Source: Gammaproteobacteria bacterium
GTDB lineage: Bacteria > Pseudomonadota > Gammaproteobacteria > Eutrophobiales > Eutrophobiaceae
Assembly: GCA_965221695.1 (NCBI GenBank)
Contig: OZ244905.1
Location: forward strand, 1,856,001 to 1,920,000
Length of the DNA stretch: 64,000 bases
Direction of reading: 5' to 3'
This document shows positions 1 through 64,000 of this stretch, one piece after another. Numbering within the stretch: position 1 is the stretch's first letter; each line of letters opens with the position of its first letter. The notes under the pieces are model-generated. The model saw only the letters and a program-made list of their open reading frames with translations. It searched no databases and had not been told where the DNA came from. Made by a program: the position numbers and the translations under genes.

Positions 1-278
1 TGCCGGGCCGGGTACTGACCGTGCAGTACGAGGAAGTCGTCACCGATTTCGAGAATCAGGCGCGCAGAATCCTGGACTATTGCGAGCTGCCTTGGGAAGA
101 CAGTTGCATCCGATTTTACGAAACCGAACGGCCGGTCCGGACGGCAAGTTCCGAGCAGGTGCGCCAGCCCATTTATGCCGACGCGCTCAATTTCTGGCGC
201 AACTACGAGACCCACCTGAGCGAACTGGAAGAAATTCTTGGGCCCATTCGCGATCGCTATAGAAAATATGAAAACTAA
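1..278 (+). CDS. sulfotransferase family protein, C-terminal part (5' truncated by window edge)
   Basis: Frame is open from base 3 (PGRVLTVQYEEVV...). YEELV-like motif plus RxVRTASSEQVRQPIY, typical of the C-terminus of TPR-sulfotransferases. Confidence 0.85.
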   Translation, partial: PGRVLTVQYEEVVTDFENQARRILDYCELPWEDSCIRFYETERPVRTASSEQVRQPIYADALNFWRNYETHLSELEEILGPIRDRYRKYEN

Positions 279-379
279 CCCTGTTTCGAGGCTGCCAACA
301 TATTTCCTCATGATCAGGGCGCTGCTCGCGCCGATTGCGCGTAACTGTTGGCGCAGGCCAGTTAACAAAACTTATGCGG

Positions 380-411
380 CAAAAAATGAATGAAGATTTA
401 TTCATTTTTTG
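380..411. promoter_or_regulatory. inverted repeat, candidate operator upstream of TonB receptor
   Basis: CAAAAAATGAAT-N8-ATTCATTTTTTG, a perfect 12-bp inverted repeat just upstream of TTGCAT(422-427)-N18-TAATAT(446-451). Confidence 0.45.
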
Positions 412-485
412 ACACAAAAGCTTGCATTTTACAGAACCATTGAGCTAATATATTAGGTAGTTTAAGGTTTAGCGGGATAACCACC

Positions 486-2927
486 ATGTCAAGTAACAAA
501 ACAACTGTTCAACGGCCGCCATTCCAAAAAAAGACCCTCGCCATTGCCATGTCGGCCCTGCTGGGCGGCGCTCAGGCTGCCAATGCTCAAATACTGGAAG
601 AAATCGTCGTTACCGCAACTAAGCGGGAGGCCAATCTGCAGGATATACCCGTATCGATTACTGCGTTTACGACGGATGAAATTCATCGTCGCGGTTTCAA
701 GGGCATGGACGATTATGTCAGCTTCATTCCGGGCCTGGCCGTTGGCCGGCGCGAACCCGGCGGCAACTCGGTGGTATTCCGCGGGGTCGCGGCATCTGGC
801 ATCCAGTTCGGCAACAATCCTTCTAGCGGTGTTTACCTGGATGAACAACCGATTACCGCCGCCGGCATCAACCCGGATCCGCGCCTGGTTGATATAGAAC
901 GGGTCGAAGCATTAAGCGGTCCGCAAGGCACCTTGTTCGGCGATGCCTCCCAATCCGGGACGCTGCGCATTATTACCAACAAACCGGATGCTAACGAATT
1001 TGACAGTTGGGTCGAGGCCTCCGGTTCACAGGTTGATGGCGGCGATGCCGGCTATGATGTGAGCGCAATGGTCAACCTCCCTGTGATCGAAAACCAGTTG
1101 GCTGTTCGCCTGGTCGGTTTTCGCGCGGAAGAAGCCGGCTACATCGATAATGTGCTTGGCCCCAGCGCCGGCGGCTCTTTTGACAATGCCGGCTTTGTCG
1201 AGGAGGACGTCAATACCAGCAGGACCACCGGCGGACGGATCGCCGCGCGCTGGACCCCCAATGAGGACTGGACTCTGGATGTGTCCGCGATATACCAGGA
1301 CTGGGAGGCCGATGGTTTTGCCGACGCCAATCTCGAGGCGGGCAACTTGGAACAGGTTCGCTTCAACAAAGAGACAATGGACGAGGATTGGTACCAGTTG
1401 GGCCTGACCCTGGAGGGCAAGCTGGGTTTTGCCGATACCTTATTGCATGCCTCTTATTTCAATCGTGATTTTCGCTACGATGCCGATGGCACTGATTATC
1501 AGTTTGCCTTCAACCAACTGTTTGATGATGCGTATTACGATGTCTATAATTTTGGCGGCGACCCAAAAGACGGTTTTGCCATCAACGATGTGGGCAATGA
1601 GCGCTGGACCGTGGAGGCGCGATTGTCGACACCGGCTGACTCCGACAGCAAATGGTTCGGATTAGTGGGCATGTTTTACAACCGCACTGAGGAACATTCG
1701 GTATTTGCCGCGGGTAATGGTGATTTCGGCGGTTCCCCGGGATTTTATTACATCGCCTATAACGTAGATTTCAATAATCCGACTTATATCGATTACGACG
1801 GCACTATCCCAAATCCGGACTATAGGCCGGACAGCGCTTCCCTGAATGGGTTGCCTCCCGGTAGCTGGGAAGCCAATGACAACTGGTTTTTCGGGGTCTA
1901 TGACGAGCAGATCGACCAGTTTGCCATTTTCGGCGAGATGAGCTTCGATTTCACCGAGAATTTTACCATTACCGCTGGCGGACGCTGGTTTCGGGTTGAA
2001 CGCGAGTTCCACCTGGTGCAAGGCGCGCTGCAACAAGGGGATGCGCTGAAGCCCGATTATGAGACCGACTTCATTGTTACCGATGAAACCGTAGACGGGA
2101 TCGATCATGGTTTTGTGCCCAAGCTCAACCTGAGTTGGCGCTACACCGACGACATGATGGTTTACTTTACCTATTCACAAGGCTTCCGCAGTGGCGGCGG
2201 CAACGGCTCCAAGCGCATTTCAGGCATTCCTTCCACGTATGACGCGGACAAGCTGAAAAACATGGAAGTGGGGGCAAAATCCACCTGGCTGGATGGCCGT
2301 TTGCGCGCCAACTTCACCGCCTATAAAATGGAATGGGAAGATATACAAGTGCAGGTGGAAGACCCGAACCCGCTGGTGTTTTCCTTGGGTATCGTGAACT
2401 TCCCGGAGGCAAAGATAGACGGCTTCGAGTTTGACTTTGCCTGGTTGCCGGCCGAAGGCTGGGACCTGGGCGGAACGGTTGCCTATAACGATGCCAGGAT
2501 TTCCGAAACAGCGGCCCTGGATTTTCTGGGCTACACGCTGGATGTGGAAAAAGGCAGCAGGCTCCCGATTACGCCGGACTGGAAGGCGAGTCTGTCTGTG
2601 CAATATACCTTCCCGCAACTGATTGCCGGCGCCGAACCCTATATGCGCTTCGATTATTCGCATACCGGCGAATCGATTAATGCCTTGAGGGGTGTTGAAT
2701 CCATCGTCGCGCTGGAGACCGACCCGCCGACCACGGTGCAGAAGGCTTATGATGTCGGTGATTTCAGTATGGGACTGGAGGCCGATACCTGGAGCGCGTC
2801 ATTTTATGTTAATAATGTCTGGGACGAGAGCGGCACTACGTTTGTGAATAACCGCTGGGCTGAACGACGTTTTGGCGTGAACCAGCCCCGCACCTTTGGT
2901 GTGACCTTCAGAAAATATTTCAGGTAA
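486..2927 (+). CDS. TonB-dependent outer-membrane receptor
   Basis: Signal peptide (AQAANA), TonB-box-like LEEIVVTATKRE, plug motif IERVEALSGPQGTLFG, C-terminal beta strand PRTFGVTFRKYF. Confidence 0.95.
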   Translation: MSSNKTTVQRPPFQKKTLAIAMSALLGGAQAANAQILEEIVVTATKREANLQDIPVSITAFTTDEIHRRGFKGMDDYVSFIPGLAVGRREPGGNSVVFRGVAASGIQFGNNPSSGVYLDEQPITAAGINPDPRLVDIERVEALSGPQGTLFGDASQSGTLRIITNKPDANEFDSWVEASGSQVDGGDAGYDVSAMVNLPVIENQLAVRLVGFRAEEAGYIDNVLGPSAGGSFDNAGFVEEDVNTSRTTGGRIAARWTPNEDWTLDVSAIYQDWEADGFADANLEAGNLEQVRFNKETMDEDWYQLGLTLEGKLGFADTLLHASYFNRDFRYDADGTDYQFAFNQLFDDAYYDVYNFGGDPKDGFAINDVGNERWTVEARLSTPADSDSKWFGLVGMFYNRTEEHSVFAAGNGDFGGSPGFYYIAYNVDFNNPTYIDYDGTIPNPDYRPDSASLNGLPPGSWEANDNWFFGVYDEQIDQFAIFGEMSFDFTENFTITAGGRWFRVEREFHLVQGALQQGDALKPDYETDFIVTDETVDGIDHGFVPKLNLSWRYTDDMMVYFTYSQGFRSGGGNGSKRISGIPSTYDADKLKNMEVGAKSTWLDGRLRANFTAYKMEWEDIQVQVEDPNPLVFSLGIVNFPEAKIDGFEFDFAWLPAEGWDLGGTVAYNDARISETAALDFLGYTLDVEKGSRLPITPDWKASLSVQYTFPQLIAGAEPYMRFDYSHTGESINALRGVESIVALETDPPTTVQKAYDVGDFSMGLEADTWSASFYVNNVWDESGTTFVNNRWAERRFGVNQPRTFGVTFRKYFR

Positions 2928-2983
2928 TATTCCTGTATCTGCCATCGGTTTGCAGAGCTCACCTACTGTGAGGCGCTCTGTTT

Positions 2984-4312
2984 ATGCTCGAAGACTGGTT
3001 TAACGAAAACGCCATCGAAGAGGTAGAGGTGCTGATCCCTGATTTTGCCGGTATGGCCAGGGGCAAATACGTGCCTGTGGAACGCTACCTGCAAGATCAG
3101 GGAATACGCCTTGCCCAAGGTCTTTTTACTCAGACTATTTCCGGCGAATATACGGAATTGGTCGAAACCATTAACCCCACGGATATGGATATGGAGGCCC
3201 GACCGGCGTTGGAAACACTGCGCATAGTGCCCTGGGCAAATTACCCGACCGCCCAGATTATCCACGACTGTTATCAGCATGACGGCGCGCCGGTGACACT
3301 GGCTCCCAGGCATGTCTTGCAACGGACGCTGGCTATGTATGAGAGCCAGGGCAGAGCCGCTGTGGTCGCGCCGGAGATAGAGTTTTACCTGGTCAAGGCC
3401 AATACCGACCCCCATTTTCCATTAGAGCCGCCAACCGGCCGTTCAGGGCGTCAGGAACAATCCCGCCGTGTTCTGAGCATCGATGCCTTGAACGAATTCG
3501 ACGATGTCATCGAAGATATCTATACCTACGCTGAACTGCAGCAATTGGATATAGAAACCGTGTCTTATGAAGACGGCATCGCTCAACTGGAAGTCAATTT
3601 TCGTCATGGCGAGCCGATGCGTCTGGCCGACCAAGTGTTCGCGTTCAAACGCACTGTGCGCGAAGCGGCATATAAACACGATATGCACGCAACCTTCATG
3701 GCCAAACCCCACCAGGATCAGCCCGGCAGTTCGATGCACCTGCACCAGAGCATCATCGATAAGAAAACCGGTGAAAATATCTTTATGGGTAAGCCTGGTG
3801 AACCGAATAAATTGTTCAAAGGCTATATCGCCGGTTTACAGAAATACATGCCCGCGATCATGCCCATGTTTGCGCCCAACGTGAATTCTTATCGGCGCAT
3901 CGCCCGCTACCTGTCCGCGCCCATCAATACCCATTGGGGCTTCGACAATCGCACGGCAGGCCTGCGCGTGCCCTCATCGGCGCCTGAAGACACCCGGATT
4001 GAAAACCGGGTGCCCGGCGCTGACACCAACCCTTACCTGGTTATCGCCGCGTCTTTGGCAGCAGGCTACCTGGGCATGGAAAAACAGCTCGAACCGAGCC
4101 GGCCAATCGACGACAGCGCGCAGGAGCGGGCAATTACTCTGCCGCGTGACTTGCTGTCCGCGTTGAAGTTCCTGCGCAGGAGCGGGCCGATACGCCAGAT
4201 TCTCGGTGAAGAATTTGTCCAAGCCTATTTTGCCGTGAAGGAATTGGAATACGAAACATTTCTGGGGGTGATCAGTTCCTGGGAACGGGAGCGCCTGTTG
4301 TTGACGGTATAA
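2984..4312 (+). CDS. glutamine synthetase family protein (gamma-glutamyl-polyamine synthetase, PuuA/SpuB-like)
   Basis: APEIEFYL, QLEVN, ATFMAKP, GSSMHLHQS, WGFDNRT and RIENRVPGADTNPYL motifs; a PuuB-like oxidase lies nearby. Confidence 0.9.
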   Translation: MLEDWFNENAIEEVEVLIPDFAGMARGKYVPVERYLQDQGIRLAQGLFTQTISGEYTELVETINPTDMDMEARPALETLRIVPWANYPTAQIIHDCYQHDGAPVTLAPRHVLQRTLAMYESQGRAAVVAPEIEFYLVKANTDPHFPLEPPTGRSGRQEQSRRVLSIDALNEFDDVIEDIYTYAELQQLDIETVSYEDGIAQLEVNFRHGEPMRLADQVFAFKRTVREAAYKHDMHATFMAKPHQDQPGSSMHLHQSIIDKKTGENIFMGKPGEPNKLFKGYIAGLQKYMPAIMPMFAPNVNSYRRIARYLSAPINTHWGFDNRTAGLRVPSSAPEDTRIENRVPGADTNPYLVIAASLAAGYLGMEKQLEPSRPIDDSAQERAITLPRDLLSALKFLRRSGPIRQILGEEFVQAYFAVKELEYETFLGVISSWERERLLLTV

Positions 4313-4358
4313 TGCGTATCACGATGATCTCAGTGATTCGCTTGTTAGCATCGGATAT

Positions 4359-4635
4359 ATGATGAACCAGCCGGCAAACAATACCGCAAACTGGCGGGCC
4401 ATTGACCGGGCGCACCAACTGCACCCCTTTTCCGATACCAAAGCCCTGGCAGAGGAAGGCTGCCGCGTGATCACGCGCGCGCAGGATATCTATAATCTGG
4501 GACAACGGTCTGGTCATGCGAGCCATACGTGATACTATGGTTATCTCTCCACCGCTGACTATGACGAGAGAACAAATCGACGAGCTGATTGAACTTGTCT
4601 ACAAATGCCTGAAGCTGACTGCTGGTAAACTGTAA
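4359..4635 (+). pseudogene. remnant of class III (putrescine/omega-amine:pyruvate, SpuC-like) aminotransferase with large internal deletion and frameshift
   Basis: 4359-4493 encodes MMNQPANNTANWRAIDRAHQLHPFSDTKALAEEGCRVITRAQDIY (N-terminus). After one extra A (4494), 4495-4635 encodes IWDNGLVMRAIRDTMVISPPLTMTREQIDELIELVYKCLKLTAGKL* (C-terminus). Not in the ORF track. Confidence 0.85.
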
Positions 4636-4650
4636 ACCGGAGGAAACAAC

Positions 4651-6474
4651 ATGGGCTGGCAACATCAACTATTACGAGTCAATCTGAGCAACCTGAGTTG
4701 CGCAGTAGAATCGTTGAACAAAGAATGGGCGCAATCCTACCTGGGACAGCGGGGACTGGGCACCAAGTATCTGTATGAAGAGATCGACCCGCGGGTTGAC
4801 CCGGTTTCTCCCGAGAACAAGCTGATCTTTGCAACCGGCCCTTTGACCGGCACCATGGCCTCCACCGGGGGACGTTATTCGGTCATCACCAAGGGCGCGT
4901 TGACAAATGCCATTGCCTGTTCCAATTCCGGCGGCCAATTCGGCGCCGAGCTGAAACTGGCCGGTTACGACCTGCTGATCCTGGAAGGCAAGGCGCCGAA
5001 ACCCGTTTACCTTCATATCGAAAACGAGCGCGCGCGGTTGTTGCCTGCCGATCGCCTCTGGGGAAAGACTGTCTGGGAGACGGAAGAAATCATCAAGCAA
5101 ACGCATCAGGATCCTCTGATCCATATTGCCTCAGTCGGGCCCAGCGCCGAATACGGTTGCCGTTTTGCCTGCGTGGTTAATGACATGCACCGGGCCGCCG
5201 GCCGCTCCGGCGTCGGCACAGTGATGGGTTCGAAGGGCCTGAAGGCCATTGCCGTGCGGGGGACAAAAGGCGTCAGCGTGGCGGACCCTGCAGCATTTAT
5301 GCAGATCGCGACGGACACGGCGCAGGCCATGCGGCAAGATAGCGGGCGCAAAGCTCTAACCGGGGATGGCACCATCGCGATGATGGATACTACCAATGTC
5401 TATGGCTCCTTGCCCACCCGGAACTTCCGAGATGTCCAGTTTGAGGGCGCCGACAAAATCGGCCTGAGCGCAATGAAGACCGCCAATGAAAACGGCCATG
5501 TCAACCTTGTGACCAACAGCGCCTGCTTTGGCTGCACTATCGGTTGTGGCAGGGTCTGCCACATCGACCCGACACATTTTTCCGTCAAGGACAAGCCGCA
5601 ATATCACGGCGCGTCCGGCGGGCTTGAATACGAAACTGCGTATGCGCTGGGTTCTGCGGTAGGCGTAGACGATATCGACGCTGCCACGTATTGTGGTTTC
5701 CTCTGCAACGAATACGGTATGGATCCCATCTCCCTGGGCGGGTCTATCTCTGCCGCGATGGAGTTATTCGATATCGGCGCTATTGATGAATCGGTCACCG
5801 GCGGCATCAAGCTGGAATTCGGTTCCGCGGAAGCATTGTGCGCGATGACTGAAGCCGTTGCCAAAGGAGAAGGGTTCGGACGGGATGTGGGCATGGGCTC
5901 AAAGCTACTGTGCGAGAAGTATGGTCGCCCCGAGCTTTCCATGTCCGTCAAGGGCCAGGAATTCGCCGCCTATGACGGGCGCGGCATGCAAGGGATGGGC
6001 CTGGGATATGCCACCAGCAACCGGGGCGCCTGCCATTTACGCGCCAGCCCTTACGAACATGATTTTACCACCCTGGAAACCGAGGGCAAGGCGCAGGTAG
6101 TCAAGGAGACCCAGGATTTTATCGCTGCAGTCGATTCCAGCGGTTTATGCCTGTTCTCAGGCTTCGGCGGCTTCTCCAACGAACTGGTTGCGAAACACGT
6201 CGATGCCGCCTGTGCCGGAGAATGGGATGAAACGCGCCTGCAGGAGACCGGGGAGCGCATCTGGAACCTGGAACGGCAGTTCAACCTTGCCGCCGGTTTG
6301 ACCGGCAAAGACGATACCTTGCCTCCCAGGATTCTGTCCGAACCGGCGCCAAGCGGCGTGGGTAAAGGGCAGGTATGCAAGCTGGATGAGATGCTTCCGC
6401 AATATTACCAGTTGCGCGGCTGGGACGAGGGCGGCGCGCCGGTACCGGAAACCCTGGAACGGCTTGGACTGTAG
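4651..6474 (+). CDS. aldehyde:ferredoxin oxidoreductase family protein (tungstopterin subunit, AorB-like)
   Basis: GGAGG RBS; motifs AAGRSGVGTVMGSKGLKAI, CxxCxxxC (CFGCTIGC), LEYET, CNEYGMDPIS, RGACH, YYQLRGWD. Confidence 0.92.
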   Translation: MGWQHQLLRVNLSNLSCAVESLNKEWAQSYLGQRGLGTKYLYEEIDPRVDPVSPENKLIFATGPLTGTMASTGGRYSVITKGALTNAIACSNSGGQFGAELKLAGYDLLILEGKAPKPVYLHIENERARLLPADRLWGKTVWETEEIIKQTHQDPLIHIASVGPSAEYGCRFACVVNDMHRAAGRSGVGTVMGSKGLKAIAVRGTKGVSVADPAAFMQIATDTAQAMRQDSGRKALTGDGTIAMMDTTNVYGSLPTRNFRDVQFEGADKIGLSAMKTANENGHVNLVTNSACFGCTIGCGRVCHIDPTHFSVKDKPQYHGASGGLEYETAYALGSAVGVDDIDAATYCGFLCNEYGMDPISLGGSISAAMELFDIGAIDESVTGGIKLEFGSAEALCAMTEAVAKGEGFGRDVGMGSKLLCEKYGRPELSMSVKGQEFAAYDGRGMQGMGLGYATSNRGACHLRASPYEHDFTTLETEGKAQVVKETQDFIAAVDSSGLCLFSGFGGFSNELVAKHVDAACAGEWDETRLQETGERIWNLERQFNLAAGLTGKDDTLPPRILSEPAPSGVGKGQVCKLDEMLPQYYQLRGWDEGGAPVPETLERLGL

Positions 6475-6598
6475 CGCTGGATCAATGCCGGCAGCGCCGC
6501 CGTTGCCATCCCTGCTACGCGGCAACGGCAAAGTTCAGCGTAGATTATCCTCTACTCCAGAGCTGCGGGCAGCTTGAACAGCTTAAGGACCGTATCTG

Positions 6599-7885
6599 AT
6601 GCCGGAGCAATACCAGCAAGCCCATTGTAATTCCTATTACGCGGCAACGGCGAACGTTACTACTGACTACCCTGCGCTCCAGGGCGCGGAGAGTTGCGAT
6701 GTCTGTGTCATCGGTGCCGGGTTCACCGGCATTTCCGCGGCGCTGAGCCTGGCAGAGCGAGGCTATAAGGTCAGCGTTATTGAGGCAAACCGAGTAGGCT
6801 GGGGAGCGTCCGGACGTAACGGCGGCCAGCTTATCGGCGGCATTAGCGGGGAGGAACACCTGGAAAAATCTCAGAATCAGAACATCTCCGATCAGCTCTG
6901 GTCCATGCGCTGGGCTGGCCATGAGATCATCAAGCAGCGAGTCGAGAAGTATTCCATAGAATGCGATCTCAAGTTCGGACATATGGATGTCGCCATCAAA
7001 CCCCGCCACTGGCGCGACCTGCTGGAGGAATACGACACCTTGCAAGAACGGGGATTTCCGCATGAAACCAGGCTGGCGCCGAAGCAGGAAATTACGAGTG
7101 TGATAGGCACGGAGGCCTATATCGGTGGCCTGATCAACATGGCCAACGGCCATCTGCATCCCCTAAACCTGTGCCTGGGCGAGGCTGCAGCGGCCGCGCA
7201 ACAGGGAACCAACATATACGAACAGTCTCCCGTACTCCGGATTGAACACGGTAGCAAACCGCGTGTGCATACTGAAGCAGGCAGCATCACTTGCGACTTC
7301 GTAATCCTGGCAGGTAATGCCTACCACCGCTTAGAACCCCGGCGCCTGGGCGGCTATGTGTTCCCCGCCGGCAGCTTTATCATTGCCACCGAACCCCTGT
7401 CAGATGAAATGGTAAGCGAAATCAACCCCCTGGACCTGGCCGTGTGCGATCCCAATCATGTGCTCGACTACTTCAGACTGAGCGCGGACAAGCGTCTGTT
7501 ATTCGGTGGCCGCTGCAATTATTCCGGTCGCGACCCGCGCAGTATCAGCCGATCCATTTTTCCGAGGATGGCAAAGATCTTTCCGCAACTGAAAAACGCG
7601 CGCATCGATTACGAATGGGGCGGCAAAATCGGCATTGTCATCAACCGCGTCCCGCATATCGGCAGACTGCAAGACAATGTCTTCTACGCCCAGGGCTATT
7701 CCGGCCACGGCGTAAACGTCACCCACCTGGCCGGTCAGATCCTGGCCGAAGCCATCGCCGGCACGTATGAGCGCTTCGACATATTCGCAAAGACCAAACA
7801 TCTGCGCATCCCCGGCGGTCAATGGATAGGCAACCAACTGCTTGCCCTGGGTATGCTCTACTATCGGTTGCTGGATTTGCTTTGA
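6599..7885 (+). CDS. puuB: FAD-dependent oxidoreductase, gamma-glutamylputrescine oxidase (PuuB/OrdL)-like
   Basis: SYYAATA, GAGFTG FAD motif, GWGASGRNGGQ, GHLHPLNL, LDYFRLSADKRLLFGG, QGYSGHG. Confidence 0.85.
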   Translation: MPEQYQQAHCNSYYAATANVTTDYPALQGAESCDVCVIGAGFTGISAALSLAERGYKVSVIEANRVGWGASGRNGGQLIGGISGEEHLEKSQNQNISDQLWSMRWAGHEIIKQRVEKYSIECDLKFGHMDVAIKPRHWRDLLEEYDTLQERGFPHETRLAPKQEITSVIGTEAYIGGLINMANGHLHPLNLCLGEAAAAAQQGTNIYEQSPVLRIEHGSKPRVHTEAGSITCDFVILAGNAYHRLEPRRLGGYVFPAGSFIIATEPLSDEMVSEINPLDLAVCDPNHVLDYFRLSADKRLLFGGRCNYSGRDPRSISRSIFPRMAKIFPQLKNARIDYEWGGKIGIVINRVPHIGRLQDNVFYAQGYSGHGVNVTHLAGQILAEAIAGTYERFDIFAKTKHLRIPGGQWIGNQLLALGMLYYRLLDLL

Positions 7886-8014
7886 TTTTTATTGGGAGGA
7901 GAAGTAGAATAAATCCGTCCGGGATCGCGGGCTCCCGGAAGGCTCTAATCCAATAGGACTGGCGGGGAATTATCTGACGCTGTGCAAGCCGGACCATAAG
8001 CATGACCGCAAGGA

Positions 8015-11000
8015 ATGAAGACCACAATCCATAATCAGGAAAAATTCCAGCAACTTCTTCGCGAACTGTTCCAGTTTGATTGCGCCGATCTGGATTTCGG
8101 TATCTACCGCATTATGAATCACAAGCGGGAAGTGATCGAAAAATTTATCTCCGAGGACTTGGTCAAAGTTGTAAGTGAGGAGTTAGACCGGGATATCCTG
8201 AACGATCAGGAACGGGCTGTCCGGGAGTTAGAAGAAACAGCAAAATTAGTGCAAGAAACATTCGGCGATGACGCGCTGGATGCCAGCGGCAAATTACAAC
8301 GCTACCATGAGACTCCGCTGGGTAAAAAATACCTGAAATGGCAGCAACGCGCCATCGGGGCGCGCAACCGCAAAGCGCTGGAAGCGGATATCTTCAACCA
8401 CCTATTCGCTTTTTTCAGCCGTTATTACCAGGACGGCGATTTTATCTCTAAACGCCGCTACTCTAAACAGCATCGTTACGCCATTCCTTACAACGGGGAA
8501 GAGGTTTATCTGCATTGGGCCAACGCGGATCAGTACTACATAAAAACCGCCGAATATTTTCACGACTATTCCTATAGTTCGCAGGGGGTCACCGTCCATT
8601 TCAAACTCAATAACGCTGATGTTGAACAAAATAATATTAAAGGCGAAAAACGCTTCTTTGTGCCCCTTATCACTGGCATAACACAAAACGAAAGCGCCAA
8701 AGCATTCACCATCCCTTTTGAATATCGGCCATTAGACGAACAGGAAGAAACCCGATACGGGAGAACAAATCAGCAAGACACGATTATTACTGAGTTCGTT
8801 GCTGAAATACAGACAAGATCAGAGCTGTCAAACGAAATCCTGGTTGCGCTGGGTACCGCACGTCAGCGGAATGCAGACAATCAACCGGTCACATTTCTGG
8901 AACATCACCTGCGACAATACACTCGCCGAAATACTTCGGATTTTTTCATTCATAAAAACCTGAAGGCATTTTTATCACAGGAGTTAGATTTCTATATCAA
9001 AAGCGAAGCGCTACATCTTGATGATTTGGAAATTGCCGGCGAGGATTTTGCCGAAGGCTGGTTCCAGGTTATCCGGGTTCTCAGGAAGACAGGCAGTCAA
9101 ATTATCGATTTTCTCGACCAGATCGAAGGGTTTCAAAAGATGCTTTGGGAAAAGCGCAAATTCATCACTGAAATTGAGTATTGCATCACCATCGGCAATA
9201 TAGATGAACACTTTTACCCCACTATCGCTGACTGCGAGCCACAATGGATTGAATGGAAAGACTTATTTCATATTGATGAGGACAAGACAGATCTTTTCAC
9301 TTCCGGCGGAAGCGCTAGGGACAAACGCATCATCTTCATGAAGGATCATCCCACCCTCGTTCTCGACACCAAGCGCTTCGATGAGGACTTCAAGAACGAA
9401 CTGCTCGCATCTATCGAAGACATTGATGAATTATGCGATGGGTTGCTGATTCATTCGGAGAACTTCCAGGCTTTGGGGGTTCTTAACAATCGTTATCGGA
9501 GCAAAATAAAGTGTGTACATATCGACCCTCCATATAACACCGACACCAGTGGATTTTTATATAAAAATGAATACCGCCATTCAAGTTGGATGACGTTCAT
9601 GGAAAGCAGAATATTGGCATCAATCAACATGCTCACTAACGATGCATCTTATCTTTGCCATATTGATGAGAATGAATATGAACGCTTGCAACTTCTGTTT
9701 GAACGCATACCAATACCTGCTGCAGGCACTGCTGTCTGGGATAAAAGGAACCCTATGAACGCAGGTCGTGGTTTAGCGATGCAACATGAGTACATGATTT
9801 GGAGATCGAGGAAACGAGGGCCTATATATCTACGAAACCACAACATATCCTTAATATTGAAGACCGCTGACAACATACTTCAGAAATATGGAGAAGTTTC
9901 AGATGAAGCAAGAAAAGAATTTGCCGAATATGTAGATAACAACAAACAACTAACCGGAGGAGAGAAGGCATATCGGCATTTGGATGACGATGGAAATATT
10001 TATCAAAGTGTCAGCCTAAGGGCACCTGAACCAAGAACCGAGCAAAAATTCCATATTCCCCTAATACATCCTATTTCTGGTAAGCCCTGTCCCGTACCTC
10101 CAAATGGTTTTTCTCGCACTCCTGAAACATTACAAATCATGATAGAGCGGGGCGAGATTATCTTTGGATTAGATGAAAGCATACAGCCACGTCAAAAAGT
10201 CGTTCTTACAACCGAAAAAAGAAGGCAAATGTCTTCGGTCATACAAGACGCAAAAAAGGGAAAAGCAGATCTTGATCGGCTAGACCTTGATTTTCCTTAC
10301 TGTCATCCAGTCTCATTTTATGAGGAAATCATCGCGGCAGCCGTCGACAACGATAATGAAATTATACTGGATTACTTCGCGGGTTCCGGAACTACGGCCC
10401 ATGCTGTTATGAATCTTAACCGCGATAATGGAGGCAACATTAAGTTCATCATGGTTGAAATGGGACAATATTTTGATACTGTGCTACTGCCGCGCATCAA
10501 AAAAGTAACCTTTTCCCCAGAATGGAAAGACGGAAAACCAACTCGCATGGCCAGCCGGGAAGAAGCCAATCGTAGCCCGCGCATCATCAAGTATCTGCGC
10601 CTGGAAAGTTACGAAGACGCTTTGAATAACATCGAGCTTGATGACTCATCAGGACAGCAGGCCATGAAATTCGATGATTACCTGCTTAACTACATGCTCC
10701 AATGGGAGGCCAAACACAGTAAGACTTTGCTGAACGTTGAAGACCTCGCCCGACCGTTCGATTACAAACTGCAAATCCATACGAACGGCGCGACACGAGC
10801 AACGACTGTTGACATCCCGGAAACCTTTAACTACCTGCTGGGTCTCCACGTACAAACACGTCGAATATACGATGACGAGGGGCGACGCTACCTTATCTAC
10901 CAAGGCTTGGTTGACCAGCGACGGGCCGTCATCATATGGCGCGAAACCGACGGATGGCAAAAGGAAGATCTGGAACGCGATAAACAATTCATCAGCGAAC

Positions 11001-11116
11001 ATCAATTCACAGATGGCGCTGACGAGGTGTATGTCAACGGCGCTTCATTTATTCCGAATGCCAGGTCCATTGACCCAATTTTCAAATCTCGCATGTTTGC
11101 GCCGTTAGCCGCATGA
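8015..11116 (+). CDS. type III-like restriction-modification DNA methyltransferase (Mod), amino-MTase with beta-class motif order
   Basis: Catalytic DPPY (HIDPPYNT) precedes the SAM-binding LDYFAGSGTT; AT-rich variable region between them; ATGA overlap with downstream helicase-nuclease. Confidence 0.9.
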   Translation: MKTTIHNQEKFQQLLRELFQFDCADLDFGIYRIMNHKREVIEKFISEDLVKVVSEELDRDILNDQERAVRELEETAKLVQETFGDDALDASGKLQRYHETPLGKKYLKWQQRAIGARNRKALEADIFNHLFAFFSRYYQDGDFISKRRYSKQHRYAIPYNGEEVYLHWANADQYYIKTAEYFHDYSYSSQGVTVHFKLNNADVEQNNIKGEKRFFVPLITGITQNESAKAFTIPFEYRPLDEQEETRYGRTNQQDTIITEFVAEIQTRSELSNEILVALGTARQRNADNQPVTFLEHHLRQYTRRNTSDFFIHKNLKAFLSQELDFYIKSEALHLDDLEIAGEDFAEGWFQVIRVLRKTGSQIIDFLDQIEGFQKMLWEKRKFITEIEYCITIGNIDEHFYPTIADCEPQWIEWKDLFHIDEDKTDLFTSGGSARDKRIIFMKDHPTLVLDTKRFDEDFKNELLASIEDIDELCDGLLIHSENFQALGVLNNRYRSKIKCVHIDPPYNTDTSGFLYKNEYRHSSWMTFMESRILASINMLTNDASYLCHIDENEYERLQLLFERIPIPAAGTAVWDKRNPMNAGRGLAMQHEYMIWRSRKRGPIYLRNHNISLILKTADNILQKYGEVSDEARKEFAEYVDNNKQLTGGEKAYRHLDDDGNIYQSVSLRAPEPRTEQKFHIPLIHPISGKPCPVPPNGFSRTPETLQIMIERGEIIFGLDESIQPRQKVVLTTEKRRQMSSVIQDAKKGKADLDRLDLDFPYCHPVSFYEEIIAAAVDNDNEIILDYFAGSGTTAHAVMNLNRDNGGNIKFIMVEMGQYFDTVLLPRIKKVTFSPEWKDGKPTRMASREEANRSPRIIKYLRLESYEDALNNIELDDSSGQQAMKFDDYLLNYMLQWEAKHSKTLLNVEDLARPFDYKLQIHTNGATRATTVDIPETFNYLLGLHVQTRRIYDDEGRRYLIYQGLVDQRRAVIIWRETDGWQKEDLERDKQFISEHQFTDGADEVYVNGASFIPNARSIDPIFKSRMFAPLAA

Positions 11117-14100
11117 GCGAGCGTAATTCGCAATCATCTCAATATATCAAACTTGAGAGACGTCTCACCCTGCTTGCCTGGTTGAATGACCAGTTCGGCT
11201 ATAAAAACAACCAGGAACTTTTGCAGGACATCCGTGAATCGGACGAGGGTTTTGACGCCGAGGGTCGAACCCATATTTACCGGCGATTGATGTCAAGGGG
11301 CGGGAGAGTTCGCATCCCCCTGGATGACCTTGAGCGTTACGACCATAACCTGCGCGTCCACCTGCGCGCCATCAGCGCACGGCGACCGGGGCTTAAACTC
11401 AAGTATTTTCAATACCTCTCCGCTCTTTATACGGAGATTTATCTGGATGGCTATTTCAACAATCGGGCGAATTTGCTCCAGTCATTGAATGATTTCCAGG
11501 TTCGTTACAACTCCGGCTCAGGCATAAGATCAGAAGAGAGATTTGCCGAGACCGACCTGAAAAAACTCGCCTACTGGATGGCAACGGGCAGCGGTAAGAC
11601 CTTGATCATGCATCTGAATTACCTTCAGTTCCTGCATTACAACAAGGCCACATTGGATAATATCCTGCTCATCACGCCAAATGAAGGACTTAGCGAGCAA
11701 CACCTCGTTGAGATGGAATTGTCCGGGATACCAGCAAGACGCTTTGACCTGAACGAGAGCGGCTTGTTGCTGGCCCAAAAGGATACGGTCCGGATCCTGG
11801 AAATTACCAAATTGGTCAAAGAGAAACGCGGTCGCGGAGAACGCGTGCCTGTTGAAGCGTTTACGGGGAACAACCTGATATTGGTGGACGAGGGGCATAA
11901 GGGTTCCGGCGGGGAAGCATGGCTCAAGTTACGCAATGCCTTGGGGGAGACCGGATTTACCTTTGAGTACAGCGCTACTTTTGGCCAGGCTCTGACAGCA
12001 ACACGCAATGACCCGCTGACGACAGAATACGGAAAAGCAATTGTCTTCGACTATTCCTATCGTTACTTCTACGGCGATGGTTATGGAAAGGACTTCCGCA
12101 TCCTTAACCTCGTAGAAGAAACCTCTGAGGAGAAAACCAATATCCTGCTATTGGGTAATCTGTTGTCATTTTATCAACAAAAGCGCTTGTTCACGGAGCG
12201 AAAAGAAGCGCTGCGGCCCTATAACCTGGAAAAACCATTATGGGTGTTCGTGGGCAGCACGGTAAACGCTGTGTATACCAGAGACAAGCAAACACGCAGC
12301 GATGTTTTGACAACGGCCAGATTTTTGGATCACGTTTTAAAGTACAAGACCTGGACAGTGCGGGCCATCAGCAAACTACTCAATGGCAATAGTGGATTGG
12401 TGACGCCCGATGGCGAAGATGTTTTTAGGGATAAATTCAGTTATTTGAAGAGTAGTGGAATGGATTCCGAGCAGACCTACACTGATATCCTTACCAAGGT
12501 GTTTCATGCGCCTGCAGGCGGCGGATTGCATTTAAACAGTATCCGCAACAGCAAAGGAGAAATAGGCTTGAAGGCAGGAAATGCCGAGTTGTACTTCGGA
12601 TTGATCTATATCGGCGATGTCGCCAAATTCAAAAAACTCGTGGAACTGGATGATGCCGGCATAGTTTTTGAGGAAGACGCAGTGGCCGATTCGCTGTTCG
12701 ATGGCATCGGCACGCCGGATACGAGTATTGACATCCTGATAGGCGCAAAAAAATTCATGGAAGGCTGGAATTCCTGGCGGGTATCCAACATGGGGCTGTT
12801 GAATATCGGTCGCAAGGAAGGTTCCGAGATTATTCAACTGTTTGGACGCGGTGTGCGTCTGAAAGGCCGAGGGCACAGTCTTAAGCGAAGCGCGGCACAG
12901 GATGGAGAGCATCCTGCACATCTGGATTTGTTGGAGACATTGAATATCTTTGCGGTGCGAGCGAATTATATGGCGCAGTTTCGCAGTTATCTGGAACGGG
13001 AAGGCGTCGATACCGGGGGGCACAAGGAGTTACATCTGGCTATACGGGCTGATGAACGATTTTTTGGAAAAGGATTGGTCGTGCCGCGTATGCCGGAAGG
13101 CAAAAGCTTTATTGAGCAGGAGAATGTCGTTCTCGATAAGGATAAGGCTGCCAAGGTCTCTCTGGACCTTTCGACGAAAGTACGCGTAATGGAAAGCGAA
13201 CAGGGTGGCGTAAAGGAAGCTGAGTTTCAAGCCGGACAGTACCGGCAGATACCGGACGAAATCCTCGATCTTGTGGACTGGCACAAGGTATACCTGGAAC
13301 TTATTGAATATAAGGAACATAAAGACTGGGTAAATTATGCGCTGACACCCGTAACAGCCAGAGAGATCATGGAAACGAAACAGCCCGACAGGCTATATGG
13401 GTTAATGGCCGACAGTGCGATGATCAAACCCAATTCTTACGCCGACGTTATTCGCCTGCACGATGTGGTGGTATCCATCTTGAGAAAATATATGGACAGG
13501 TTTTACCGGGTGCAACGTGAACGCTGGGAATCCATGAACCTGCGCTATGAAGAACTCGGCAAGGGGGATCCAAATTTTCAAGACTATAGACTGCAAATTT
13601 CACTTGAAGAGAAAGAGTTGATTGAGGCAGTTGAAAGCCTGCTCAGAGAAGGTGAACGCATATACAAGGAAGAAACCAGCGAACTGCGAAATGTTTACTT
13701 CGACCGGCATCTTTATCAACCTCTGCTTGTTGATAAAGGCGCAAACGTCAAGTGCGCGCCACCGGGATTAAATCAGCACGAACAACGCTTCGTCCAGGAT
13801 TTGCGCGCATATTGTCGGCTGCACAAAGACGATGTTATCCCTGGTAGGGAGATTTACCTACTGCGCAACCTGAGCCGCGGCAAAGGGATAGGCTTCTTTG
13901 AAAACTCGGGCTTTTACCCTGACTTTATTCTGTGGATAAAAGACGACCAGGGCCAACGCATCGTCTTCATTGAGCCTCACGGCATGTTAAATGAACGACC
14001 ATACGAGCATAACGAGAAGGCCCAGTTACATGAACGCCTGCCTGAATTTGCCGAAAAATTAGGCGCATCCAGTGGATTGCGGGATATAAAACTGGACTCG

Positions 14101-14244
14101 TTCATTGTCTCAGCCACACCCTATGAGGCATTATGGGACCGGTATGGCGATACTTCCTGGGATCGGGACCGGTTTGCGCAAGCTCATATTCTCTTTCCGG
14201 ACCAGGGAGAAAATTACGATTACATCGCAGCCATCATGCAATAG
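11113..14244 (+). CDS. type III-like restriction endonuclease subunit (Res): SF2 helicase/ATPase plus C-terminal PD-(D/E)xK-like nuclease
   Basis: Walker A MATGSGKT, Walker B LVDEGH, motif III YSATF, EGWN, QLFGRGVRL, C-terminal FYPDFILW...FIEPHG. Confidence 0.9.
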   Translation: MSERNSQSSQYIKLERRLTLLAWLNDQFGYKNNQELLQDIRESDEGFDAEGRTHIYRRLMSRGGRVRIPLDDLERYDHNLRVHLRAISARRPGLKLKYFQYLSALYTEIYLDGYFNNRANLLQSLNDFQVRYNSGSGIRSEERFAETDLKKLAYWMATGSGKTLIMHLNYLQFLHYNKATLDNILLITPNEGLSEQHLVEMELSGIPARRFDLNESGLLLAQKDTVRILEITKLVKEKRGRGERVPVEAFTGNNLILVDEGHKGSGGEAWLKLRNALGETGFTFEYSATFGQALTATRNDPLTTEYGKAIVFDYSYRYFYGDGYGKDFRILNLVEETSEEKTNILLLGNLLSFYQQKRLFTERKEALRPYNLEKPLWVFVGSTVNAVYTRDKQTRSDVLTTARFLDHVLKYKTWTVRAISKLLNGNSGLVTPDGEDVFRDKFSYLKSSGMDSEQTYTDILTKVFHAPAGGGLHLNSIRNSKGEIGLKAGNAELYFGLIYIGDVAKFKKLVELDDAGIVFEEDAVADSLFDGIGTPDTSIDILIGAKKFMEGWNSWRVSNMGLLNIGRKEGSEIIQLFGRGVRLKGRGHSLKRSAAQDGEHPAHLDLLETLNIFAVRANYMAQFRSYLEREGVDTGGHKELHLAIRADERFFGKGLVVPRMPEGKSFIEQENVVLDKDKAAKVSLDLSTKVRVMESEQGGVKEAEFQAGQYRQIPDEILDLVDWHKVYLELIEYKEHKDWVNYALTPVTAREIMETKQPDRLYGLMADSAMIKPNSYADVIRLHDVVVSILRKYMDRFYRVQRERWESMNLRYEELGKGDPNFQDYRLQISLEEKELIEAVESLLREGERIYKEETSELRNVYFDRHLYQPLLVDKGANVKCAPPGLNQHEQRFVQDLRAYCRLHKDDVIPGREIYLLRNLSRGKGIGFFENSGFYPDFILWIKDDQGQRIVFIEPHGMLNERPYEHNEKAQLHERLPEFAEKLGASSGLRDIKLDSFIVSATPYEALWDRYGDTSWDRDRFAQAHILFPDQGENYDYIAAIMQ

Positions 14245-14421
14245 TGTAAGGCAACCCCGCGGACACTCAAATTTACCTCTACGCTAACAACAACATCTCC
14301 ACAACGGGACTGGCGCTGGCCAGAAACGGAGATATCCCCATCAAGTCGATTCGATGTCGGCGCCGCAAACATCATTCCGGGTTTGGCCTGGTCAATATGA
14401 TATTTTTCAGTAATGCTATGC

Positions 14422-15060
14422 TCAAAATGGCGCTTCCACCGCGCAGTGCCGGCAACGGTCATCGGCGGCACACTTTTCCTTGGCGTGCCTGACGATCAGC
14501 GCGTGGTACTCGTTATACAGCCTGTGATCCGGGGCAAGACAGGTTTCGAACATCCGCCGCAGGGTTTCATAGTCTTCGCCGCCGTTAATCAGCCCAAGCT
14601 TTTTCAGCAGGCGGCGAGTATAAGTGTCTATCACAAACACGGGACGGTCAAACGCATAGAGCAATATATCATCGGTCGTTTCTTGGCCGATGCCGTTTAT
14701 TGACAACAGGGACTGTCTCAACCTGCCGGTATCCCATGTTGACAGGGCATCCAGGCCGCCCTGCGATTGCAGCCACCCACACAGGTTCTTCAGGCGCCGG
14801 GCTTTCACATTTAAGAAACCGGAAGACCTGATCAGACCGGCAAGCTCTTCCTGGGACAAGCTTGCAATACGATCCAGGCTAAGATTGCCTGTCGCTTGCA
14901 ACCTTGAGATTGCCTTTTCAACATTTTTCCAGTTGGTGTTCTGGGTCAACACGGCGCCGGCAATCACCTCGAACGCAGAATCTGCCGGCCACCAACGCTG
15001 CGACCCGTAGGCATCCAGCAGGCGATCATACAAGACGGTTAATTTGTCGCAGTGTTTCAT
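14422..15060 (-). CDS. HhH-GPD (endonuclease III-related) DNA glycosylase family protein
   Basis: WWPA, GAVLTQNTNWKNVEKA, HhH LLSINGIGQET, FVIDTYTRR, EYHALIV, C-terminal Cys residues. Confidence 0.85.
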   Translation of the reverse strand: MKHCDKLTVLYDRLLDAYGSQRWWPADSAFEVIAGAVLTQNTNWKNVEKAISRLQATGNLSLDRIASLSQEELAGLIRSSGFLNVKARRLKNLCGWLQSQGGLDALSTWDTGRLRQSLLSINGIGQETTDDILLYAFDRPVFVIDTYTRRLLKKLGLINGGEDYETLRRMFETCLAPDHRLYNEYHALIVRHAKEKCAADDRCRHCAVEAPF

Positions 15061-15101
15061 TTGTTATAGTTTCGCTCAGGAAAAAGCAGATAAAATCTAT
15101 C

Positions 15102-15980
15102 ATGCATCCCGTAAATCATACCTATATCGGGCGCTTTGCCCCTACTCCCAGTGGCCCGCTTCACTTCGGTTCCATTGTCGCCGCGCTGGCAAGCTACCTT
15201 GACGCCCGCCATCACCGCGGCAAGTGGTTGCTCAGAATTGAGGATATCGACACGCCGCGGGTACGCGCCGGGGCAGACAGGAAAATCATTGATGCCCTGG
15301 AAATCCTCGGGTTGGAATGGGACGGTGATATAGTTTACCAAAGCAACCGCCTGAACCGTTACCAACAGGCGCTGCAAGCGCTGCTGGATAAAGACCTGCT
15401 GTACCGATGTTATTGTCCCAGGCGTATTACCAAAGGCAAACCTTACCCGGGCACATGCAGAATGCGTTCGGACCGTGACCACAAGCCACACTCACTGCGT
15501 ATCATCACACCGGAACAGCCCGTCAGCTTCGATGATGCCATCCAGGGCCGCCTCACAAGACGGCTTAACGAGCTGACCGGAGATTTCATCCTGCGCCGCT
15601 CGGACGGCTTGTTCGCGTACAACCTGGCAGTGGTCATCGACGATGCCGCCCAGGGCATCACCCACATCGTGCGCGGCGCAGACCTGCTCGAGACCACGTT
15701 CAGCCAGGTCTGCCTACAATCCATTCTCAACCTGCCGGCAACTAAATATGCTCACCACCCGATTGTCATCGATGCGCGCGGGAAGAAACTCAGCAAGCAG
15801 GATGGCGCGACAGACGTGCTCTCGGGTGCCTCCCCTGAAACCGTACTGCTTCAATCATTGAATTTTTTGGGACAAACGCCCGGCCAGGAACTGAACGGCG
15901 GCAATAAAAACGAGATCCTGGCCTGGGCCATCGATCACTGGAATATTGAGGCTGTCAGGAGTTCAATATTGGGTGTATAG
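15102..15980 (+). CDS. gluQ: tRNA glutamyl-Q(34) synthetase (GluQ-RS)
   Basis: YIGRFAPTPSGPLHFGS, LLRIEDID, CYC...YPGTC, AVVIDD, VRGADL, KLSKQ; no anticodon domain. Start moved to ATG 15102. Confidence 0.92.
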   Translation: MHPVNHTYIGRFAPTPSGPLHFGSIVAALASYLDARHHRGKWLLRIEDIDTPRVRAGADRKIIDALEILGLEWDGDIVYQSNRLNRYQQALQALLDKDLLYRCYCPRRITKGKPYPGTCRMRSDRDHKPHSLRIITPEQPVSFDDAIQGRLTRRLNELTGDFILRRSDGLFAYNLAVVIDDAAQGITHIVRGADLLETTFSQVCLQSILNLPATKYAHHPIVIDARGKKLSKQDGATDVLSGASPETVLLQSLNFLGQTPGQELNGGNKNEILAWAIDHWNIEAVRSSILGV

Positions 15981-16012
15981 TAGTCTGCCTGATCAGACTT
16001 GGATAAGCGCAC

Positions 16013-18364
16013 ATGCACGCACAAGCCGAACAACAATATAAACTGGTCCCGGTAAGCTCCCATTGGGGTAATTATCTTGCAGAGGTCGCGCAGGACGAAC
16101 TGGTTGCGATCCATCCGTACGCTTCTGACCCCGACCCCACGCCAATCGGCCAGTCACTGCTGAACGCAACAGACAGCGATGTGCGCATCCCCCAGCCTAT
16201 GATCAGACAAGGCTACCTGGAAAAACGCCACCACAGCGACGGCGCGCGGCGCGGGAACGAACCGTTTGTACCGGTACCATGGGATACCGCGCTGGACCTG
16301 GCGGCCGACGCCCTGCAACGGGTCAGACAGGAGTTCGGCAATGACGCGATTTATGGCGGCTCTTACGGTTGGGCCAGCGCCGGCCGCTTCCACCATGCCA
16401 CCAGCCAGGTGCATCGTTTTCTCAATACCATCGGCGGCTACACCCGTTCCGTCGACAGTTATTCGGTCGCAGCCGCGAGCGTAATCATGCCCCATGTGCT
16501 GGGCGTGGATTTCTTTGAACTGATGCTGCAAGCGCCCACCGTCGAGGATATTGCCAAGCATACCAGGCTGGTCGTGTGTTTCGGCGGTATTGCGATGAAG
16601 AATACCCAGATCATGGCCGGCGGCCTGGGCGCGCACACCGCCGGGGCCCAGTTACGGGATTTGAAACAGGCCGGGGTCAGGTTTGTCAACATCAGTCCGG
16701 TGCAGGATGACATGGCGGATTATCTCGACGCAGAGTGGTGGCCATGCCGGCCCAACAGCGATGTCGCGGTGATGTTGGGGATGGCGCATACCCTGGTCGC
16801 GAACAACCTGCATGACCGGCAATTCCTGGACAAATACTGTGTGGGCTTTGAGCGTTTTCTTCCCTACCTGATGGGAGAGGAAGATGGGATAGTGAAAGAT
16901 GCGCAATGGGCGGCGCAACTTGCCGAGGTCCCTGCGCACTGGATCGAGGCAACCGCAAAACAAATGGCAGCCGAACGTTGCCTGATCGGCATAAGCTGGT
17001 CGTTGCAACGGAGCGAATTCGGCGAACAGCCCTATTGGATGGCGACCCTGCTGAGCGCGATGCTGGGCCATGTGGGTCTGCCAGGCGCCGGTGTTGCCTA
17101 CGGTTACGGCTCTGTACACAACATTGGTTTTGTAGGCCGTCGGCTGCCGAATTACAAGACCGCGGCGCTGCCGCAGGGAGACAATGCGGTAAAGACATTT
17201 ATTCCCGTGGCCCGGATCGCGGACATGCTGTTAAATCCCGGCGGCAACTATGACTATAACGGTCAGAAGCTGACCTTCCCCGACATCCGGCTGGTGTACT
17301 GGGCGGGCGGGAACCCCTTCCATCATCACCAGGACCTGAACCGCCTGCGGCGCGCCTGGGCGCGACCGGAGACCATCATCGTCAACGAGCCGTTCTGGAC
17401 GTCCACTGCCCGGCACGCCGATATCGTGTTTCCGTCAACCACGCCCCTGGAACGCAACGATGCCAGCCTCAGTCCTATCGATTGTTACCTCGCCCCCATG
17501 CCGTGCGCGGTACCGCCCTTCGGCCAGGCCAGAAACGACTATGATATTTTCGCCGGGCTGGCAAAACGCCTTGATGTTGAACAGGCGTTTACCGACGGCA
17601 GGAATGAAGCGGAATGGGTGGAACATCTCTACAACTCCACCCGGGAGGCGGCGGCCGGGGCCAACGTAACCTTGCCGGAGTTCGATGAATTCTGGCGCGG
17701 CCGGCAGTTGACTGTCTATGACCAGACACCTGACCGGGAATTTGAACTGGAGAAATTTCGCGCCAACCCGCAGGCGAACTCACTGAATACGCCTTCCGGG
17801 AAGATTGAACTGTATTCGGAGAAGATCGCCGGTTTCAATTATGCAGACTGTGCCGGCCATCCCAGGTGGTACGACAAGCAGGAATGGCTGGGTTCTGCGC
17901 GCGCGGCGCGCTATCCGCTACACCTGATCTCCAATCAACCAAAGACCCGCTTGCACAGCCAGTATGACCATGGCATCACCAGCCGCAAGGCTAAGATCAA
18001 GCAGCGGGCGCCGGCCCGCATGAACCCGATGGACGCGGCAAAACGGCATATCGCAGAGGGCGATGTAATCCGTCTGTTTAACGAACGAGGCGCGTGCCTG
18101 GCCGGTGTCACACTTACGGAAAATCTGCGTGCCGGTGTGATCGAACTGGAAACCGGCGCCTGGTACGATCCGCTGGACCCGGCAGACCCCATGTCTCTCG
18201 AGATACATGGCAACCCGAACGTATTAACCCGTGATGCGGGCACCTCGAAACTGGCCCAAGGGCCAACTGCCCACAGTTGCCTGGTCGATGTGGAGAAGTT
18301 TACCGGGAAACTGCCCAAAATCCGGGTATTTTCACAACCGCCTGTGGTCAGCGCTTCAACCTGA
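16013..18364 (+). CDS. molybdopterin oxidoreductase, DMSO reductase family (BisC-like biotin/methionine sulfoxide reductase)
   Basis: SHWG, GGSYGWASAGRFHHA, Ser-ligand region SYSVAAA, YWAGGNPFHHHQD, RLHSQ; no Tat signal peptide. Confidence 0.88.
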   Translation: MHAQAEQQYKLVPVSSHWGNYLAEVAQDELVAIHPYASDPDPTPIGQSLLNATDSDVRIPQPMIRQGYLEKRHHSDGARRGNEPFVPVPWDTALDLAADALQRVRQEFGNDAIYGGSYGWASAGRFHHATSQVHRFLNTIGGYTRSVDSYSVAAASVIMPHVLGVDFFELMLQAPTVEDIAKHTRLVVCFGGIAMKNTQIMAGGLGAHTAGAQLRDLKQAGVRFVNISPVQDDMADYLDAEWWPCRPNSDVAVMLGMAHTLVANNLHDRQFLDKYCVGFERFLPYLMGEEDGIVKDAQWAAQLAEVPAHWIEATAKQMAAERCLIGISWSLQRSEFGEQPYWMATLLSAMLGHVGLPGAGVAYGYGSVHNIGFVGRRLPNYKTAALPQGDNAVKTFIPVARIADMLLNPGGNYDYNGQKLTFPDIRLVYWAGGNPFHHHQDLNRLRRAWARPETIIVNEPFWTSTARHADIVFPSTTPLERNDASLSPIDCYLAPMPCAVPPFGQARNDYDIFAGLAKRLDVEQAFTDGRNEAEWVEHLYNSTREAAAGANVTLPEFDEFWRGRQLTVYDQTPDREFELEKFRANPQANSLNTPSGKIELYSEKIAGFNYADCAGHPRWYDKQEWLGSARAARYPLHLISNQPKTRLHSQYDHGITSRKAKIKQRAPARMNPMDAAKRHIAEGDVIRLFNERGACLAGVTLTENLRAGVIELETGAWYDPLDPADPMSLEIHGNPNVLTRDAGTSKLAQGPTAHSCLVDVEKFTGKLPKIRVFSQPPVVSAST

Positions 18365-18414
18365 TATTGTCCGCGCATGCTTTCTACTCCCATGAACACC
18401 CCCACTAAACCACT

Positions 18415-19596
18415 ATGAATGATCAAATCGTCATTGCCGGCATGGCCCGCACCCCTCAGGGTGGGCTGCAAGGCGAGTTGTCGAGTGTCGCCGCTCCGCA
18501 GTTAGGCGCGACAGCCATCAGGGCAGCGCTGGCAAGAGCAAATATAGAACCGGTGGATGTGGATGAGACCATCATGGGCTGCGTCCTGCCGGCAGGACTG
18601 CGCCAGGCGCCGGCGCGCCAGGCTTCCATCGGCGCCGGCATCCCGACCAGCACAGGTTGCACAACCGTGAACAAGATGTGCGGTTCGGCGATGAAAGCAG
18701 TGATGCTGGGTTTCGACGCGCTGCGGGCCGGTTCGGCCGATTGTATCGTTGCGGGCGGGATGGAGAGCATGAGCAATGCGCCGTACCTGGTTCTGAAAGC
18801 CCGTAGCGGACTGCGCCTGGGTCACGGAGAGATGGTGGATCACATGTTCTTCGACGGCCTGGAGGATGCCTACGACCAGGGCAAGCTCATGGGGTCGTAT
18901 GCAGAGGACTGCGCCGCCAAATACGGCTTCACCCGGGAGATGCAGGATGCCTATGCCATCGAGTCGCTGACCCGCGCCCAGCGCGCCATTGGAGAAGGAA
19001 AATTCAACGATGAAATTGAACCGGTCGTGGTCAGGACACGCAAACGGGAAGTGACCGTGGACACCGATGAACAGCCCGGCAACGCGAACATCGATAAAAT
19101 CCCCATGCTTAAACCCGCGTTCGCCAAAAACGGCACCGTGACACCGGCTAATTCCAGTTCCATATCCGACGGCGCAGCAGCAGTGGTTTTACTCAGGGAG
19201 AGTGATGCGACGGCGCGCGGCTTGGAGCCGCTGGCGGTTCTGCATGCGCATTCCACCCATGCCCAGGAGCCGAGCTGGTTCACTACCGCGCCAGTGGGGG
19301 CAATCCGCAAAGCACTGGACAAAACCGGCTGGACCGTGGCGGATGTGGACCTGTTCGAGGTGAACGAGGCGTTTGCCGTGGTAGCCATGGCGGCCATGCA
19401 CGACCTGCAGATTCCCCATGACAAACTGAATGTGAACGGCGGCGCCTGCGCACTGGGTCATCCCGTCGGCGCCTCCGGCGCGCGCATCATCGTAACACTG
19501 ATTGCCGCGCTAAAAGACCGGGGGCTGAAACGCGGTATAGCCGGCCTGTGCATAGGCGGCGGCGAAGCCACCGCGGTAGCCCTGGAATTGCTTTAG
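18415..19596 (+). CDS. acetyl-CoA C-acyltransferase (thiolase)
   Basis: VNKMCGS catalytic Cys, NEAF, GHPVGASG, LCIGGG. Confidence 0.95.
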   Translation: MNDQIVIAGMARTPQGGLQGELSSVAAPQLGATAIRAALARANIEPVDVDETIMGCVLPAGLRQAPARQASIGAGIPTSTGCTTVNKMCGSAMKAVMLGFDALRAGSADCIVAGGMESMSNAPYLVLKARSGLRLGHGEMVDHMFFDGLEDAYDQGKLMGSYAEDCAAKYGFTREMQDAYAIESLTRAQRAIGEGKFNDEIEPVVVRTRKREVTVDTDEQPGNANIDKIPMLKPAFAKNGTVTPANSSSISDGAAAVVLLRESDATARGLEPLAVLHAHSTHAQEPSWFTTAPVGAIRKALDKTGWTVADVDLFEVNEAFAVVAMAAMHDLQIPHDKLNVNGGACALGHPVGASGARIIVTLIAALKDRGLKRGIAGLCIGGGEATAVALELL

Positions 19597-20495
19597 CTTC
19601 TCATGCGCGCAATCTGCGGAGCGAAATGCTGTGCCAGCAGTCCGGCAACGATCAATACCAATCCCGCGATAGTCGTCACCGCGATAGCTTCACCTAAGAA
19701 CCGGCTGATGAATATCAGTGATATGAATGGCGAGAGAAAAATGAGTGTGCTGATTTTTGCCGTGGCGTCCGATAACCGCAATGCTGCGAGCCAGAAAATA
19801 TAGGTGATCCCCATTTCAAACAAGCCAACGTAGATGCCTGCCAGAATACCGGCCGTGCTCAAGGAAGATATATCCGACCAAAACCAGCAGGCAGCGGCTA
19901 TGAACGGGATACCGAACAGGAAGCTGAGGAACAGGCCGGTTACGGGTTCAACATGGTCTTTTGTCTTCAGCAACCAGTAGAACGCCCAGATGACCGTGCT
20001 GCCGAGCGCCAGAAAAATCCCCAGCGCACTCAACTCCCCCGCCGGAAATCGGCCGCCGCTGAAACAGATAACCAGCACGCCGGAATAACATATAACCGTT
20101 GCCAGGCAGTCAAAACGGGTAAGCCGGTGCTTCAAGATGGGCACGGACAGAAGCATCAGTGTTATCGCCCAGGTGTAGTTCAGCGCCTGGGCCACCTGCG
20201 CCGGCAACAGGTCGTAAGCCCGGAACAGTACCAGGTAATAACAGAACGGGTTCAATATGCCCAGGCTGGCCAGCCGGAGATAATCTCCGGCGCTCACCTG
20301 CAGCGCCATTGCCAACCTGCCGGTCGCGAGCACAACCGCCAACAGGCACAAGGTCGCGGTCACGCTTGCGACCAGCAGCAATTGGTATACATCGAGATAA
20401 CGCAACGCGATCTTGAACGCGGTCGCAACCGTGGACCAGAGTAATACCGCGCTGAGCGCGTACAGGTATGCCTTCTGCTGGCGGGCGAGTATCAT
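19593..20495 (-). CDS. DMT/EamA family transporter
   Basis: About ten hydrophobic helices, LLWSTVATAFK, ALNYTW. Start placed at MILARQQK (20495). Confidence 0.85.
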   Translation of the reverse strand: MILARQQKAYLYALSAVLLWSTVATAFKIALRYLDVYQLLLVASVTATLCLLAVVLATGRLAMALQVSAGDYLRLASLGILNPFCYYLVLFRAYDLLPAQVAQALNYTWAITLMLLSVPILKHRLTRFDCLATVICYSGVLVICFSGGRFPAGELSALGIFLALGSTVIWAFYWLLKTKDHVEPVTGLFLSFLFGIPFIAAACWFWSDISSLSTAGILAGIYVGLFEMGITYIFWLAALRLSDATAKISTLIFLSPFISLIFISRFLGEAIAVTTIAGLVLIVAGLLAQHFAPQIARMRS

Positions 20496-20517
20496 CAGGG
20501 GGTCATTATGGGCCTGG

Positions 20518-21282
20518 CTAGCGCGGCGGCATCCTGATCCCGCCATCGATACGGATGGTTGTCGCGTTAATGTAATCGTTTTCGATAATGAACAGCGCGA
20601 GGCGGGCAACTTCGTCGGGACTGCCCAGACGCTTCGGGTAAAGCACGGATTCTTCCAGGGACCGGCGTACCGGTTCGTCCAGTGCGTCAAATATCGGGGT
20701 ATGAATAAGCCCGGGGGCAATGGTATTCACCCGGATACCCAGGCCGGCCAAATCCCTGGCTACAGGAACCGTCATGCCGGTTATTCCACCTTTGCTGGCG
20801 CTGTAGGCTGCCTGGCCGACCTGCCCTTCAAACGCAGCGACGGACGCGGTGTTAACAATCACGCCCCGTCCCCCGTCTTCATCGACAGGTTCGTTTGCAG
20901 CCATTTGTTCGGCGGCGAGACGCAGAACGTTGAAGGTGCCGACCAGGTTGACCTGGATCACCTTGTTGTACAGTTCCAGCGAATGCGGGCCGCTTTTTCC
21001 GATGGTTTTCGCGGCCACAGCAATGCCGGCAAAATTGCAACAGATATGTATCGCCCCGAACTTTGCCACGGTAGCATCAATAGCGGCGCGCACTGCCTCC
21101 TCGTCTGCTACGTCCACATGCCGGTACAGGATTTGCTCGCTCCCGGTGAGAGCATCGTCCTGAATCGAATTCAAATCGAACACGGCAACCCTGGCGCCTG
21201 CGTCAACAAGCCGTTTTGCCGTCGCCAGACCAAGCCCCGACGCCCCGCCGGTCACCACTGCAATTTTGCCTGGAATATTCAT
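20518..21282 (-). CDS. SDR family 3-hydroxyacyl-CoA dehydrogenase (type II, HSD17B10-like)
   Basis: TGGASGLG, NTASVAAFEGQVGQAAYSASKGG, IRIDGGIRMPP; GGAG RBS before ATG 21282. Confidence 0.92.
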   Translation of the reverse strand: MNIPGKIAVVTGGASGLGLATAKRLVDAGARVAVFDLNSIQDDALTGSEQILYRHVDVADEEAVRAAIDATVAKFGAIHICCNFAGIAVAAKTIGKSGPHSLELYNKVIQVNLVGTFNVLRLAAEQMAANEPVDEDGGRGVIVNTASVAAFEGQVGQAAYSASKGGITGMTVPVARDLAGLGIRVNTIAPGLIHTPIFDALDEPVRRSLEESVLYPKRLGSPDEVARLALFIIENDYINATTIRIDGGIRMPPR

Positions 21283-21381
21283 CGAGCGCTCCTGCAACAA
21301 AGCGGATTTAGCGCGCCAAGCTTGGCGTCTCCTGTTTTTTTCATGGCGTCAAACTTCTCCTAGATGATGATATTGCGTTGG

Positions 21382-21657
21382 CTATATTGTCTGATCAGTA
21401 TAGTGACCGCCAATTGAAAAAATATAGATATAATCATCATCGAACTTGTAGATGATTCTGTCCTTTTGAGAGATCCGCCGTGACCAGTACCCGGAAAGAG
21501 CATGCTTCAGCCGTTCGGGTTTTCCAGAGCCTTCCTCTGGGTTGTCTCTTAATAACTCTTTGATTATCCGACAGAGTGTCTTGTGTAATTTCCTGTCCCT
21601 GTTCCGTATTTGCTCATAAACGATCCAGGTGTTCCCTTCAAAAATTAATGATCTCAT
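21382..21657 (-). CDS. yoeB: Txe/YoeB family toxin
   Basis: GSGKPERLKH, GYWSRRISQKDRIIY, GHY; overlaps the upstream antitoxin. Confidence 0.92.
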   Translation of the reverse strand: MRSLIFEGNTWIVYEQIRNRDRKLHKTLCRIIKELLRDNPEEGSGKPERLKHALSGYWSRRISQKDRIIYKFDDDYIYIFSIGGHYTDQTI

Positions 21658-21910
21658 TTAACTCCTTGTTCGTCGGTTTATATCCTGACCGCGTTTTATG
21701 CGTTTGCAATGATTCTGCCATCTGTTTCATCAACTCGGAATTCTGCAACACATAAAGCGTTTCCTGTTCCCGCTCCCAATCTTCGGCGCTGATTACAACA
21801 AAATCGTCGCCTTTGCGTCTTGTTACTTTCAAGGGGTCATGGCGCGAGATCACCCGTTCGACGAAGTGGCGCAGATTATCTCTGAACTGATTGACGCTGA
21901 TGCTTTCCAT
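21638..21910 (-). CDS. yefM: Phd/YefM family antitoxin
   Basis: SVNQFRDNL, VTRRKG, VVISAEDWEREQETLYVL; directly upstream of YoeB. Start placed at ATG 21910. Confidence 0.9.
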   Translation of the reverse strand: MESISVNQFRDNLRHFVERVISRHDPLKVTRRKGDDFVVISAEDWEREQETLYVLQNSELMKQMAESLQTHKTRSGYKPTNKELNEIINF

Positions 21911-21922
21911 TTGTCTGAATAA

Positions 21923-21941
21923 TGTACGGAGTTTCCGTACA
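21923..21941. promoter_or_regulatory. candidate YefM-YoeB autoregulatory operator
   Basis: Perfect inverted repeat TGTACGGA-N3-TCCGTACA, 12 bp upstream of the antitoxin start. Confidence 0.65.
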
Positions 21942-22083
21942 ACTATAAACAAGTCAGTGATAATATACAACACTTACACTACAACATGTTTGCCGGTAGT
22001 TTACAGCAGTCCGCACTGGCATACACAACGGGTTTCCTGTTTCTGTAGTAAACTATAAGCTGACGTATTGAGGAGAATACGAT

Positions 22084-22887
22084 ATGGCTTCGACCGCACA
22101 AGCGCTGGCTGATGAGCCGATCCTGCTGACCGGGATCACCCCTCCCGTCGCCACCCTGACCCTGAACCGGCCGCGCCAGTATAATGCCTTGTCCGATACG
22201 ATGCTGATCGCGCTGCAAGAGGCGCTGGATAAGATCGCCACAGATGAAACCGTGCGTGTGGTGATCATCGCGGCAAACGGAAAGGCATTTTGCGCAGGGC
22301 ATGACCTCAAGGAAATGCGTTCCAGCGAGGACCGGGCATTTCACCAGGCGCTATTCGACCGCTGCGGCACGATGATGCAGACCATCCACCACCTGCCGCA
22401 GCCTGTCATCGCCAGTGTACAAGGCATTGCCACCGCCGCCGGCTGCCAGCTTGTTGCGCAATGCGACCTGGCTATAGCCGCAGACACGGCCCGCTTTGCC
22501 GTATCCGGCATCAATGTGGGGTTGTTCTGTTCCACACCGGCAGTGCCTTTGAGCCGCAACATGCATCGCAAGCAGGCTATGCAGATGTTGCTGACCGGCG
22601 ATTTCATTGATGCGCAGACCGCAAGACAGTTCGGCCTGGTGAATGACGTCGTGCCCCCGGAAGAACTGGATGCCGTAGTGAAGTCCCTGGCGCAGAAAAT
22701 TGCCGGCAAATCGCCCTTGGCCATCAACCTGGGTAAGAAGATGTTTTACCAACAGGCAAGGATGGATATCAGCGCAGCCTACGATTTTGCCGGTGAGCGC
22801 ATGACCTGCAATATGGACAGCGAAGACGCCCGGGAGGGAATAGACGCGTTTATCGAAAAACGCAAGCCGGTTTGGCAAGGCAGGTGA
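22084..22887 (+). CDS. enoyl-CoA hydratase/isomerase (crotonase) family protein
   Basis: LTLNRP, AFCAGHDLKE, ATAAGCQLVA, GLFCSTP, EGIDAFIEKRKP; AGGAG RBS. Confidence 0.93.
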   Translation: MASTAQALADEPILLTGITPPVATLTLNRPRQYNALSDTMLIALQEALDKIATDETVRVVIIAANGKAFCAGHDLKEMRSSEDRAFHQALFDRCGTMMQTIHHLPQPVIASVQGIATAAGCQLVAQCDLAIAADTARFAVSGINVGLFCSTPAVPLSRNMHRKQAMQMLLTGDFIDAQTARQFGLVNDVVPPEELDAVVKSLAQKIAGKSPLAINLGKKMFYQQARMDISAAYDFAGERMTCNMDSEDAREGIDAFIEKRKPVWQGR

Positions 22888-22969
22888 TTTGCGCTTAGCT
22901 GGTTCACTGCAATTGGACTGACGCCATCCAGCTTGCAAGCGGAGAAATCCGAGACCAGCAGAGGTTCCA

Positions 22970-24013
22970 ATTTACGCAACCAATACATCGAGTTACGGCA
23001 GCACCGTAGTCAGCATTTTCCAGGCCATTGAATCCTATGGTGTGGATGGGCACGCGGTGCTGAGTGATGCCGGCCTGGACCTGAGCCAGGTGAGCCAGCC
23101 CTTGTACCGGGTTCCCGGCGAAACGCTTGCCCGGCTGGTAGCGACCGCCGAAGCAGTTACCGGCGACCCCTGTTTCTGTTTCAGGGTCGCCAGTTATATT
23201 CATCCGACCACATACGGCGCGCTGGGCTTTGCTCTGTATTCGAGCAATAATGTGCGCGCCTTTTGCCACCGGTTGTCCCGGTTTCATTCGTTCATCACCA
23301 CGAATCACGATTGCATTTTCGATGAGACGGACAAGCAGTCAAAGCTGCTGATCAAGCCGGCTGATACTGGGATAGAGCAACATGTGTACCGCTCCCTTGT
23401 GTCCGGCTACATGGCGGTAATGGTCAGGTTCCTGCGAGAGGTCAGCAGCCCGGACTTTCACCCTGTCAGGGTGGACATTGCCTGTGATGCGCCGCCAGGT
23501 TGTGAACAGGTTTACCGGGATTACTTCCGATCAAACGTGGTATTTTCAACCGGGGAATATGCGCTGTTGTTCAACCCGGACGAGATCGACAAGCCGTTTC
23601 CTGCGGCAAACGTAGAGCTGGCGCAACTAAATGACCAGATCATGATGAAAATGCTGGCTGACACCGTGAAGGGTGACCTGGTGATGCAGGTCAGAGCCAA
23701 GCTGGTGGAATTACTGCCTTCGGGAGAGTGCGGAAAAGAGGACGTCGCCAGGGAGTTGTACATGAGCGTGCGCACATTGCATAATAAACTGGAGCGGTTG
23801 GGTTCCAGTTATCAACATGTTCTGGATGACACCCGACGGGAACTGGCAGAGCAATACATGCAACAGCAACAGCGTTCCATCAGTGAAGTGGCTTATTTGC
23901 TGGGATTTTCCGATTGCAGCAATTTTTCCCGTGCGTTCAAACGCTGGACCGGCCAGTCACCAAGCCAGTTCCGATCCGGAAAAATTGCGGATTCATTCGG
24001 TCAGGAAACCTGA
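22970..24013 (+). CDS. AraC family transcriptional regulator (OruR/ArgR-like N-terminal domain); start uncertain
   Basis: C-terminal double HTH (MSVRTL...SISEVAYLLGFSDCSNFSRAFKRWTG). The frame is open upstream of GTG 23042 with family-like sequence; the RBS-preceded candidate start is ATT 22970. Confidence 0.85.
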   Translation: MYATNTSSYGSTVVSIFQAIESYGVDGHAVLSDAGLDLSQVSQPLYRVPGETLARLVATAEAVTGDPCFCFRVASYIHPTTYGALGFALYSSNNVRAFCHRLSRFHSFITTNHDCIFDETDKQSKLLIKPADTGIEQHVYRSLVSGYMAVMVRFLREVSSPDFHPVRVDIACDAPPGCEQVYRDYFRSNVVFSTGEYALLFNPDEIDKPFPAANVELAQLNDQIMMKMLADTVKGDLVMQVRAKLVELLPSGECGKEDVARELYMSVRTLHNKLERLGSSYQHVLDDTRRELAEQYMQQQQRSISEVAYLLGFSDCSNFSRAFKRWTGQSPSQFRSGKIADSFGQET

Positions 24014-24045
24014 TTAAGTTGAAAGAGCGCTAGGAGGATAGACAA

Positions 24046-25410
24046 TTGCCTGTTTCGAAATATTCACTCAACCTGGTCCGACTTGCGGCAATAGTCCTGT
24101 TGCTTTCTACAAATCAACTCCACGCCGACGAACCTACCGCACAGATTTACATTACCAATGTTCACATTTTTGACGGACATAATGAAGCGCTGCACAGGAA
24201 CAGGCATGTCCTTGTTGAAGGAAACCTGATCAAAGACATCTCGGCCGAGACCATCAATGACCTGGCATCCGATGCGATTGTCATCGACGGCGGAGGCCGA
24301 ATTATGGTCCCCGGGCTGATTGACACACATTCCCATCTGTCTATCGTAGGTAGTCCGGGTGAAATGCGCGATTGGAGCTGGGAGCGGATTGGGGTGTTGA
24401 TGGGGAAACGGGCTGAGACGACGTTAATGTGGGGCTTTACTACCGTGCGCGACCTGGGCGGTCCGGTCATGGGCCTGAAGCAGAATATCGATGCCGGCCT
24501 GGTACCCGGCCCGCGTATCTTCCCCTCACTCGCGTTCATCACCCAGACCGGCGGCCACGGTGATTTTCGCGCCTGGACCGACCCGCACCCGCGCTGGTTT
24601 GATGAAACCGCAAACTGGGAACGACTAGGGTATTACCGCCTTGCCGACGGCGTCCCCGATGTGCTGGCTTCGGTCCGGGAGAACCTGTCCCGCGGGGCGA
24701 CCCAGATCAAGCTCATGGGCAGTGGCGGCGTCGGTTCCGAGTATGACCCGATAGACTCTGTCCAATACACCCTGGAAGAGCAACAGGCCGCGGTCCGGGC
24801 AGCGCAAGACTGGGATACATACGTGGGCGCGCACCTGCATAACGGTCCCGCAATCCTACGCGCGTTACAGGCAGGATTGAAGAGTATCGATCATGGTTTC
24901 GGCATTGATGAGGAAGGCATGAAACTGCTGGTCTCCAAGGGCGCGTTTCTGAATACGCATTTTGCCTGGAACCACCTGGTGTTGCAGGCTGACTTTCTCA
25001 ACGAATATCAACTGGCCAAGGCGCGGGAAGTCATTTCCTGGTCTGACAATATGGTCAGACTGGCAAAAAAACACAAGCCCAAGCTCACCTATTGTGTCGA
25101 TGCCTTCGGGGACGATGAACTGTTCAACGCCCTGTACGCGATGGAATTCAAGGCCAGGGCTGAGCATTTCAGCCCGCTGGAGATTCTCAGACAGGCCACT
25201 TCCGGCGCCGCGGAATTGCTGGAACTGAGCGGCCGGCGCAACCCTTACCTTCAGGGCAAACTGGGCGTGATCGAGGAAGGCGCTTACGCAGACCTGCTGC
25301 TGGTGGACGGCAACCCACTCACGGATATCACCCTGTTGTCCGAACCCGAGAAGCATCTCCGATTAATCATCAAGAATGGGAATATCCATAAAAATACCTT
25401 GCCTGATTAA
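24046..25410 (+). CDS. exported amidohydrolase family protein (Xaa-Pro dipeptidase/carboxypeptidase-like)
   Basis: AGGAGG plus TTG start, signal peptide, PGLIDTHSH, GFTTVRDLGG, IKLMGSGG, ADLLLVDGNP. Confidence 0.88.
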   Translation: MPVSKYSLNLVRLAAIVLLLSTNQLHADEPTAQIYITNVHIFDGHNEALHRNRHVLVEGNLIKDISAETINDLASDAIVIDGGGRIMVPGLIDTHSHLSIVGSPGEMRDWSWERIGVLMGKRAETTLMWGFTTVRDLGGPVMGLKQNIDAGLVPGPRIFPSLAFITQTGGHGDFRAWTDPHPRWFDETANWERLGYYRLADGVPDVLASVRENLSRGATQIKLMGSGGVGSEYDPIDSVQYTLEEQQAAVRAAQDWDTYVGAHLHNGPAILRALQAGLKSIDHGFGIDEEGMKLLVSKGAFLNTHFAWNHLVLQADFLNEYQLAKAREVISWSDNMVRLAKKHKPKLTYCVDAFGDDELFNALYAMEFKARAEHFSPLEILRQATSGAAELLELSGRRNPYLQGKLGVIEEGAYADLLLVDGNPLTDITLLSEPEKHLRLIIKNGNIHKNTLPD

Positions 25411-25715
25411 GCAGCTCTGGCTTTATCAATACGCGCGCGCCGCTTAGGGTCATTCAACGCTTTCCAAAGATCATTGCGTTGTTGCAGGTTCAGCCAGAAG
25501 CTCGCGCTATTGCCAAAAACAGCGCCGAGCATCAAGGCTGTATCAACGGTTACAGCACGACGATTGGTACATAGTTCATTGACCGTTTTGCGGCTAACTC
25601 CCATCGCCTCAGCCAACCTTCCTTGAGTGAGTTGCAGAGGTGTCAAAAACTCTTCAGTAATCATTTCGCCTACACTTACAGGTTGTCGTTTTGTGACATT
25701 CATGATCTGTCTCAT
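25407..25715 (-). CDS. higA: HigA family antitoxin (XRE HTH)
   Basis: VGEMITEEFL, LAEAMGVSRKTVNEL, FWLNLQ; downstream of HigB (start 25715 or 25703). Confidence 0.92.
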   Translation of the reverse strand: MRQIMNVTKRQPVSVGEMITEEFLTPLQLTQGRLAEAMGVSRKTVNELCTNRRAVTVDTALMLGAVFGNSASFWLNLQQRNDLWKALNDPKRRARIDKARAA

Positions 25716-26008
25716 CGAGAATCGTGATTATCCAGGTAAATATTACGCGCTTCGCCCTGTTGCTCCGACCATATGAATATCAGCCGCCATTTTTTGTTGA
25801 TGCGAACTGAATGTTTTCCAGCCAAATTACCTTGAAGCTTTTCAAAATGATTGCTTGGAGGAGAACGCAAATCCTGGTCACATGTTGCATCATCAATCAA
25901 TTGCAGTTTTCGGAAGAGACGGTCCTCAAGCTGCGCGGGTATTTTCTTGCTGATCCTATCCGCAAGATAAAACTCACGAAGCCACCTGTCCCGAAAACTG
26001 TGAATCAA
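25712..26008 (-). CDS. higB: HigB (RelE/ParE family) toxin
   Basis: IHSFRD, DLRSPPSNHFEKLQG, HSVRINKKWRLIF; GGGAG RBS plus TTG start; toxin-first gene order. Confidence 0.92.
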   Translation of the reverse strand: MIHSFRDRWLREFYLADRISKKIPAQLEDRLFRKLQLIDDATCDQDLRSPPSNHFEKLQGNLAGKHSVRINKKWRLIFIWSEQQGEARNIYLDNHDSR

Positions 26009-26035
26009 AACTGTTCTCCCTTATCTGGGTATATT

Positions 26036-26052
26036 GTAACGTACATGGTTAC
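26036..26052. promoter_or_regulatory. candidate HigA operator
   Basis: GTAAC-N7-GTTAC inverted repeat upstream of higB. Confidence 0.45.
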
Positions 26053-26133
26053 TTCCAGCAAGTAAAAAATCCTGTATTTTGTATCATAATTACAGGTCAC
26101 TTTAAGATTGACCTGTAAAATTTACACAGTAAA

Positions 26134-26356
26134 GGAAACTCTGATTAAGTCAGAGGTTCCTGCGATACAGGGATGTATCGCCACAAATCCGCCTGGAGCG
26201 GATTTGGACATCCGAAGGATGCCCGAGGGGTGTGCGCCATGGACGGTGCACATCAAACTCGATGACGATAAGTCATTGAATTTGGGAGCAAAACAAAAAT
26301 CGCATTTTTGTTTTGCGTGCTCTGACAAGTCCAGGATGGACTTGTTCAGAGCTTCC
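26134..26356. mobile_element. MITE-like non-autonomous element with IS5-like termini (longest copy, 223 bp)
   Basis: Terminal inverted repeats GGAAACTCTGATTAAGTC ... GACTTGTTCAGAGCTTCC (15/18 match), TAAA on both flanks (26130-26133, 26357-26360), interior made of hairpins, related copies elsewhere in the window. Confidence 0.75.
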
Positions 26357-26394
26357 TAAATATCATTCAACAGCTTTCTGTGTAAAATAATCAC

Positions 26395-27666
26395 ATGCCT
26401 GTACTATACAAACACTGGCCTAAGCGGTTTAACCTGGTAGGGCTTTGTTTTCTGGCGCTCGTTATCGCCTATACCGACCGGGTTAATATTTCCGTTGCGG
26501 CAATCCAGATGCAGGATGACCTGGGCTGGTCCGATGCGACCAAGGGGCTGGTGTTGTCGTCGTTTTTTATCGGTTATTTCTTCTTCCAGGTTCTTGGCGG
26601 TTGGCTGGCAAACCGCTACGGCGGAAAAATCGTACTGGGTATCGCGGTCATCCTGTGGTCCGGTTTCACCCTGTTGACGCCGCTGGCCGCCTTCACCGGC
26701 TCCCTGGTACTGTTGCTGGGCGCCAGAATCCTCCTGGGTGTCGGCGAAGCCTCGGTCGCGCCGGCGGTATTGAACCTATTCAGTCGCTGGGTACCACCCG
26801 ATGAAAGAGCCCGGGCAGTTGCTTTTTTTTCCAGTGGAGCAATCGTCGGTACTCTATTTACCCTTATGATCACCGGCTGGATTATCGTTGAGTTCGGCTG
26901 GCCGATGGCGTTCTACAGCTTTGCGGTACTGGGATTCATCTGGGCGATGTTCTGGTTCCGATACGTCAGTAACAGCCCGGGTGAGCATCCGGATATTACG
27001 GAAACAGAACTCAGGCTACTTGCCGAGGTCAGGCAGGATGACTCACGGAACAAGAACATTCCCTGGCGTGTCATCTTTTCCCACCGGGCGGCCTGGGCGC
27101 TGATCATTGCCAATTTCTGCACCAACTGGGGTTTGTATGTCGCCCTGGCCTGGTTACCCAGTTTTTTCTACGATACCCAGGGAATTTCCATAATAGGCTC
27201 AGGCTTGTATTCCATGGCGCCCTGGCTGTCCATGTTTTTCGCGATGAATATCGCCGGGTGGATTGCAGACCGGGCGCTTGCAAACGGGATGGACGCGACC
27301 CGGTTGCGCAAGATTGCCCAGACCATCGGACTGGTGGGGTCAGCCTTGTTCCTGGTTGCCGCAGGCGCCGCCGCCACACCCCTGATTGCGGTGTTGACCA
27401 TGTGCGGCGCGCTGGCCTGCCTGGGGGTGTGTTATTCAGGTTTTGCCCCGGCCGTGTTGGAAATGGCGCCCCGACACAGCGATATTTTGTGGAGTATCAG
27501 CAATACCTTCGGGACCATACCCGGTATCATCGGCGTGGCAGTGACCGGCTGGCTGGTAGGCGCCACCGGAACCTACCTTGCCGCATTTGCCCTGGCCGCC
27601 GCGGTGCACCTGGTCGGCGCCATAGCCTGGCTGTTATTTGGAACGGCAAAGGAAGTCATCGGGTAG
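26395..27666 (+). CDS. MFS transporter, anion:cation symporter (ACS/SLC17-like) family
   Basis: YTDRVNISVA, GLVLSSFFIGY, GGWLANRYGGK, RWVPPDERARA, SNTFGTIPG; about 12 TM helices. Confidence 0.9.
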   Translation: MPVLYKHWPKRFNLVGLCFLALVIAYTDRVNISVAAIQMQDDLGWSDATKGLVLSSFFIGYFFFQVLGGWLANRYGGKIVLGIAVILWSGFTLLTPLAAFTGSLVLLLGARILLGVGEASVAPAVLNLFSRWVPPDERARAVAFFSSGAIVGTLFTLMITGWIIVEFGWPMAFYSFAVLGFIWAMFWFRYVSNSPGEHPDITETELRLLAEVRQDDSRNKNIPWRVIFSHRAAWALIIANFCTNWGLYVALAWLPSFFYDTQGISIIGSGLYSMAPWLSMFFAMNIAGWIADRALANGMDATRLRKIAQTIGLVGSALFLVAAGAAATPLIAVLTMCGALACLGVCYSGFAPAVLEMAPRHSDILWSISNTFGTIPGIIGVAVTGWLVGATGTYLAAFALAAAVHLVGAIAWLLFGTAKEVIG

Positions 27667-27671
27667 CAATC

Positions 27672-29405
27672 ATGATGCAGGGTCGAACCATGAGACGTGG
27701 TGATGGGCGCGTGATGGTTTTTACTCTGTTCATGTTGCTCGCAGCATCGGGGAAGGCGTCGCCGGCAGTGACCCAGGTTGAGCAAAAGACAACGGTCTTC
27801 TTGGATGGCAACATACTGACCATGGTTGATGCGGCGCCGGTTGCCGAAGCCCTGGCGGTGCGGGACGGCAGGATACTGGCAGTAGGCACTCGTTCCGAAG
27901 TCGAAATCATCGCAGGCGCCGATGTTGAAATCAGACGCCTGGCCGGCAAAACCCTGTTGCCGGGATTTATCGACAGCCACGGCCATATCAGCGCAGTGAT
28001 GTCATTCATGGCATTCGTCAACATCGCCTCCCCGCCGGTAGGGGAAGTCGGAAACATCGCCGACATACAGCGCCTGCTGGCAGAACGGGCCGCAGGAACG
28101 CCAAAAGGCGAGTGGATCATGGCGGCTGGTTACGATGATTCGTTGCTGGCGGAACAGCGCCATCCAAACCGTGTCGACCTGGACCGGATTTCCACGGAAC
28201 ACCCCATCGTGGCCTGGCATGTCTCCGGGCACCTGATGGCATGTAACTCCATGTGCCTGAAACTGGCCGGCATCTCGGCAGAGACAGAAAATCCGCAGGG
28301 AGGCGTTATCCGGCGCCTGCAAGACAGCAATGAGCCTAACGGCGTACTGGAAGAAAGCCTGGTCTACCGGATCTATTTCGACTTGCTGCCGGTGCATGAT
28401 GTGGCAAAACGCCTGGAATTACTGGAGCGGGCGCAAGACTACTATGCCGGTTTCGGCATTACCACCTTGCAAGAGGGCGCAGCCTCTCCGGTGGATCTGC
28501 AGACCTTGCAGCAAGCTTCCGGGCAGGATCTGTTGAAGCTGGATGTAGTCGCTTATCCGTGGTACCTGCATGCTGCCGTGCTGGATGAACAGTTCCCCTA
28601 CTCGCAAAATTATTCGGGCCGATTTCGCGTCGGCGGCGTGAAACTGGGCCTGGACGGTTCCCCGCAGGGAAAAACGGCATGGCTTACCGAACCGTACCAT
28701 GTGCCGCCGGAGGGACGAACAGCGGATTACCGGGGTTATCCGATACTGAGTGATGAAGCAGTCAATGGCTACGTCAAGGACTTTTTCGGCAAGAGCGTGC
28801 CGGTGATAGCCCATGCCAATGGCGATGCGGCGGCGGACCAGTTAATTGCAGCGGTACGAAAAGCCAACGGGTTTCATGGAAAAGCGGACCATCGTACCGT
28901 CATGATTCATGCGCAGACCGCACGCGACGATCAAATCGATCAAATGAAAACGGAGGGCATCATGCCTTCTTACTTCGCCGCGCATACCTTTTTCTGGGGC
29001 GATTGGCATCGGGATTCGGTATTAGGGCCTGTGCGTGGCGCGCGCATCAGCCCTCTGGCCTCCACTCTTGCCCGGGGCGTGCCCTATAGCATACACAACG
29101 ATGCGCCGGTTGTGCCGCCGGATATGATGCGGCTCACCTGGTGCGCAGTGAACCGCCTGACCCGCAGCGGCCAAACCCTGGGCGACGCACAGAAAATATC
29201 AGTAGCCGATGCCTTGAAAGCGATCACCATTAACGGCGCGTACCAGTATTTTGAAGAACACAACAAGGGCAGCCTGGAGGCCGGGAAACTGGCCGACCTG
29301 GTCATCCTGTCGGACAATCCGCTGAAGGTCGATCCATTGACGATCAAGGATATTCAAGTAATGGAAACGATAAAAGAGGGCAAGACGGTTTACTTGAGCA
29401 AGTAG
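27672..29405 (+). CDS. exported amidohydrolase (Amidohydro_3/YtcJ-like)
   Basis: Signal-peptide-like N-terminus, PGFIDSHGH, KLGLDGSPQGKTA, HANGD, IHAQ, HNDAP, GKLADLVIL. Start moved to ATG 27672. Confidence 0.88.
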   Translation: MMQGRTMRRGDGRVMVFTLFMLLAASGKASPAVTQVEQKTTVFLDGNILTMVDAAPVAEALAVRDGRILAVGTRSEVEIIAGADVEIRRLAGKTLLPGFIDSHGHISAVMSFMAFVNIASPPVGEVGNIADIQRLLAERAAGTPKGEWIMAAGYDDSLLAEQRHPNRVDLDRISTEHPIVAWHVSGHLMACNSMCLKLAGISAETENPQGGVIRRLQDSNEPNGVLEESLVYRIYFDLLPVHDVAKRLELLERAQDYYAGFGITTLQEGAASPVDLQTLQQASGQDLLKLDVVAYPWYLHAAVLDEQFPYSQNYSGRFRVGGVKLGLDGSPQGKTAWLTEPYHVPPEGRTADYRGYPILSDEAVNGYVKDFFGKSVPVIAHANGDAAADQLIAAVRKANGFHGKADHRTVMIHAQTARDDQIDQMKTEGIMPSYFAAHTFFWGDWHRDSVLGPVRGARISPLASTLARGVPYSIHNDAPVVPPDMMRLTWCAVNRLTRSGQTLGDAQKISVADALKAITINGAYQYFEEHNKGSLEAGKLADLVILSDNPLKVDPLTIKDIQVMETIKEGKTVYLSK

Positions 29406-29462
29406 TCCGGATTGAATGATAAGGTATGAATATAAACAAAAATGATATATTTTCCATAGCAT

Positions 29463-29702
29463 ATGAAAGCTGAAACAATTGATAAAACATTTGATAACAA
29501 TAAAGCCGATATTACTGAAAATTTGGATTTATCGACTATCAAACGACCGAATCAAACACTGAAACGGGTTAACGTTGATTTCCCCGCATGGATGATCGAT
29601 TCGCTTGACATGGAAGCCTCCCGTATCGGCGTAACGCGCCAGTCGATCATAAAAATCTGGCTGGCCGAACGTTTGCAACAGGCGGGCAGCAATTCCTGCT
29701 GA
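29463..29702 (+). CDS. BrnA/CopG-like ribbon-helix-helix antitoxin (orphan)
   Basis: KRVNVDFPAWMIDSLD...GVTRQSIIKIWLAERL; AT-rich; no toxin gene upstream. Confidence 0.8.
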   Translation: MKAETIDKTFDNNKADITENLDLSTIKRPNQTLKRVNVDFPAWMIDSLDMEASRIGVTRQSIIKIWLAERLQQAGSNSC

Positions 29703-29724
29703 CTTGCTCTATGATATCGCGTTA

Positions 29725-30990
29725 ATGAAAATACTCATCATTGGCGCCGGCATACAAGGGATCACAACCGCCTGGTACCTGAACCGATACCAGGTTGATG
29801 TCACAGTGCTGGAGCGTAACGAGGGGCCAGGGCTGGACTGCAGTTTCGCCAATGGCGGCGGGATAACCGCCGGCTTCTGTGAGCCCTGGAACGCGCCGGG
29901 GATACACAGAACGTTGTGGCAGTCCCTGGGCAGACAGGATTCGCCGATACTGTTACACCTCAAGTCCATTCCCGGTATGTTGTCCTGGGGCCTGGGGTTT
30001 TTACGGGCATCCCGAAAGGAAACCTTTATCGAAAACGTTAAGCGCAATTGCGCATTGGCCAATTATTCCATCGCACTGATGAAGGAAATACGGGAAGAAA
30101 CGGATATCGATTACCGGCATTCCGGCGCCGGCACTTTGCTGCTGTTTCGCAACCAGGAGTCCCTGGATGGACATATCGAACATGCCGGCTTTCTGCGTGA
30201 AGAATGCGGGGCGGCAAACAGGGCGCTGGACCGGGATGAACTGGTCGCCCTGGAGCCTTCCCTGCAACCGATTCGTGACCAACTCGTGGGAGGAATACAC
30301 TTTCCCGGCGACGAGACCGGGGATTGTCATATTTTTTGCGGGAAGATCGCCGAACTATTACAGAACATCGGCGTGGATTTTCGTTACGGCGCCGGCGCCA
30401 CACGAATCGTCCGGGAGGGTTCATCGTTCAAGGTTCAGTTGTCCGCGGGCGGCGCCCTGACCGCGGATGCGGTTGTCGTCGCCGCCGGCGCATACAGCCC
30501 GAAGCTGGCGCGTCCACTGGGGGTCCGTATCCCTGTCTATCCGGCGAAAGGCTACTCGTTGACGATCTCCATGGATGGCTGGAAAAACCGGCCGCGGCAT
30601 ATCATGGGCGACATGGACTTGCACGCCGGGATAAATCCATTGGGCGATGAAGTCCTGAGGGTCGCAGGCACTGCAGAATTTACCGGTTTCGACAAATCGA
30701 TTCCTGCTGCCCGGACAGGCAACCTGGTCAGGCTGGTTGAGGCTGTTTTTCCTGAATTGGCGAGGATCATGGATCGGGATTCGCTCAACCCGTGGACGGG
30801 GTTAAGACCTATGAGCAGCGATGGTGTGCCGATTCTCGGGAAAACACCGGCGCCCGGACTCTATCTGAATACCGGCCAGGGACATCTCGGCTGGACCATG
30901 GCGGCGGCATCGGGGCGGGTGGTGGCGGATGTCATCATCGGAAAGACACCGGCAGTGGACCTGACTCACTACTCGATGAACAGGTTTTGA
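29725..30990 (+). CDS. D-amino acid dehydrogenase (DadA-like)
   Basis: GAGIQG, SFANGG, DETGDC, YPAKGYS, RVAGTAEF, WTGLRP, NTGQGHLGWT. Confidence 0.88.
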   Translation: MKILIIGAGIQGITTAWYLNRYQVDVTVLERNEGPGLDCSFANGGGITAGFCEPWNAPGIHRTLWQSLGRQDSPILLHLKSIPGMLSWGLGFLRASRKETFIENVKRNCALANYSIALMKEIREETDIDYRHSGAGTLLLFRNQESLDGHIEHAGFLREECGAANRALDRDELVALEPSLQPIRDQLVGGIHFPGDETGDCHIFCGKIAELLQNIGVDFRYGAGATRIVREGSSFKVQLSAGGALTADAVVVAAGAYSPKLARPLGVRIPVYPAKGYSLTISMDGWKNRPRHIMGDMDLHAGINPLGDEVLRVAGTAEFTGFDKSIPAARTGNLVRLVEAVFPELARIMDRDSLNPWTGLRPMSSDGVPILGKTPAPGLYLNTGQGHLGWTMAAASGRVVADVIIGKTPAVDLTHYSMNRF

Positions 30991-31003
30991 CAGGTCGAAA
31001 AAA

Positions 31004-32647
31004 ATGCTCAATTCAATAGTGGAACATCGACCCGGTTGGAAATGTCTGCATGGATTTGCCAATGTCCTGTTTCTGGCGCTTATCTGTTCTACCTGCGCCA
31101 CTGCAGCAGACTATGATGTCGCCATTCTGAACGGCAGGGTGATGGACCCTGAAACCGGTTTCGATCGAGTCCGGAACGTTGGACTTCGCGGCGGAATGAT
31201 AGTCGCGATCACAACCGACTCCATCTCGGGCGATAGGATTATCGATGCGACCGGGCATATCGTCACTGCGGGCTTCATCGATTCGCATGTGCACAGCCTC
31301 GATTTGTTCTCAGTTAAATTATTGATGCGGGATGGGGTCACCACGGGCATGGACCTGGAAGTGGGCGCATGGCCGGTGGGTCCTTGGTATCAAGGGAAAA
31401 AAAACAACTGGCCGATCAATTACGGCACAACCGTAAGTCAGGAGATAGTGCGCATGTCCGTGCACGATGCGAATGACGGTATCGACTTTAGCGTACCCAT
31501 AGATGCAACGGGTTTGAGCGATGCGCGAACGGCAAGCCTCAAAGACGGCATAGAGGGCTGGTCGGTGACAAAGAGCAACCTTGAGCAAATGAATGAGATT
31601 TCCCGCCGGCTTGATCAGGGTCTGAGTGAGGGCGCTCTGGGTTTAGGTTCCACTATCGGTTATATGCGTAAAGGGGTCAGCACCTACGAGATGTTTGAAG
31701 CACAACGGGCGGCAGCGCGTTATGGCCGGCTTACCGCCGCACACCTGCGGTTTCATCCGATGAACAAAACACCGACGGAATCACCCATCGGCTTTGCCGA
31801 AGCGTTCACCAACGCCGTGACGTTGCAGGCGCCCTTGTTAATCTCCCACAACAATGACTACGGCTGGTGGGAGATTGAAGAGAAACTGGCGCTGGCCAGG
31901 GAACAGGGACTCAATATGTGGTCTGAATACTATCCCTATACCGCAGGAGCCGGCCCGCTGGGCAGCGAGTTTCTGCGACCGGAAATGTGGGAGGATACGC
32001 TGGGTTACAAGTATGAGCAGACCTTGTTTGATCCGATACAAAACAAATTTTTGAACCGGGATGAATATTTTGAGGCCGTTGCAACAGATCCGGGGCGGAC
32101 TGTCATCGCCCATGTGCCACCACGTAAACCCTGGTTGCGTAAGTGGCTGAACGTGCCTCACATGGTTGTCGCGGGCGATACCATGTGGAGTACGGACAAG
32201 GACGGCAAGCCTCTCGGCTGGGACGATCCGTATGAGGACTATGTCGGGCACCCGAGGACGGCAGGCACGCGGGGCAAGGCGCTCCGGCTGGCCCGCGAGG
32301 AAAATATCCCCCTGATGTTTACCCTGTCGCAATTAAGTTACTGGCATGCAAAACACCTTGGTGATGCCGGCATTGAGGCGATGAAAGTACGCGGACGAAT
32401 GCAGCAAGGCATGGTGGCGGACATCGTCGTATTTGATCCGGACAGGGTTACTGACAATGCTGACTTCAAACAGGGCGCTAACGGTAATCCGACTACCGGC
32501 ATCCCCTATGTTCTGGTTAATGGCCGGTTCGTCGTGGATGATTCGGAGGTGAAAAAAGTAATGGCGGGCAAGCCGATTCGCTATCCGGTTGAAGAAAAGG
32601 GCCGGTTTAAGCCCGTGACGGCAGCGCAATATCCGGTGGGTGGATAG
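31004..32647 (+). CDS. amidohydrolase, N-acyl-D-amino-acid deacylase-like, with signal peptide
   Basis: YDVAILNGRVMDPE, GFIDSHVH, DGVTT, HPRTAGT, ADIVVFDP, GIPYVLVNG. Confidence 0.8.
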   Translation: MLNSIVEHRPGWKCLHGFANVLFLALICSTCATAADYDVAILNGRVMDPETGFDRVRNVGLRGGMIVAITTDSISGDRIIDATGHIVTAGFIDSHVHSLDLFSVKLLMRDGVTTGMDLEVGAWPVGPWYQGKKNNWPINYGTTVSQEIVRMSVHDANDGIDFSVPIDATGLSDARTASLKDGIEGWSVTKSNLEQMNEISRRLDQGLSEGALGLGSTIGYMRKGVSTYEMFEAQRAAARYGRLTAAHLRFHPMNKTPTESPIGFAEAFTNAVTLQAPLLISHNNDYGWWEIEEKLALAREQGLNMWSEYYPYTAGAGPLGSEFLRPEMWEDTLGYKYEQTLFDPIQNKFLNRDEYFEAVATDPGRTVIAHVPPRKPWLRKWLNVPHMVVAGDTMWSTDKDGKPLGWDDPYEDYVGHPRTAGTRGKALRLAREENIPLMFTLSQLSYWHAKHLGDAGIEAMKVRGRMQQGMVADIVVFDPDRVTDNADFKQGANGNPTTGIPYVLVNGRFVVDDSEVKKVMAGKPIRYPVEEKGRFKPVTAAQYPVGG

Positions 32648-32658
32648 CCGGGAGGTCG

Positions 32659-35600
32659 TCAGGCCGCTTGCGCATTTGTTCCGTCTGCCGGGTTGCGCCA
32701 GCAATGCAGCAACTCTTTTTGCTTCTCGCGCGTTTTGGCAACGCTCTCTTCCTTGATATGACCATAGCCGCGTATCTGTTCCGGCTGGCTGGCTATTTCC
32801 ACCGCCAAAGAGTGATTATCATAGTTGAGCGCCTGTAACAGTTCCAACAGCGTCTGTTTGTACTCAGCGCTTAACTGCCGTTCCATCTTGCGGTGCGCGC
32901 TCTTGCCAAACGGGTCGAAAGGGGTGCCGCGCAGGAACTTGAGCCGCTTGAGCAATCCGAACAATGGCAACAGCCAGGGGCCGAATTCCATTTTGCTCGG
33001 CTTGCCGGTGAACTTGTCCTTTCGCGCCAGCAATGGCGGAGAAAGGTTGAAGCGCAGTCTGTAATCGCCTTCAAACTGCTCATTGAGTTTTTGTTTGAAT
33101 GCCGGGTCACAATACAGCCGCGCAACTTCGTACTCGTCTTTGTAGGCCATCAGCTTATAGGCATAGCGGGCAACCGCATGGGTCAATCCGGTCTTGCCGG
33201 GAGTACGTTCCCGCTCGGTGTTGCTCACCTTCTCGACCAGGGCCGTGTAACGTTCGGCATAGGCTGCATCCTGATATTCAACCAGATCGTCTGCCCGACG
33301 TTGAATAAAGTCTTCCAGGGAAACATCGGCTGTGGCCGAATCAACATCAACAGGCGTTGCGCAAAGCTCAGCCACGGCGCTGAGGTTGTGGGCGGCGCGC
33401 CGGCCCCAGCGCCAGGCTTCCTGATTCCAGTCAACGGCAACACCATTAAGTTCAATCGCCTGCATAACAGCCTGCTCGGACAATGGGATAAGACCCTTCT
33501 GCCAGGCATAACCGACCAGGAACAGGTTCCCTGCTATCGCATCCCCGAGTAGGCGCGTTGCCAACCGGGTATTCTCCAGCAGCTCAAGCCGATTGCGGCC
33601 CAATGCCCCTTCCAGGCGTTTCCGTAGTGACGCGCCGGGGTAAAGGAGATCGGCGCTGCGCGTGAAATCTCCGGTGATGGTCTCGTGAGAGTTGACTATA
33701 GCCTGGGTCCTGTCAGGATTCAGTAGCGGCAAAACACTGTCGCTTGCCGCCACGACTAAATCACAACCCAGCAGCAGGTCAACAGCGCCGGCATTCAAAC
33801 GGACTGCGTTGATTTCTTCAGGCGTGGAACCGATACGCACATGGGTCAGCACAGGTCCGCCTTTCTGGGCAAAACCCATCTGGTCGACAACGGCAATGCC
33901 GCGGCCTTCGATGTGCGCGGCCATGCCCAGCAGAGCGCCGATGGTGACAACGCCGGTGCCGCCCACCCCGGCGATCAAGATGCCGTAATTGCCTGCCGCG
34001 AGATCGGGTTGATCAGGCTCAGGCAATGCGCGCAAAGCTTCCGGCAGTGTATCAAGCGTATTTTGCATTCCCCTGCCCTTGCGTAATTCACCCCCGACAA
34101 CCGTGACGAAACTCGGACAGAAACCGTCCGCGCAGGAATAGTCTTTGTTGCAGGATGATTGGTCTATGAACCGTTTGCGGCCATAGTCCGTAGCCAGGGG
34201 CTGTACCGACACACAGTTGGATTGCAAACTGCAATCGCCGCAGCCTTCACATACCCTGTCGTTGATGAACATGCGCTTTGCCGGGTCGGGAAATGTGCCG
34301 CGTTTGCGCCGCCGGCGTTTTTCCGCGGCGCAGGTCTGGTCGTAAATAAGGACTGTGGTACCTGCAACCTCGCGTAAGTCACGTTGCACCTGGTCCAGTT
34401 CCCGGCGATGGCGCACAGTGGCGCCGGCAGCGAAACCGGCGGCGGATCCATATTTTTCCGGTTCGTCAGTAACAACCATAATCCTGTTTACCCCCTCGGC
34501 GTGGAGCTGATGGGTAATCTGCCGCACCGTCAGAGGCCCATCCACGGGTTGCCCCCCGGTCATGGCAACCGCGTCGTTGTAGAGGATCTTGAAGGTGATA
34601 TTAACACCGGATGCGACCGCCGCCCGGATCGCGAGCGAGCCGGAATGGTAGTAAGTGCCGTCTCCAATCTGGGCAAAAACATGGCCGGTCTTCACGAATG
34701 GCGCCTGGCCGATCCAGGGAACACCCTCCCCGCCCATCTGGGTCCAGCCGTATACATCTCTTTCCATCCAGGTCGCCATGAAATGGCAACCCACTCCGGC
34801 GCTGGCGCGGCTGCCTTCAGGCACTTTCGTGGACGTGTTATGGGGGCATCCGGAACAAAAATAGGGTAGCCGTGACACTTCCGCTGCGGGTCTTAGCGCA
34901 GCCTGTTCCCGTTGGTTATTCAGGTAGCCCAGGCGCGCCTGCAACCTGTCGCTGTCATGAAAGTAGCGGATCCTGGCGGCGATCAATGCCGCGATCCCGT
35001 CTGCATCCAGTGTTCCCGCGGGATCAACCAGTAATTTACCGTGCTCATCATAGCGGCCGACAATGCGCGGACGTTCGGCTTCAGGCAACTGGTAACAAGC
35101 CTGGCGCAGCCCGTTCTCAACCTGCTCCCGTTTGTCTTCGATGACAAACACCTCTTCCAATCCGCGGGCAAATTCCCGATAAGTCATTTCATCCACCGGA
35201 AAAGGCATGCCCACCTTCAGGATCGTAATCCCAACCGCTGTGGCAACGCCCTCGTCGATGCCAAGGTCCAGCAATGCCTGCTGCGCGTCACGCCAGGTCT
35301 TGCCCATGGCGGCGATTCCAAACCTGGGCCTGGCGCTGCTATGAGACACGTAATTCAAGTGGTTGGCGCGCGCAAACGAAATTGCGGCAGGCAGTCGGTA
35401 ATGGCGCAAACGTTTTTCCTGTAGGAACCAGAGGTCTCCTCGGCGGGCATTGACTCCATCAGGCGGAAATTCAAACTCGGGAATCACGATGTCGATATGC
35501 CCATGATCAGCCCGGATGGAGGCCGCAGTTTCTATCGTCTCCGGCAACAACTTGTAACCGATCCAGTTGCCGCTGAAGCGGGACAGCGCGATAGCCAACA

Positions 35601-36150
35601 AGCCCATATCGAATACTTCCTGGATATCCGCCGGATACAGGACCGGCATCAGCAGTTCCTCAAACAGCAATTCGGAATGCCAGGCGGAGACCGTGGATGT
35701 CATATTGGGATCATCACCGGACAACGCCAGTATGCCGCCGTATTTTGCCGTGCCATGCCAGTGAGCCTGACGCATGGCATCAAGGCTCCGATCAACTCCC
35801 GGACCTTTGCCATACCACATGCCGAATACACCGTCGTAGTTGGCGTCGTTGTAATAATGAACCTGTTGCGAACCCCACAGGGCAGTGGCAGCCAGATCTT
35901 CATTCAGGCCGGGCCAGAATTTGATGTGATGTTCCTGCAAATACTTTTCGGCGCCCCAGAGTTGCTGGTCTATGGCCGTCATTGGGGAGCCGCGATAACC
36001 GGATATGAAACCCGCGGTATTCAACCCCGCGGCCAAGTCCCTGCGCCTTTGCGTCAGCAACAAGCGGATAATTGCCTGCGTGCCCGTGAGGTATACCCTG
36101 CCCTCGTCCAGGGTATATTTATCATCCAGCTTGACTGCGGCCAGCGTCAT
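32659..36150 (-). CDS. indolepyruvate:ferredoxin oxidoreductase family protein (fused single chain)
   Basis: SGYRGSP, CSGCPHN, TPP-binding GDGTY...YNDAVAMTGGQ, ferredoxin-type CEGCGDC, GVGGTG, AYKDEYEVARL. Confidence 0.95.
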   Translation of the reverse strand: MTLAAVKLDDKYTLDEGRVYLTGTQAIIRLLLTQRRRDLAAGLNTAGFISGYRGSPMTAIDQQLWGAEKYLQEHHIKFWPGLNEDLAATALWGSQQVHYYNDANYDGVFGMWYGKGPGVDRSLDAMRQAHWHGTAKYGGILALSGDDPNMTSTVSAWHSELLFEELLMPVLYPADIQEVFDMGLLAIALSRFSGNWIGYKLLPETIETAASIRADHGHIDIVIPEFEFPPDGVNARRGDLWFLQEKRLRHYRLPAAISFARANHLNYVSHSSARPRFGIAAMGKTWRDAQQALLDLGIDEGVATAVGITILKVGMPFPVDEMTYREFARGLEEVFVIEDKREQVENGLRQACYQLPEAERPRIVGRYDEHGKLLVDPAGTLDADGIAALIAARIRYFHDSDRLQARLGYLNNQREQAALRPAAEVSRLPYFCSGCPHNTSTKVPEGSRASAGVGCHFMATWMERDVYGWTQMGGEGVPWIGQAPFVKTGHVFAQIGDGTYYHSGSLAIRAAVASGVNITFKILYNDAVAMTGGQPVDGPLTVRQITHQLHAEGVNRIMVVTDEPEKYGSAAGFAAGATVRHRRELDQVQRDLREVAGTTVLIYDQTCAAEKRRRRKRGTFPDPAKRMFINDRVCEGCGDCSLQSNCVSVQPLATDYGRKRFIDQSSCNKDYSCADGFCPSFVTVVGGELRKGRGMQNTLDTLPEALRALPEPDQPDLAAGNYGILIAGVGGTGVVTIGALLGMAAHIEGRGIAVVDQMGFAQKGGPVLTHVRIGSTPEEINAVRLNAGAVDLLLGCDLVVAASDSVLPLLNPDRTQAIVNSHETITGDFTRSADLLYPGASLRKRLEGALGRNRLELLENTRLATRLLGDAIAGNLFLVGYAWQKGLIPLSEQAVMQAIELNGVAVDWNQEAWRWGRRAAHNLSAVAELCATPVDVDSATADVSLEDFIQRRADDLVEYQDAAYAERYTALVEKVSNTERERTPGKTGLTHAVARYAYKLMAYKDEYEVARLYCDPAFKQKLNEQFEGDYRLRFNLSPPLLARKDKFTGKPSKMEFGPWLLPLFGLLKRLKFLRGTPFDPFGKSAHRKMERQLSAEYKQTLLELLQALNYDNHSLAVEIASQPEQIRGYGHIKEESVAKTREKQKELLHCWRNPADGTNAQAA

Positions 36151-36153
36151 GTA

Positions 36154-36648
36154 TCAATAGAGTTCCAGTTCGGCTTCGATCTCTACCGGAATGCCGAACG
36201 GCAACTCAGCCATGCCGACTGCCGAGCGGGTGGCCAGACCTCGCTCCTTGCCAAAAACTTCCAGTATGGTCTTGGAAAAGCCGTTGATTACCGACACCTG
36301 GTTTTTGAAACCCGGCGCCGAGTTGACCATGCCCAAAACCTTAACCCAGCTTTTTACCTTGTTCAGTTCGCCCAATTCCCGCTGAATCGTGCCCAGCATG
36401 GATAGCGCGGTTTTGCGGGCCGCTTCAGCGCCCTGCTCAACAGTGAGGTCGGAACCCACTTTACCCAACGGCAGGGCAATGCTGCCATCGGTTTCCTGAG
36501 GGCCATGGCCGGAAACCAGCGCGCGCGTGCCTACGACCTTGATAAAGACTAGCGGGGCTTCTATATCCGGAGGTATCGCCAGCGGCGCCGGCAACACCAG
36601 TCCGAGTTCCTTTATGCGTTCATCAGGATTAATCGTGTCTTTGCTCAC
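36154..36648 (-). CDS. RidA/YjgF family protein
   Basis: ELGLVLP, VSGHGP, GKVG, KVLGMVNS, INGFS, RSAVGMAELP, PVEIE. Probable GTG start at 36648. Confidence 0.88.
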   Translation of the reverse strand: MSKDTINPDERIKELGLVLPAPLAIPPDIEAPLVFIKVVGTRALVSGHGPQETDGSIALPLGKVGSDLTVEQGAEAARKTALSMLGTIQRELGELNKVKSWVKVLGMVNSAPGFKNQVSVINGFSKTILEVFGKERGLATRSAVGMAELPFGIPVEIEAELELY

Positions 36649-36846
36649 AGTTTGTCTCACGGAGATGGCGAAGTAGATAATACTATTATGCCACCGCTCT
36701 GCTGCCGGGTTTATCATAATCGGCACAGCGTCTGTCCTGTAGCAAGCGCCATGCCGGGAAGGATAAGCCACCTGCAGCTAAGGATTGGAATTCTGGGCCG
36801 TGACAACAGATAATGATCGAATACTAATCACGGATCCAGAAACGAT

Positions 36847-38013
36847 ATGCCGGCCATATCCCGACAATCCCGACTTAACAACTGCCATAACATTGATGAT
36901 TTGCGCGAGTTGGCCAGAAAACGTCTGCCCAGGTTTATTTATGATTACCTTGAAGGCGGCGCCGATGACGAGTTTACCCTGTCCCGAAACCGTAACGTGT
37001 TTTCAGAGTTTTTCCTGCTGCAAAGAGTACTGGTGGATATCTCCGGGATAGATACCTCAACGACTGTGCTGGGCGAGCAGGTAGCCGCGCCGATCATCCT
37101 GACCTCAACCGGGGCCAACCGGCTGTATCATGCCGAGGGAGAACTGGCCGTTGCCAGGGCGGCAGCCAGGGAGAATATCATCCAGGTCCTGGCGTCGACC
37201 GCGATGGTCTCCTTCGATGAGGTGGCGGCAGATACGAACGGGCCGAAATGGTGCCAGATGTATGTCTTGAAAGATCGTGGATTCACCCGCGAGTTGACAG
37301 CGCAATGCCGCGCATTGGGTTACAAGGCCATGGTCCTGACCGCGGACTGCGCCGTTGCCGGCAACCGGGAACGGGATTATCGCAACCGCTTCACTTTGCC
37401 GCCAAGACCCACCTTGAAGGTATTGCGACAATTGTCTGCGCGCCCCGGCTGGTTGTGGGAGTACCTGCTGGCGCCAGCCTATAATTTTCCCAATTTTGCC
37501 GGCGCGCTGGATAATCATGACGACGTGTCATCTATCGTGCAATGGTTTGGCAACCAGTTGGACACGACTTTCACCTGGCATGACGCGGCCAGGCTGGCAG
37601 AAGACTGGAACGGGCCTTTTGTCGTCAAAGGCATTACCCATGTGGAAGATGCGAAGCTGGCCGCGCAAATCGGCGCCGCGGGCATCTCCTTATCCAGCCA
37701 CGGTGGCCGGCAACTGGACCACGCGCCCTCCCCGCTGGAAACGTTGCAAGAGGTCATGGACGCAGTAGGCGACAGGCTGGAAGTATTTATTGACAGTGGC
37801 TTCCGGCGCGGCACGGACATCATCAAAGCGCTTGCGCTGGGGGCGCGTGCCTGTCTCATCGGACGTCCTTACCTGTACGGTCTGGCTGCCGGCGGTGAAG
37901 CAGGTGTCGCACGGGCGCTGGATATCTTGCGCGCGGAACTGGAACGAGATATGGCTCTGATGGGCATCACGAGCATCGCAGGGATAACATCCGATTGTGT
38001 CCGCCGGCGTTAG
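36847..38013 (+). CDS. FMN-dependent alpha-hydroxy-acid dehydrogenase/oxidase (LldD/mandelate dehydrogenase family)
   Basis: YDYLEGGADDE, GNRERD, VKGI, SHGGRQLD, DSGFRRGTD, GRPYLYGL. Confidence 0.92.
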   Translation: MPAISRQSRLNNCHNIDDLRELARKRLPRFIYDYLEGGADDEFTLSRNRNVFSEFFLLQRVLVDISGIDTSTTVLGEQVAAPIILTSTGANRLYHAEGELAVARAAARENIIQVLASTAMVSFDEVAADTNGPKWCQMYVLKDRGFTRELTAQCRALGYKAMVLTADCAVAGNRERDYRNRFTLPPRPTLKVLRQLSARPGWLWEYLLAPAYNFPNFAGALDNHDDVSSIVQWFGNQLDTTFTWHDAARLAEDWNGPFVVKGITHVEDAKLAAQIGAAGISLSSHGGRQLDHAPSPLETLQEVMDAVGDRLEVFIDSGFRRGTDIIKALALGARACLIGRPYLYGLAAGGEAGVARALDILRAELERDMALMGITSIAGITSDCVRRR

Positions 38014-38028
38014 CCTGGAGAGACCTCT

Positions 38029-39363
38029 ATGCCCGTATTGAGCGAAAACTCTCCCATTATTTTCCAGGACAAACTGCCGGAAGCCGCCGATGTGGTGATC
38101 ATTGGCGGTGGCATAGCCGGCATTTGCGCTGCCTGGTTTCTGGTGAAAGACGGCGTTTCAGTACTGGTATGCGAAAAGGGCAGGATCGCCGGTGAACAAT
38201 CCAGCCGCAACTGGGGCTGGGTAAGGCAGATGGGCCGGGATGAAGCGGAACTGCCGATTATGATGGATTCCATCAATCTCTGGGAAGGTTTGGCGCAAGA
38301 AATCGGAGAAGATGTGGGTTTCCGGCGCGGTGGCATCCTGTTTCTGGCAGAAAATGAACAGGAACAGGAGGAATTCGAGCAATGGCTGGCGATCGCGAAG
38401 CAGCGCCAACTCGACAGCCGTCCACTCGGCCGCGGCGAACTGCAAAAACTGGTCGACGGCGGTGGCAACAGGTGGCACGGAGCCATCTATACCCCCAGTG
38501 ACGGGCGGGCGGAACCCTTCAAGGCTGTCCCGACTATCGCCAGAGCGGCGCAACGCGCCGGCTGCAGTATCATCGAAAATTGCGCTGTGAGAACCATCGA
38601 AACGCAAGCCGGCAGAACGAGCGCGGTAATAACGGAACTGGGCCGCGTGCGAGCCAATGCCGTTCTTTGCGCGGGTGGCGCCTGGTCCACCATGTTTCTG
38701 GGCAACCTGGGGGTTACTCTGCCGCAGCTCGTTGTGCGCGGCACAGTGGCGCGTACCGGGGCTGCTCCGGAGGTCTTTCCCGGCTGTGCTGCGTCCCACA
38801 GGTTTGCCTTCAGACGCAGGGAGGACGGCGGTTATACCCTGGCTTTGAGCGATTATCTTGAACATTTCCCCGGCGCCGACAGTATCAGGCGCCTGGTAAC
38901 GTTCTGGCCTGCCTTCAAGCAGATTCGAAAAGCCATCAAACTGCGTTTGGGCATGGATCTGTTTGCCAGGATGTTTCCGCAACGCAGGTGGCAGGCAGAT
39001 GAGATAACACCGTTTGAACGCATCCGGGTACTCAACCCGGAGCCATGTCCCTGGGCAGTCAGTGAATTGCGAAAACGCATGGTTGACCACTTGCCCGCAT
39101 TGGCCGAGGTAGGAATCGAGGAGTCATGGGCGGGCATGATCGAGGCAACACCTGATTTTGTGCCGGTACTGGATCAGGTACCCGGTTACCCGGGATTTTA
39201 CCTGGCTACCGGTTTCAGCGGCCATGGTTTCGGCATCGGTCCCGGCGCCGGGCGCATCATGGCGCGCCTGCTGCAAGGCAAACCGGCAGGATATGACCTT
39301 GGCCGTTTTCGTTTCACGCGCTTTAGCGACGGCAGCCCAATTATTCCCGGCCCTGCACTGTAA
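38029..39363 (+). CDS. FAD-dependent oxidoreductase, D-amino acid oxidase/deaminase family
   Basis: GGGIAG, GEQSSRNWGWVRQ, TPSDGRAEP, WAGMIEATPD, TGFSGHGFGIGP. Confidence 0.9.
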   Translation: MPVLSENSPIIFQDKLPEAADVVIIGGGIAGICAAWFLVKDGVSVLVCEKGRIAGEQSSRNWGWVRQMGRDEAELPIMMDSINLWEGLAQEIGEDVGFRRGGILFLAENEQEQEEFEQWLAIAKQRQLDSRPLGRGELQKLVDGGGNRWHGAIYTPSDGRAEPFKAVPTIARAAQRAGCSIIENCAVRTIETQAGRTSAVITELGRVRANAVLCAGGAWSTMFLGNLGVTLPQLVVRGTVARTGAAPEVFPGCAASHRFAFRRREDGGYTLALSDYLEHFPGADSIRRLVTFWPAFKQIRKAIKLRLGMDLFARMFPQRRWQADEITPFERIRVLNPEPCPWAVSELRKRMVDHLPALAEVGIEESWAGMIEATPDFVPVLDQVPGYPGFYLATGFSGHGFGIGPGAGRIMARLLQGKPAGYDLGRFRFTRFSDGSPIIPGPAL

Positions 39364-39518
39364 GCATAGAGAATTTCATTTTATGATAAGAGAATTGAAT
39401 GTACTGACTACCGGTTTCTGTGTGCTATATGACATACTTTGTTGCTAAACTGCATACTGTTGATTGTGATCTGGCTGATATCAGCAGGTCACTCCTGTTT
39501 TTCGGGGGATAACCAATA

Positions 39519-41891
39519 ATGAATACTGTTTCTGTCCGTTACTTGAGAAATTTCTTACCACTGCTGCTGGCTACCGCGCTGCCGGTATCCAATGCGCATG
39601 CCCAGTTGGAAGAGATCATCGTTACCGCAACCAAGCGTGTTGAAAGCTCCCAGGATATTCCGCTGTCAATTGAAACCGTGTCCGGTGAGATGATGATGGA
39701 TATGGGCATCACCGACCTGGCGGAGCTTGCGGATACCGTGCCCAATTTGCAAGTGGGCTACGGCATTACCTCTCAAGCCATCACCATTCGCGGTCTGGGC
39801 ACAGGTCAGGAACGGAGTTTTGAACAATCCGTAGCAATGTTTATCGATGGGATGTACATGCCTCGTTCGCGCCAATACCAGTCTCCATTTCTCGATGCGG
39901 AACGCGTCGAGGTGGCCCGCGGACCGCAGTCCGTCATCCATGGCCTGAACTCAACAGCCGGCGCGATCAGTATTGTCACCAACCAGACCCGCCCGGGCGA
40001 TGCGGCCTTCCTGGATCTGACCGTAGACTATGAACTGGAACACGGCGGGCCTTCATTGGTCGCCATCGCCGGCGGTTCGCCCTCGGACACGCTGGGCCTC
40101 AGGGCAGCCCTGAAGATTTCCGGCCGGGACGGGTACTTTGACAACTCATTGACCGGAGAAAATGAAGGCGATACCGATGAACTCCTGTTGCGCATCAGCG
40201 CGATGTGGCAATTGACAGAGGACCTGACATTTAGCGCCAAGTACGAGCGCGCCGAAAAGGAGATGGAAGGCAATACCGGCGAACTGTTCAATGACGCGGC
40301 AGGGACTTTCTCCGCCGGGACCGGATTTGCCGAACCCAACGACGGCAGGCTGAACTGGGAACGCTCGTCAAACGGTTGCAACAATGACCGCAACGGGCTG
40401 CCGGACCCGATTACGGTAGCCACCATGCAGTCAGATACCTGTCCTGAACAACGCACGAAAAATCAGACAATAATGGCCAGTCTGGATTGGCAACTTCCCG
40501 GCCACATACTGTCAGTTACCGGTGGGCACTCGGAATTTGAATACGATATTTCTGTAGACCTGGATACAACGGCTGATGCCTTCGTGACATCCGGCATTGA
40601 TGAGGACTTCGAGCAGGATTCCGTGGAAATCAGACTAACATCTGAAAAAGGCGGCATGGTTGATTACCTGGTCGGCGCGTACTACCAGAAGTGGGAAAAC
40701 TATAACCTGAATCCCGCGCAGTTCGGCCCGGCCACACTTGGCGGTCTATTGAGCGCCGCAGGTCCATTTGGCGCCAATGTGCTGATCGACACCGGGAATT
40801 TCTTCGATCAGGAATCCGAGTTGTGGTCTGTGTTCGGACAGGCTACGGTGAATGTCATGGACCGTCTGCGCATAACAGGCGGTGTGCGCTATACCGACGA
40901 AGACAAACAATCCTTGTATGACACGCGCTGCCAGCTTGGTTTTGTTGATGCGGGGTTGTTGCTTCCCCAGGCGTTACCCGGACCGTTGGCTCTGTGCAAC
41001 ACCGATCCCGGCACGGTCGGATTGTTTGTCGACCGCTCCAGCGACAACTGGTTGCCCGAAGTGGCACTGCAATGGGACGCAAATGAAGACATCATGCTGT
41101 ATGCCAAGTGGGGTGAAAGCGCCAAGTCGGGTGGTTTCACTTCCGCCCAGAGAACTGCGCCGGGCGGGTTGGCATTTGCGCCTGAAGATCAGGAGTACGA
41201 TGATGAGAAGGCCACCGGCTACGAAGTAGGCTTCAAGTCACGCTGGTTGAATAATTCCGCGGAACTCAATGTGGCATTTTACCGTACCGAGTTCGATGAT
41301 TTGCAGGTGAATTCATTCACGCCCGTCGGCGTGGTGATCGTCCAACGCGTAACCAACGCGGCCTCTGCTGTCTCACAGGGCGTGGAGATGGACGGGCGCT
41401 GGCAGGCAAGTGACTGGTTGCTGTTGGGCGGCTCATTTGCCTACACCGATGCGGAATACGGCAGTTTCCTCAATGGCACCTGCAACTTCGCCAGCGGCAT
41501 GACCAGCCCCTGCGATCAGTCTGATAGATCCCTGCACCTTGCCCCCGAATGGAGCGGCAATATTTACGCCAACGCCAGTTTTCCGATTGCAGATAATATC
41601 GATGGTATAGCCGACCTGAGCGTCTCGTTCAGCGATGAATTCTATACGGATGCTTCACTGGAGCCGGCAGGCTTGCAGGACTCCTATGCAAAACTTGCCG
41701 CGCGTGTCGGCGTCGAGGCCTCCGACGGCAGGTGGAGCCTGGCAGTGGTGGGTCGCAACCTGACCAATGAGAAAGTGTTATCGGCTTCCCAGAGTTTCTT
41801 CGCCGCCCTGTTTCAGACAACTTACCTGGGATACCTGGAACCGCCCAGGACGATCATGATCCAGGGGAATTACCGTTTCGGGGGCAATTAA
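39519..41891 (+). CDS. TonB-dependent outer-membrane receptor
   Basis: Signal peptide (AHA), LEEIIVTATKR, ERVEVARGPQS, KSGGF, C-terminal PRTIMIQGNYRF. Confidence 0.95.
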   Translation: MNTVSVRYLRNFLPLLLATALPVSNAHAQLEEIIVTATKRVESSQDIPLSIETVSGEMMMDMGITDLAELADTVPNLQVGYGITSQAITIRGLGTGQERSFEQSVAMFIDGMYMPRSRQYQSPFLDAERVEVARGPQSVIHGLNSTAGAISIVTNQTRPGDAAFLDLTVDYELEHGGPSLVAIAGGSPSDTLGLRAALKISGRDGYFDNSLTGENEGDTDELLLRISAMWQLTEDLTFSAKYERAEKEMEGNTGELFNDAAGTFSAGTGFAEPNDGRLNWERSSNGCNNDRNGLPDPITVATMQSDTCPEQRTKNQTIMASLDWQLPGHILSVTGGHSEFEYDISVDLDTTADAFVTSGIDEDFEQDSVEIRLTSEKGGMVDYLVGAYYQKWENYNLNPAQFGPATLGGLLSAAGPFGANVLIDTGNFFDQESELWSVFGQATVNVMDRLRITGGVRYTDEDKQSLYDTRCQLGFVDAGLLLPQALPGPLALCNTDPGTVGLFVDRSSDNWLPEVALQWDANEDIMLYAKWGESAKSGGFTSAQRTAPGGLAFAPEDQEYDDEKATGYEVGFKSRWLNNSAELNVAFYRTEFDDLQVNSFTPVGVVIVQRVTNAASAVSQGVEMDGRWQASDWLLLGGSFAYTDAEYGSFLNGTCNFASGMTSPCDQSDRSLHLAPEWSGNIYANASFPIADNIDGIADLSVSFSDEFYTDASLEPAGLQDSYAKLAARVGVEASDGRWSLAVVGRNLTNEKVLSASQSFFAALFQTTYLGYLEPPRTIMIQGNYRFGGN

Positions 41892-41912
41892 CACGGCAAA
41901 CAAGCAGGATTA

Positions 41913-42737
41913 ATGATCAGGTTGGATTATTACCTGCGGCGCAAACCGGAACTAAGCCCGCAGGACTTCAACACCTGGTGGACCGGCCCGCATGCCGATT
42001 TATGGCGCGCGCATGCAGATACGCTGGACATCAGGCGCCATGTGCAACTGCCGGGCGATACTGAAAATCCCATTGGCATTGCTTACCGCAAGGCCTACGA
42101 CGCCACCGGGGAGCCTTTCGACGGCGTGGCAACCACCTGCTGGGCAGATATTCGCGTGCTTGAAGCCGCGCTGGAAACCCGGTCCGGTCAGGCGGCATAC
42201 CAGGAAATCCTGGCGGACGAACTGGCTCATATCGATACTCCCCGTTGCCGTTTGTCCTTTGGTATAAACCATGCCGTGATCTTTCCGCGGGAAAAAATCG
42301 AGGCCACGGTGGACACTGACTTTACCCGCGTGGCCTATTTTCCGGACGCCCTGCCGGGACTGCCGATAGCGGAAACGCAACGCCACTGGATCGCAGTGCA
42401 TGGCGGTCTGACCCAGGACTATGCGCGCTACTCTCCCAACGCCAAGTATATACAAGTGCACAGTTATGAGCATGAATTGGCAGAGACCTTGCGCGCCGAC
42501 CGCAATATGCCGCACAACGACCGCCACTTCGGCCATGCGGAGGTCTGGACCTCGCCCGCCGACCAGGAACGTTCGGCCAACAATCCCAGGCGTCAGGAAC
42601 TGTTCCCGCTATATATCGAGGATATCGAAAACTTCGCCGATTCACACACCGGCTACCTGATCGCCGGCAAGGATCATTACGTAGTGAACAAGGAGATATA
42701 CCATTCACCCTTGCCAAAGCCTCATCAACTCCGATGA
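41913..42737 (+). CDS. tandem EthD-like (dimeric alpha-beta barrel) domain protein
   Basis: Two repeats of the EthD pattern: RRKPELSPQDFNTWWTGPHA...FDGVATTCW...DELAHID and LPGLPIAETQRHWIAVHG...GHAEVW...DIENFAD. Confidence 0.7.
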   Translation: MIRLDYYLRRKPELSPQDFNTWWTGPHADLWRAHADTLDIRRHVQLPGDTENPIGIAYRKAYDATGEPFDGVATTCWADIRVLEAALETRSGQAAYQEILADELAHIDTPRCRLSFGINHAVIFPREKIEATVDTDFTRVAYFPDALPGLPIAETQRHWIAVHGGLTQDYARYSPNAKYIQVHSYEHELAETLRADRNMPHNDRHFGHAEVWTSPADQERSANNPRRQELFPLYIEDIENFADSHTGYLIAGKDHYVVNKEIYHSPLPKPHQLR

Positions 42738-42743
42738 TTCTTA

Positions 42744-42769
42744 AAGAACCAGATTAAGTCAGACTTTCC
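42744..42769. repeat. degenerate minimal copy of the MITE-like element
   Basis: AAGAACCAGATTAAGTCAGACTTTCC resembles the reverse complement of 45618-45644; starts 6 bp after a stop codon. Confidence 0.55.
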
Positions 42770-42806
42770 TACGAGGGATATACCTCTTTATGCTATACTT
42801 GCTCAC

Positions 42807-43031
42807 ATGTCCCAGGAACTCATTGCTATCATCATTGCCGCAATCGGCTTGGCCGGGCTTATTCTCAGGCAAGGCCAACGTATCGACAGGTTGGACGAGC
42901 ACCTGGCTGATGTGCGTGAGCGCATGGCGCGCATCGAAGGACTTATCGAAGGCTGGACAAGACCACGAACCACCGTGTTTACCCCACCACCAAACGAAGA
43001 TCCCTCAAGTCGTACCGGAACCGACGGCTAA
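42807..43031 (+). CDS. small hypothetical protein, single TM helix plus coiled coil
   Basis: Hydrophobic LIAIIIAAIGLAGLIL followed by heptad-like IDRLDEHLADVRERMARIEG; extended -10 TGnTATACT 7 bp before the ATG. Confidence 0.6.
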   Translation: MSQELIAIIIAAIGLAGLILRQGQRIDRLDEHLADVRERMARIEGLIEGWTRPRTTVFTPPPNEDPSSRTGTDG

Positions 43032-43131
43032 CAAGAAACTGGCCAGACTCATACGTCGTCATTTCTCTTCACATTGGGCACAAACAGATCTCGTGCTGCC
43101 CGGATGAAATTCCGAAATTCCTGACAGGATT

Positions 43132-43905
43132 ATGAGCGTTCAGATAGACATGGACGGCAAGGTTGCGTTGATTACCGGCGCCGGCGGCGGCATTGGCGCA
43201 GCGACTGCGCGGGCTTTTGCCGAAGCCGGCGCAAACCTGGTACTCACAGATAAGCTGGAACAGGTAAAAGAGGTCGCGATCGACCTGGAAAACTACGGTA
43301 TCAAGGCAGTGGCCTCCGTCGCGGACATAGCCCTTTCCGAAAATTGCAAGGCTGTAACAGACTTGGCTATGTCTGAGTTCGGCCGGCTGGATTACGCTTT
43401 CAATAACGCGGGTATCGGTTCCTCACCGGTACCGGTGGGCGAGATGGCGGACGAGGATTGGCACAGGATTATGGATGTCAACCTGAACGCGGTGTATTAC
43501 TGTATCAAGTACCAGGCGCCGGCAATGCTTGCCAACGGTGGCGGCGTTATCATCAACAACAGTTCTTTCTGTGGCGTCGCGCCGCTGCAGGATTCCAGCA
43601 TCGAATACACCGCCGCCAAGCACGGCGTCATCGGCCTGACCCGGCAGGTGGCCCTGAACCACGCGCGAGAAGGTATCCGTTGTATTGCAGTCTGCCCGGG
43701 TTTCATTATGACGCCGCTGACGGACGCCGACCAGGGAAGCCGCCTTAGCAAACAAGCCCAGCAATGGTTTCTTGAACGCACGCCCCAGGGACGTCTGGGA
43801 CAGCCGGAAGATGTCGCCCGGGTTGTCCGCATGCTGTGTTCAGACGAGGCGGCGTATATCAACGGCGCCTGGATCCCGGTAGACGGCGGCCTGCTATTGT
43901 CTTGA
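43132..43905 (+). CDS. SDR family oxidoreductase
   Basis: TGAGGGIG, NNAG, YTAAKHG, PGFIMT, VDGG. Confidence 0.93.
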   Translation: MSVQIDMDGKVALITGAGGGIGAATARAFAEAGANLVLTDKLEQVKEVAIDLENYGIKAVASVADIALSENCKAVTDLAMSEFGRLDYAFNNAGIGSSPVPVGEMADEDWHRIMDVNLNAVYYCIKYQAPAMLANGGGVIINNSSFCGVAPLQDSSIEYTAAKHGVIGLTRQVALNHAREGIRCIAVCPGFIMTPLTDADQGSRLSKQAQQWFLERTPQGRLGQPEDVARVVRMLCSDEAAYINGAWIPVDGGLLLS

Positions 43906-43917
43906 ACCTGGAAAATA

Positions 43918-44802
43918 ATGAAAGAACTGTCTGGGAAAGTTGCTGTTGTCACCGGCGCCGCGCGGGGCATCGGCTTCGCGCTATGTGAACAGTTCGCAGA
44001 AGCGGGCATGAAGCTTGTGCTTGCCGATATCGACGCCGCCGGTCTTGCGGAAGCGGAGAAAGCATTGCAATCTAGGGGCAGTGAAACGCTGGCATTTGTT
44101 ACGGACGTGAGCCAGGAACAGGACCTGCGGCGCCTGGCTGACAACACCATTGAGCGTTTTGGCGCGGCACATGTGTTATGCAACAATGCCGGCATCTTTG
44201 GCCACCCGGCCTATGCCTGGGAGCAAAGCCCGCAGCAATGGCAGGCGGCGCTTAATATCAACCTATGGGGAGTGATCAACGGTATCCGAGCCTTTGTGCC
44301 CATCATGCTGGAACAGGCATGTGAGGCTCATGTTGTCAATGTCGCGTCGGTGGCGGGCCACCTGGTGCAGCCGTTCATGACGCCCTACCATGCCTCCAAG
44401 TTTGCCGTCGCCGCGGTATCGGAATCGCTCTACCACGAACTCGATTTATTGAATTCCAGCATTGGCGTAACCCTGCTGTGTCCCGGTTTCACAAATACCG
44501 GGATACTGGACACCCGGCAGGATGACACAGGCGCTTGTGAAGAAATGACCGAACCTGAACGCATGCGATTCATCCGCTCGTCCATGGAACAAGGCGTGAA
44601 TACCGGAATGAGCGCGCGCGCGGTCGCGGAGAAGACCCTGGACGCCATCAGGGAAAACCGGTTCTACGTGTTTCCCGGCCCCCATACCTTGGACATGATC
44701 AAAGTCCGTTTTGACAGCATACTTGCACAGGAAAACCCTGATATGGACGCGGCGGTCAAACAACGATTTAACCCGGAACAAACCCATGACCGGCAGGGTT
44801 GA
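43918..44802 (+). CDS. SDR family oxidoreductase
   Basis: TGAARGIG, CNNAG, NVAS, YHASKFA, LCPG. Confidence 0.93.
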   Translation: MKELSGKVAVVTGAARGIGFALCEQFAEAGMKLVLADIDAAGLAEAEKALQSRGSETLAFVTDVSQEQDLRRLADNTIERFGAAHVLCNNAGIFGHPAYAWEQSPQQWQAALNINLWGVINGIRAFVPIMLEQACEAHVVNVASVAGHLVQPFMTPYHASKFAVAAVSESLYHELDLLNSSIGVTLLCPGFTNTGILDTRQDDTGACEEMTEPERMRFIRSSMEQGVNTGMSARAVAEKTLDAIRENRFYVFPGPHTLDMIKVRFDSILAQENPDMDAAVKQRFNPEQTHDRQG

Positions 44803-45607
44803 ACTTCGCAAACGAACCATCATTTCACTTGATCCCGTCCGCCACGAACCCGTGTTGCGAGAAATGGACGATGATGAAAAACGCCTGTATTTTTTTGGAG
44901 AAACCGTGGGTTTGCTCGTCTTCCGGCCCTGGTACTACTGTATCGCCCAACCCGGACATATGGCCAATATGCGTTCCTATGATTTTCCCGTGCGGCTGGC
45001 CTTTGTGGACGATCCCTTTGACCCGGACGGTTTTCTTACCGGCCGGCCGGACTGGAAGGGCTGGAACCTTCCCAACTGGATTCATGCCGCAAAACAGTTG
45101 GAAGAGGATGGCGTTCGGGCTATTGTCGGCGGTTGTGGATTAAGCTCGAACATCCAGCGGGAGATTACGGCCGCCGTATCGATTCCGTTTTATTCATCGA
45201 CCCTGTGTTTCATTCCAGAGATGCTGGATGCGCTGCCGGAAGATCAAGGGGTAGGCATCCTGACCGTATCAAAACAGCAGTTGTGCGGCCATAACATGGC
45301 CTCGTTCCGTTCATGCGGGATTGAAGATGACAGCAGGCTATTCATAGCCGGCATGAACGAATCGCGATACGCCGAACAATGGCTGACGATGACGACGCCG
45401 GAGTATGATTTTTCGGTCGTCCGGGACGCGGTAACAAACACCGCCGCACAGCTTATCAAGGACAATCCGTCCATTGCAACACTGGTTCTGGAATGTACCG
45501 ATATGCCGCCGTATGCCGATGTGCTGCGCAAGAGAACCGGTCTGCCAGTGTTCGACCCCGTTGATCTGGTGCGCCGGGTTCATGACATGGTGAAAACATG
45601 TCCGTAG
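44786..45607 (+). CDS. aspartate/glutamate/hydantoin racemase-like protein
   Basis: GVRAIVGGCG and LVLECTDMPP two-Cys pattern, TGLPVFD. Start placed at ATG 44786. Confidence 0.72.
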   Translation: MTGRVELRKRTIISLDPVRHEPVLREMDDDEKRLYFFGETVGLLVFRPWYYCIAQPGHMANMRSYDFPVRLAFVDDPFDPDGFLTGRPDWKGWNLPNWIHAAKQLEEDGVRAIVGGCGLSSNIQREITAAVSIPFYSSTLCFIPEMLDALPEDQGVGILTVSKQQLCGHNMASFRSCGIEDDSRLFIAGMNESRYAEQWLTMTTPEYDFSVVRDAVTNTAAQLIKDNPSIATLVLECTDMPPYADVLRKRTGLPVFDPVDLVRRVHDMVKTCP

Positions 45608-45617
45608 ATTCATCTAA

Positions 45618-45644
45618 GGAAGCTCTGACTTAATCAGTGTTTCC
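45618..45644. repeat. 27-bp minimal copy (fused termini) of the MITE-like element
   Basis: GGAAGCTCTGACTTAATCAGTGTTTCC is one terminus joined to the other at the shared CTCTGA; 10 bp after a stop codon. Confidence 0.65.
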
Positions 45645-45768
45645 CAAATTCATTCCCTGAATTGATACTTTCGGGTGATGGAATAAGTCAAAAAATACGA
45701 TAATGTTGAGAAAGATATCCTGTTTATATGGGCAATGGTGATTCCTGAAAGCAGTGGGAGAATAAAAT

Positions 45769-46875
45769 ATGAGCAACAAACCCGTCGTCGTTTATGGCGC
45801 CAGCGGTTATACCGGCCGCCTTGTCTGTGAATACCTGAGGCAATACCAGATACCCTTTGTGGCCGCGGGCCGCAACCGGGAGCGCCTGGAAAAGATCATG
45901 GCCCTGGTGCCCGGCATTGAGACTGCGGAGTATGAGATTGCAGAGGTAGAGCACAGCGTCCAGGGGCTGACTGACCTGTTCAAAGGGGCTGAGGTAGTCT
46001 GCAATGTGATTGGCCCGTTCGAGTACCTTGGCGAACCGGTGGTGGAAGCCGCTTTGAACGCGGACTGTCATTATATCGATACGACCGGCGAGCCGGCGTT
46101 CATTAAATCTGTCAAGGCTAAATTCGGCAGCCTTTATGCTGATGCCGGCCTTGCGCTGGCGCCCAGCGTCGCCTATATGTATGCGCCTCTTGACATCTGT
46201 GCCCGCTACTGCCTGGAAAAAGAGGGCATAGACAGCCTGGAGGCGGTGGCCTCGGCCACTGCGATACCTACTTATGCGTCCACACAGTCCATTTTTGCCT
46301 TGTTCAAGGCCCCGGCAACATTCCTGGAGAATAACCGGATGGTGGAATGGCCGGCGGCAAGAGGCTACGAGGTGATGGTGTCCGGCCACGCCATTGCCCA
46401 GTTTGCCCATCCTTGGGGAGGGGGAGGCCTGCCGATCTGGTTTGAGGACGACTACCGGGTGCGCAACTGCAAACAGTTGACCAGTTTTACCAACCGGCCC
46501 ATGTTCGAAGCCGTGATAAATATCCACAAGCACTACGAAGAGAATATCAAACCGCTGCCCAAGGAAGAGCAGGAAAAAGCATTGAGCGAGCTCGCTGCAG
46601 ACATGCAACCGGGCGAACCGCCCCGGGAGAACATGTTGATCCATCGCACCAGCGATCAGGTGGTGGGCACGGGCACCGCCGCGCAGCGCACTGTCGTATT
46701 GCGCAGCGGGCCCGCTTACTACCAGACCGGCATCTTCCAGGCGGCCGCGGTCAACAAACTACTGCATGACGGCGCCGACAAGACAGGCTTTGCTTCCCCC
46801 TGCGAAGTGGCGGGCCACCGCTACCTGCTGGGCGAGTTGAAAAACTTTCTGCCGGCGGAACTGGAAATAAGCTGA
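45769..46875 (+). CDS. saccharopine dehydrogenase-like NAD(P)-dependent oxidoreductase
   Basis: VYGASGYTG, AGRN, NVIGPF, HYIDTTGE. Confidence 0.82.
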   Translation: MSNKPVVVYGASGYTGRLVCEYLRQYQIPFVAAGRNRERLEKIMALVPGIETAEYEIAEVEHSVQGLTDLFKGAEVVCNVIGPFEYLGEPVVEAALNADCHYIDTTGEPAFIKSVKAKFGSLYADAGLALAPSVAYMYAPLDICARYCLEKEGIDSLEAVASATAIPTYASTQSIFALFKAPATFLENNRMVEWPAARGYEVMVSGHAIAQFAHPWGGGGLPIWFEDDYRVRNCKQLTSFTNRPMFEAVINIHKHYEENIKPLPKEEQEKALSELAADMQPGEPPRENMLIHRTSDQVVGTGTAAQRTVVLRSGPAYYQTGIFQAAAVNKLLHDGADKTGFASPCEVAGHRYLLGELKNFLPAELEIS

Positions 46876-46948
46876 TGCATGACTGCATTGCAGATCAGTC
46901 AATGAAATGAGTCAATATCCGATTGCGGTCAACAAAATAGCTTAGCCC

Positions 46949-48502
46949 ATGCGTCTCATCGATTTCTTCGACCAGGGTGTTCGCTACTACGCCGACAAGG
47001 TCGCTTTTGTTGACCGTCACGGCAGCTATAGCTACGCCGAGGCAGACCGGCAGATACACCGGATTGCCGCGGCGATCCACGGCAATGGTTATGACAAGGG
47101 AACCCGTATCGGTGTCTATTCGCCCAATTCAAACATGGCCTGGTTGGCCATGCTGGGACTGATGCGGGCCGAAGGGGTGTGGCTGCCCATCAACCCGCGC
47201 AACAATGCCGCCACCAATATCGATCTCGGAAACCGTTTCAGCATGGACATCCTGTTCTATGATTCCTGCTTCAATGAACAGGTGAGCGAGATACGGGCGG
47301 CTGTGCCCGCAATAAAGGAGTTTGTCTGTATTGAAGGCGCCGGCAGCGCAGGCAGGGGGCTGGCTGAATTTACCGAGGGGCACGGTGACTTACACCAGAC
47401 TGGGCCCCAGCAAGCAGGTGAACTGGCCGCGATATTTCCTACCGGCGGCACCACCGGTAAATCCAAGGGCGTGCTGATGAACCATGAAGCCCTGGAAACC
47501 TTCGCTGCGAATTATTATGCACATTTCCGCTACTATGAAAACAGTGTAAACCTGGTCGTCGCGCCAATGACTCATGCCGCCGGCATCATGGGCTGCCTGC
47601 ACTTCATGCGCGGCGGCAGGAACGTGGTGGTCAAAAATTTGGACCCTCTGTCTATCATGCAAGATATTGAGGCGCACAAGGTAACACACTTGTTCCTGCC
47701 GCCTACGCTGATGTACATGATGCTCGCCCATCCGGATGTGGGAGAATATGATTACGCATCCCTGCAACATTTCGTGGTCGGCGCCGCTCCCACCTCCCTG
47801 GAGAAACTCAAGGAGGCAGTAACGGTGTTCGGACACTGCATGTCTGAAGCCTACGGCCAGGTTGAAGCGCCGGCCGCGATCACCTTGAAGGCGCCATGGG
47901 ATTATCTGGATGATCAGGGCAATATCAATGAGGAAAGATTAAAGAGCATCGGCCGGCCCGGGTGTTTTAATGATGTGAAAATACTTGATGAAAATGAAGC
48001 AGAAGCGCCTCGCGGGCAGCCGGGAGAAATCTGCGTCAAAGGCCGCCTGGTCACGCTCGGGTACCTGGACAACCCGGTGGCCACGGCGGAATCATTCCGC
48101 GACGGCTGGTTGTGGACCGGGGACATAGGGATAATGGATAACAACGGCTATATCAACATAGTAGACCGCAGGAAGGACATGATCATCAGCGGCGGCTTCA
48201 ACATCTATCCCAACGAAGTGGAACAGGTGTTGATGGAACACCCTGCAGTACAGGAAGCGGCCGTCATTGGTATTCCCAGCGAGAAATGGGGAGAAGCGGT
48301 AAAAGGCATCATTCAGTTGCGACCAGGACAGGAGGCAAGTGAACACGAGCTCATTGCCCTGGCAAAAGAAAAACTGGGCAGCGTCAAGGCGCCGAAAAGC
48401 ATTGACTTTATCGAAGAATTTCCAAAGAGCGCGGCAGGAAAAGTACTGAAAACCGAGCTGCGCAAACCCTACTGGCAGGGCAGGGAGAGAGCGGTCAATT
48501 AG
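46949..48502 (+). CDS. acyl-CoA synthetase (AMP-forming)
   Basis: PTGGTTGKSKG, YGQVE, WTGDIG, DRRKDMIISGG, GKVLK. Confidence 0.93.
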   Translation: MRLIDFFDQGVRYYADKVAFVDRHGSYSYAEADRQIHRIAAAIHGNGYDKGTRIGVYSPNSNMAWLAMLGLMRAEGVWLPINPRNNAATNIDLGNRFSMDILFYDSCFNEQVSEIRAAVPAIKEFVCIEGAGSAGRGLAEFTEGHGDLHQTGPQQAGELAAIFPTGGTTGKSKGVLMNHEALETFAANYYAHFRYYENSVNLVVAPMTHAAGIMGCLHFMRGGRNVVVKNLDPLSIMQDIEAHKVTHLFLPPTLMYMMLAHPDVGEYDYASLQHFVVGAAPTSLEKLKEAVTVFGHCMSEAYGQVEAPAAITLKAPWDYLDDQGNINEERLKSIGRPGCFNDVKILDENEAEAPRGQPGEICVKGRLVTLGYLDNPVATAESFRDGWLWTGDIGIMDNNGYINIVDRRKDMIISGGFNIYPNEVEQVLMEHPAVQEAAVIGIPSEKWGEAVKGIIQLRPGQEASEHELIALAKEKLGSVKAPKSIDFIEEFPKSAAGKVLKTELRKPYWQGRERAVN

Positions 48503-48506
48503 CATC

Positions 48507-49748
48507 GTGAAACAGAACGCTTACATCGCCGGCGCTGCCATGACCCGGTTCGGCAAGTATCCGGATCGCTCCCTTAAATCCCTGGCCCAGGAAGCCATCC
48601 GCGGCGCGTTGCAAGATGCCGGCCTGGATGCAAGCGCCTTACAGGCAGCCTGGATAGGCAATGCCGGCGCCGGGGTGTTATCGGGACAGGTGTGTGTGCC
48701 GGGACAGGTGATACTGCGTGACATGGGCGTCGGCAGCATACCGGTCATCAACGTGGAAAACGCCTGCGCCTCTTCCGCCACGGCTTTTCAACAGGCCTGC
48801 TCCATGGTGAGTCTGGACGCCCATGACATTGTCCTGGCTTGTGGCGTGGAAAAACTCTATAGCGAAGACAAACAAAAAACATTCGCCGTATTCAGCGGCG
48901 GCATTGATGTCGAACAGCACGATTTGATCACGGCGGAGATTAAAACTGAACTCGCCCGCGCGGGTTGCAACCCGAACATTGATGAAGCAGGAAAAAATCG
49001 TTCCCTGTTTATCGATATCTATGTATCCTGGGCGCTGAAGCACATGGACAGGCACGGTACGACCCGGGAGCAACTCGCGACAGTGTCCGCGAAGAATTCC
49101 CTGCACGGCAGTCTCAACCCCTGTGCGCAGTACCGCGAAGCCCTGTCCGTGGAAGATGTGCTCCGAGCCAGGGAAGTGGTATGGCCTTTCACCCTGCCCA
49201 TGTGTTCGCCCATAGGCGATGGCGCCGCCGCCGTCATTATTGTCAGCGAAAAAAAGGCGCGGCAAATGGGCAATGGGCGCATGGTAAAGGTGGAGGCCTC
49301 CTCGCTGACCAGTGGCTATGATTACCTGGAAGACACTGGCAATGAACCGCCACGCACAGCCGCGGCCGCCATCTATGATGAAGCCTCTATCGGCCCCGAT
49401 GAACTGGATTGCGTGGAATTGCATGACGCCTCCGCCATTTCCGAGATCATGTATTACGAGTACCTCGGCCTGTGCGCTGACGGCGCAGGTGGCGAGTATG
49501 CGGAAGCCGGACACAGCACTCTGGGGGGCAGTCTGCCGGTTAACACATCGGGTGGTTTGATGCGTAAGGGCCACCCGGTCGGCGCCACCGGCGCGGCGCA
49601 ACTGGTTGAACTGGTCTGGCAGCTAAGGGGGGAAGCCGACGCCAGGCAGGTGGACGGCGCGCGCATTGCCCTGGCAGAAAACGGTGGCGGTTATATCGGC
49701 AGCGATGTGGCTGCGCTGGTTCTTACGATTCTCAGCGCAGGCGGATAA
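48507..49748 (+). CDS. thiolase family protein (SCP2-thiolase type)
   Basis: VENACASS catalytic Cys, GVEK, CSPIGDGAAA, ELHDA, KGHPVGATG; GTG start. Confidence 0.9.
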   Translation: MKQNAYIAGAAMTRFGKYPDRSLKSLAQEAIRGALQDAGLDASALQAAWIGNAGAGVLSGQVCVPGQVILRDMGVGSIPVINVENACASSATAFQQACSMVSLDAHDIVLACGVEKLYSEDKQKTFAVFSGGIDVEQHDLITAEIKTELARAGCNPNIDEAGKNRSLFIDIYVSWALKHMDRHGTTREQLATVSAKNSLHGSLNPCAQYREALSVEDVLRAREVVWPFTLPMCSPIGDGAAAVIIVSEKKARQMGNGRMVKVEASSLTSGYDYLEDTGNEPPRTAAAAIYDEASIGPDELDCVELHDASAISEIMYYEYLGLCADGAGGEYAEAGHSTLGGSLPVNTSGGLMRKGHPVGATGAAQLVELVWQLRGEADARQVDGARIALAENGGGYIGSDVAALVLTILSAGG

Positions 49749-49761
49749 CGCGGACAACAAC

Positions 49762-51012
49762 ATGATCATGCCGCGCCGCTATACCATGATGTTATTGCTG
49801 TTGCTGGCACTGTTCCTGTGTTATGTGGACCGGGTCATTATCTCCCTGGCGGCGGTGGATATGCAGCAGGAACTGGGATGGAGCGATACCGGCAAAGGGC
49901 TGGTCTTCTCCGCTTTTTTCCTTGGCTATTTTGTGATGCAGATAGGTAGCGGTATCCTGTCACAGGTTTACGGCGGCCGCAATGTTCTGCTTTTTGCGGT
50001 TCTGCTCTGGTCCCTGTTTACCGTGCTGACCCCGCCCGCGGCCTATGCGTCATTTGCGATACTGATCTTTGCGCGCTTCATGCTGGGCATTGGCGAAGGC
50101 GCAGCCTATCCCGCGGCATACAACCTGGTCTATGCCTGGATGAAGTCGGGCGAGATATCCCGCTCCATCAGCCTGACCACGGCAGCAAGCACACTCGGAA
50201 CGGTATTCGCGTTCCTGGTAGCCGGTAAATTAATTGGCCTTTACGGCTGGCCATGGGTGTTCTATTTCTTCGGCTGCCTGGGCGCGCTATGGGCGTTGTT
50301 CTGGATAAGGCATATTCCCGCCAGGCCCGGCGAACAGGATCCCGAAAGCCAGCAAGCCGGGAACGGGAACAAGTCCAGGCTCGACATTCCATGGAAGATT
50401 ATTTTCACCCGCGCCCCTTCACTGGCGCTGTTTTGTGTCGCTGTCTGTTTCTGGGGGGTTATCTTCCCCTTGGCAAGCTGGCTGCCCAGTTATTATATCG
50501 ATACCTTTAAGGTCTCGCTTACGCAAGCCGGGCTTTATTCCATATTGCCCTGGCTGGCTGTGTCCGTCAGTGTCATCCTTGCCGGTATTCTCGCAGACAG
50601 GCTGTTGCAAAACGGCATGACAAAAATCAGGGTGCGCAAGGGGTTTGTCTGCATCAGCGCCGGCGGCGCGGCAATCTGCCTGCTGCTTCTGATGAATTCA
50701 TCCTCCCTGGGTTCAGCCATCATATATGTCAGCCTGGTGTTTGCGTTTGTCGGGACCATCGTTCCCGGCTTTGCGCCCAATGCTGCCGATATACTCCCGG
50801 ATCACGGCGCGATACTCTACGGATTCCTGGCTGCAACAGGGTCCTTGTCCGGCGCGGTAGTGACGGCTCTTACCGGCGCGCTGCTGGATGAAACCGGTAG
50901 TTATGGCAGTGTTTTCCTGTTAATGGCTGCCCTGTCTTTCTCATGTCTGTTAGTATTCCAGTTATTCGGTAAGGCCGAACCATTGGTTAAAACAGGAGCG
51001 CAAAATGTATGA
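49762..51012 (+). CDS. MFS transporter, ACS/SLC17-like
   Basis: YVDRVIISLA, GLVFSAFFLGY, LGIGEGAAYPA; related to 26395-27666. Start moved to ATG 49762. Confidence 0.88.
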   Translation: MIMPRRYTMMLLLLLALFLCYVDRVIISLAAVDMQQELGWSDTGKGLVFSAFFLGYFVMQIGSGILSQVYGGRNVLLFAVLLWSLFTVLTPPAAYASFAILIFARFMLGIGEGAAYPAAYNLVYAWMKSGEISRSISLTTAASTLGTVFAFLVAGKLIGLYGWPWVFYFFGCLGALWALFWIRHIPARPGEQDPESQQAGNGNKSRLDIPWKIIFTRAPSLALFCVAVCFWGVIFPLASWLPSYYIDTFKVSLTQAGLYSILPWLAVSVSVILAGILADRLLQNGMTKIRVRKGFVCISAGGAAICLLLLMNSSSLGSAIIYVSLVFAFVGTIVPGFAPNAADILPDHGAILYGFLAATGSLSGAVVTALTGALLDETGSYGSVFLLMAALSFSCLLVFQLFGKAEPLVKTGAQNV

Positions 51013-52075
51013 TTTTGGTTTGACACCGGAACAGGAAGAACGGGCAAAACAGACCCATGAACGGGCGGTTGTGATCGATATGCTGGCCGAAAGCACATTC
51101 CCGGATGGATTGTTCGATGACATGAAACAGGGTGGATTGACTTGCGGAAGTTTTACCATCGGCGCCTCAGGCCTGCATCATTTCATCAACGGAACCCTTC
51201 CCCAACACGATGACTGGTGGTCCTACGACGTGACAGTCAAGGATCTCAGTTGCTGGAATGGCATTTATAATGATGCGGACAACGGTATTATCCCGGTCCA
51301 TACAGTCAGTGATATCCACAAGGCAAAATCCGAAGACAAATGTGGGATTATTCTGAATGTCCAGAATTCAATCTGTGTCGGGACCGATACTGACAACCTT
51401 GATTTTTTCTACAACCTGGGTTTGCGTGTGATCCAGCTTACCTATAACCTGCAGAATTTCATGGGATCGGGCTGCCTGGAAGAGCCGAAAAAGAACCTCA
51501 GCCAGTTCGGCATACAAGCAATCAGTCGGATGAACGAACTGGGCATCCTGGTGGATACCGGCCATACCGGCGACGGAACGCTCAAGCATGCGATAGATGT
51601 GTCGGAAAAACCCATATCCTGCTCCCATGCCGGCCTCGCGGCCAAATCCGCTTCCGTCAATCCTCGCGTGCAATCGGATTCGGCGCTGAAAAAGCTGGCA
51701 GACAATGGCGGCGTATTCGGCCTGGCCGCCATCCCCGGAATTTTGACAGGGCAAGTGCGTTGCACGATCAACGATTATCTTGACCATCTGGGCTACGCGA
51801 TCGATGTGATGGGCATGGATCACGTGGGTATCGGTTCAGATTTTATTGCCGGCGCGACCCTGGAGCAAATTGCGACCGCGCCGGACTGGAAAGGCAAGCA
51901 GGCGCCGACATCCCTGGAAGTGTGGCCGGTTTGTACTGGGCATGACGGTCTGGAAAACCACTCAATGTATATGAACCTGACCCGCGGCCTAGTGGCCAGG
52001 GGATATTCCGATGAGGACATCGGCAAGTTAATGGGCGGCAACTGGTTGCGTCTGCTGTCGGAGACCATAGGCTGA
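51005..52075 (+). CDS. membrane dipeptidase (peptidase M19) family protein
   Basis: GLRVIQLTYN, MNELGILVDTGH, SHAG, HVGIGSDF, MGGNWLR. Confidence 0.88.
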   Translation: MYDFGLTPEQEERAKQTHERAVVIDMLAESTFPDGLFDDMKQGGLTCGSFTIGASGLHHFINGTLPQHDDWWSYDVTVKDLSCWNGIYNDADNGIIPVHTVSDIHKAKSEDKCGIILNVQNSICVGTDTDNLDFFYNLGLRVIQLTYNLQNFMGSGCLEEPKKNLSQFGIQAISRMNELGILVDTGHTGDGTLKHAIDVSEKPISCSHAGLAAKSASVNPRVQSDSALKKLADNGGVFGLAAIPGILTGQVRCTINDYLDHLGYAIDVMGMDHVGIGSDFIAGATLEQIATAPDWKGKQAPTSLEVWPVCTGHDGLENHSMYMNLTRGLVARGYSDEDIGKLMGGNWLRLLSETIG

Positions 52076-52095
52076 ACGCGCCGAAACGATAAGCC

Positions 52096-53244
52096 ATGGA
52101 CTTTTCACTCACAGAAGAACAACAACTGGCGTTGGATTCGTTCCGGCGCTTTGCCACTTCAGAACTTCGTCCAAGAATGGAGGCTTACCAGGACAGCTTT
52201 GTGCCCAAGGAGGAAATGCGGTCGCTGATAAAACAACTCCAGCCGTTTGGCGTCATCAACGGACCCGTGGCAGAGGAAGATGGCGGTTTCGCTATCGACA
52301 TGATCACATACGGCCTGTTGTTCGAGGAACTGGCCCGCGCGTCGGCTGACCTGGCAGTAGTCGCGTTGTTGCAGATGGAATGCGGCAAACTGCTCGCCGG
52401 CGTTCCCGGCGATCTGACCGCACCCTATTTACAAGCCATTGCTGATTGCGAAAAGTTCGGCTCCATTGGCATCAGCGAACCGGATGTAGGTTCGAATATT
52501 GCCGAGGTCAAGACCCGCGCCCGGCGCGAGGGCGATCATTTTGTGCTCAACGGAGAAAAACAGTGGATTTCCAACGGCCATTATTCGGATTTCAACATCT
52601 GCGTGGCACAGGTGGAGAATGATAAGGAAAAAGAAGGGCTGGCCCTGTTGCTGGTGGACCGGGAACACGGTTACACCAGCCGGAATATTCCCAAAATGAT
52701 CCTGAACAGCCAGTCCACCGCGCAGTTGTTCTTCAGCGATGTGCGTGTGCCGCAAGCAAACCTGCTGACCGCGCCGGGCAGAGGGCTGGGGAAGATGCTG
52801 GGTCTGCTGGAGGCCGGGCGTCCCCTGGTCGGGCTGATGGCGGTTGCCGTAGCGCAGGCAGCCATGGATGATTCCATGGCTTACGCGCTGGAACGGAAAC
52901 AACACGGCAAACTCATAGCAGAACACCAGTTGGTCCAGGCCATGATCGCAGAGATGGCGACGGACATCGATGCGGCCAGACTGTTATGTTACCGGGCGCT
53001 GGACCGGGTTGAAAAAGGTCTGGGCAGCGCTGTTGAAAGTTCCAAGGCGAAACTGTTTGCCACCAATATGGCTTTGCGTGTTGTGAACAAGGCCATGGAG
53101 ATCCACGGCGGCAACGGCCTGACCACGGAATTCCGGGTGGAAAAACTCTATCGCCTTGCGCGCATCTTCCCTATCACCGAAGGGACAGAGGAAATGCAGA
53201 AATTGATAATCGCCAGGGGTTTACTTGGCGTGCCAGCATTTTAA
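52096..53244 (+). CDS. acyl-CoA dehydrogenase
   Basis: ISEPDVGS, LNGEKQWISNG, ERKQHGK, HGGNG, ITEGTEEMQ. Confidence 0.93.
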   Translation: MDFSLTEEQQLALDSFRRFATSELRPRMEAYQDSFVPKEEMRSLIKQLQPFGVINGPVAEEDGGFAIDMITYGLLFEELARASADLAVVALLQMECGKLLAGVPGDLTAPYLQAIADCEKFGSIGISEPDVGSNIAEVKTRARREGDHFVLNGEKQWISNGHYSDFNICVAQVENDKEKEGLALLLVDREHGYTSRNIPKMILNSQSTAQLFFSDVRVPQANLLTAPGRGLGKMLGLLEAGRPLVGLMAVAVAQAAMDDSMAYALERKQHGKLIAEHQLVQAMIAEMATDIDAARLLCYRALDRVEKGLGSAVESSKAKLFATNMALRVVNKAMEIHGGNGLTTEFRVEKLYRLARIFPITEGTEEMQKLIIARGLLGVPAF

Positions 53245-53249
53245 TATAG

Positions 53250-53318
53250 GGAAGCTGTGAATAAGTCCGCACAGGACTTGTCAGGGCACGCAAGCGACGG
53301 TTTGTTCACCGGGAACCC
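53250..53318. repeat. diverged partial copy of the MITE-like element
   Basis: GGAAGCTGTGAATAAGTCCGCACAGGACTTGTCAGGGCACGCAA aligns with the reverse complement of the right end of 26134-26356 (GGAAGCTCTGAACAAGTCCATCCTGGACTTGTCAGAGCACGCAA); 5 bp after a stop codon. Confidence 0.7.
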
Positions 53319-53399
53319 GGTTACGAATGCGAGATATCTATCGTGTATTCCGGCTGACGCAGGAATGGGGGGCTTTGTCGTAACTGGGTCGCTCGCAGT

Positions 53400-53445
53400 A
53401 ATCCATGGGGTCTTGCTGCATTCGTTGACCCCATGGATTTTCTTT
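53400..53445 (+). terminator. intrinsic terminator-like hairpin inside a co-oriented gene run
   Basis: Perfect 13-bp stem AATCCATGGGGTC / GACCCCATGGATT, 14-nt loop, followed by TTCTTT; GGAGG RBS immediately downstream. Confidence 0.55.
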
Positions 53446-53457
53446 GTGGAGGAATGA

Positions 53458-54639
53458 GTGAGGAAACGAGGCATTGCCATCATCGGCGTGAGCGAAGTTC
53501 CGACACGGCGCATGCCGGAACGGGCCCGCTGGGATATCCTGCTGGATGTCTGTATCGGCGCGGTGCGCGATGCGGGCATAGACAAGGACAATATCAATGC
53601 TGTGATCTCCCCCAACCCCATGGCGCAACCCCAGATCACGCTGGAAATGGCGCTGGGAAGAATCCCGGAAGTGTTGGGCTTCAAAGGCTGCCGCGACATT
53701 TGCGTGACCAACGCCGGCGGCACCTCGACCACCAACTGTATCCGTATAGCCGAACAGTTGATTGACTCCGGTCAGGCCGATTTCGTGCTTATCCCCCATA
53801 CCACGGTGCAATCGGACATTCCGGCGCAGGATCTGATTAATTTTTTTGCCACGGCGCCGTTGGACAAGGAATGGGAATACCCTTGGGGGGTGTCATTCAA
53901 CGGGTCCATGGGTCTGATCACCCAGCGCTATATGCACGAAACCGGCGCAACCGCTGAGGACATGGCGGCAGTGACCGTAGGGCTCAGGGCCTGGGCAGCC
54001 ATGGACCCCAATTCCATCTTTTACAAAAAACCCGTGACCCTCGAGGATGTCCTAAGTTCCCGAATGATCAGTACACCATTGCATGCCCGGGAATGTAACC
54101 TGCTGGCGGACGGCGGCGGGGCGCTGGTATTGACTTCCCATGACATCGCCAAAGAACTTGGCGGCAAGGCTGCCTTCAAACTGGGTCATGGCACGCGCTT
54201 TATGAGCGCGACACCGGTACTGCGCAAAGATGTTTTCCATCGCCGCGCCTACCAGGAAACGAGCAGCGATGCATTGGAGCAGGCGGGTTTATCGATTGGT
54301 GATATGGACCTTCGGCAGATTTACGGCGCCTATCCTTACACACAATGTTCTGCCCTGGAAGCATATGGTGTCTGCGCCATCGGCGACGGCGCAAAACTGT
54401 GGGCCGAAGGCCGTTGCGGACCGGGTGGTGACCTGCCCTGCACCACCATGGGTGACGCCACCGGCCGCGGCCATGTCGGGTCAGGCGTGAGTATGGCCTT
54501 CTATATCGATACGGCCAGGCAGCTATTCGACGAGGCAGGTGAACGCCAGGTTGCCGATTGCGCGCATGCCATTCTGACGACTTCAGGCGGCTCGGTAATG
54601 AACGCGTGTACAACGGTATTCGGCAGAGAAACGCGATGA
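53458..54639 (+). CDS. atypical thiolase-fold protein (SCP2-thiolase/Ltp2-like) lacking the nucleophilic Cys
   Basis: IAIIGVSE, RYMHETGAT, EDVLSSRMISTPL, ADGGGA, GDLPCTTMG, GRGH; NAGGTS where the Cys motif is expected; GGAGG plus GTG start. Confidence 0.82.
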   Translation: MRKRGIAIIGVSEVPTRRMPERARWDILLDVCIGAVRDAGIDKDNINAVISPNPMAQPQITLEMALGRIPEVLGFKGCRDICVTNAGGTSTTNCIRIAEQLIDSGQADFVLIPHTTVQSDIPAQDLINFFATAPLDKEWEYPWGVSFNGSMGLITQRYMHETGATAEDMAAVTVGLRAWAAMDPNSIFYKKPVTLEDVLSSRMISTPLHARECNLLADGGGALVLTSHDIAKELGGKAAFKLGHGTRFMSATPVLRKDVFHRRAYQETSSDALEQAGLSIGDMDLRQIYGAYPYTQCSALEAYGVCAIGDGAKLWAEGRCGPGGDLPCTTMGDATGRGHVGSGVSMAFYIDTARQLFDEAGERQVADCAHAILTTSGGSVMNACTTVFGRETR

Positions 54640-55046
54640 TTCAACGACGGCGCCCGCTGCCCGAGATACAACCCTTTTCCAAGCCGTTCTGGGATGGGAC
54701 CCGCGCCCATAAGCTGCTGATCCAGCATTGCTGCGACTGCAACTCCCTCATCTTTTACCCGCGCCGGGAATGTCCGGAGTGCTGGTCAACCAACCTGGAC
54801 TGGAAGGAAAGCAGCGGCAAGGCTACCCTGTACTCCTATTCCATTACCTACGAAGGTGTGGAAGAGAAATTTGCCGATGATCTGCCAATCATCCTGGCCT
54901 GGATAGACTTGGAAGAAGGGATCAGGATGACGACCAACATCATTGGTTGCGAACCGGATGATGTGTATATCGGCATGGAGTTGGAAGTTGCGTTCCGCCC
55001 GTTGACCGATGAGGTCATCCTGCCATTCTTTCAGCCCGTTCGCTGA
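54636..55046 (+). CDS. DUF35 zinc-ribbon/OB-fold protein
   Basis: PFWDG, CCDC...YPRRECPEC, GKATLYSYS, LEEGIRMTTNI, PFFQP; ATGA overlap with the thiolase. Confidence 0.9.
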   Translation: MIQRRRPLPEIQPFSKPFWDGTRAHKLLIQHCCDCNSLIFYPRRECPECWSTNLDWKESSGKATLYSYSITYEGVEEKFADDLPIILAWIDLEEGIRMTTNIIGCEPDDVYIGMELEVAFRPLTDEVILPFFQPVR

Positions 55047-55065
55047 TGAATTGCCTTTTGTTAAA

Positions 55066-55150
55066 GGAAGCTCTGAACAAGTCCATCCAGGACTTGTCAG
55101 TGGCGACACATCCCGGCGCCGTGCGAACCTCTGACTTAATTCAGAGGCTC
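55066..55150. mobile_element. internally deleted 85-bp copy of the MITE-like element
   Basis: Consists of the two ends of the 26134-26356 element in opposite orientation, joined without the interior; preceded by TAAA. Confidence 0.72.
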
Positions 55151-55200
55151 TATAACTGTTTGGGGGCAGAGACCCCCGCTTACAACATGCGGGGGCATGC

Positions 55201-55785
55201 TTGAAATCCGCCCCTGAAAAACCGGAACAAAACAAGACTGGCTGGGGCAAATGGGGAACCTGGGAAGAGACTGAATCTTACCTGGGCAAGGTCATCGGCG
55301 TCGCGCAAGGCGCGGACGCCGTGGAACAGGGGACTATCCGCCGCTGGATGGAGTCCAAGGAGTTTGATTGTCCCATTCACATTGATGACGCCGCCGCGCA
55401 GGAGGTGGGCTACGAAGGTGTCATTGCGCCAGACAATATGATCTTTACCTACGGTCTTCCGGCCTACTGGCAGAACGGCGACCCCTACGAGCAACCCAAC
55501 GCTGAGCCCCGACAGATACCGATACCGGTTATTTTCGATGTTCCAGCGCCGTGCAACCTGAGCTTCGCCTCAAATATCGATGTGGAATATCTTGCGCCGA
55601 TGCTCGTGGGTGACCGGATTACCCGCACCAGCCGGCTGGTCAGCATCAACCGTAAAACCCTGCGGGTCGGCGACGGCGCTTTTTTACGCCAGGAAGACAC
55701 CTACACCAACCAGCGAGATGAGATAGTGGCCATTGTCACCCTGGATATCTTTAGGTTCGTCGCGCCGGACGATAAGCAAGACTGA
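55201..55785 (+). CDS. MaoC/hotdog-fold dehydratase subunit
   Basis: VEQGTIRRW, PIHIDDAAA, GVIAP, YLAPMLVGDRI, YTNQRDEIVA; TTG start uncertain. Confidence 0.8.
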   Translation: MKSAPEKPEQNKTGWGKWGTWEETESYLGKVIGVAQGADAVEQGTIRRWMESKEFDCPIHIDDAAAQEVGYEGVIAPDNMIFTYGLPAYWQNGDPYEQPNAEPRQIPIPVIFDVPAPCNLSFASNIDVEYLAPMLVGDRITRTSRLVSINRKTLRVGDGAFLRQEDTYTNQRDEIVAIVTLDIFRFVAPDDKQD

Positions 55786-55786
55786 A

Positions 55787-56218
55787 ATGGTCGACTGGTC
55801 CAAGCAGATAACTGTAGACGATGTAGTCACTGGCGCTGAGATTCCTGAAATCTCCATACCGATTACCCTGCAACGTCTGGTGATGGAAGCCGGCTCCAAC
55901 CGCGATTTTTCCCTGATCCACCACGACAAGGACGTCGCGCAGTCAACCGGCGCCGCCGACGCGTACATGAATACGTTTTTTATCCTGGGCCTGTTTGAAA
56001 GAATGCTGCGTGAATGGATGGGGGTGAGAGGCAGGCTGAAAAAGATCACGTCACTGCAAATGAAATCCTTCAATATAGTCGGCGATACCGTTTACTGTCG
56101 GGGCAAGGTAGCCGGCAAACAGGAAGACGGGACCGTCAACCTGGACATCTGGATGGAGAATGAAGAGAGGGTAACAGTGACCGCAACCGCTGCCGTCTCC
56201 CTCCCGCTGCGGGCATGA
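55787..56218 (+). CDS. MaoC/hotdog-fold dehydratase, probable catalytic subunit
   Basis: Hydratase-2-like motif GSNRDFSLIHHD, VGDTVYCRGKV. Start moved to ATG 55787. Confidence 0.82.
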   Translation: MVDWSKQITVDDVVTGAEIPEISIPITLQRLVMEAGSNRDFSLIHHDKDVAQSTGAADAYMNTFFILGLFERMLREWMGVRGRLKKITSLQMKSFNIVGDTVYCRGKVAGKQEDGTVNLDIWMENEERVTVTATAAVSLPLRA

Positions 56219-56279
56219 TTATTTCACCGACATACGGGTGTCGAACCTATATCGCTGTCCTCGACTACCGAAATAGCAT

Positions 56280-56308
56280 TTGACTGTCGAACAATTTTGT
56301 TCGATACT
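56280..56308 (+). promoter_or_regulatory. sigma70-type promoter with overlapping operator palindrome for hicAB
   Basis: TTGACT-N17-GATACT; palindrome TCGAACAA-TT-TTGTTCGA at 56287-56304; ATG 7 bp after the -10. Confidence 0.7.
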
Positions 56309-56315
56309 GTCAGCT

Positions 56316-56528
56316 ATGAAGGGAAGCGAATTTATTAAACGGGTGAAGAAACTGGCTAAGGTTAAAGGATTGCCGTTTGAGGTAAATTGAGAACGTGGAA
56401 AGGGCAGTCACATAACCCTATATTATGCTGATCGATGTACAATTCTGAAAAATCGGAAAGATGAATTGAAAACAGGCACTTACCATGCCATGTTGAAACA
56501 GCTCGGGATTGACAAATCGGAGATATAG
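56316..56528 (+). pseudogene. hicA: HicA toxin interrupted by an in-frame TGA
   Basis: MKGSEFIKRVKKLAKVKGLPFEVN*ERGKGSHITLYY...ELKTGTYHAMLKQLGI; stop at codon 25 (56388-56390), before the GSH motif. Not in the ORF track. Confidence 0.88.
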
Positions 56529-56531
56529 CGC

Positions 56532-56957
56532 ATGAATTATACTTATGCTGTGATTCTCACTGAGGATCCGGATGACGGTGGATACGTTGTTACCTGCCGC
56601 GATCTGCCGGAGGCGATCACCCAGGGCGAGACGGTTACGGAAGCGCTTGCTGAGGCGGCTGTTGCGCTGGACGAAGCCTTGTGTGGCCGTATCAATCGCG
56701 GCAAGGATATTCCTGAGCCCTCGGCTGAACAGGCCGGAGAACGGTTGGTTCCGGTACCGGTGACCACTGCGCTAAAGGCGGCGGCTTACACCAGGTTTCG
56801 CGAATCCGGCCAGACCAAGGTGGCAATTGCCGAAGCCCTGGACCTCAAAGAAAGCGAAGTGCGCCGCATCCTTGACCCACGTCATGGCACCAAGGCCGCC
56901 ACCCTGGAACGGTTTATCCGTTCGCTGGGGGGTAACGTGCTAATCAGTGCGAGTTAG
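56532..56957 (+). CDS. hicB: HicB family antitoxin with C-terminal HTH
   Basis: GGYVVTCRDLPEAITQGET, IPEPS, EVRRILDPRHGTK. Confidence 0.92.
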   Translation: MNYTYAVILTEDPDDGGYVVTCRDLPEAITQGETVTEALAEAAVALDEALCGRINRGKDIPEPSAEQAGERLVPVPVTTALKAAAYTRFRESGQTKVAIAEALDLKESEVRRILDPRHGTKAATLERFIRSLGGNVLISAS

Positions 56958-58148
56958 TCAACCCTTAACCAGTTCCCCACCAATGATAAGTTGTCGAATC
57001 TGTGCGGTGCCGCCGCCGATTTCCAGGAGTTTGCCGCAGCGGTAGAGTTGGTTAATCTCCGTCTCGCGCATGAAGCCCATGCCGCCGTGTACCTGCACGC
57101 CGTTGTCCAGCACGCGCATACAAGCCCGGCCGGTATGCAGGAACACCGCAGCGCAGCGCTTTTGCAGTTCGCCACGGCTGACACCCTCTTTGTCTTCAGC
57201 ATGCAGTTGGATTGCGCTCTGGTAGGTAAGAGAACGCATGGTTTCGACATCGGTGTACATATCGGCCAGCATCGCCTGCACCAACTGGAAATTGCCGATG
57301 GGCTGGCCGAACTGCTCGCGCGTCCGCGCATATTCGATGGACAGGTCCAGCGCCCGTTGCGCGACACCGAGGCAATAGAATCCCAATACCAGGCGTTCCA
57401 CGTTCAGACCGCTCATGATCACCGCAGCGCCGTTATTCTCGCCACCGATGAGATTTTCCGCCGGTGTCTCACAATCGTTGAAAATCAGCTCACCGGTGGG
57501 GCTGCCGCGCCAGCCCATCTTGTCCAGTTTCTGCGCGCTGCTGAAACCGGAGAAATCTCTCTCGACAATAAACGCAGAGATGCCACGATGCCCTTGCGCC
57601 GGGTCGGTCCTGGCATAGACCACCGCAATATCGGCTACCGGCGCGTTGGAAATAAACATCTTGCGGCCGTTGAGAACAAATTTATCGCCTTGTCTGACTG
57701 CGGTCATCTTCATGCTGCCCAGCGCATCCGACCCGGCGCCCGGCTCGGTCATACCCATCGCGCCAATCGCGGTTCCATCGCAGAAGCGCGGCAGATATTT
57801 CCGCTTTTGCTCTGCGCTGCCATTGCGCACAATATTGTGGACGCAGATATTTTCGCTGGACAGCCAGGCCGCGCATAAACCATGGCTCCAGTAGGCCATG
57901 GCCTCAGCGGCGACGCATTGCGCGAGGAAATCCAGCCCCTGCCCGCCGAATTCTTCCGGAACCGTAAGCCCAAGCAACCCGACCTCAGCAAGCGAGCGAA
58001 AACGTTGTTCGGGGAACCAATCCTCCCGGTCCATCCTGTCGTTCAGCGGGTGCAGTTCCTCGCGGCTGAAGCGATACACCGAATCGTAAACCTGCTGGTA
58101 TTCGTCCGCGAAGCCGTAGGAGGAGAGTGTATTACGATGAGTGTTCAT
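56958..58148 (-). CDS. acyl-CoA dehydrogenase (isovaleryl-CoA dehydrogenase-like)
   Basis: MTEPGAGSDA, LDKMGWRGSPTGELIF, MSGLNVERLVL, REQFGQPIG, LLEIGGGT. Confidence 0.9.
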   Translation of the reverse strand: MNTHRNTLSSYGFADEYQQVYDSVYRFSREELHPLNDRMDREDWFPEQRFRSLAEVGLLGLTVPEEFGGQGLDFLAQCVAAEAMAYWSHGLCAAWLSSENICVHNIVRNGSAEQKRKYLPRFCDGTAIGAMGMTEPGAGSDALGSMKMTAVRQGDKFVLNGRKMFISNAPVADIAVVYARTDPAQGHRGISAFIVERDFSGFSSAQKLDKMGWRGSPTGELIFNDCETPAENLIGGENNGAAVIMSGLNVERLVLGFYCLGVAQRALDLSIEYARTREQFGQPIGNFQLVQAMLADMYTDVETMRSLTYQSAIQLHAEDKEGVSRGELQKRCAAVFLHTGRACMRVLDNGVQVHGGMGFMRETEINQLYRCGKLLEIGGGTAQIRQLIIGGELVKG

Positions 58149-59344
58149 TTACTGGATTCCTGCGTTCCCGGGGAATGGGTATGGGGGATTACACCGGCAT
58201 CGCCCAGTTCGCTGATGCGTTCCTCACTGAAGCCCCAGTCCTGCAATATCTCCACGGTGTGCTGGCCCGTTTCGGGCGGCGGCGACTGTATCGCCGCTGG
58301 GGTCCGGCTGAACCGGGGCGCGGGCGCCGGCTGGCTTATTCCATCAATGCTGACATAGGCGTTCCTGGCCAGCGCGTGAGGATGTTGTGCCGCTTCCGTC
58401 AGGCTCAGCGCCGGCGCGAAGCAGGCATCGGAACCTTCGAAGATTTCACACCATTCATCCCGTGTTTTTGTCAGGAATATCTGCTGAAACCGAGCGGCAA
58501 ATTCCGGCCAGCGTTCCCGGTTGTGCTGCTGCGCGCGCAGGTCCGGGTCGCTGATTTTAAGCCGGTCCAGTAGCTCACTGTAGAACCGTTCTTCCAGCGG
58601 CGCAATGACTATGTATTGATCATCTTTTGTCCGGTAGGTGTTCACAAAATGGGCGCCGCCATCGAGGATATTGCCGCCGCGTTGTTCTTTCCAGATTCCA
58701 GCCGCCAGCAGCCCGTAAAACACCGTCATCATGGACGCTGCGCCATCGACCATCGCCGCATCCACGACCTGCCCCTTGCCTGATTTTGCCGCCTCCAGCA
58801 TGGCCGCCAACAGCCCCATCGCGAGATACAACGCGCCGCCGCCGAAATCGCCAATCAGGTTCAGCGGATAGGTCGGCGCTTCATCCTTTTTGCCGATACA
58901 GGCCAGCACGCCGGCGATGCCGATGTAGTTGGGATCGTGCCCGGCACGCTCGGCCAGCGGGCCCTCCTGGCCCCAGCCGGTCATGCGGCCGTAAACCAGT
59001 CTCTCGTTGCGCCGCATACACTCCTGCGGTCCCAGTCCCAGGCGTTCCATGACCCCGGGTCGGAACCCCTCGAACAGCGCATCGGCGCCGGCGCAGAGTT
59101 GAAGCACAACTTCCCTGCCCTGCGCTTGTTTTAAATCTATCGCAATAGAGCGCCGGCTCCGGTTCATCAGTCCGTACTTGCCGGGCATGGAAACGCCCAG
59201 TTCCACCTTGCTCAGGCGTTCGACTCGCACAATTTCCGCGCCCATGTCGGCCAGCAGCATGCCGGTCAACTGTGTCGGCCCGACACCGGCAATCTCGATC
59301 AGCTTATATCCGGATAAAGGCCCTTGGGCTTTGCTCGCAGGCAT
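58145..59344 (-). CDS. CaiB/BaiF class III CoA-transferase family protein, alpha-methylacyl-CoA racemase-like
   Basis: EGFRPGVMERLGLGP, GRMTGWGQ, AGHDPNY, IGDFGGG, QPAPAPRFSRT. Confidence 0.9.
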   Translation of the reverse strand: MPASKAQGPLSGYKLIEIAGVGPTQLTGMLLADMGAEIVRVERLSKVELGVSMPGKYGLMNRSRRSIAIDLKQAQGREVVLQLCAGADALFEGFRPGVMERLGLGPQECMRRNERLVYGRMTGWGQEGPLAERAGHDPNYIGIAGVLACIGKKDEAPTYPLNLIGDFGGGALYLAMGLLAAMLEAAKSGKGQVVDAAMVDGAASMMTVFYGLLAAGIWKEQRGGNILDGGAHFVNTYRTKDDQYIVIAPLEERFYSELLDRLKISDPDLRAQQHNRERWPEFAARFQQIFLTKTRDEWCEIFEGSDACFAPALSLTEAAQHPHALARNAYVSIDGISQPAPAPRFSRTPAAIQSPPPETGQHTVEILQDWGFSEERISELGDAGVIPHTHSPGTQESSK

Positions 59345-59352
59345 CAGCGCAA

Positions 59353-59817
59353 CTACCAGTAGCGTAACAGGAAGGTGGCAACGGCAACCGGCTCATCCCG
59401 GCCGGCGACGTTGAAAGTGACATCATAATGCACGGTGATGGCCTCCTCTTTTTTCACCACCCTGGCGATGCGAGTGGTGGCGGTCAGGCGCGCGCCGGCC
59501 ACGATCGGCGCCAGCAGGCGGAACCGGTCCGCGCCGTAAAACAGCGCGTTGATCCTGCCATACTCGAATGATTGGAAGAACAGGGTGGGAAACAGCGCGG
59601 GCAACATGAACAAAGGCGCAATCACGCCACCGAACCGCTCGTTGCAACGATCCTCATCCCAGTGCACCCATTCCCGGTTATCGATGGCCGCGCAAAACGC
59701 CTGGATTCTGTCCTTATCGACCTCGAAGGGCGAGGAGGTTGCGATAACCTCTCCCTCACGATCCATAAACCACTGAATATCATTGATAATCGTTTTTTTC
59801 GGCATGATTGTTGTCAT
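59353..59817 (-). CDS. MaoC family dehydratase (NodN-like)
   Basis: IQAFCAAIDNREWVHWD, FGGVIAP, YGADRFRLLAP. Confidence 0.82.
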   Translation of the reverse strand: MTTIMPKKTIINDIQWFMDREGEVIATSSPFEVDKDRIQAFCAAIDNREWVHWDEDRCNERFGGVIAPLFMLPALFPTLFFQSFEYGRINALFYGADRFRLLAPIVAGARLTATTRIARVVKKEEAITVHYDVTFNVAGRDEPVAVATFLLRYW

Positions 59818-59924
59818 TTAATGTAGTTTGACTGTTGGGGCGCAGCGCCATGAACGTTGCCAGTATAATGTTTGGCTGGAATTTATTCGCTATACTAATT
59901 CTAACACTACACAACACTCAGAAA

Positions 59925-60902
59925 ATGGCCAAGACTGCACAACTCAAGTCAAAAAACACCCGCCACAGCGAACAGGAACAGAACGCAATCGAGATGGCGA
60001 TACTGCAACGCATAGAAGCCGGTGAGATCTTCGAGGACATGGATGACCTCTCGCCCAAGTTCCGGGCCATATTGAAAATGACCGCCGACCTGGCCGCGGT
60101 GAGCGAAGTATCGGTGCTGACCTGGGCGTATACGGCTTACCGCACCGCGCCCGACATCGGCGCCAAGATTGCGGTATGCGCGACGATTCTTGACGAAGTG
60201 GGTCACGCCTACCACCAGGGCCTGCTGGCGGAACGTTTCGGGGTCGATATGCACCAGCGGGCCTTTGAAGATGATGTCGAAACCATCTGGACCTGGCCGA
60301 TCATGGAGGTGCCGCTACGGAATTATATCGAGTTCGTGGTCATGCAGGCGCTGCTGGATCGGGCCGGCCTGCACTGGACCAAGGACATCGAACTGCATTG
60401 CAGTTTTGCCCCTTACCGCAGGACCTTGAGAAAGGTCAATTTTGAGGAGGGGTTCCACATGCGCCATGGGGCTTTCTGGACCGAGTACTACTGGAACCAC
60501 TCGGAGGAGACGCGGGAATGGGTACAAAAAGCGGTGGACTGGCTGTTCCCGTTCGGGGTGATGTGGTTCGGCAAACCCGACGATCTCCGCAACCGGCCGG
60601 ACATGCTGAAATATCGCGTGCGCGGCTGGGGCAATGATTTCATGCGTGATAAATGGCTGCAGTCCGCCAGCGCTTTTTGTGACAAGCTGGGCATAAAGAT
60701 CCCGGCAAAATTCGACAAGGACAACAACAAATGGATCCTGGATATGCCGTACCCGATGTTGTACGACGCGGAGAACTATCAATGGTCCTGGGAACAGTGC
60801 TCCCAGAAGGAATACTGGTCCCACTCCCGCCGGGGCGGACCGATGCGTCCGGGCGCCTATGATCGGTTGCGCCGCGAGGAATGGGGGGAAGCCCTGTGGT
60901 AG
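59925..60902 (+). CDS. PaaA-like diiron ring-epoxidase catalytic subunit (divergent)
   Basis: Diiron ligand pattern SE...DEVGH...LD...EEGFH, plus AP, MWFG and C-terminal GGP landmarks of PaaA. Start placed at ATG 59925. Confidence 0.85.
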   Translation: MAKTAQLKSKNTRHSEQEQNAIEMAILQRIEAGEIFEDMDDLSPKFRAILKMTADLAAVSEVSVLTWAYTAYRTAPDIGAKIAVCATILDEVGHAYHQGLLAERFGVDMHQRAFEDDVETIWTWPIMEVPLRNYIEFVVMQALLDRAGLHWTKDIELHCSFAPYRRTLRKVNFEEGFHMRHGAFWTEYYWNHSEETREWVQKAVDWLFPFGVMWFGKPDDLRNRPDMLKYRVRGWGNDFMRDKWLQSASAFCDKLGIKIPAKFDKDNNKWILDMPYPMLYDAENYQWSWEQCSQKEYWSHSRRGGPMRPGAYDRLRREEWGEALW

Positions 60903-61213
60903 CCACCACAGAAGCGGTGCGCGCCGCCGCGGGTCGGGTACTCGACCCCCATATCAACGTCAACCTCAATGAGATGGGGATGGTCAGCGATATTTCCATC
61001 GGGAAACACGGGGATGTGGAAGTGTCGATAGTCTTTCCCTGCCTGGGTTGCCCCGCGTATACCATGTTGAAGGAACAGGTGCGCCAGCAGGTATCCAGAG
61101 TGGACGGCGTCAAATCCGTTCGGGTGAAAGCCGACTGGGAAGGTCGCTGGGACCGGTCGCAGATGTCAGCGCGCGCCAGGCAGTACGCGCAACAACACGG
61201 TTATCGTATCTGA
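60896..61213 (+). CDS. DUF59/PaaD N-terminal-like metal-sulfur cluster assembly protein
   Basis: VLDPHINVNLNEMGMV, PCLGCP, WDRSQMS; start GTG 60896 or ATG 60881. Confidence 0.82.
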   Translation: MVATTEAVRAAAGRVLDPHINVNLNEMGMVSDISIGKHGDVEVSIVFPCLGCPAYTMLKEQVRQQVSRVDGVKSVRVKADWEGRWDRSQMSARARQYAQQHGYRI

Positions 61214-61228
61214 CCAGGCGCTTTAATC

Positions 61229-61468
61229 ATGACCCAAGGCGCCGAACAAACCGGCAACAACGTGACGTTTGAAGTATTCGGACGCGATCAACTGGAACGG
61301 CCGCTGTCGCATATTGGCAGTATCCAGGCGCCGAATCAGGACCTCGCAGTAGCCCGCGCCCGTTTCATGTATTCCGAGCGCCAATGGGTCGAGCTGTGTG
61401 TCGCGCCCTCTGACTCATTCGTTGCCTGCCTGTCACCAGTCAGGCGCGGCAGCATCGGCATGGCCTGA
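61229..61468 (+). CDS. PaaB-like small subunit
   Basis: FEVFGR, HIGSIQAP, LAVARARFMY, LCVAP match the PaaB pattern. Confidence 0.78.
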   Translation: MTQGAEQTGNNVTFEVFGRDQLERPLSHIGSIQAPNQDLAVARARFMYSERQWVELCVAPSDSFVACLSPVRRGSIGMA

Positions 61469-61680
61469 TGCGCATGACAAACCCGGCAAACCGCCAGAAT
61501 GGCAACAACGGCGCCCCAACGGAGCAACCTGAGCGTAAAGTCTTGTGTCCATGGTGTGAATCGCCAAACACCCGGTTGGTCAGTCTTTACGGTCCCAGCG
61601 TCGCAGAGATGTTGTACCAATGCGAAGACTGCCAGGACAGCTTCGGCTGGTTGAAGTGGGAGCAGCGACTGCCAGAATAA
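61468..61680 (+). CDS. stand-alone PaaD C-terminal-like zinc ribbon
   Basis: CPWCESPNTRLVSLYG...YQCEDCQDSFGWLK. Confidence 0.78.
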   Translation: MRMTNPANRQNGNNGAPTEQPERKVLCPWCESPNTRLVSLYGPSVAEMLYQCEDCQDSFGWLKWEQRLPE

Positions 61681-61694
61681 CACGGCAACTGACA

Positions 61695-62576
61695 ATGCAA
61701 CTGAACGACAAGATAAAGCTCCTGTTGCAGGCGGAACTGTTATGCATCGCCGACAGCAACTGGATCCTGGGACACTGGTACATCAACTGCATGCTGAACG
61801 GCCGCGAGCTGACCGATTTTACGTCCATGGCCGGTATCGCCGAAGAGAAGCTGGGGCATACGCGGGCATTGTTCAGGTTTCTTGAAGAATATTACGATCT
61901 GCCCGAGTTCCAGCTTGAATTCGGCCGTGACGCTGATCAGGTCCACAGCCCGGAATTTCTCGACCTGCCCCCGGAAAACTGGGCCGACTTCATCACTACC
62001 CTGTTCCTGGCCGACCTCGCGTTATGGCGTTTTTCCGCGACTTTCATGGACGGTACTTTCACTCCCATTGCCAACCTCACCAGGCGCTTCGGCGAAGAAT
62101 GCTATTTTCACCAACTGTGTATCGACGGCTGGATGAAAAATTTTACCGCAGCCGAAAAAACCGAAGCGGGTCAATCTATGGTGAAACGCTTGCCCCAGGT
62201 ACTGGCCTGGTTCGGCTCCGAACCGCAATCCTCTGCCGATGTATTGGTTGAACAGGGTTTGCGAACGGAATCCACCTGGTCTGCCAGGTCGAAGTTGCTG
62301 GATGACATCACCGCAAAACTGGGCCCGCACACAGGGATATCAAGCGCACAGATCGACAGCATCGCCGCCCAAGCCTTGCCGGAAAACCGTGACCCCCTGC
62401 GCCGGCGCCAACAGGGCAGTAAAATCCCGGACAGGTTATGGGAGAGCGTGAACCCGACCAGTGAAGCGGCACAAATCGCCCGTCGCCCCCTGGCCGTCAG
62501 TGTGAGGGATAATATAGACCTGTTTCAGACAACAAAGAAAGACGACACCGAACCTGTGTTTGAAGCCAAGGGTTAA
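61695..62576 (+). CDS. PaaC-like structural subunit
   Basis: IADSNWILGH, EEKLGHTR, NWADFI, EECYFH; ExxH ligands degenerate. Start moved to ATG 61695. Confidence 0.8.
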   Translation: MQLNDKIKLLLQAELLCIADSNWILGHWYINCMLNGRELTDFTSMAGIAEEKLGHTRALFRFLEEYYDLPEFQLEFGRDADQVHSPEFLDLPPENWADFITTLFLADLALWRFSATFMDGTFTPIANLTRRFGEECYFHQLCIDGWMKNFTAAEKTEAGQSMVKRLPQVLAWFGSEPQSSADVLVEQGLRTESTWSARSKLLDDITAKLGPHTGISSAQIDSIAAQALPENRDPLRRRQQGSKIPDRLWESVNPTSEAAQIARRPLAVSVRDNIDLFQTTKKDDTEPVFEAKG

Positions 62577-62641
62577 ATTAAAAGGAGGCTGCCTGAAAAG
62601 CGGAAGTTCGGGCATCCCGCCTGCAAGTTCAAACACGATGT

Positions 62642-62956
62642 CTAATTGTCCGCGATGCGCAGAGTAATTCCATCCAACTCTTCAGTAACCCGTACCTGGC
62701 AGGCAAGGCGGCTGTTGCCGGCGCGCCCTGGTAATGCGCACAGCATGGCCTCCTCCAAATCCTCAATCGCCGGTATTCTGTCCAACCAGTCTGCTTCGAT
62801 ATAGGAATGGCAGGTGCCGCAGGCCGCGGCGCCGCCGCATTCCGCCAGCATCCCTTTGAGTTGGTGGTTGAAAGCTCCCTCCATCAGGGAATAACCGGCT
62901 TCAACCTCTATCTCTCGCCGGTTATTATCAGCGTCGATGTAAATTACAACAGGCAT
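62642..62956 (-). CDS. 2Fe-2S ferredoxin (putidaredoxin/adrenodoxin type)
   Basis: GYSLMEGA, ECGGAAACGTCH, SRLACQ; start at 62956 or 62992. Confidence 0.92.
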   Translation of the reverse strand: MPVVIYIDADNNRREIEVEAGYSLMEGAFNHQLKGMLAECGGAAACGTCHSYIEADWLDRIPAIEDLEEAMLCALPGRAGNSRLACQVRVTEELDGITLRIADN

Positions 62957-63080
62957 ATCGTTAAAGAAAATAATCAGGCCATTGACAGCCATGCTCCTCT
63001 TTCTATAGTAAACTAATTGCTTTGCCGGTTCCCTGATTTATGCAGCCGGATAGTTTTCGACCCCGTAGCGGACATACGGT

Positions 63081-64000
63081 ATGAACACAGAACATATATA
63101 TGAAGCCGGCCTGGGCAAAAACCAGGCCAATTATACGCCTTTGTCCCCGCTGACCTTCATTGAGCGCGCGGCTTCTGTTTATCCTGATTATACGTCCGTC
63201 GTGCATGGCGACCTGCGCTTCACCTGGGCCGAGACCTATACCCGCTGCCGTCGCCTGGCATCGGCCCTGCGCAACAGGGGCATAGGCAAAAACGATACGG
63301 TGTCGGTCATGCTGCCGAACATACCGGCCATGTACGAAGCCCATTTCGGCGTGGGCATGGCCGGCGCGGTGCTGAATGCACTCAACTACCGGCTGGACGC
63401 GGACGCGATCGCCTTCATGCTGGACCATGGCGAGGCCAGGGTATTGATTACCGACCGGGAGTTCTCCACCGTCATCAAGGAAGCCATCGCCAGAACAAAG
63501 TGCGACCTGATCGTGATCGATGTCGACGACCCCGCTTACGAGGGTGGCGAACTGCTCGGTGAAACCGACTACGAGTCCTTCCTGCAGGAGGGCAACCCGG
63601 AGTTTGACTGGAACCTGCCGGCGGACGAATGGGATGCGATCGCATTGTGTTACACCTCCGGCACCACGGGCAATCCCAAGGGGGTGGTGACCCATCATCG
63701 CGGCGCCTACCTGAACGCCATTTCCAACCTCATGGTGTGGGGGATGACCGGCCACCCCGTTTACCTGTGGACCCTGCCCATGTTCCACTGCAACGGCTGG
63801 TGTTTTCCCTGGGGCATCGCGGCCACGGCCGGCATCAACATCTGTCTCCGGTCAGTCCGGGCCGATGCCATTTTCTCCCTCATCAAGCAAGAACAAGTCG
63901 ATCACCTGTGCGGCGCCCCTATCGTGCTCAACCTGCTCGGCAACGCGCCCGCCGAATTGAAACAGGGAATAAACCACCAGGTGAAGGTGATGACCGCAGC
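63081..64000 (+). CDS. acyl-CoA synthetase (AMP-forming), 3' truncated by window edge
   Basis: Translated by hand: MNTEHIYEAGLGKNQANYTPLSPLTFIERAASVYP...YTSGTTGNPKGVVTHHRGAYL...TLPMFHCNGW. Absent from the ORF track because it has no stop in the window. Confidence 0.92.
   Translation, partial: MNTEHIYEAGLGKNQANYTPLSPLTFIERAASVYPDYTSVVHGDLRFTWAETYTRCRRLASALRNRGIGKNDTVSVMLPNIPAMYEAHFGVGMAGAVLNALNYRLDADAIAFMLDHGEARVLITDREFSTVIKEAIARTKCDLIVIDVDDPAYEGGELLGETDYESFLQEGNPEFDWNLPADEWDAIALCYTSGTTGNPKGVVTHHRGAYLNAISNLMVWGMTGHPVYLWTLPMFHCNGWCFPWGIAATAGINICLRSVRADAIFSLIKQEQVDHLCGAPIVLNLLGNAPAELKQGINHQVKVMTA

Follow-up and report, generated by a model that had tools for sequence, protein, structure and literature searches.

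Characterised relatives of the enzyme described here, PaaA and BoxB, epoxidise the aromatic rings of CoA esters, according to PDB titles and the review PMC4498308. In PaaABC(D)E of E. coli and Pseudomonas the genes run in the order A-B-C-D-E, and in BoxAB, the benzoyl-CoA 2,3-epoxidase, the diiron enzyme, whose substrate is a CoA thioester, is served by a separate electron-transfer protein. The diiron centre of E. coli PaaA is held by Glu42, Glu72, His75, Asp126, Glu155 and His158, and a lysine bridge of PaaA has been suggested to participate in electron transfer from PaaE (PMC4498308). Variants exist in sequence databases: the haloarchaeal NCBIfam models NF041867-NF041869 already include a split PaaD, with a DUF59-only 'PaaD' and a stand-alone zinc ribbon, and annotated plasmid-borne operons of Thermus, Agrobacterium and Haloterrigena show the order A-DUF59-B-C without paaE. 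No characterisation of these haloarchaeal or plasmid operons was found in the literature searched.

The gammaproteobacterial operon analysed here shares with PaaABC(D)E homologous A to D components, the set of six ligands, the fold of the whole A subunit and a C subunit that is a degenerate paralogue of A. It departs from that complex in gene order, in the organisation of PaaD, in the absence of PaaE and in residues of the pocket and the electron path, and no published characterisation of an operon of this layout was found in the literature searched.

Operon layout and the two halves of PaaD

The analysed stretch of 64,000 nucleotides (the window) carries, on the plus strand between 59925 and 62576, five genes followed by a convergent ferredoxin gene:

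59925..60902, plus strand: PaaA-like, predicted catalytic diiron subunit, 325 aa (PF05138, six diiron ligands)
60896..61213, plus strand: DUF59 protein corresponding to the PaaD N-terminal half, 105 aa with a GTG start (PF01883)
61229..61468, plus strand: PaaB-like small subunit, 79 aa (PF06243)
61468..61680, plus strand: PaaD-type zinc-ribbon protein corresponding to the PaaD C-terminal half, 70 aa (PF23451)
61695..62576, plus strand: PaaC-like, putative structural subunit, 293 aa (PF05138)
62642..62956, minus strand: [2Fe-2S] ferredoxin, 104 aa (PF00111)

Open reading frames and Pfam agree with the initial annotation on the five tightly coupled genes and on the ferredoxin that faces them (PF00111, 34.9 bits), and every one of the six products passes its Pfam gathering score. 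In the sequence, the A and DUF59 genes overlap by 7 nt, or by 22 nt with the alternative DUF59 start (ATG at 60881). DUF59 and B are 15 nt apart, B and the zinc ribbon overlap by 1 nt, and 14 nt separate the latter from C. The ferredoxin reading frame is open back to 62992.

A search for the same synteny found the order A-DUF59-B-Zn-C in 68 of 74 related loci holding at least 2.7 kb after the A start, with A-DUF59-B-C-Zn in four and A-DUF59-B-C in two, although many of these loci come from related metagenome-assembled genomes and so are not independent. The arrangement is therefore non-random, and the five-gene operon is confirmed as real and widely conserved.

The proposal that paaD is split, with paaB lying between its parts, holds up because the DUF59 protein (PF01883, 53.5 bits) matches positions 3-87 and the zinc ribbon (PF23451, 51.2 bits) positions 98-144 of the 146-position PaaD model TIGR02159, and both align to the corresponding halves of canonical PaaD. 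A CxxC pair is invariant in 79/79 DUF59 sequences of the family, whereas the two canonical PaaD sequences aligned (that of E. coli and the source genome's own) have a single Cys at this site; the four cysteines of the zinc ribbon are invariant in 58/58 sequences. The two proteins together may act as a maturation factor. Although neither the split nor the absence of paaE is unique to this operon, its DUF59 protein and zinc ribbon score only 50 against 180 bits and 33 against 100 bits, respectively, on the haloarchaeal models, and the haloarchaeal and plasmid A relatives are only 30-37% identical to the A subunit here.

The PaaC-like protein (PF05138, 48.6 bits) retains three of the six ligand positions (H55, D107 and H139) and is predicted to serve as a structural partner, its site being degenerate; the PaaB-like protein (PF06243, 34.2 bits) would be a small bridging subunit. 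The latter scores under the cut-offs of both TIGR02157 (PaaB, 26.7 bits) and TIGR04031 (33.9 bits), and its slightly higher score on TIGR04031, which carries the NCBI name 'candidate RiPP', could be read in favour of a biosynthetic enzyme that oxygenates an aromatic acid, either free or bound to a carrier protein. AntHIJKL of antimycin biosynthesis, a PaaABCDE-like system, sets a precedent for such Paa-like oxygenases outside catabolism. Such a role is nevertheless highly improbable here: neither the scanned open reading frames of the window nor the conserved neighbourhood contains a carrier protein, NRPS, PKS or radical-SAM gene, and the context of transporters, ligases, acyl-CoA dehydrogenases (ACADs) and thiolases is catabolic.

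The PaaA-like subunit and its proposed electron supply

The A subunit (PF05138, 112.9 bits) reaches 71.8 bits on TIGR02156, far below the 280-bit cut-off of this PaaA equivalog, stays under all equivalog cut-offs and shares 21-24% identity with E. coli PaaA. Its AF2 model (pLDDT 88.6) nonetheless finds E. coli PaaA as the top fold match (TM 0.79/0.85 over 311 columns, 21% identity), whereas BoxB is a remote fold match only (TMq 0.50-0.53, 12-13% identity), and TIGR03225 gives no hit. By alignment, the ligands reported for E. coli PaaA in PMC4498308 correspond to E61, E91, H94, D145, E175 and H178, retained in 23/23 family members except for E175 (22/23). The diiron pattern noted initially is thus preserved at all six positions, and A, its diiron site being complete, is predicted to be the catalytic subunit.

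The residues of the pocket and the electron path, by contrast, differ from those of canonical PaaA, in support of the initial reading of a separate subfamily: K68, E49 and F108 of the E. coli protein are replaced by Thr, Ala and Met. The K68 position is Thr, Ser or Ala in 23/23 family members versus Lys in 14/15 canonical sequences, and the position of the substrate-orienting Phe108 is Met in 16/23 and Phe in none. In one FastTree tree, built from 68 selected sequences, the family forms its own clade (SH-like support 0.996) outside the canonical PaaA clade (1.0), joining other non-canonical proteins with support of 0.936. Sequence and tree thus place the operon in a subfamily of its own, which is vertically coherent and predicted not to be a phenylacetyl-CoA epoxidase.

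No PaaE-type FAD_binding_6/NAD_binding_1 domain was found among the 51 window ORFs scanned, and tblastn with E. coli PaaE, PaaK and PaaZ gave no match in or adjoining the window, in line with the reported absence of paaE, paaK and paaZ; nor is a ferredoxin reductase linked to the operon at any locus examined. A different point of electron entry would fit the loss of the PaaA lysine bridge (K68/E49). The ferredoxin has a C-x5-C-x2-C-x36-C pattern, invariant in 24/24 aligned sequences. This spacing we take to be of the adrenodoxin/putidaredoxin type. Its gene is found no more than 1.2 kb from C in 11/11 and 17/18 loci of the two closest clades (28/29), in two of them (L036, L037) co-directionally and directly after C, but next to C in 0/34 and 0/6 loci of the other clades (0/40). 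The suggestion that it feeds electrons to the oxygenase is therefore plausible for the closest clades and is not borne out for the subfamily in general. A stand-alone 2Fe-2S protein also adjoins the Haloterrigena A-DUF59-B-C operon.

Neighbouring genes and candidate substrates

The neighbouring and partner genes, with occurrences counted over 80 loci, lie in the window as follows:

59353..59817, minus strand: divergent single hot-dog MaoC-family protein with a variant dyad (PF13452, PF01575)
58145..59344, minus strand: family III CoA-transferase (PF02515, 276 bits)
56958..58148, minus strand: acyl-CoA dehydrogenase (Pfam ACAD domains)
63081..64000, plus strand, cut by the window end: AMP-forming acyl-CoA synthetase (PF00501)
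52096..56218, plus strand: igr-like module of an ACAD, an Ltp2/Sal-like thiolase-fold protein, a DUF35 protein and two MaoC proteins (Pfam)
32659..38013: indolepyruvate-ferredoxin-oxidoreductase family (minus), YjgF-like (minus) and FMN 2-hydroxyacid dehydrogenase (plus) genes (NF009589, 1578 bits; PF14588; PF01070)
16013..18364, plus strand: BisC-family S/N-oxide reductase (TIGR00509, 969 bits against a cut-off of 1017)

The hot-dog protein is found in 68/80 loci. Its best PDB matches are Rv0130 and then the C. testosteroni steroid hydratase Shy, whose MaoC domain it resembles, but where Shy has the catalytic Asp of the hydratase dyad it has Asn (44/67 sequences) or Gln (23/67), a point against the role proposed for it below; H52, D54, C42 and W50 are invariant in the 67-sequence alignment. 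The neighbouring gene, initially called a racemase, is placed by Pfam in the family III CoA-transferases; relatives occur in 25/80 loci (57-61% identity in mapped loci). ACADs are present in 31/80 loci, and in the second clade ACAD orthologues (59-64% identity) adjoin the hot-dog gene. The Ltp53 family occurs in 26/80 loci, its orthologues being 74-79% identical in full-length loci, where they either precede the operon or follow immediately downstream; the arrangement of Ltp53, ACADs and CoA-transferase is shuffled between loci. BisC orthologues (55-66% identity) lie less than 10 kb from A in 28/80 loci, and relatives of the indolepyruvate-ferredoxin-oxidoreductase, YjgF-like and FMN dehydrogenase genes lie near A in 8/80, 14/80 and 20/80, although all four are distant from it in the window. 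In the alpha- and betaproteobacterial loci L052, L081, L082 and L083, a MaoC-ALDH(-MaoC) set adjoins the operon and recalls the domain pair of PaaZ.

The initial annotation favoured an aryl- or heteroaryl-CoA oxygenase. A ring epoxidase of this kind, acting for instance on 4-hydroxyphenylacetyl-CoA, indoleacetyl-CoA or 2-arylpropionyl-CoA and followed by hydrolytic ring opening or side-chain removal, can be put forward tentatively. It accords with the chemistry of PaaA and BoxB, with the co-localised indolepyruvate-ferredoxin-oxidoreductase and FMN dehydrogenase relatives, and with the PaaZ-like ALDH and MaoC neighbours. A further parallel is the ibuprofen-CoA pathway, where side-chain removal is the work of a thiolase-like protein paired with a DUF35 protein. 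The distant plasmid and haloarchaeal A-DUF59-B-C operons, moreover, adjoin crotonases, ALDH, PaaI thioesterase, coniferyl-aldehyde dehydrogenase and UbiD decarboxylases; the neighbours here are instead a hot-dog protein, an Ltp2-like aldolase and BisC. The conserved core, however, holds no aromatic-specific enzyme, no PaaG-like isomerase is linked, and the igr-like module is known best from steroid side chains. The ligases also speak against an aromatic ring, which was not borne out as the substrate. The adjacent acyl-CoA synthetase (545 aa at full length in the genome; NF006020, 506.6 bits on the 306-aa fragment) has a long-chain fatty-acyl-CoA synthetase as best PDB match and is orthologous only within the closest clade; no orthology connects the linked ligases of different clades, and their nearest matches, FadD8 and a long-chain acyl-CoA synthetase, are of fatty-acid rather than aryl-CoA type.

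The same ligases would suit an enzyme that hydroxylates or desaturates a branched aliphatic, isoprenoid or steroid-side-chain acyl-CoA, in concert with the CoA-transferase, a thiolase of SCP-x type and the ACAD/hydratase/aldolase set of the igr-like module. The linked ACAD, two MaoC proteins, DUF35 protein and thiolase-fold protein are shared with igr ChsE/ChsH1-ChsH2/Ltp2 and Shy-Sal (PDB matches: thiolase 4u4e, Ltp2 6ok1 and ChsH1/ChsH2), albeit at low identity (E-values 1e-8 to 1e-27); the steroid side-chain literature searched makes no mention of a diiron oxygenase. In Halieaceae-type loci the tightly linked Ltp53/DUF35/MaoC module is 74-79% identical, whereas A is only 54-61% identical, and the second-best structural match of the hot-dog protein is a bile-acid side-chain hydratase. 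The linked FMN dehydrogenase and 2-oxoacid:ferredoxin oxidoreductase would even allow an alpha-oxidation-like cycle, in which 2-hydroxylation is followed by these two enzymes in turn and the ferredoxin is re-reduced. This reading remains doubtful: to our knowledge, no PaaA-family enzyme has a non-aromatic substrate, and none was found in the literature searched. With regard to the substrate itself, we slightly favour a CoA ester that carries a ring (aryl- or alicyclic-alkanoyl) and undergoes side-chain removal, and rank a branched aliphatic or steroid-side-chain acyl-CoA below it as the less probable choice.

Relation to the paa and box systems of the source genome

The source genome carries a separate, complete canonical set, paaABCDE, paaX, paaK and paaZ, about 1 Mb from the operon. 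PaaA (552 bits), PaaB, PaaC, PaaD, PaaE (472 bits) and PaaX score above their cut-offs, and PaaK (732 bits), PaaZ (996 bits) and the genome's own BoxB (837 bits) likewise lie far from the window. No paaE, paaG or paaZ was found just beyond the window; one crotonase is encoded 37 kb upstream of the operon (22084-22887). Canonical PaaA is also present in 3/5 other carrier genomes, and the two that lack it also lack PaaK (E<=1e-30) and PaaZ (E<=1e-50), so the operon, which is unlinked to paaK, paaG and paaZ, occurs independently of the paa pathway.

These results bear on the simplest alternative, a second, redundant phenylacetyl-CoA 1,2-epoxidase, for example one fed by ferredoxin under other conditions and supplying the genome's own PaaG/PaaZ pathway. 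Homology to PaaA, PaaB, PaaC and PaaD, the full ligand set and the presence of downstream paa genes agree with an isoenzyme, as do the database names of the relatives, PaaA or PaaI. We consider it improbable in view of the scores far under every equivalog cut-off tested, the separate clade of A, the invariable absence of Phe at position 108, the conserved non-paa neighbours and the occurrence of the operon in 2/2 tested genomes without canonical PaaA, PaaK and PaaZ.

The best overall explanation, to which we assign a probability of roughly 0.5, is a ferredoxin-fed, PaaABC(D)-type diiron monooxygenase whose substrate is a CoA thioester but neither phenylacetyl-CoA nor benzoyl-CoA. The five genes would encode a soluble multicomponent enzyme that uses O2 and two electrons most likely to epoxidise or hydroxylate its substrate, the electrons coming from the free [2Fe-2S] ferredoxin encoded next door in the closest clades, in place of the fused PaaE reductase. 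PaaA homology and the neighbouring CoA-handling genes point to a CoA thioester, a likeness to BoxAB that would extend to the separate donor. The oxygenated product could pass to the co-conserved hot-dog protein with its His and Asn/Gln dyad, and then to the ACAD, MaoC-hydratase and Ltp2-DUF35 aldolase set, which would cleave off a short acyl-CoA.

Taken together, the paa and box sets of the source genome and the two carriers without paaK and paaZ indicate that the operon represents a third, reductase-less diiron oxygenase system, presumably for CoA thioesters, rather than a displaced paa operon. As the standard enzymes are already encoded in the same genome, it probably attacks a different CoA-bound compound from those of the paa and box enzymes.

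Gene content and separation from canonical Paa and BoxB

The best-supported reading of the operon, as judged from its genes and their context, is a predicted ferredoxin-dependent PaaABC-type diiron monooxygenase acting on a CoA thioester that is neither phenylacetyl-CoA nor benzoyl-CoA. Its five genes are closely packed, neighbouring genes in turn overlapping by 7 nt, lying 15 nt apart, overlapping by 1 nt and lying 14 nt apart, and all of them pass Pfam gathering scores.

Genes of the operon in their order, and the convergent ferredoxin gene
59925-62576, + strand: five-gene operon
A, PaaA-like subunit: PaaA_PaaC (PF05138), 112.9 bits (threshold 28.5 bits)
60896-61213, + strand: DUF59 protein, FeS_assembly_P (DUF59), 53.5 bits
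61229-61468, + strand: B, PaaB-like subunit, PaaB, 34.2 bits
Zn-ribbon protein: Zn_ribbon_PaaD, 51.2 bits
C, PaaC-like subunit: PaaA_PaaC (PF05138), 48.6 bits (threshold 28.5 bits)
62642-62956, - strand: ferredoxin, 104 aa, Fer2 (PF00111), 34.9 bits

The PaaD model is matched at positions 3-87 by the DUF59 gene and at 98-144 by the Zn-ribbon gene, and the two proteins align with the two halves of canonical PaaD, both that of E. coli and this genome's own; PaaD is therefore split, with the paaB-like gene between its halves. The CxxC pair of the DUF59 half is invariant in 79/79 family sequences, the two canonical PaaD proteins aligned having a single Cys, and the four Cys of the Zn ribbon are invariant in 58/58 sequences. 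The gene-level observations of the initial annotation, including the split PaaD and the convergent putidaredoxin-type ferredoxin, proved correct in every part that could be checked. As a separate observation, B (61229-61468, + strand) scores higher on TIGR04031 (33.9 bits), named by NCBI “Htur_1727 family rSAM-partnered candidate RiPP”, than on PaaB TIGR02157 (26.7 bits); members of this “RiPP” family may be PaaB-like oxygenase subunits.

Against the NCBIfam Paa equivalogs (TIGR02156-TIGR02160), A reaches 71.8 bits on PaaA (cut-off 280), B 26.7 bits on PaaB (85.45) and C 31.7 bits on PaaC (133.35), with the DUF59 and Zn-ribbon proteins at 39.5 and 35.3 bits on PaaD (108.15). A complete canonical set, the search for which had been proposed initially, is present elsewhere in the genome, a single 3.54-Mb contig: PaaA (552 bits) and PaaE (472 bits) lie at 865-870 kb together with PaaB, PaaC, PaaD and PaaX, also above their cut-offs, and PaaK (732 bits) and PaaZ (996 bits) at 892-896 kb with a PaaI homologue beside them, so that paaK and paaZ are near canonical paaABCDE and about 1 Mb from the window. 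In tblastn searches with E. coli Paa proteins, canonical PaaA is 71% identical to its E. coli counterpart versus 24% for A; the same searches confirmed the reported absence of paaE, paaZ and paaK, finding no PaaE, PaaK or PaaZ homologue in the window or the adjacent DNA. Past the window end the ligase gene merely continues to 545 aa, and in L006, the locus of a 99%-identical relative, the ligase is followed by a CoA-binding protein and a Cys/Met PLP enzyme. A 733-aa protein of the reductive-dehalogenase family (TIGR02486, 191 bits) directly adjoins canonical paaA (C1:870114-872315, - strand; L086 8118-10316).

The BoxB model TIGR03225 gave no match to A at E<=0.01, and the BoxB of the same genome (837 bits) is encoded at another site. 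Phylogeny was assessed in one FastTree run on 68 chosen sequences (23 of the family, that is, the clade of A; 20 non-canonical; 15 canonical; 10 PaaC-type), rooted on PaaC and with the partial matches of the exhaustive HMMER search excluded. The family is monophyletic (SH-like support 0.996) and joins other non-canonical proteins (0.936), and canonical PaaA forms a clade of its own (1.0), leaving A outside it. Canonical PaaA also occurs in 3/5 other carrier genomes, and the other two, a Halioglobus MAG and an Arenicella chromosome, have neither PaaK (E<=1e-30) nor PaaZ (E<=1e-50). Since the canonical set sits apart and these two carriers are without PaaK and PaaZ, the operon is independent of the paa pathway.

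Diiron site and electron supply

On their sequences and the model of A, A and C belong to the PaaA_PaaC (PF05138) ferritin-like diiron oxygenase superfamily, with a predicted four-helix-bundle diiron fold. When the AlphaFold2 model of A (mean pLDDT 88.6) is superposed on E. coli PaaA, 311 columns align, with TM 0.79/0.85 and 21% identity; in a Foldseek search with this model PaaA chains make up all of the top 8 matches, PaaC chains come after, and BoxB gives TMq 0.50-0.53.

According to passages of PMC4498308, the iron ligands of E. coli PaaA are Glu42, Glu72, His75, Asp126, Glu155 and His158, a “lysine bridge” of Lys68 with Glu49, Glu72 and Asp126 has a suggested role in electron transfer from PaaE, and Phe108 orients the substrate. 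When residues are mapped through the alignment of 68 sequences, A keeps 6/6 ligands (E61, E91, H94, D145, E175, H178), as the initial annotation had claimed of the diiron pattern, and each is kept in 23/23 family members except E175 (22/23). The surroundings of the site are altered. Lys68 is replaced by T87 in A, and by Thr, Ser or Ala in 23/23 family members, versus Lys in 14/15 canonical proteins; Glu49 corresponds to A68 (Ala in 18/23 of the family versus Glu in 10/15 canonical), and Phe108 to M127 (Met in 16/23 of the family and Phe in none, versus Phe in 13/15 canonical). C retains just 3/6 ligand positions and is thus a structural partner, like PaaC. Compared with the 1,2-phenylacetyl-CoA epoxidase PaaABCDE, the operon has the six ligands in common, whereas its subunits all fall below the equivalog cut-offs, the lysine bridge and Phe108 are replaced in A, and both a dedicated PaaE and linkage to paaK, paaG and paaZ are missing.

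No PaaE-type domain (FNR-like plus 2Fe-2S) was detected in the 51 scanned window ORFs, and PaaE was not found among the common neighbour families of 80 related loci (the best 80 of 109). Two candidates for a linked reductase were discarded: a conserved protein of about 365 aa beside some operons is a multi-pass membrane protein, and an FNR-like gene 5 kb upstream in the related locus L048 is not conserved. The ferredoxin carries the pattern C-x5-C-x2-C-x(about 36)-C, a spacing that we take to be that of adrenodoxin/putidaredoxin (vertebrate-type) [2Fe-2S] ferredoxins, with C40, C46, C49 and C86 invariant in 24/24 orthologues; its best NCBIfam match, fdx_isc (41 bits), is under the cut-off. Within the best 80 of 109 loci, a ferredoxin gene lies <=1.2 kb from C in 11/11 and 17/18 loci of the two closest clades, being directly 3' of C and in the same direction in two of them (L036 and L037), and within 1.2 kb of C in 0/34 and 0/6 loci of two more distant clades. 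As it is adjacent in the two closest clades and absent beside C in the others, we infer only at clade level that the ferredoxin is a candidate electron donor, a role that fits the loss of the lysine bridge.

Hot-dog partner, recurrent neighbours and the substrate

Neighbouring features of the window
59353-59817, - strand, divergent from the operon: hot-dog protein of the MaoC family
52096-56218, + strand: igr-like set (ACAD, Ltp2-like thiolase-fold protein, DUF35 protein, two ChsH-like MaoC proteins)
16013-18364, + strand: BisC-family reductase, 969 bits (cut-off 1017)
32659-39363: indolepyruvate-ferredoxin-oxidoreductase family protein (1163 aa), YjgF-like protein, FMN 2-hydroxyacid dehydrogenase, DAO-type flavoprotein

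The hot-dog gene is the most faithful neighbour of the operon: in four identity classes of the best 80 of 109 loci, many of them incomplete, its family is present in 12/12, 21/21, 33/41 and 2/6. Among solved structures, the closest are those of M. tuberculosis Rv0130 and of the MaoC domain of Shy, a hydratase acting on bile-acid side chains. Passages of PMC11321319 describe MaoC hydratases as working by a His/Asp dyad, and for (R)-specific MaoC enoyl-CoA hydratases the test applied here was a catalytic Asp five residues before the His. Across 67 sequences (L006-L083) the His is invariant, as are C42, W50 and D54, and the Asp position is occupied by Asn in 44/67 and Gln in 23/67, the canonical Asp/His dyad being found in 0/67. 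The hot-dog protein thus has an altered catalytic dyad, and the family may have an activity that is new for hot-dog proteins and linked to the oxygenase. An assignment as a PaaZ-type hydrolase was rejected, as BLASTP against E. coli PaaZ gives E 0.63 and the profile match (86.6% probability) reflects general MaoC-domain homology. In four alpha- and betaproteobacterial loci an ALDH lies beside the hot-dog gene, accompanied in two cases by another MaoC protein, and this ALDH and MaoC neighbourhood recalls, by analogy, the domain pair of PaaZ.

The igr-like set follows C directly in Halieaceae and lies upstream in a second clade, where BisC orthologues sit between the Ltp module (the igr-like set) and an ACAD. 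Its Ltp2-like protein, in which GGTS pairs with GGSS in the HMMER alignment to the “thiolase” 4u4e (a position set by 4u4e alone), is 74-79% identical across groups, more than A (54-61% in Halieaceae-type loci). Further families recur around the operon.

Recurrent neighbour families among the best 80 of 109 loci; the loci are related to one another, and the counts are not independent events
AraC regulator: 37/80
ACADs: 31/80
BisC-family S/N-oxide reductase: 28/80 (55-66% identity)
Family III CoA-transferase: 25/80
FMN 2-hydroxyacid dehydrogenase: 20/80
YjgF-like protein: 14/80
Indolepyruvate-ferredoxin-oxidoreductase family protein: 8/80

In the window the BisC, FMN dehydrogenase, YjgF-like and indolepyruvate-ferredoxin-oxidoreductase genes are 22-44 kb upstream of the operon, and the first three genes of 32659-39363, that is, all but the DAO-type flavoprotein gene, accompany the operon in other genomes. 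The shuffling of these arrangements between clades argues for functional linkage. Many loci have regulators of the AraC and TetR families beside the operon. An AMP-forming ligase is nearby in 50/80 loci (best 80 of 109), the orthologue differing between clades; the two ligases examined are similar to FadD8 and to a long-chain acyl-CoA synthetase, not to aryl-CoA ligases. The multi-pass membrane protein of about 365 aa, which has no Pfam match and is encoded at 13008-14099 of L037 and in 12 further loci (best 80 of 109), may be a transporter for the operon's substrate.

Two kinds of substrate are favoured by different parts of this context. A ring-bearing acyl-CoA is suggested by the aromatic precedent, by the 2-oxoacid oxidoreductase and 2-hydroxyacid dehydrogenase neighbours and by the ALDH/MaoC neighbours, and a branched aliphatic or steroid-type side chain by the igr-like module, the fatty-acid-like ligases and the Shy-like hot-dog protein. 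The initial interpretation, a separate epoxidase subfamily acting on another CoA-activated ring, is therefore partly supported: it holds for a separate non-paa system, and for the ring the context points both ways. A methionine/methylthiopropionyl-CoA route, hinted at by the BisC-type reductase, the 2-oxoacid oxidoreductase and the Cys/Met PLP enzyme downstream in L006, was dropped as the main reading because it leaves the oxygenase and the aldolase without a role. Under the best-supported reading, a CoA-thioester monooxygenase, the oxygenated product would pass to the variant hot-dog protein and the Ltp2-type hydratase/aldolase module.

It is tempting to go further and to regard the operon as the mark of an as yet undescribed class of aerobic “hybrid” CoA-dependent catabolism, the third beside Paa and Box, although with its steps, hosts and substrate taken jointly we consider this scenario rather unlikely. 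In it, a ferredoxin-fed PaaABC-like diiron oxygenase would attack the CoA thioester, the oxygenated intermediate would be handled by a hot-dog enzyme with a His plus Asn/Gln dyad, and cleavage would be achieved by the Ltp2-type aldolase module; the linked 2-oxoacid:ferredoxin oxidoreductase may supply both the acyl-CoA and reduced ferredoxin. Many coastal Halieaceae, Woeseiaceae and sponge-associated Gammaproteobacteria would have the pathway, and its substrate would be an abundant marine compound not yet placed in any route.

The window also holds an aldehyde:ferredoxin oxidoreductase (AFOR_N and AFOR_C; 4651-6474, + strand), the same genome encoding O2-dependent Paa and Box epoxidases as well, and a Type III restriction-modification pair (1033-aa DNA methylase and 1043-aa ResIII helicase; 8015-14244, + strand) in a low-GC island of 44-49% GC versus ~56% in most of the remaining window. 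YoeB/YefM (21382-21973, - strand) and HigB/HTH (25407-26008, - strand) toxin-antitoxin pairs are present, and a lone HicB-like antitoxin (56532-56957, + strand) is inserted between the Ltp module and an ACAD.

Distribution and implications

A word-based search returned 71 relatives, all generically named. When 1.84 billion representative proteins were searched exhaustively with HMMER, 240 matched at E<=1e-3 and 13 at E<=1e-30. Names are equally uninformative elsewhere, with matches in the protein atlas only to generic PaaC/PaaI clusters and generic cluster names for all of 10 non-canonical relatives. A species-representative genome collection contains 109 stretches that code for a relative, of which the best 80 (L006-L085) were compared; the hosts of these 80 include sponge-associated and other uncultured Gammaproteobacteria, Woeseiaceae, Arenicella, Halieaceae (Luminiphilus, Halioglobus, isolate HTCC2080), Burkholderiales, Rhizobiales and Sulfobacillus. 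Among 74 of these best 80 of 109 loci with enough room, the order A-DUF59-B-Zn-C recurs in 68, the remainder being A-DUF59-B-C-Zn (4) and A-DUF59-B-C (2). The operon occurs in 12/22 other species of the window's own genus and in 0/18 genomes sampled outside it, and behaves as an accessory module.

More distant operons (30-37% identity) share the order A-DUF59-B-C without paaE. The neighbours are a CoA-transferase, a ligase, a PaaI thioesterase and a coniferyl-aldehyde dehydrogenase on an Agrobacterium plasmid, two crotonases and an ALDH on a Thermus plasmid, and a stand-alone 2Fe-2S protein, a crotonase and UbiD decarboxylases on a Haloterrigena plasmid. NCBIfam models for haloarchaea include a DUF59-only “PaaD” and a Zn-ribbon “PaaE”; together with the distant operons, these place the architecture already in databases. 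AntHIJKL of antimycin biosynthesis is a precedent for a Paa-like oxygenase outside catabolism. At the level of abstracts and of passages of a 2026 paa-pathway survey, no published description of the clade was found.

In passages of PMC13186573, PaaA and PaaC are treated as genomic markers of phenylacetate degradation. As this clade demonstrates, PF05138 operons can also stand outside that pathway, so that automatic names such as “PaaA” or “PaaI” overstate phenylacetate catabolism among marine and sponge-associated bacteria. The family forms a small, well-delimited group, and its cultured carriers, HTCC2080 and Thalassotalea sp. HSM 43, make direct experiment feasible. If the substrate is found, the operon would constitute a third diiron oxygenase system for CoA thioesters, one that receives its electrons in a different way, and would also bring new hot-dog chemistry and a route of carbon turnover in abundant coastal bacteria.
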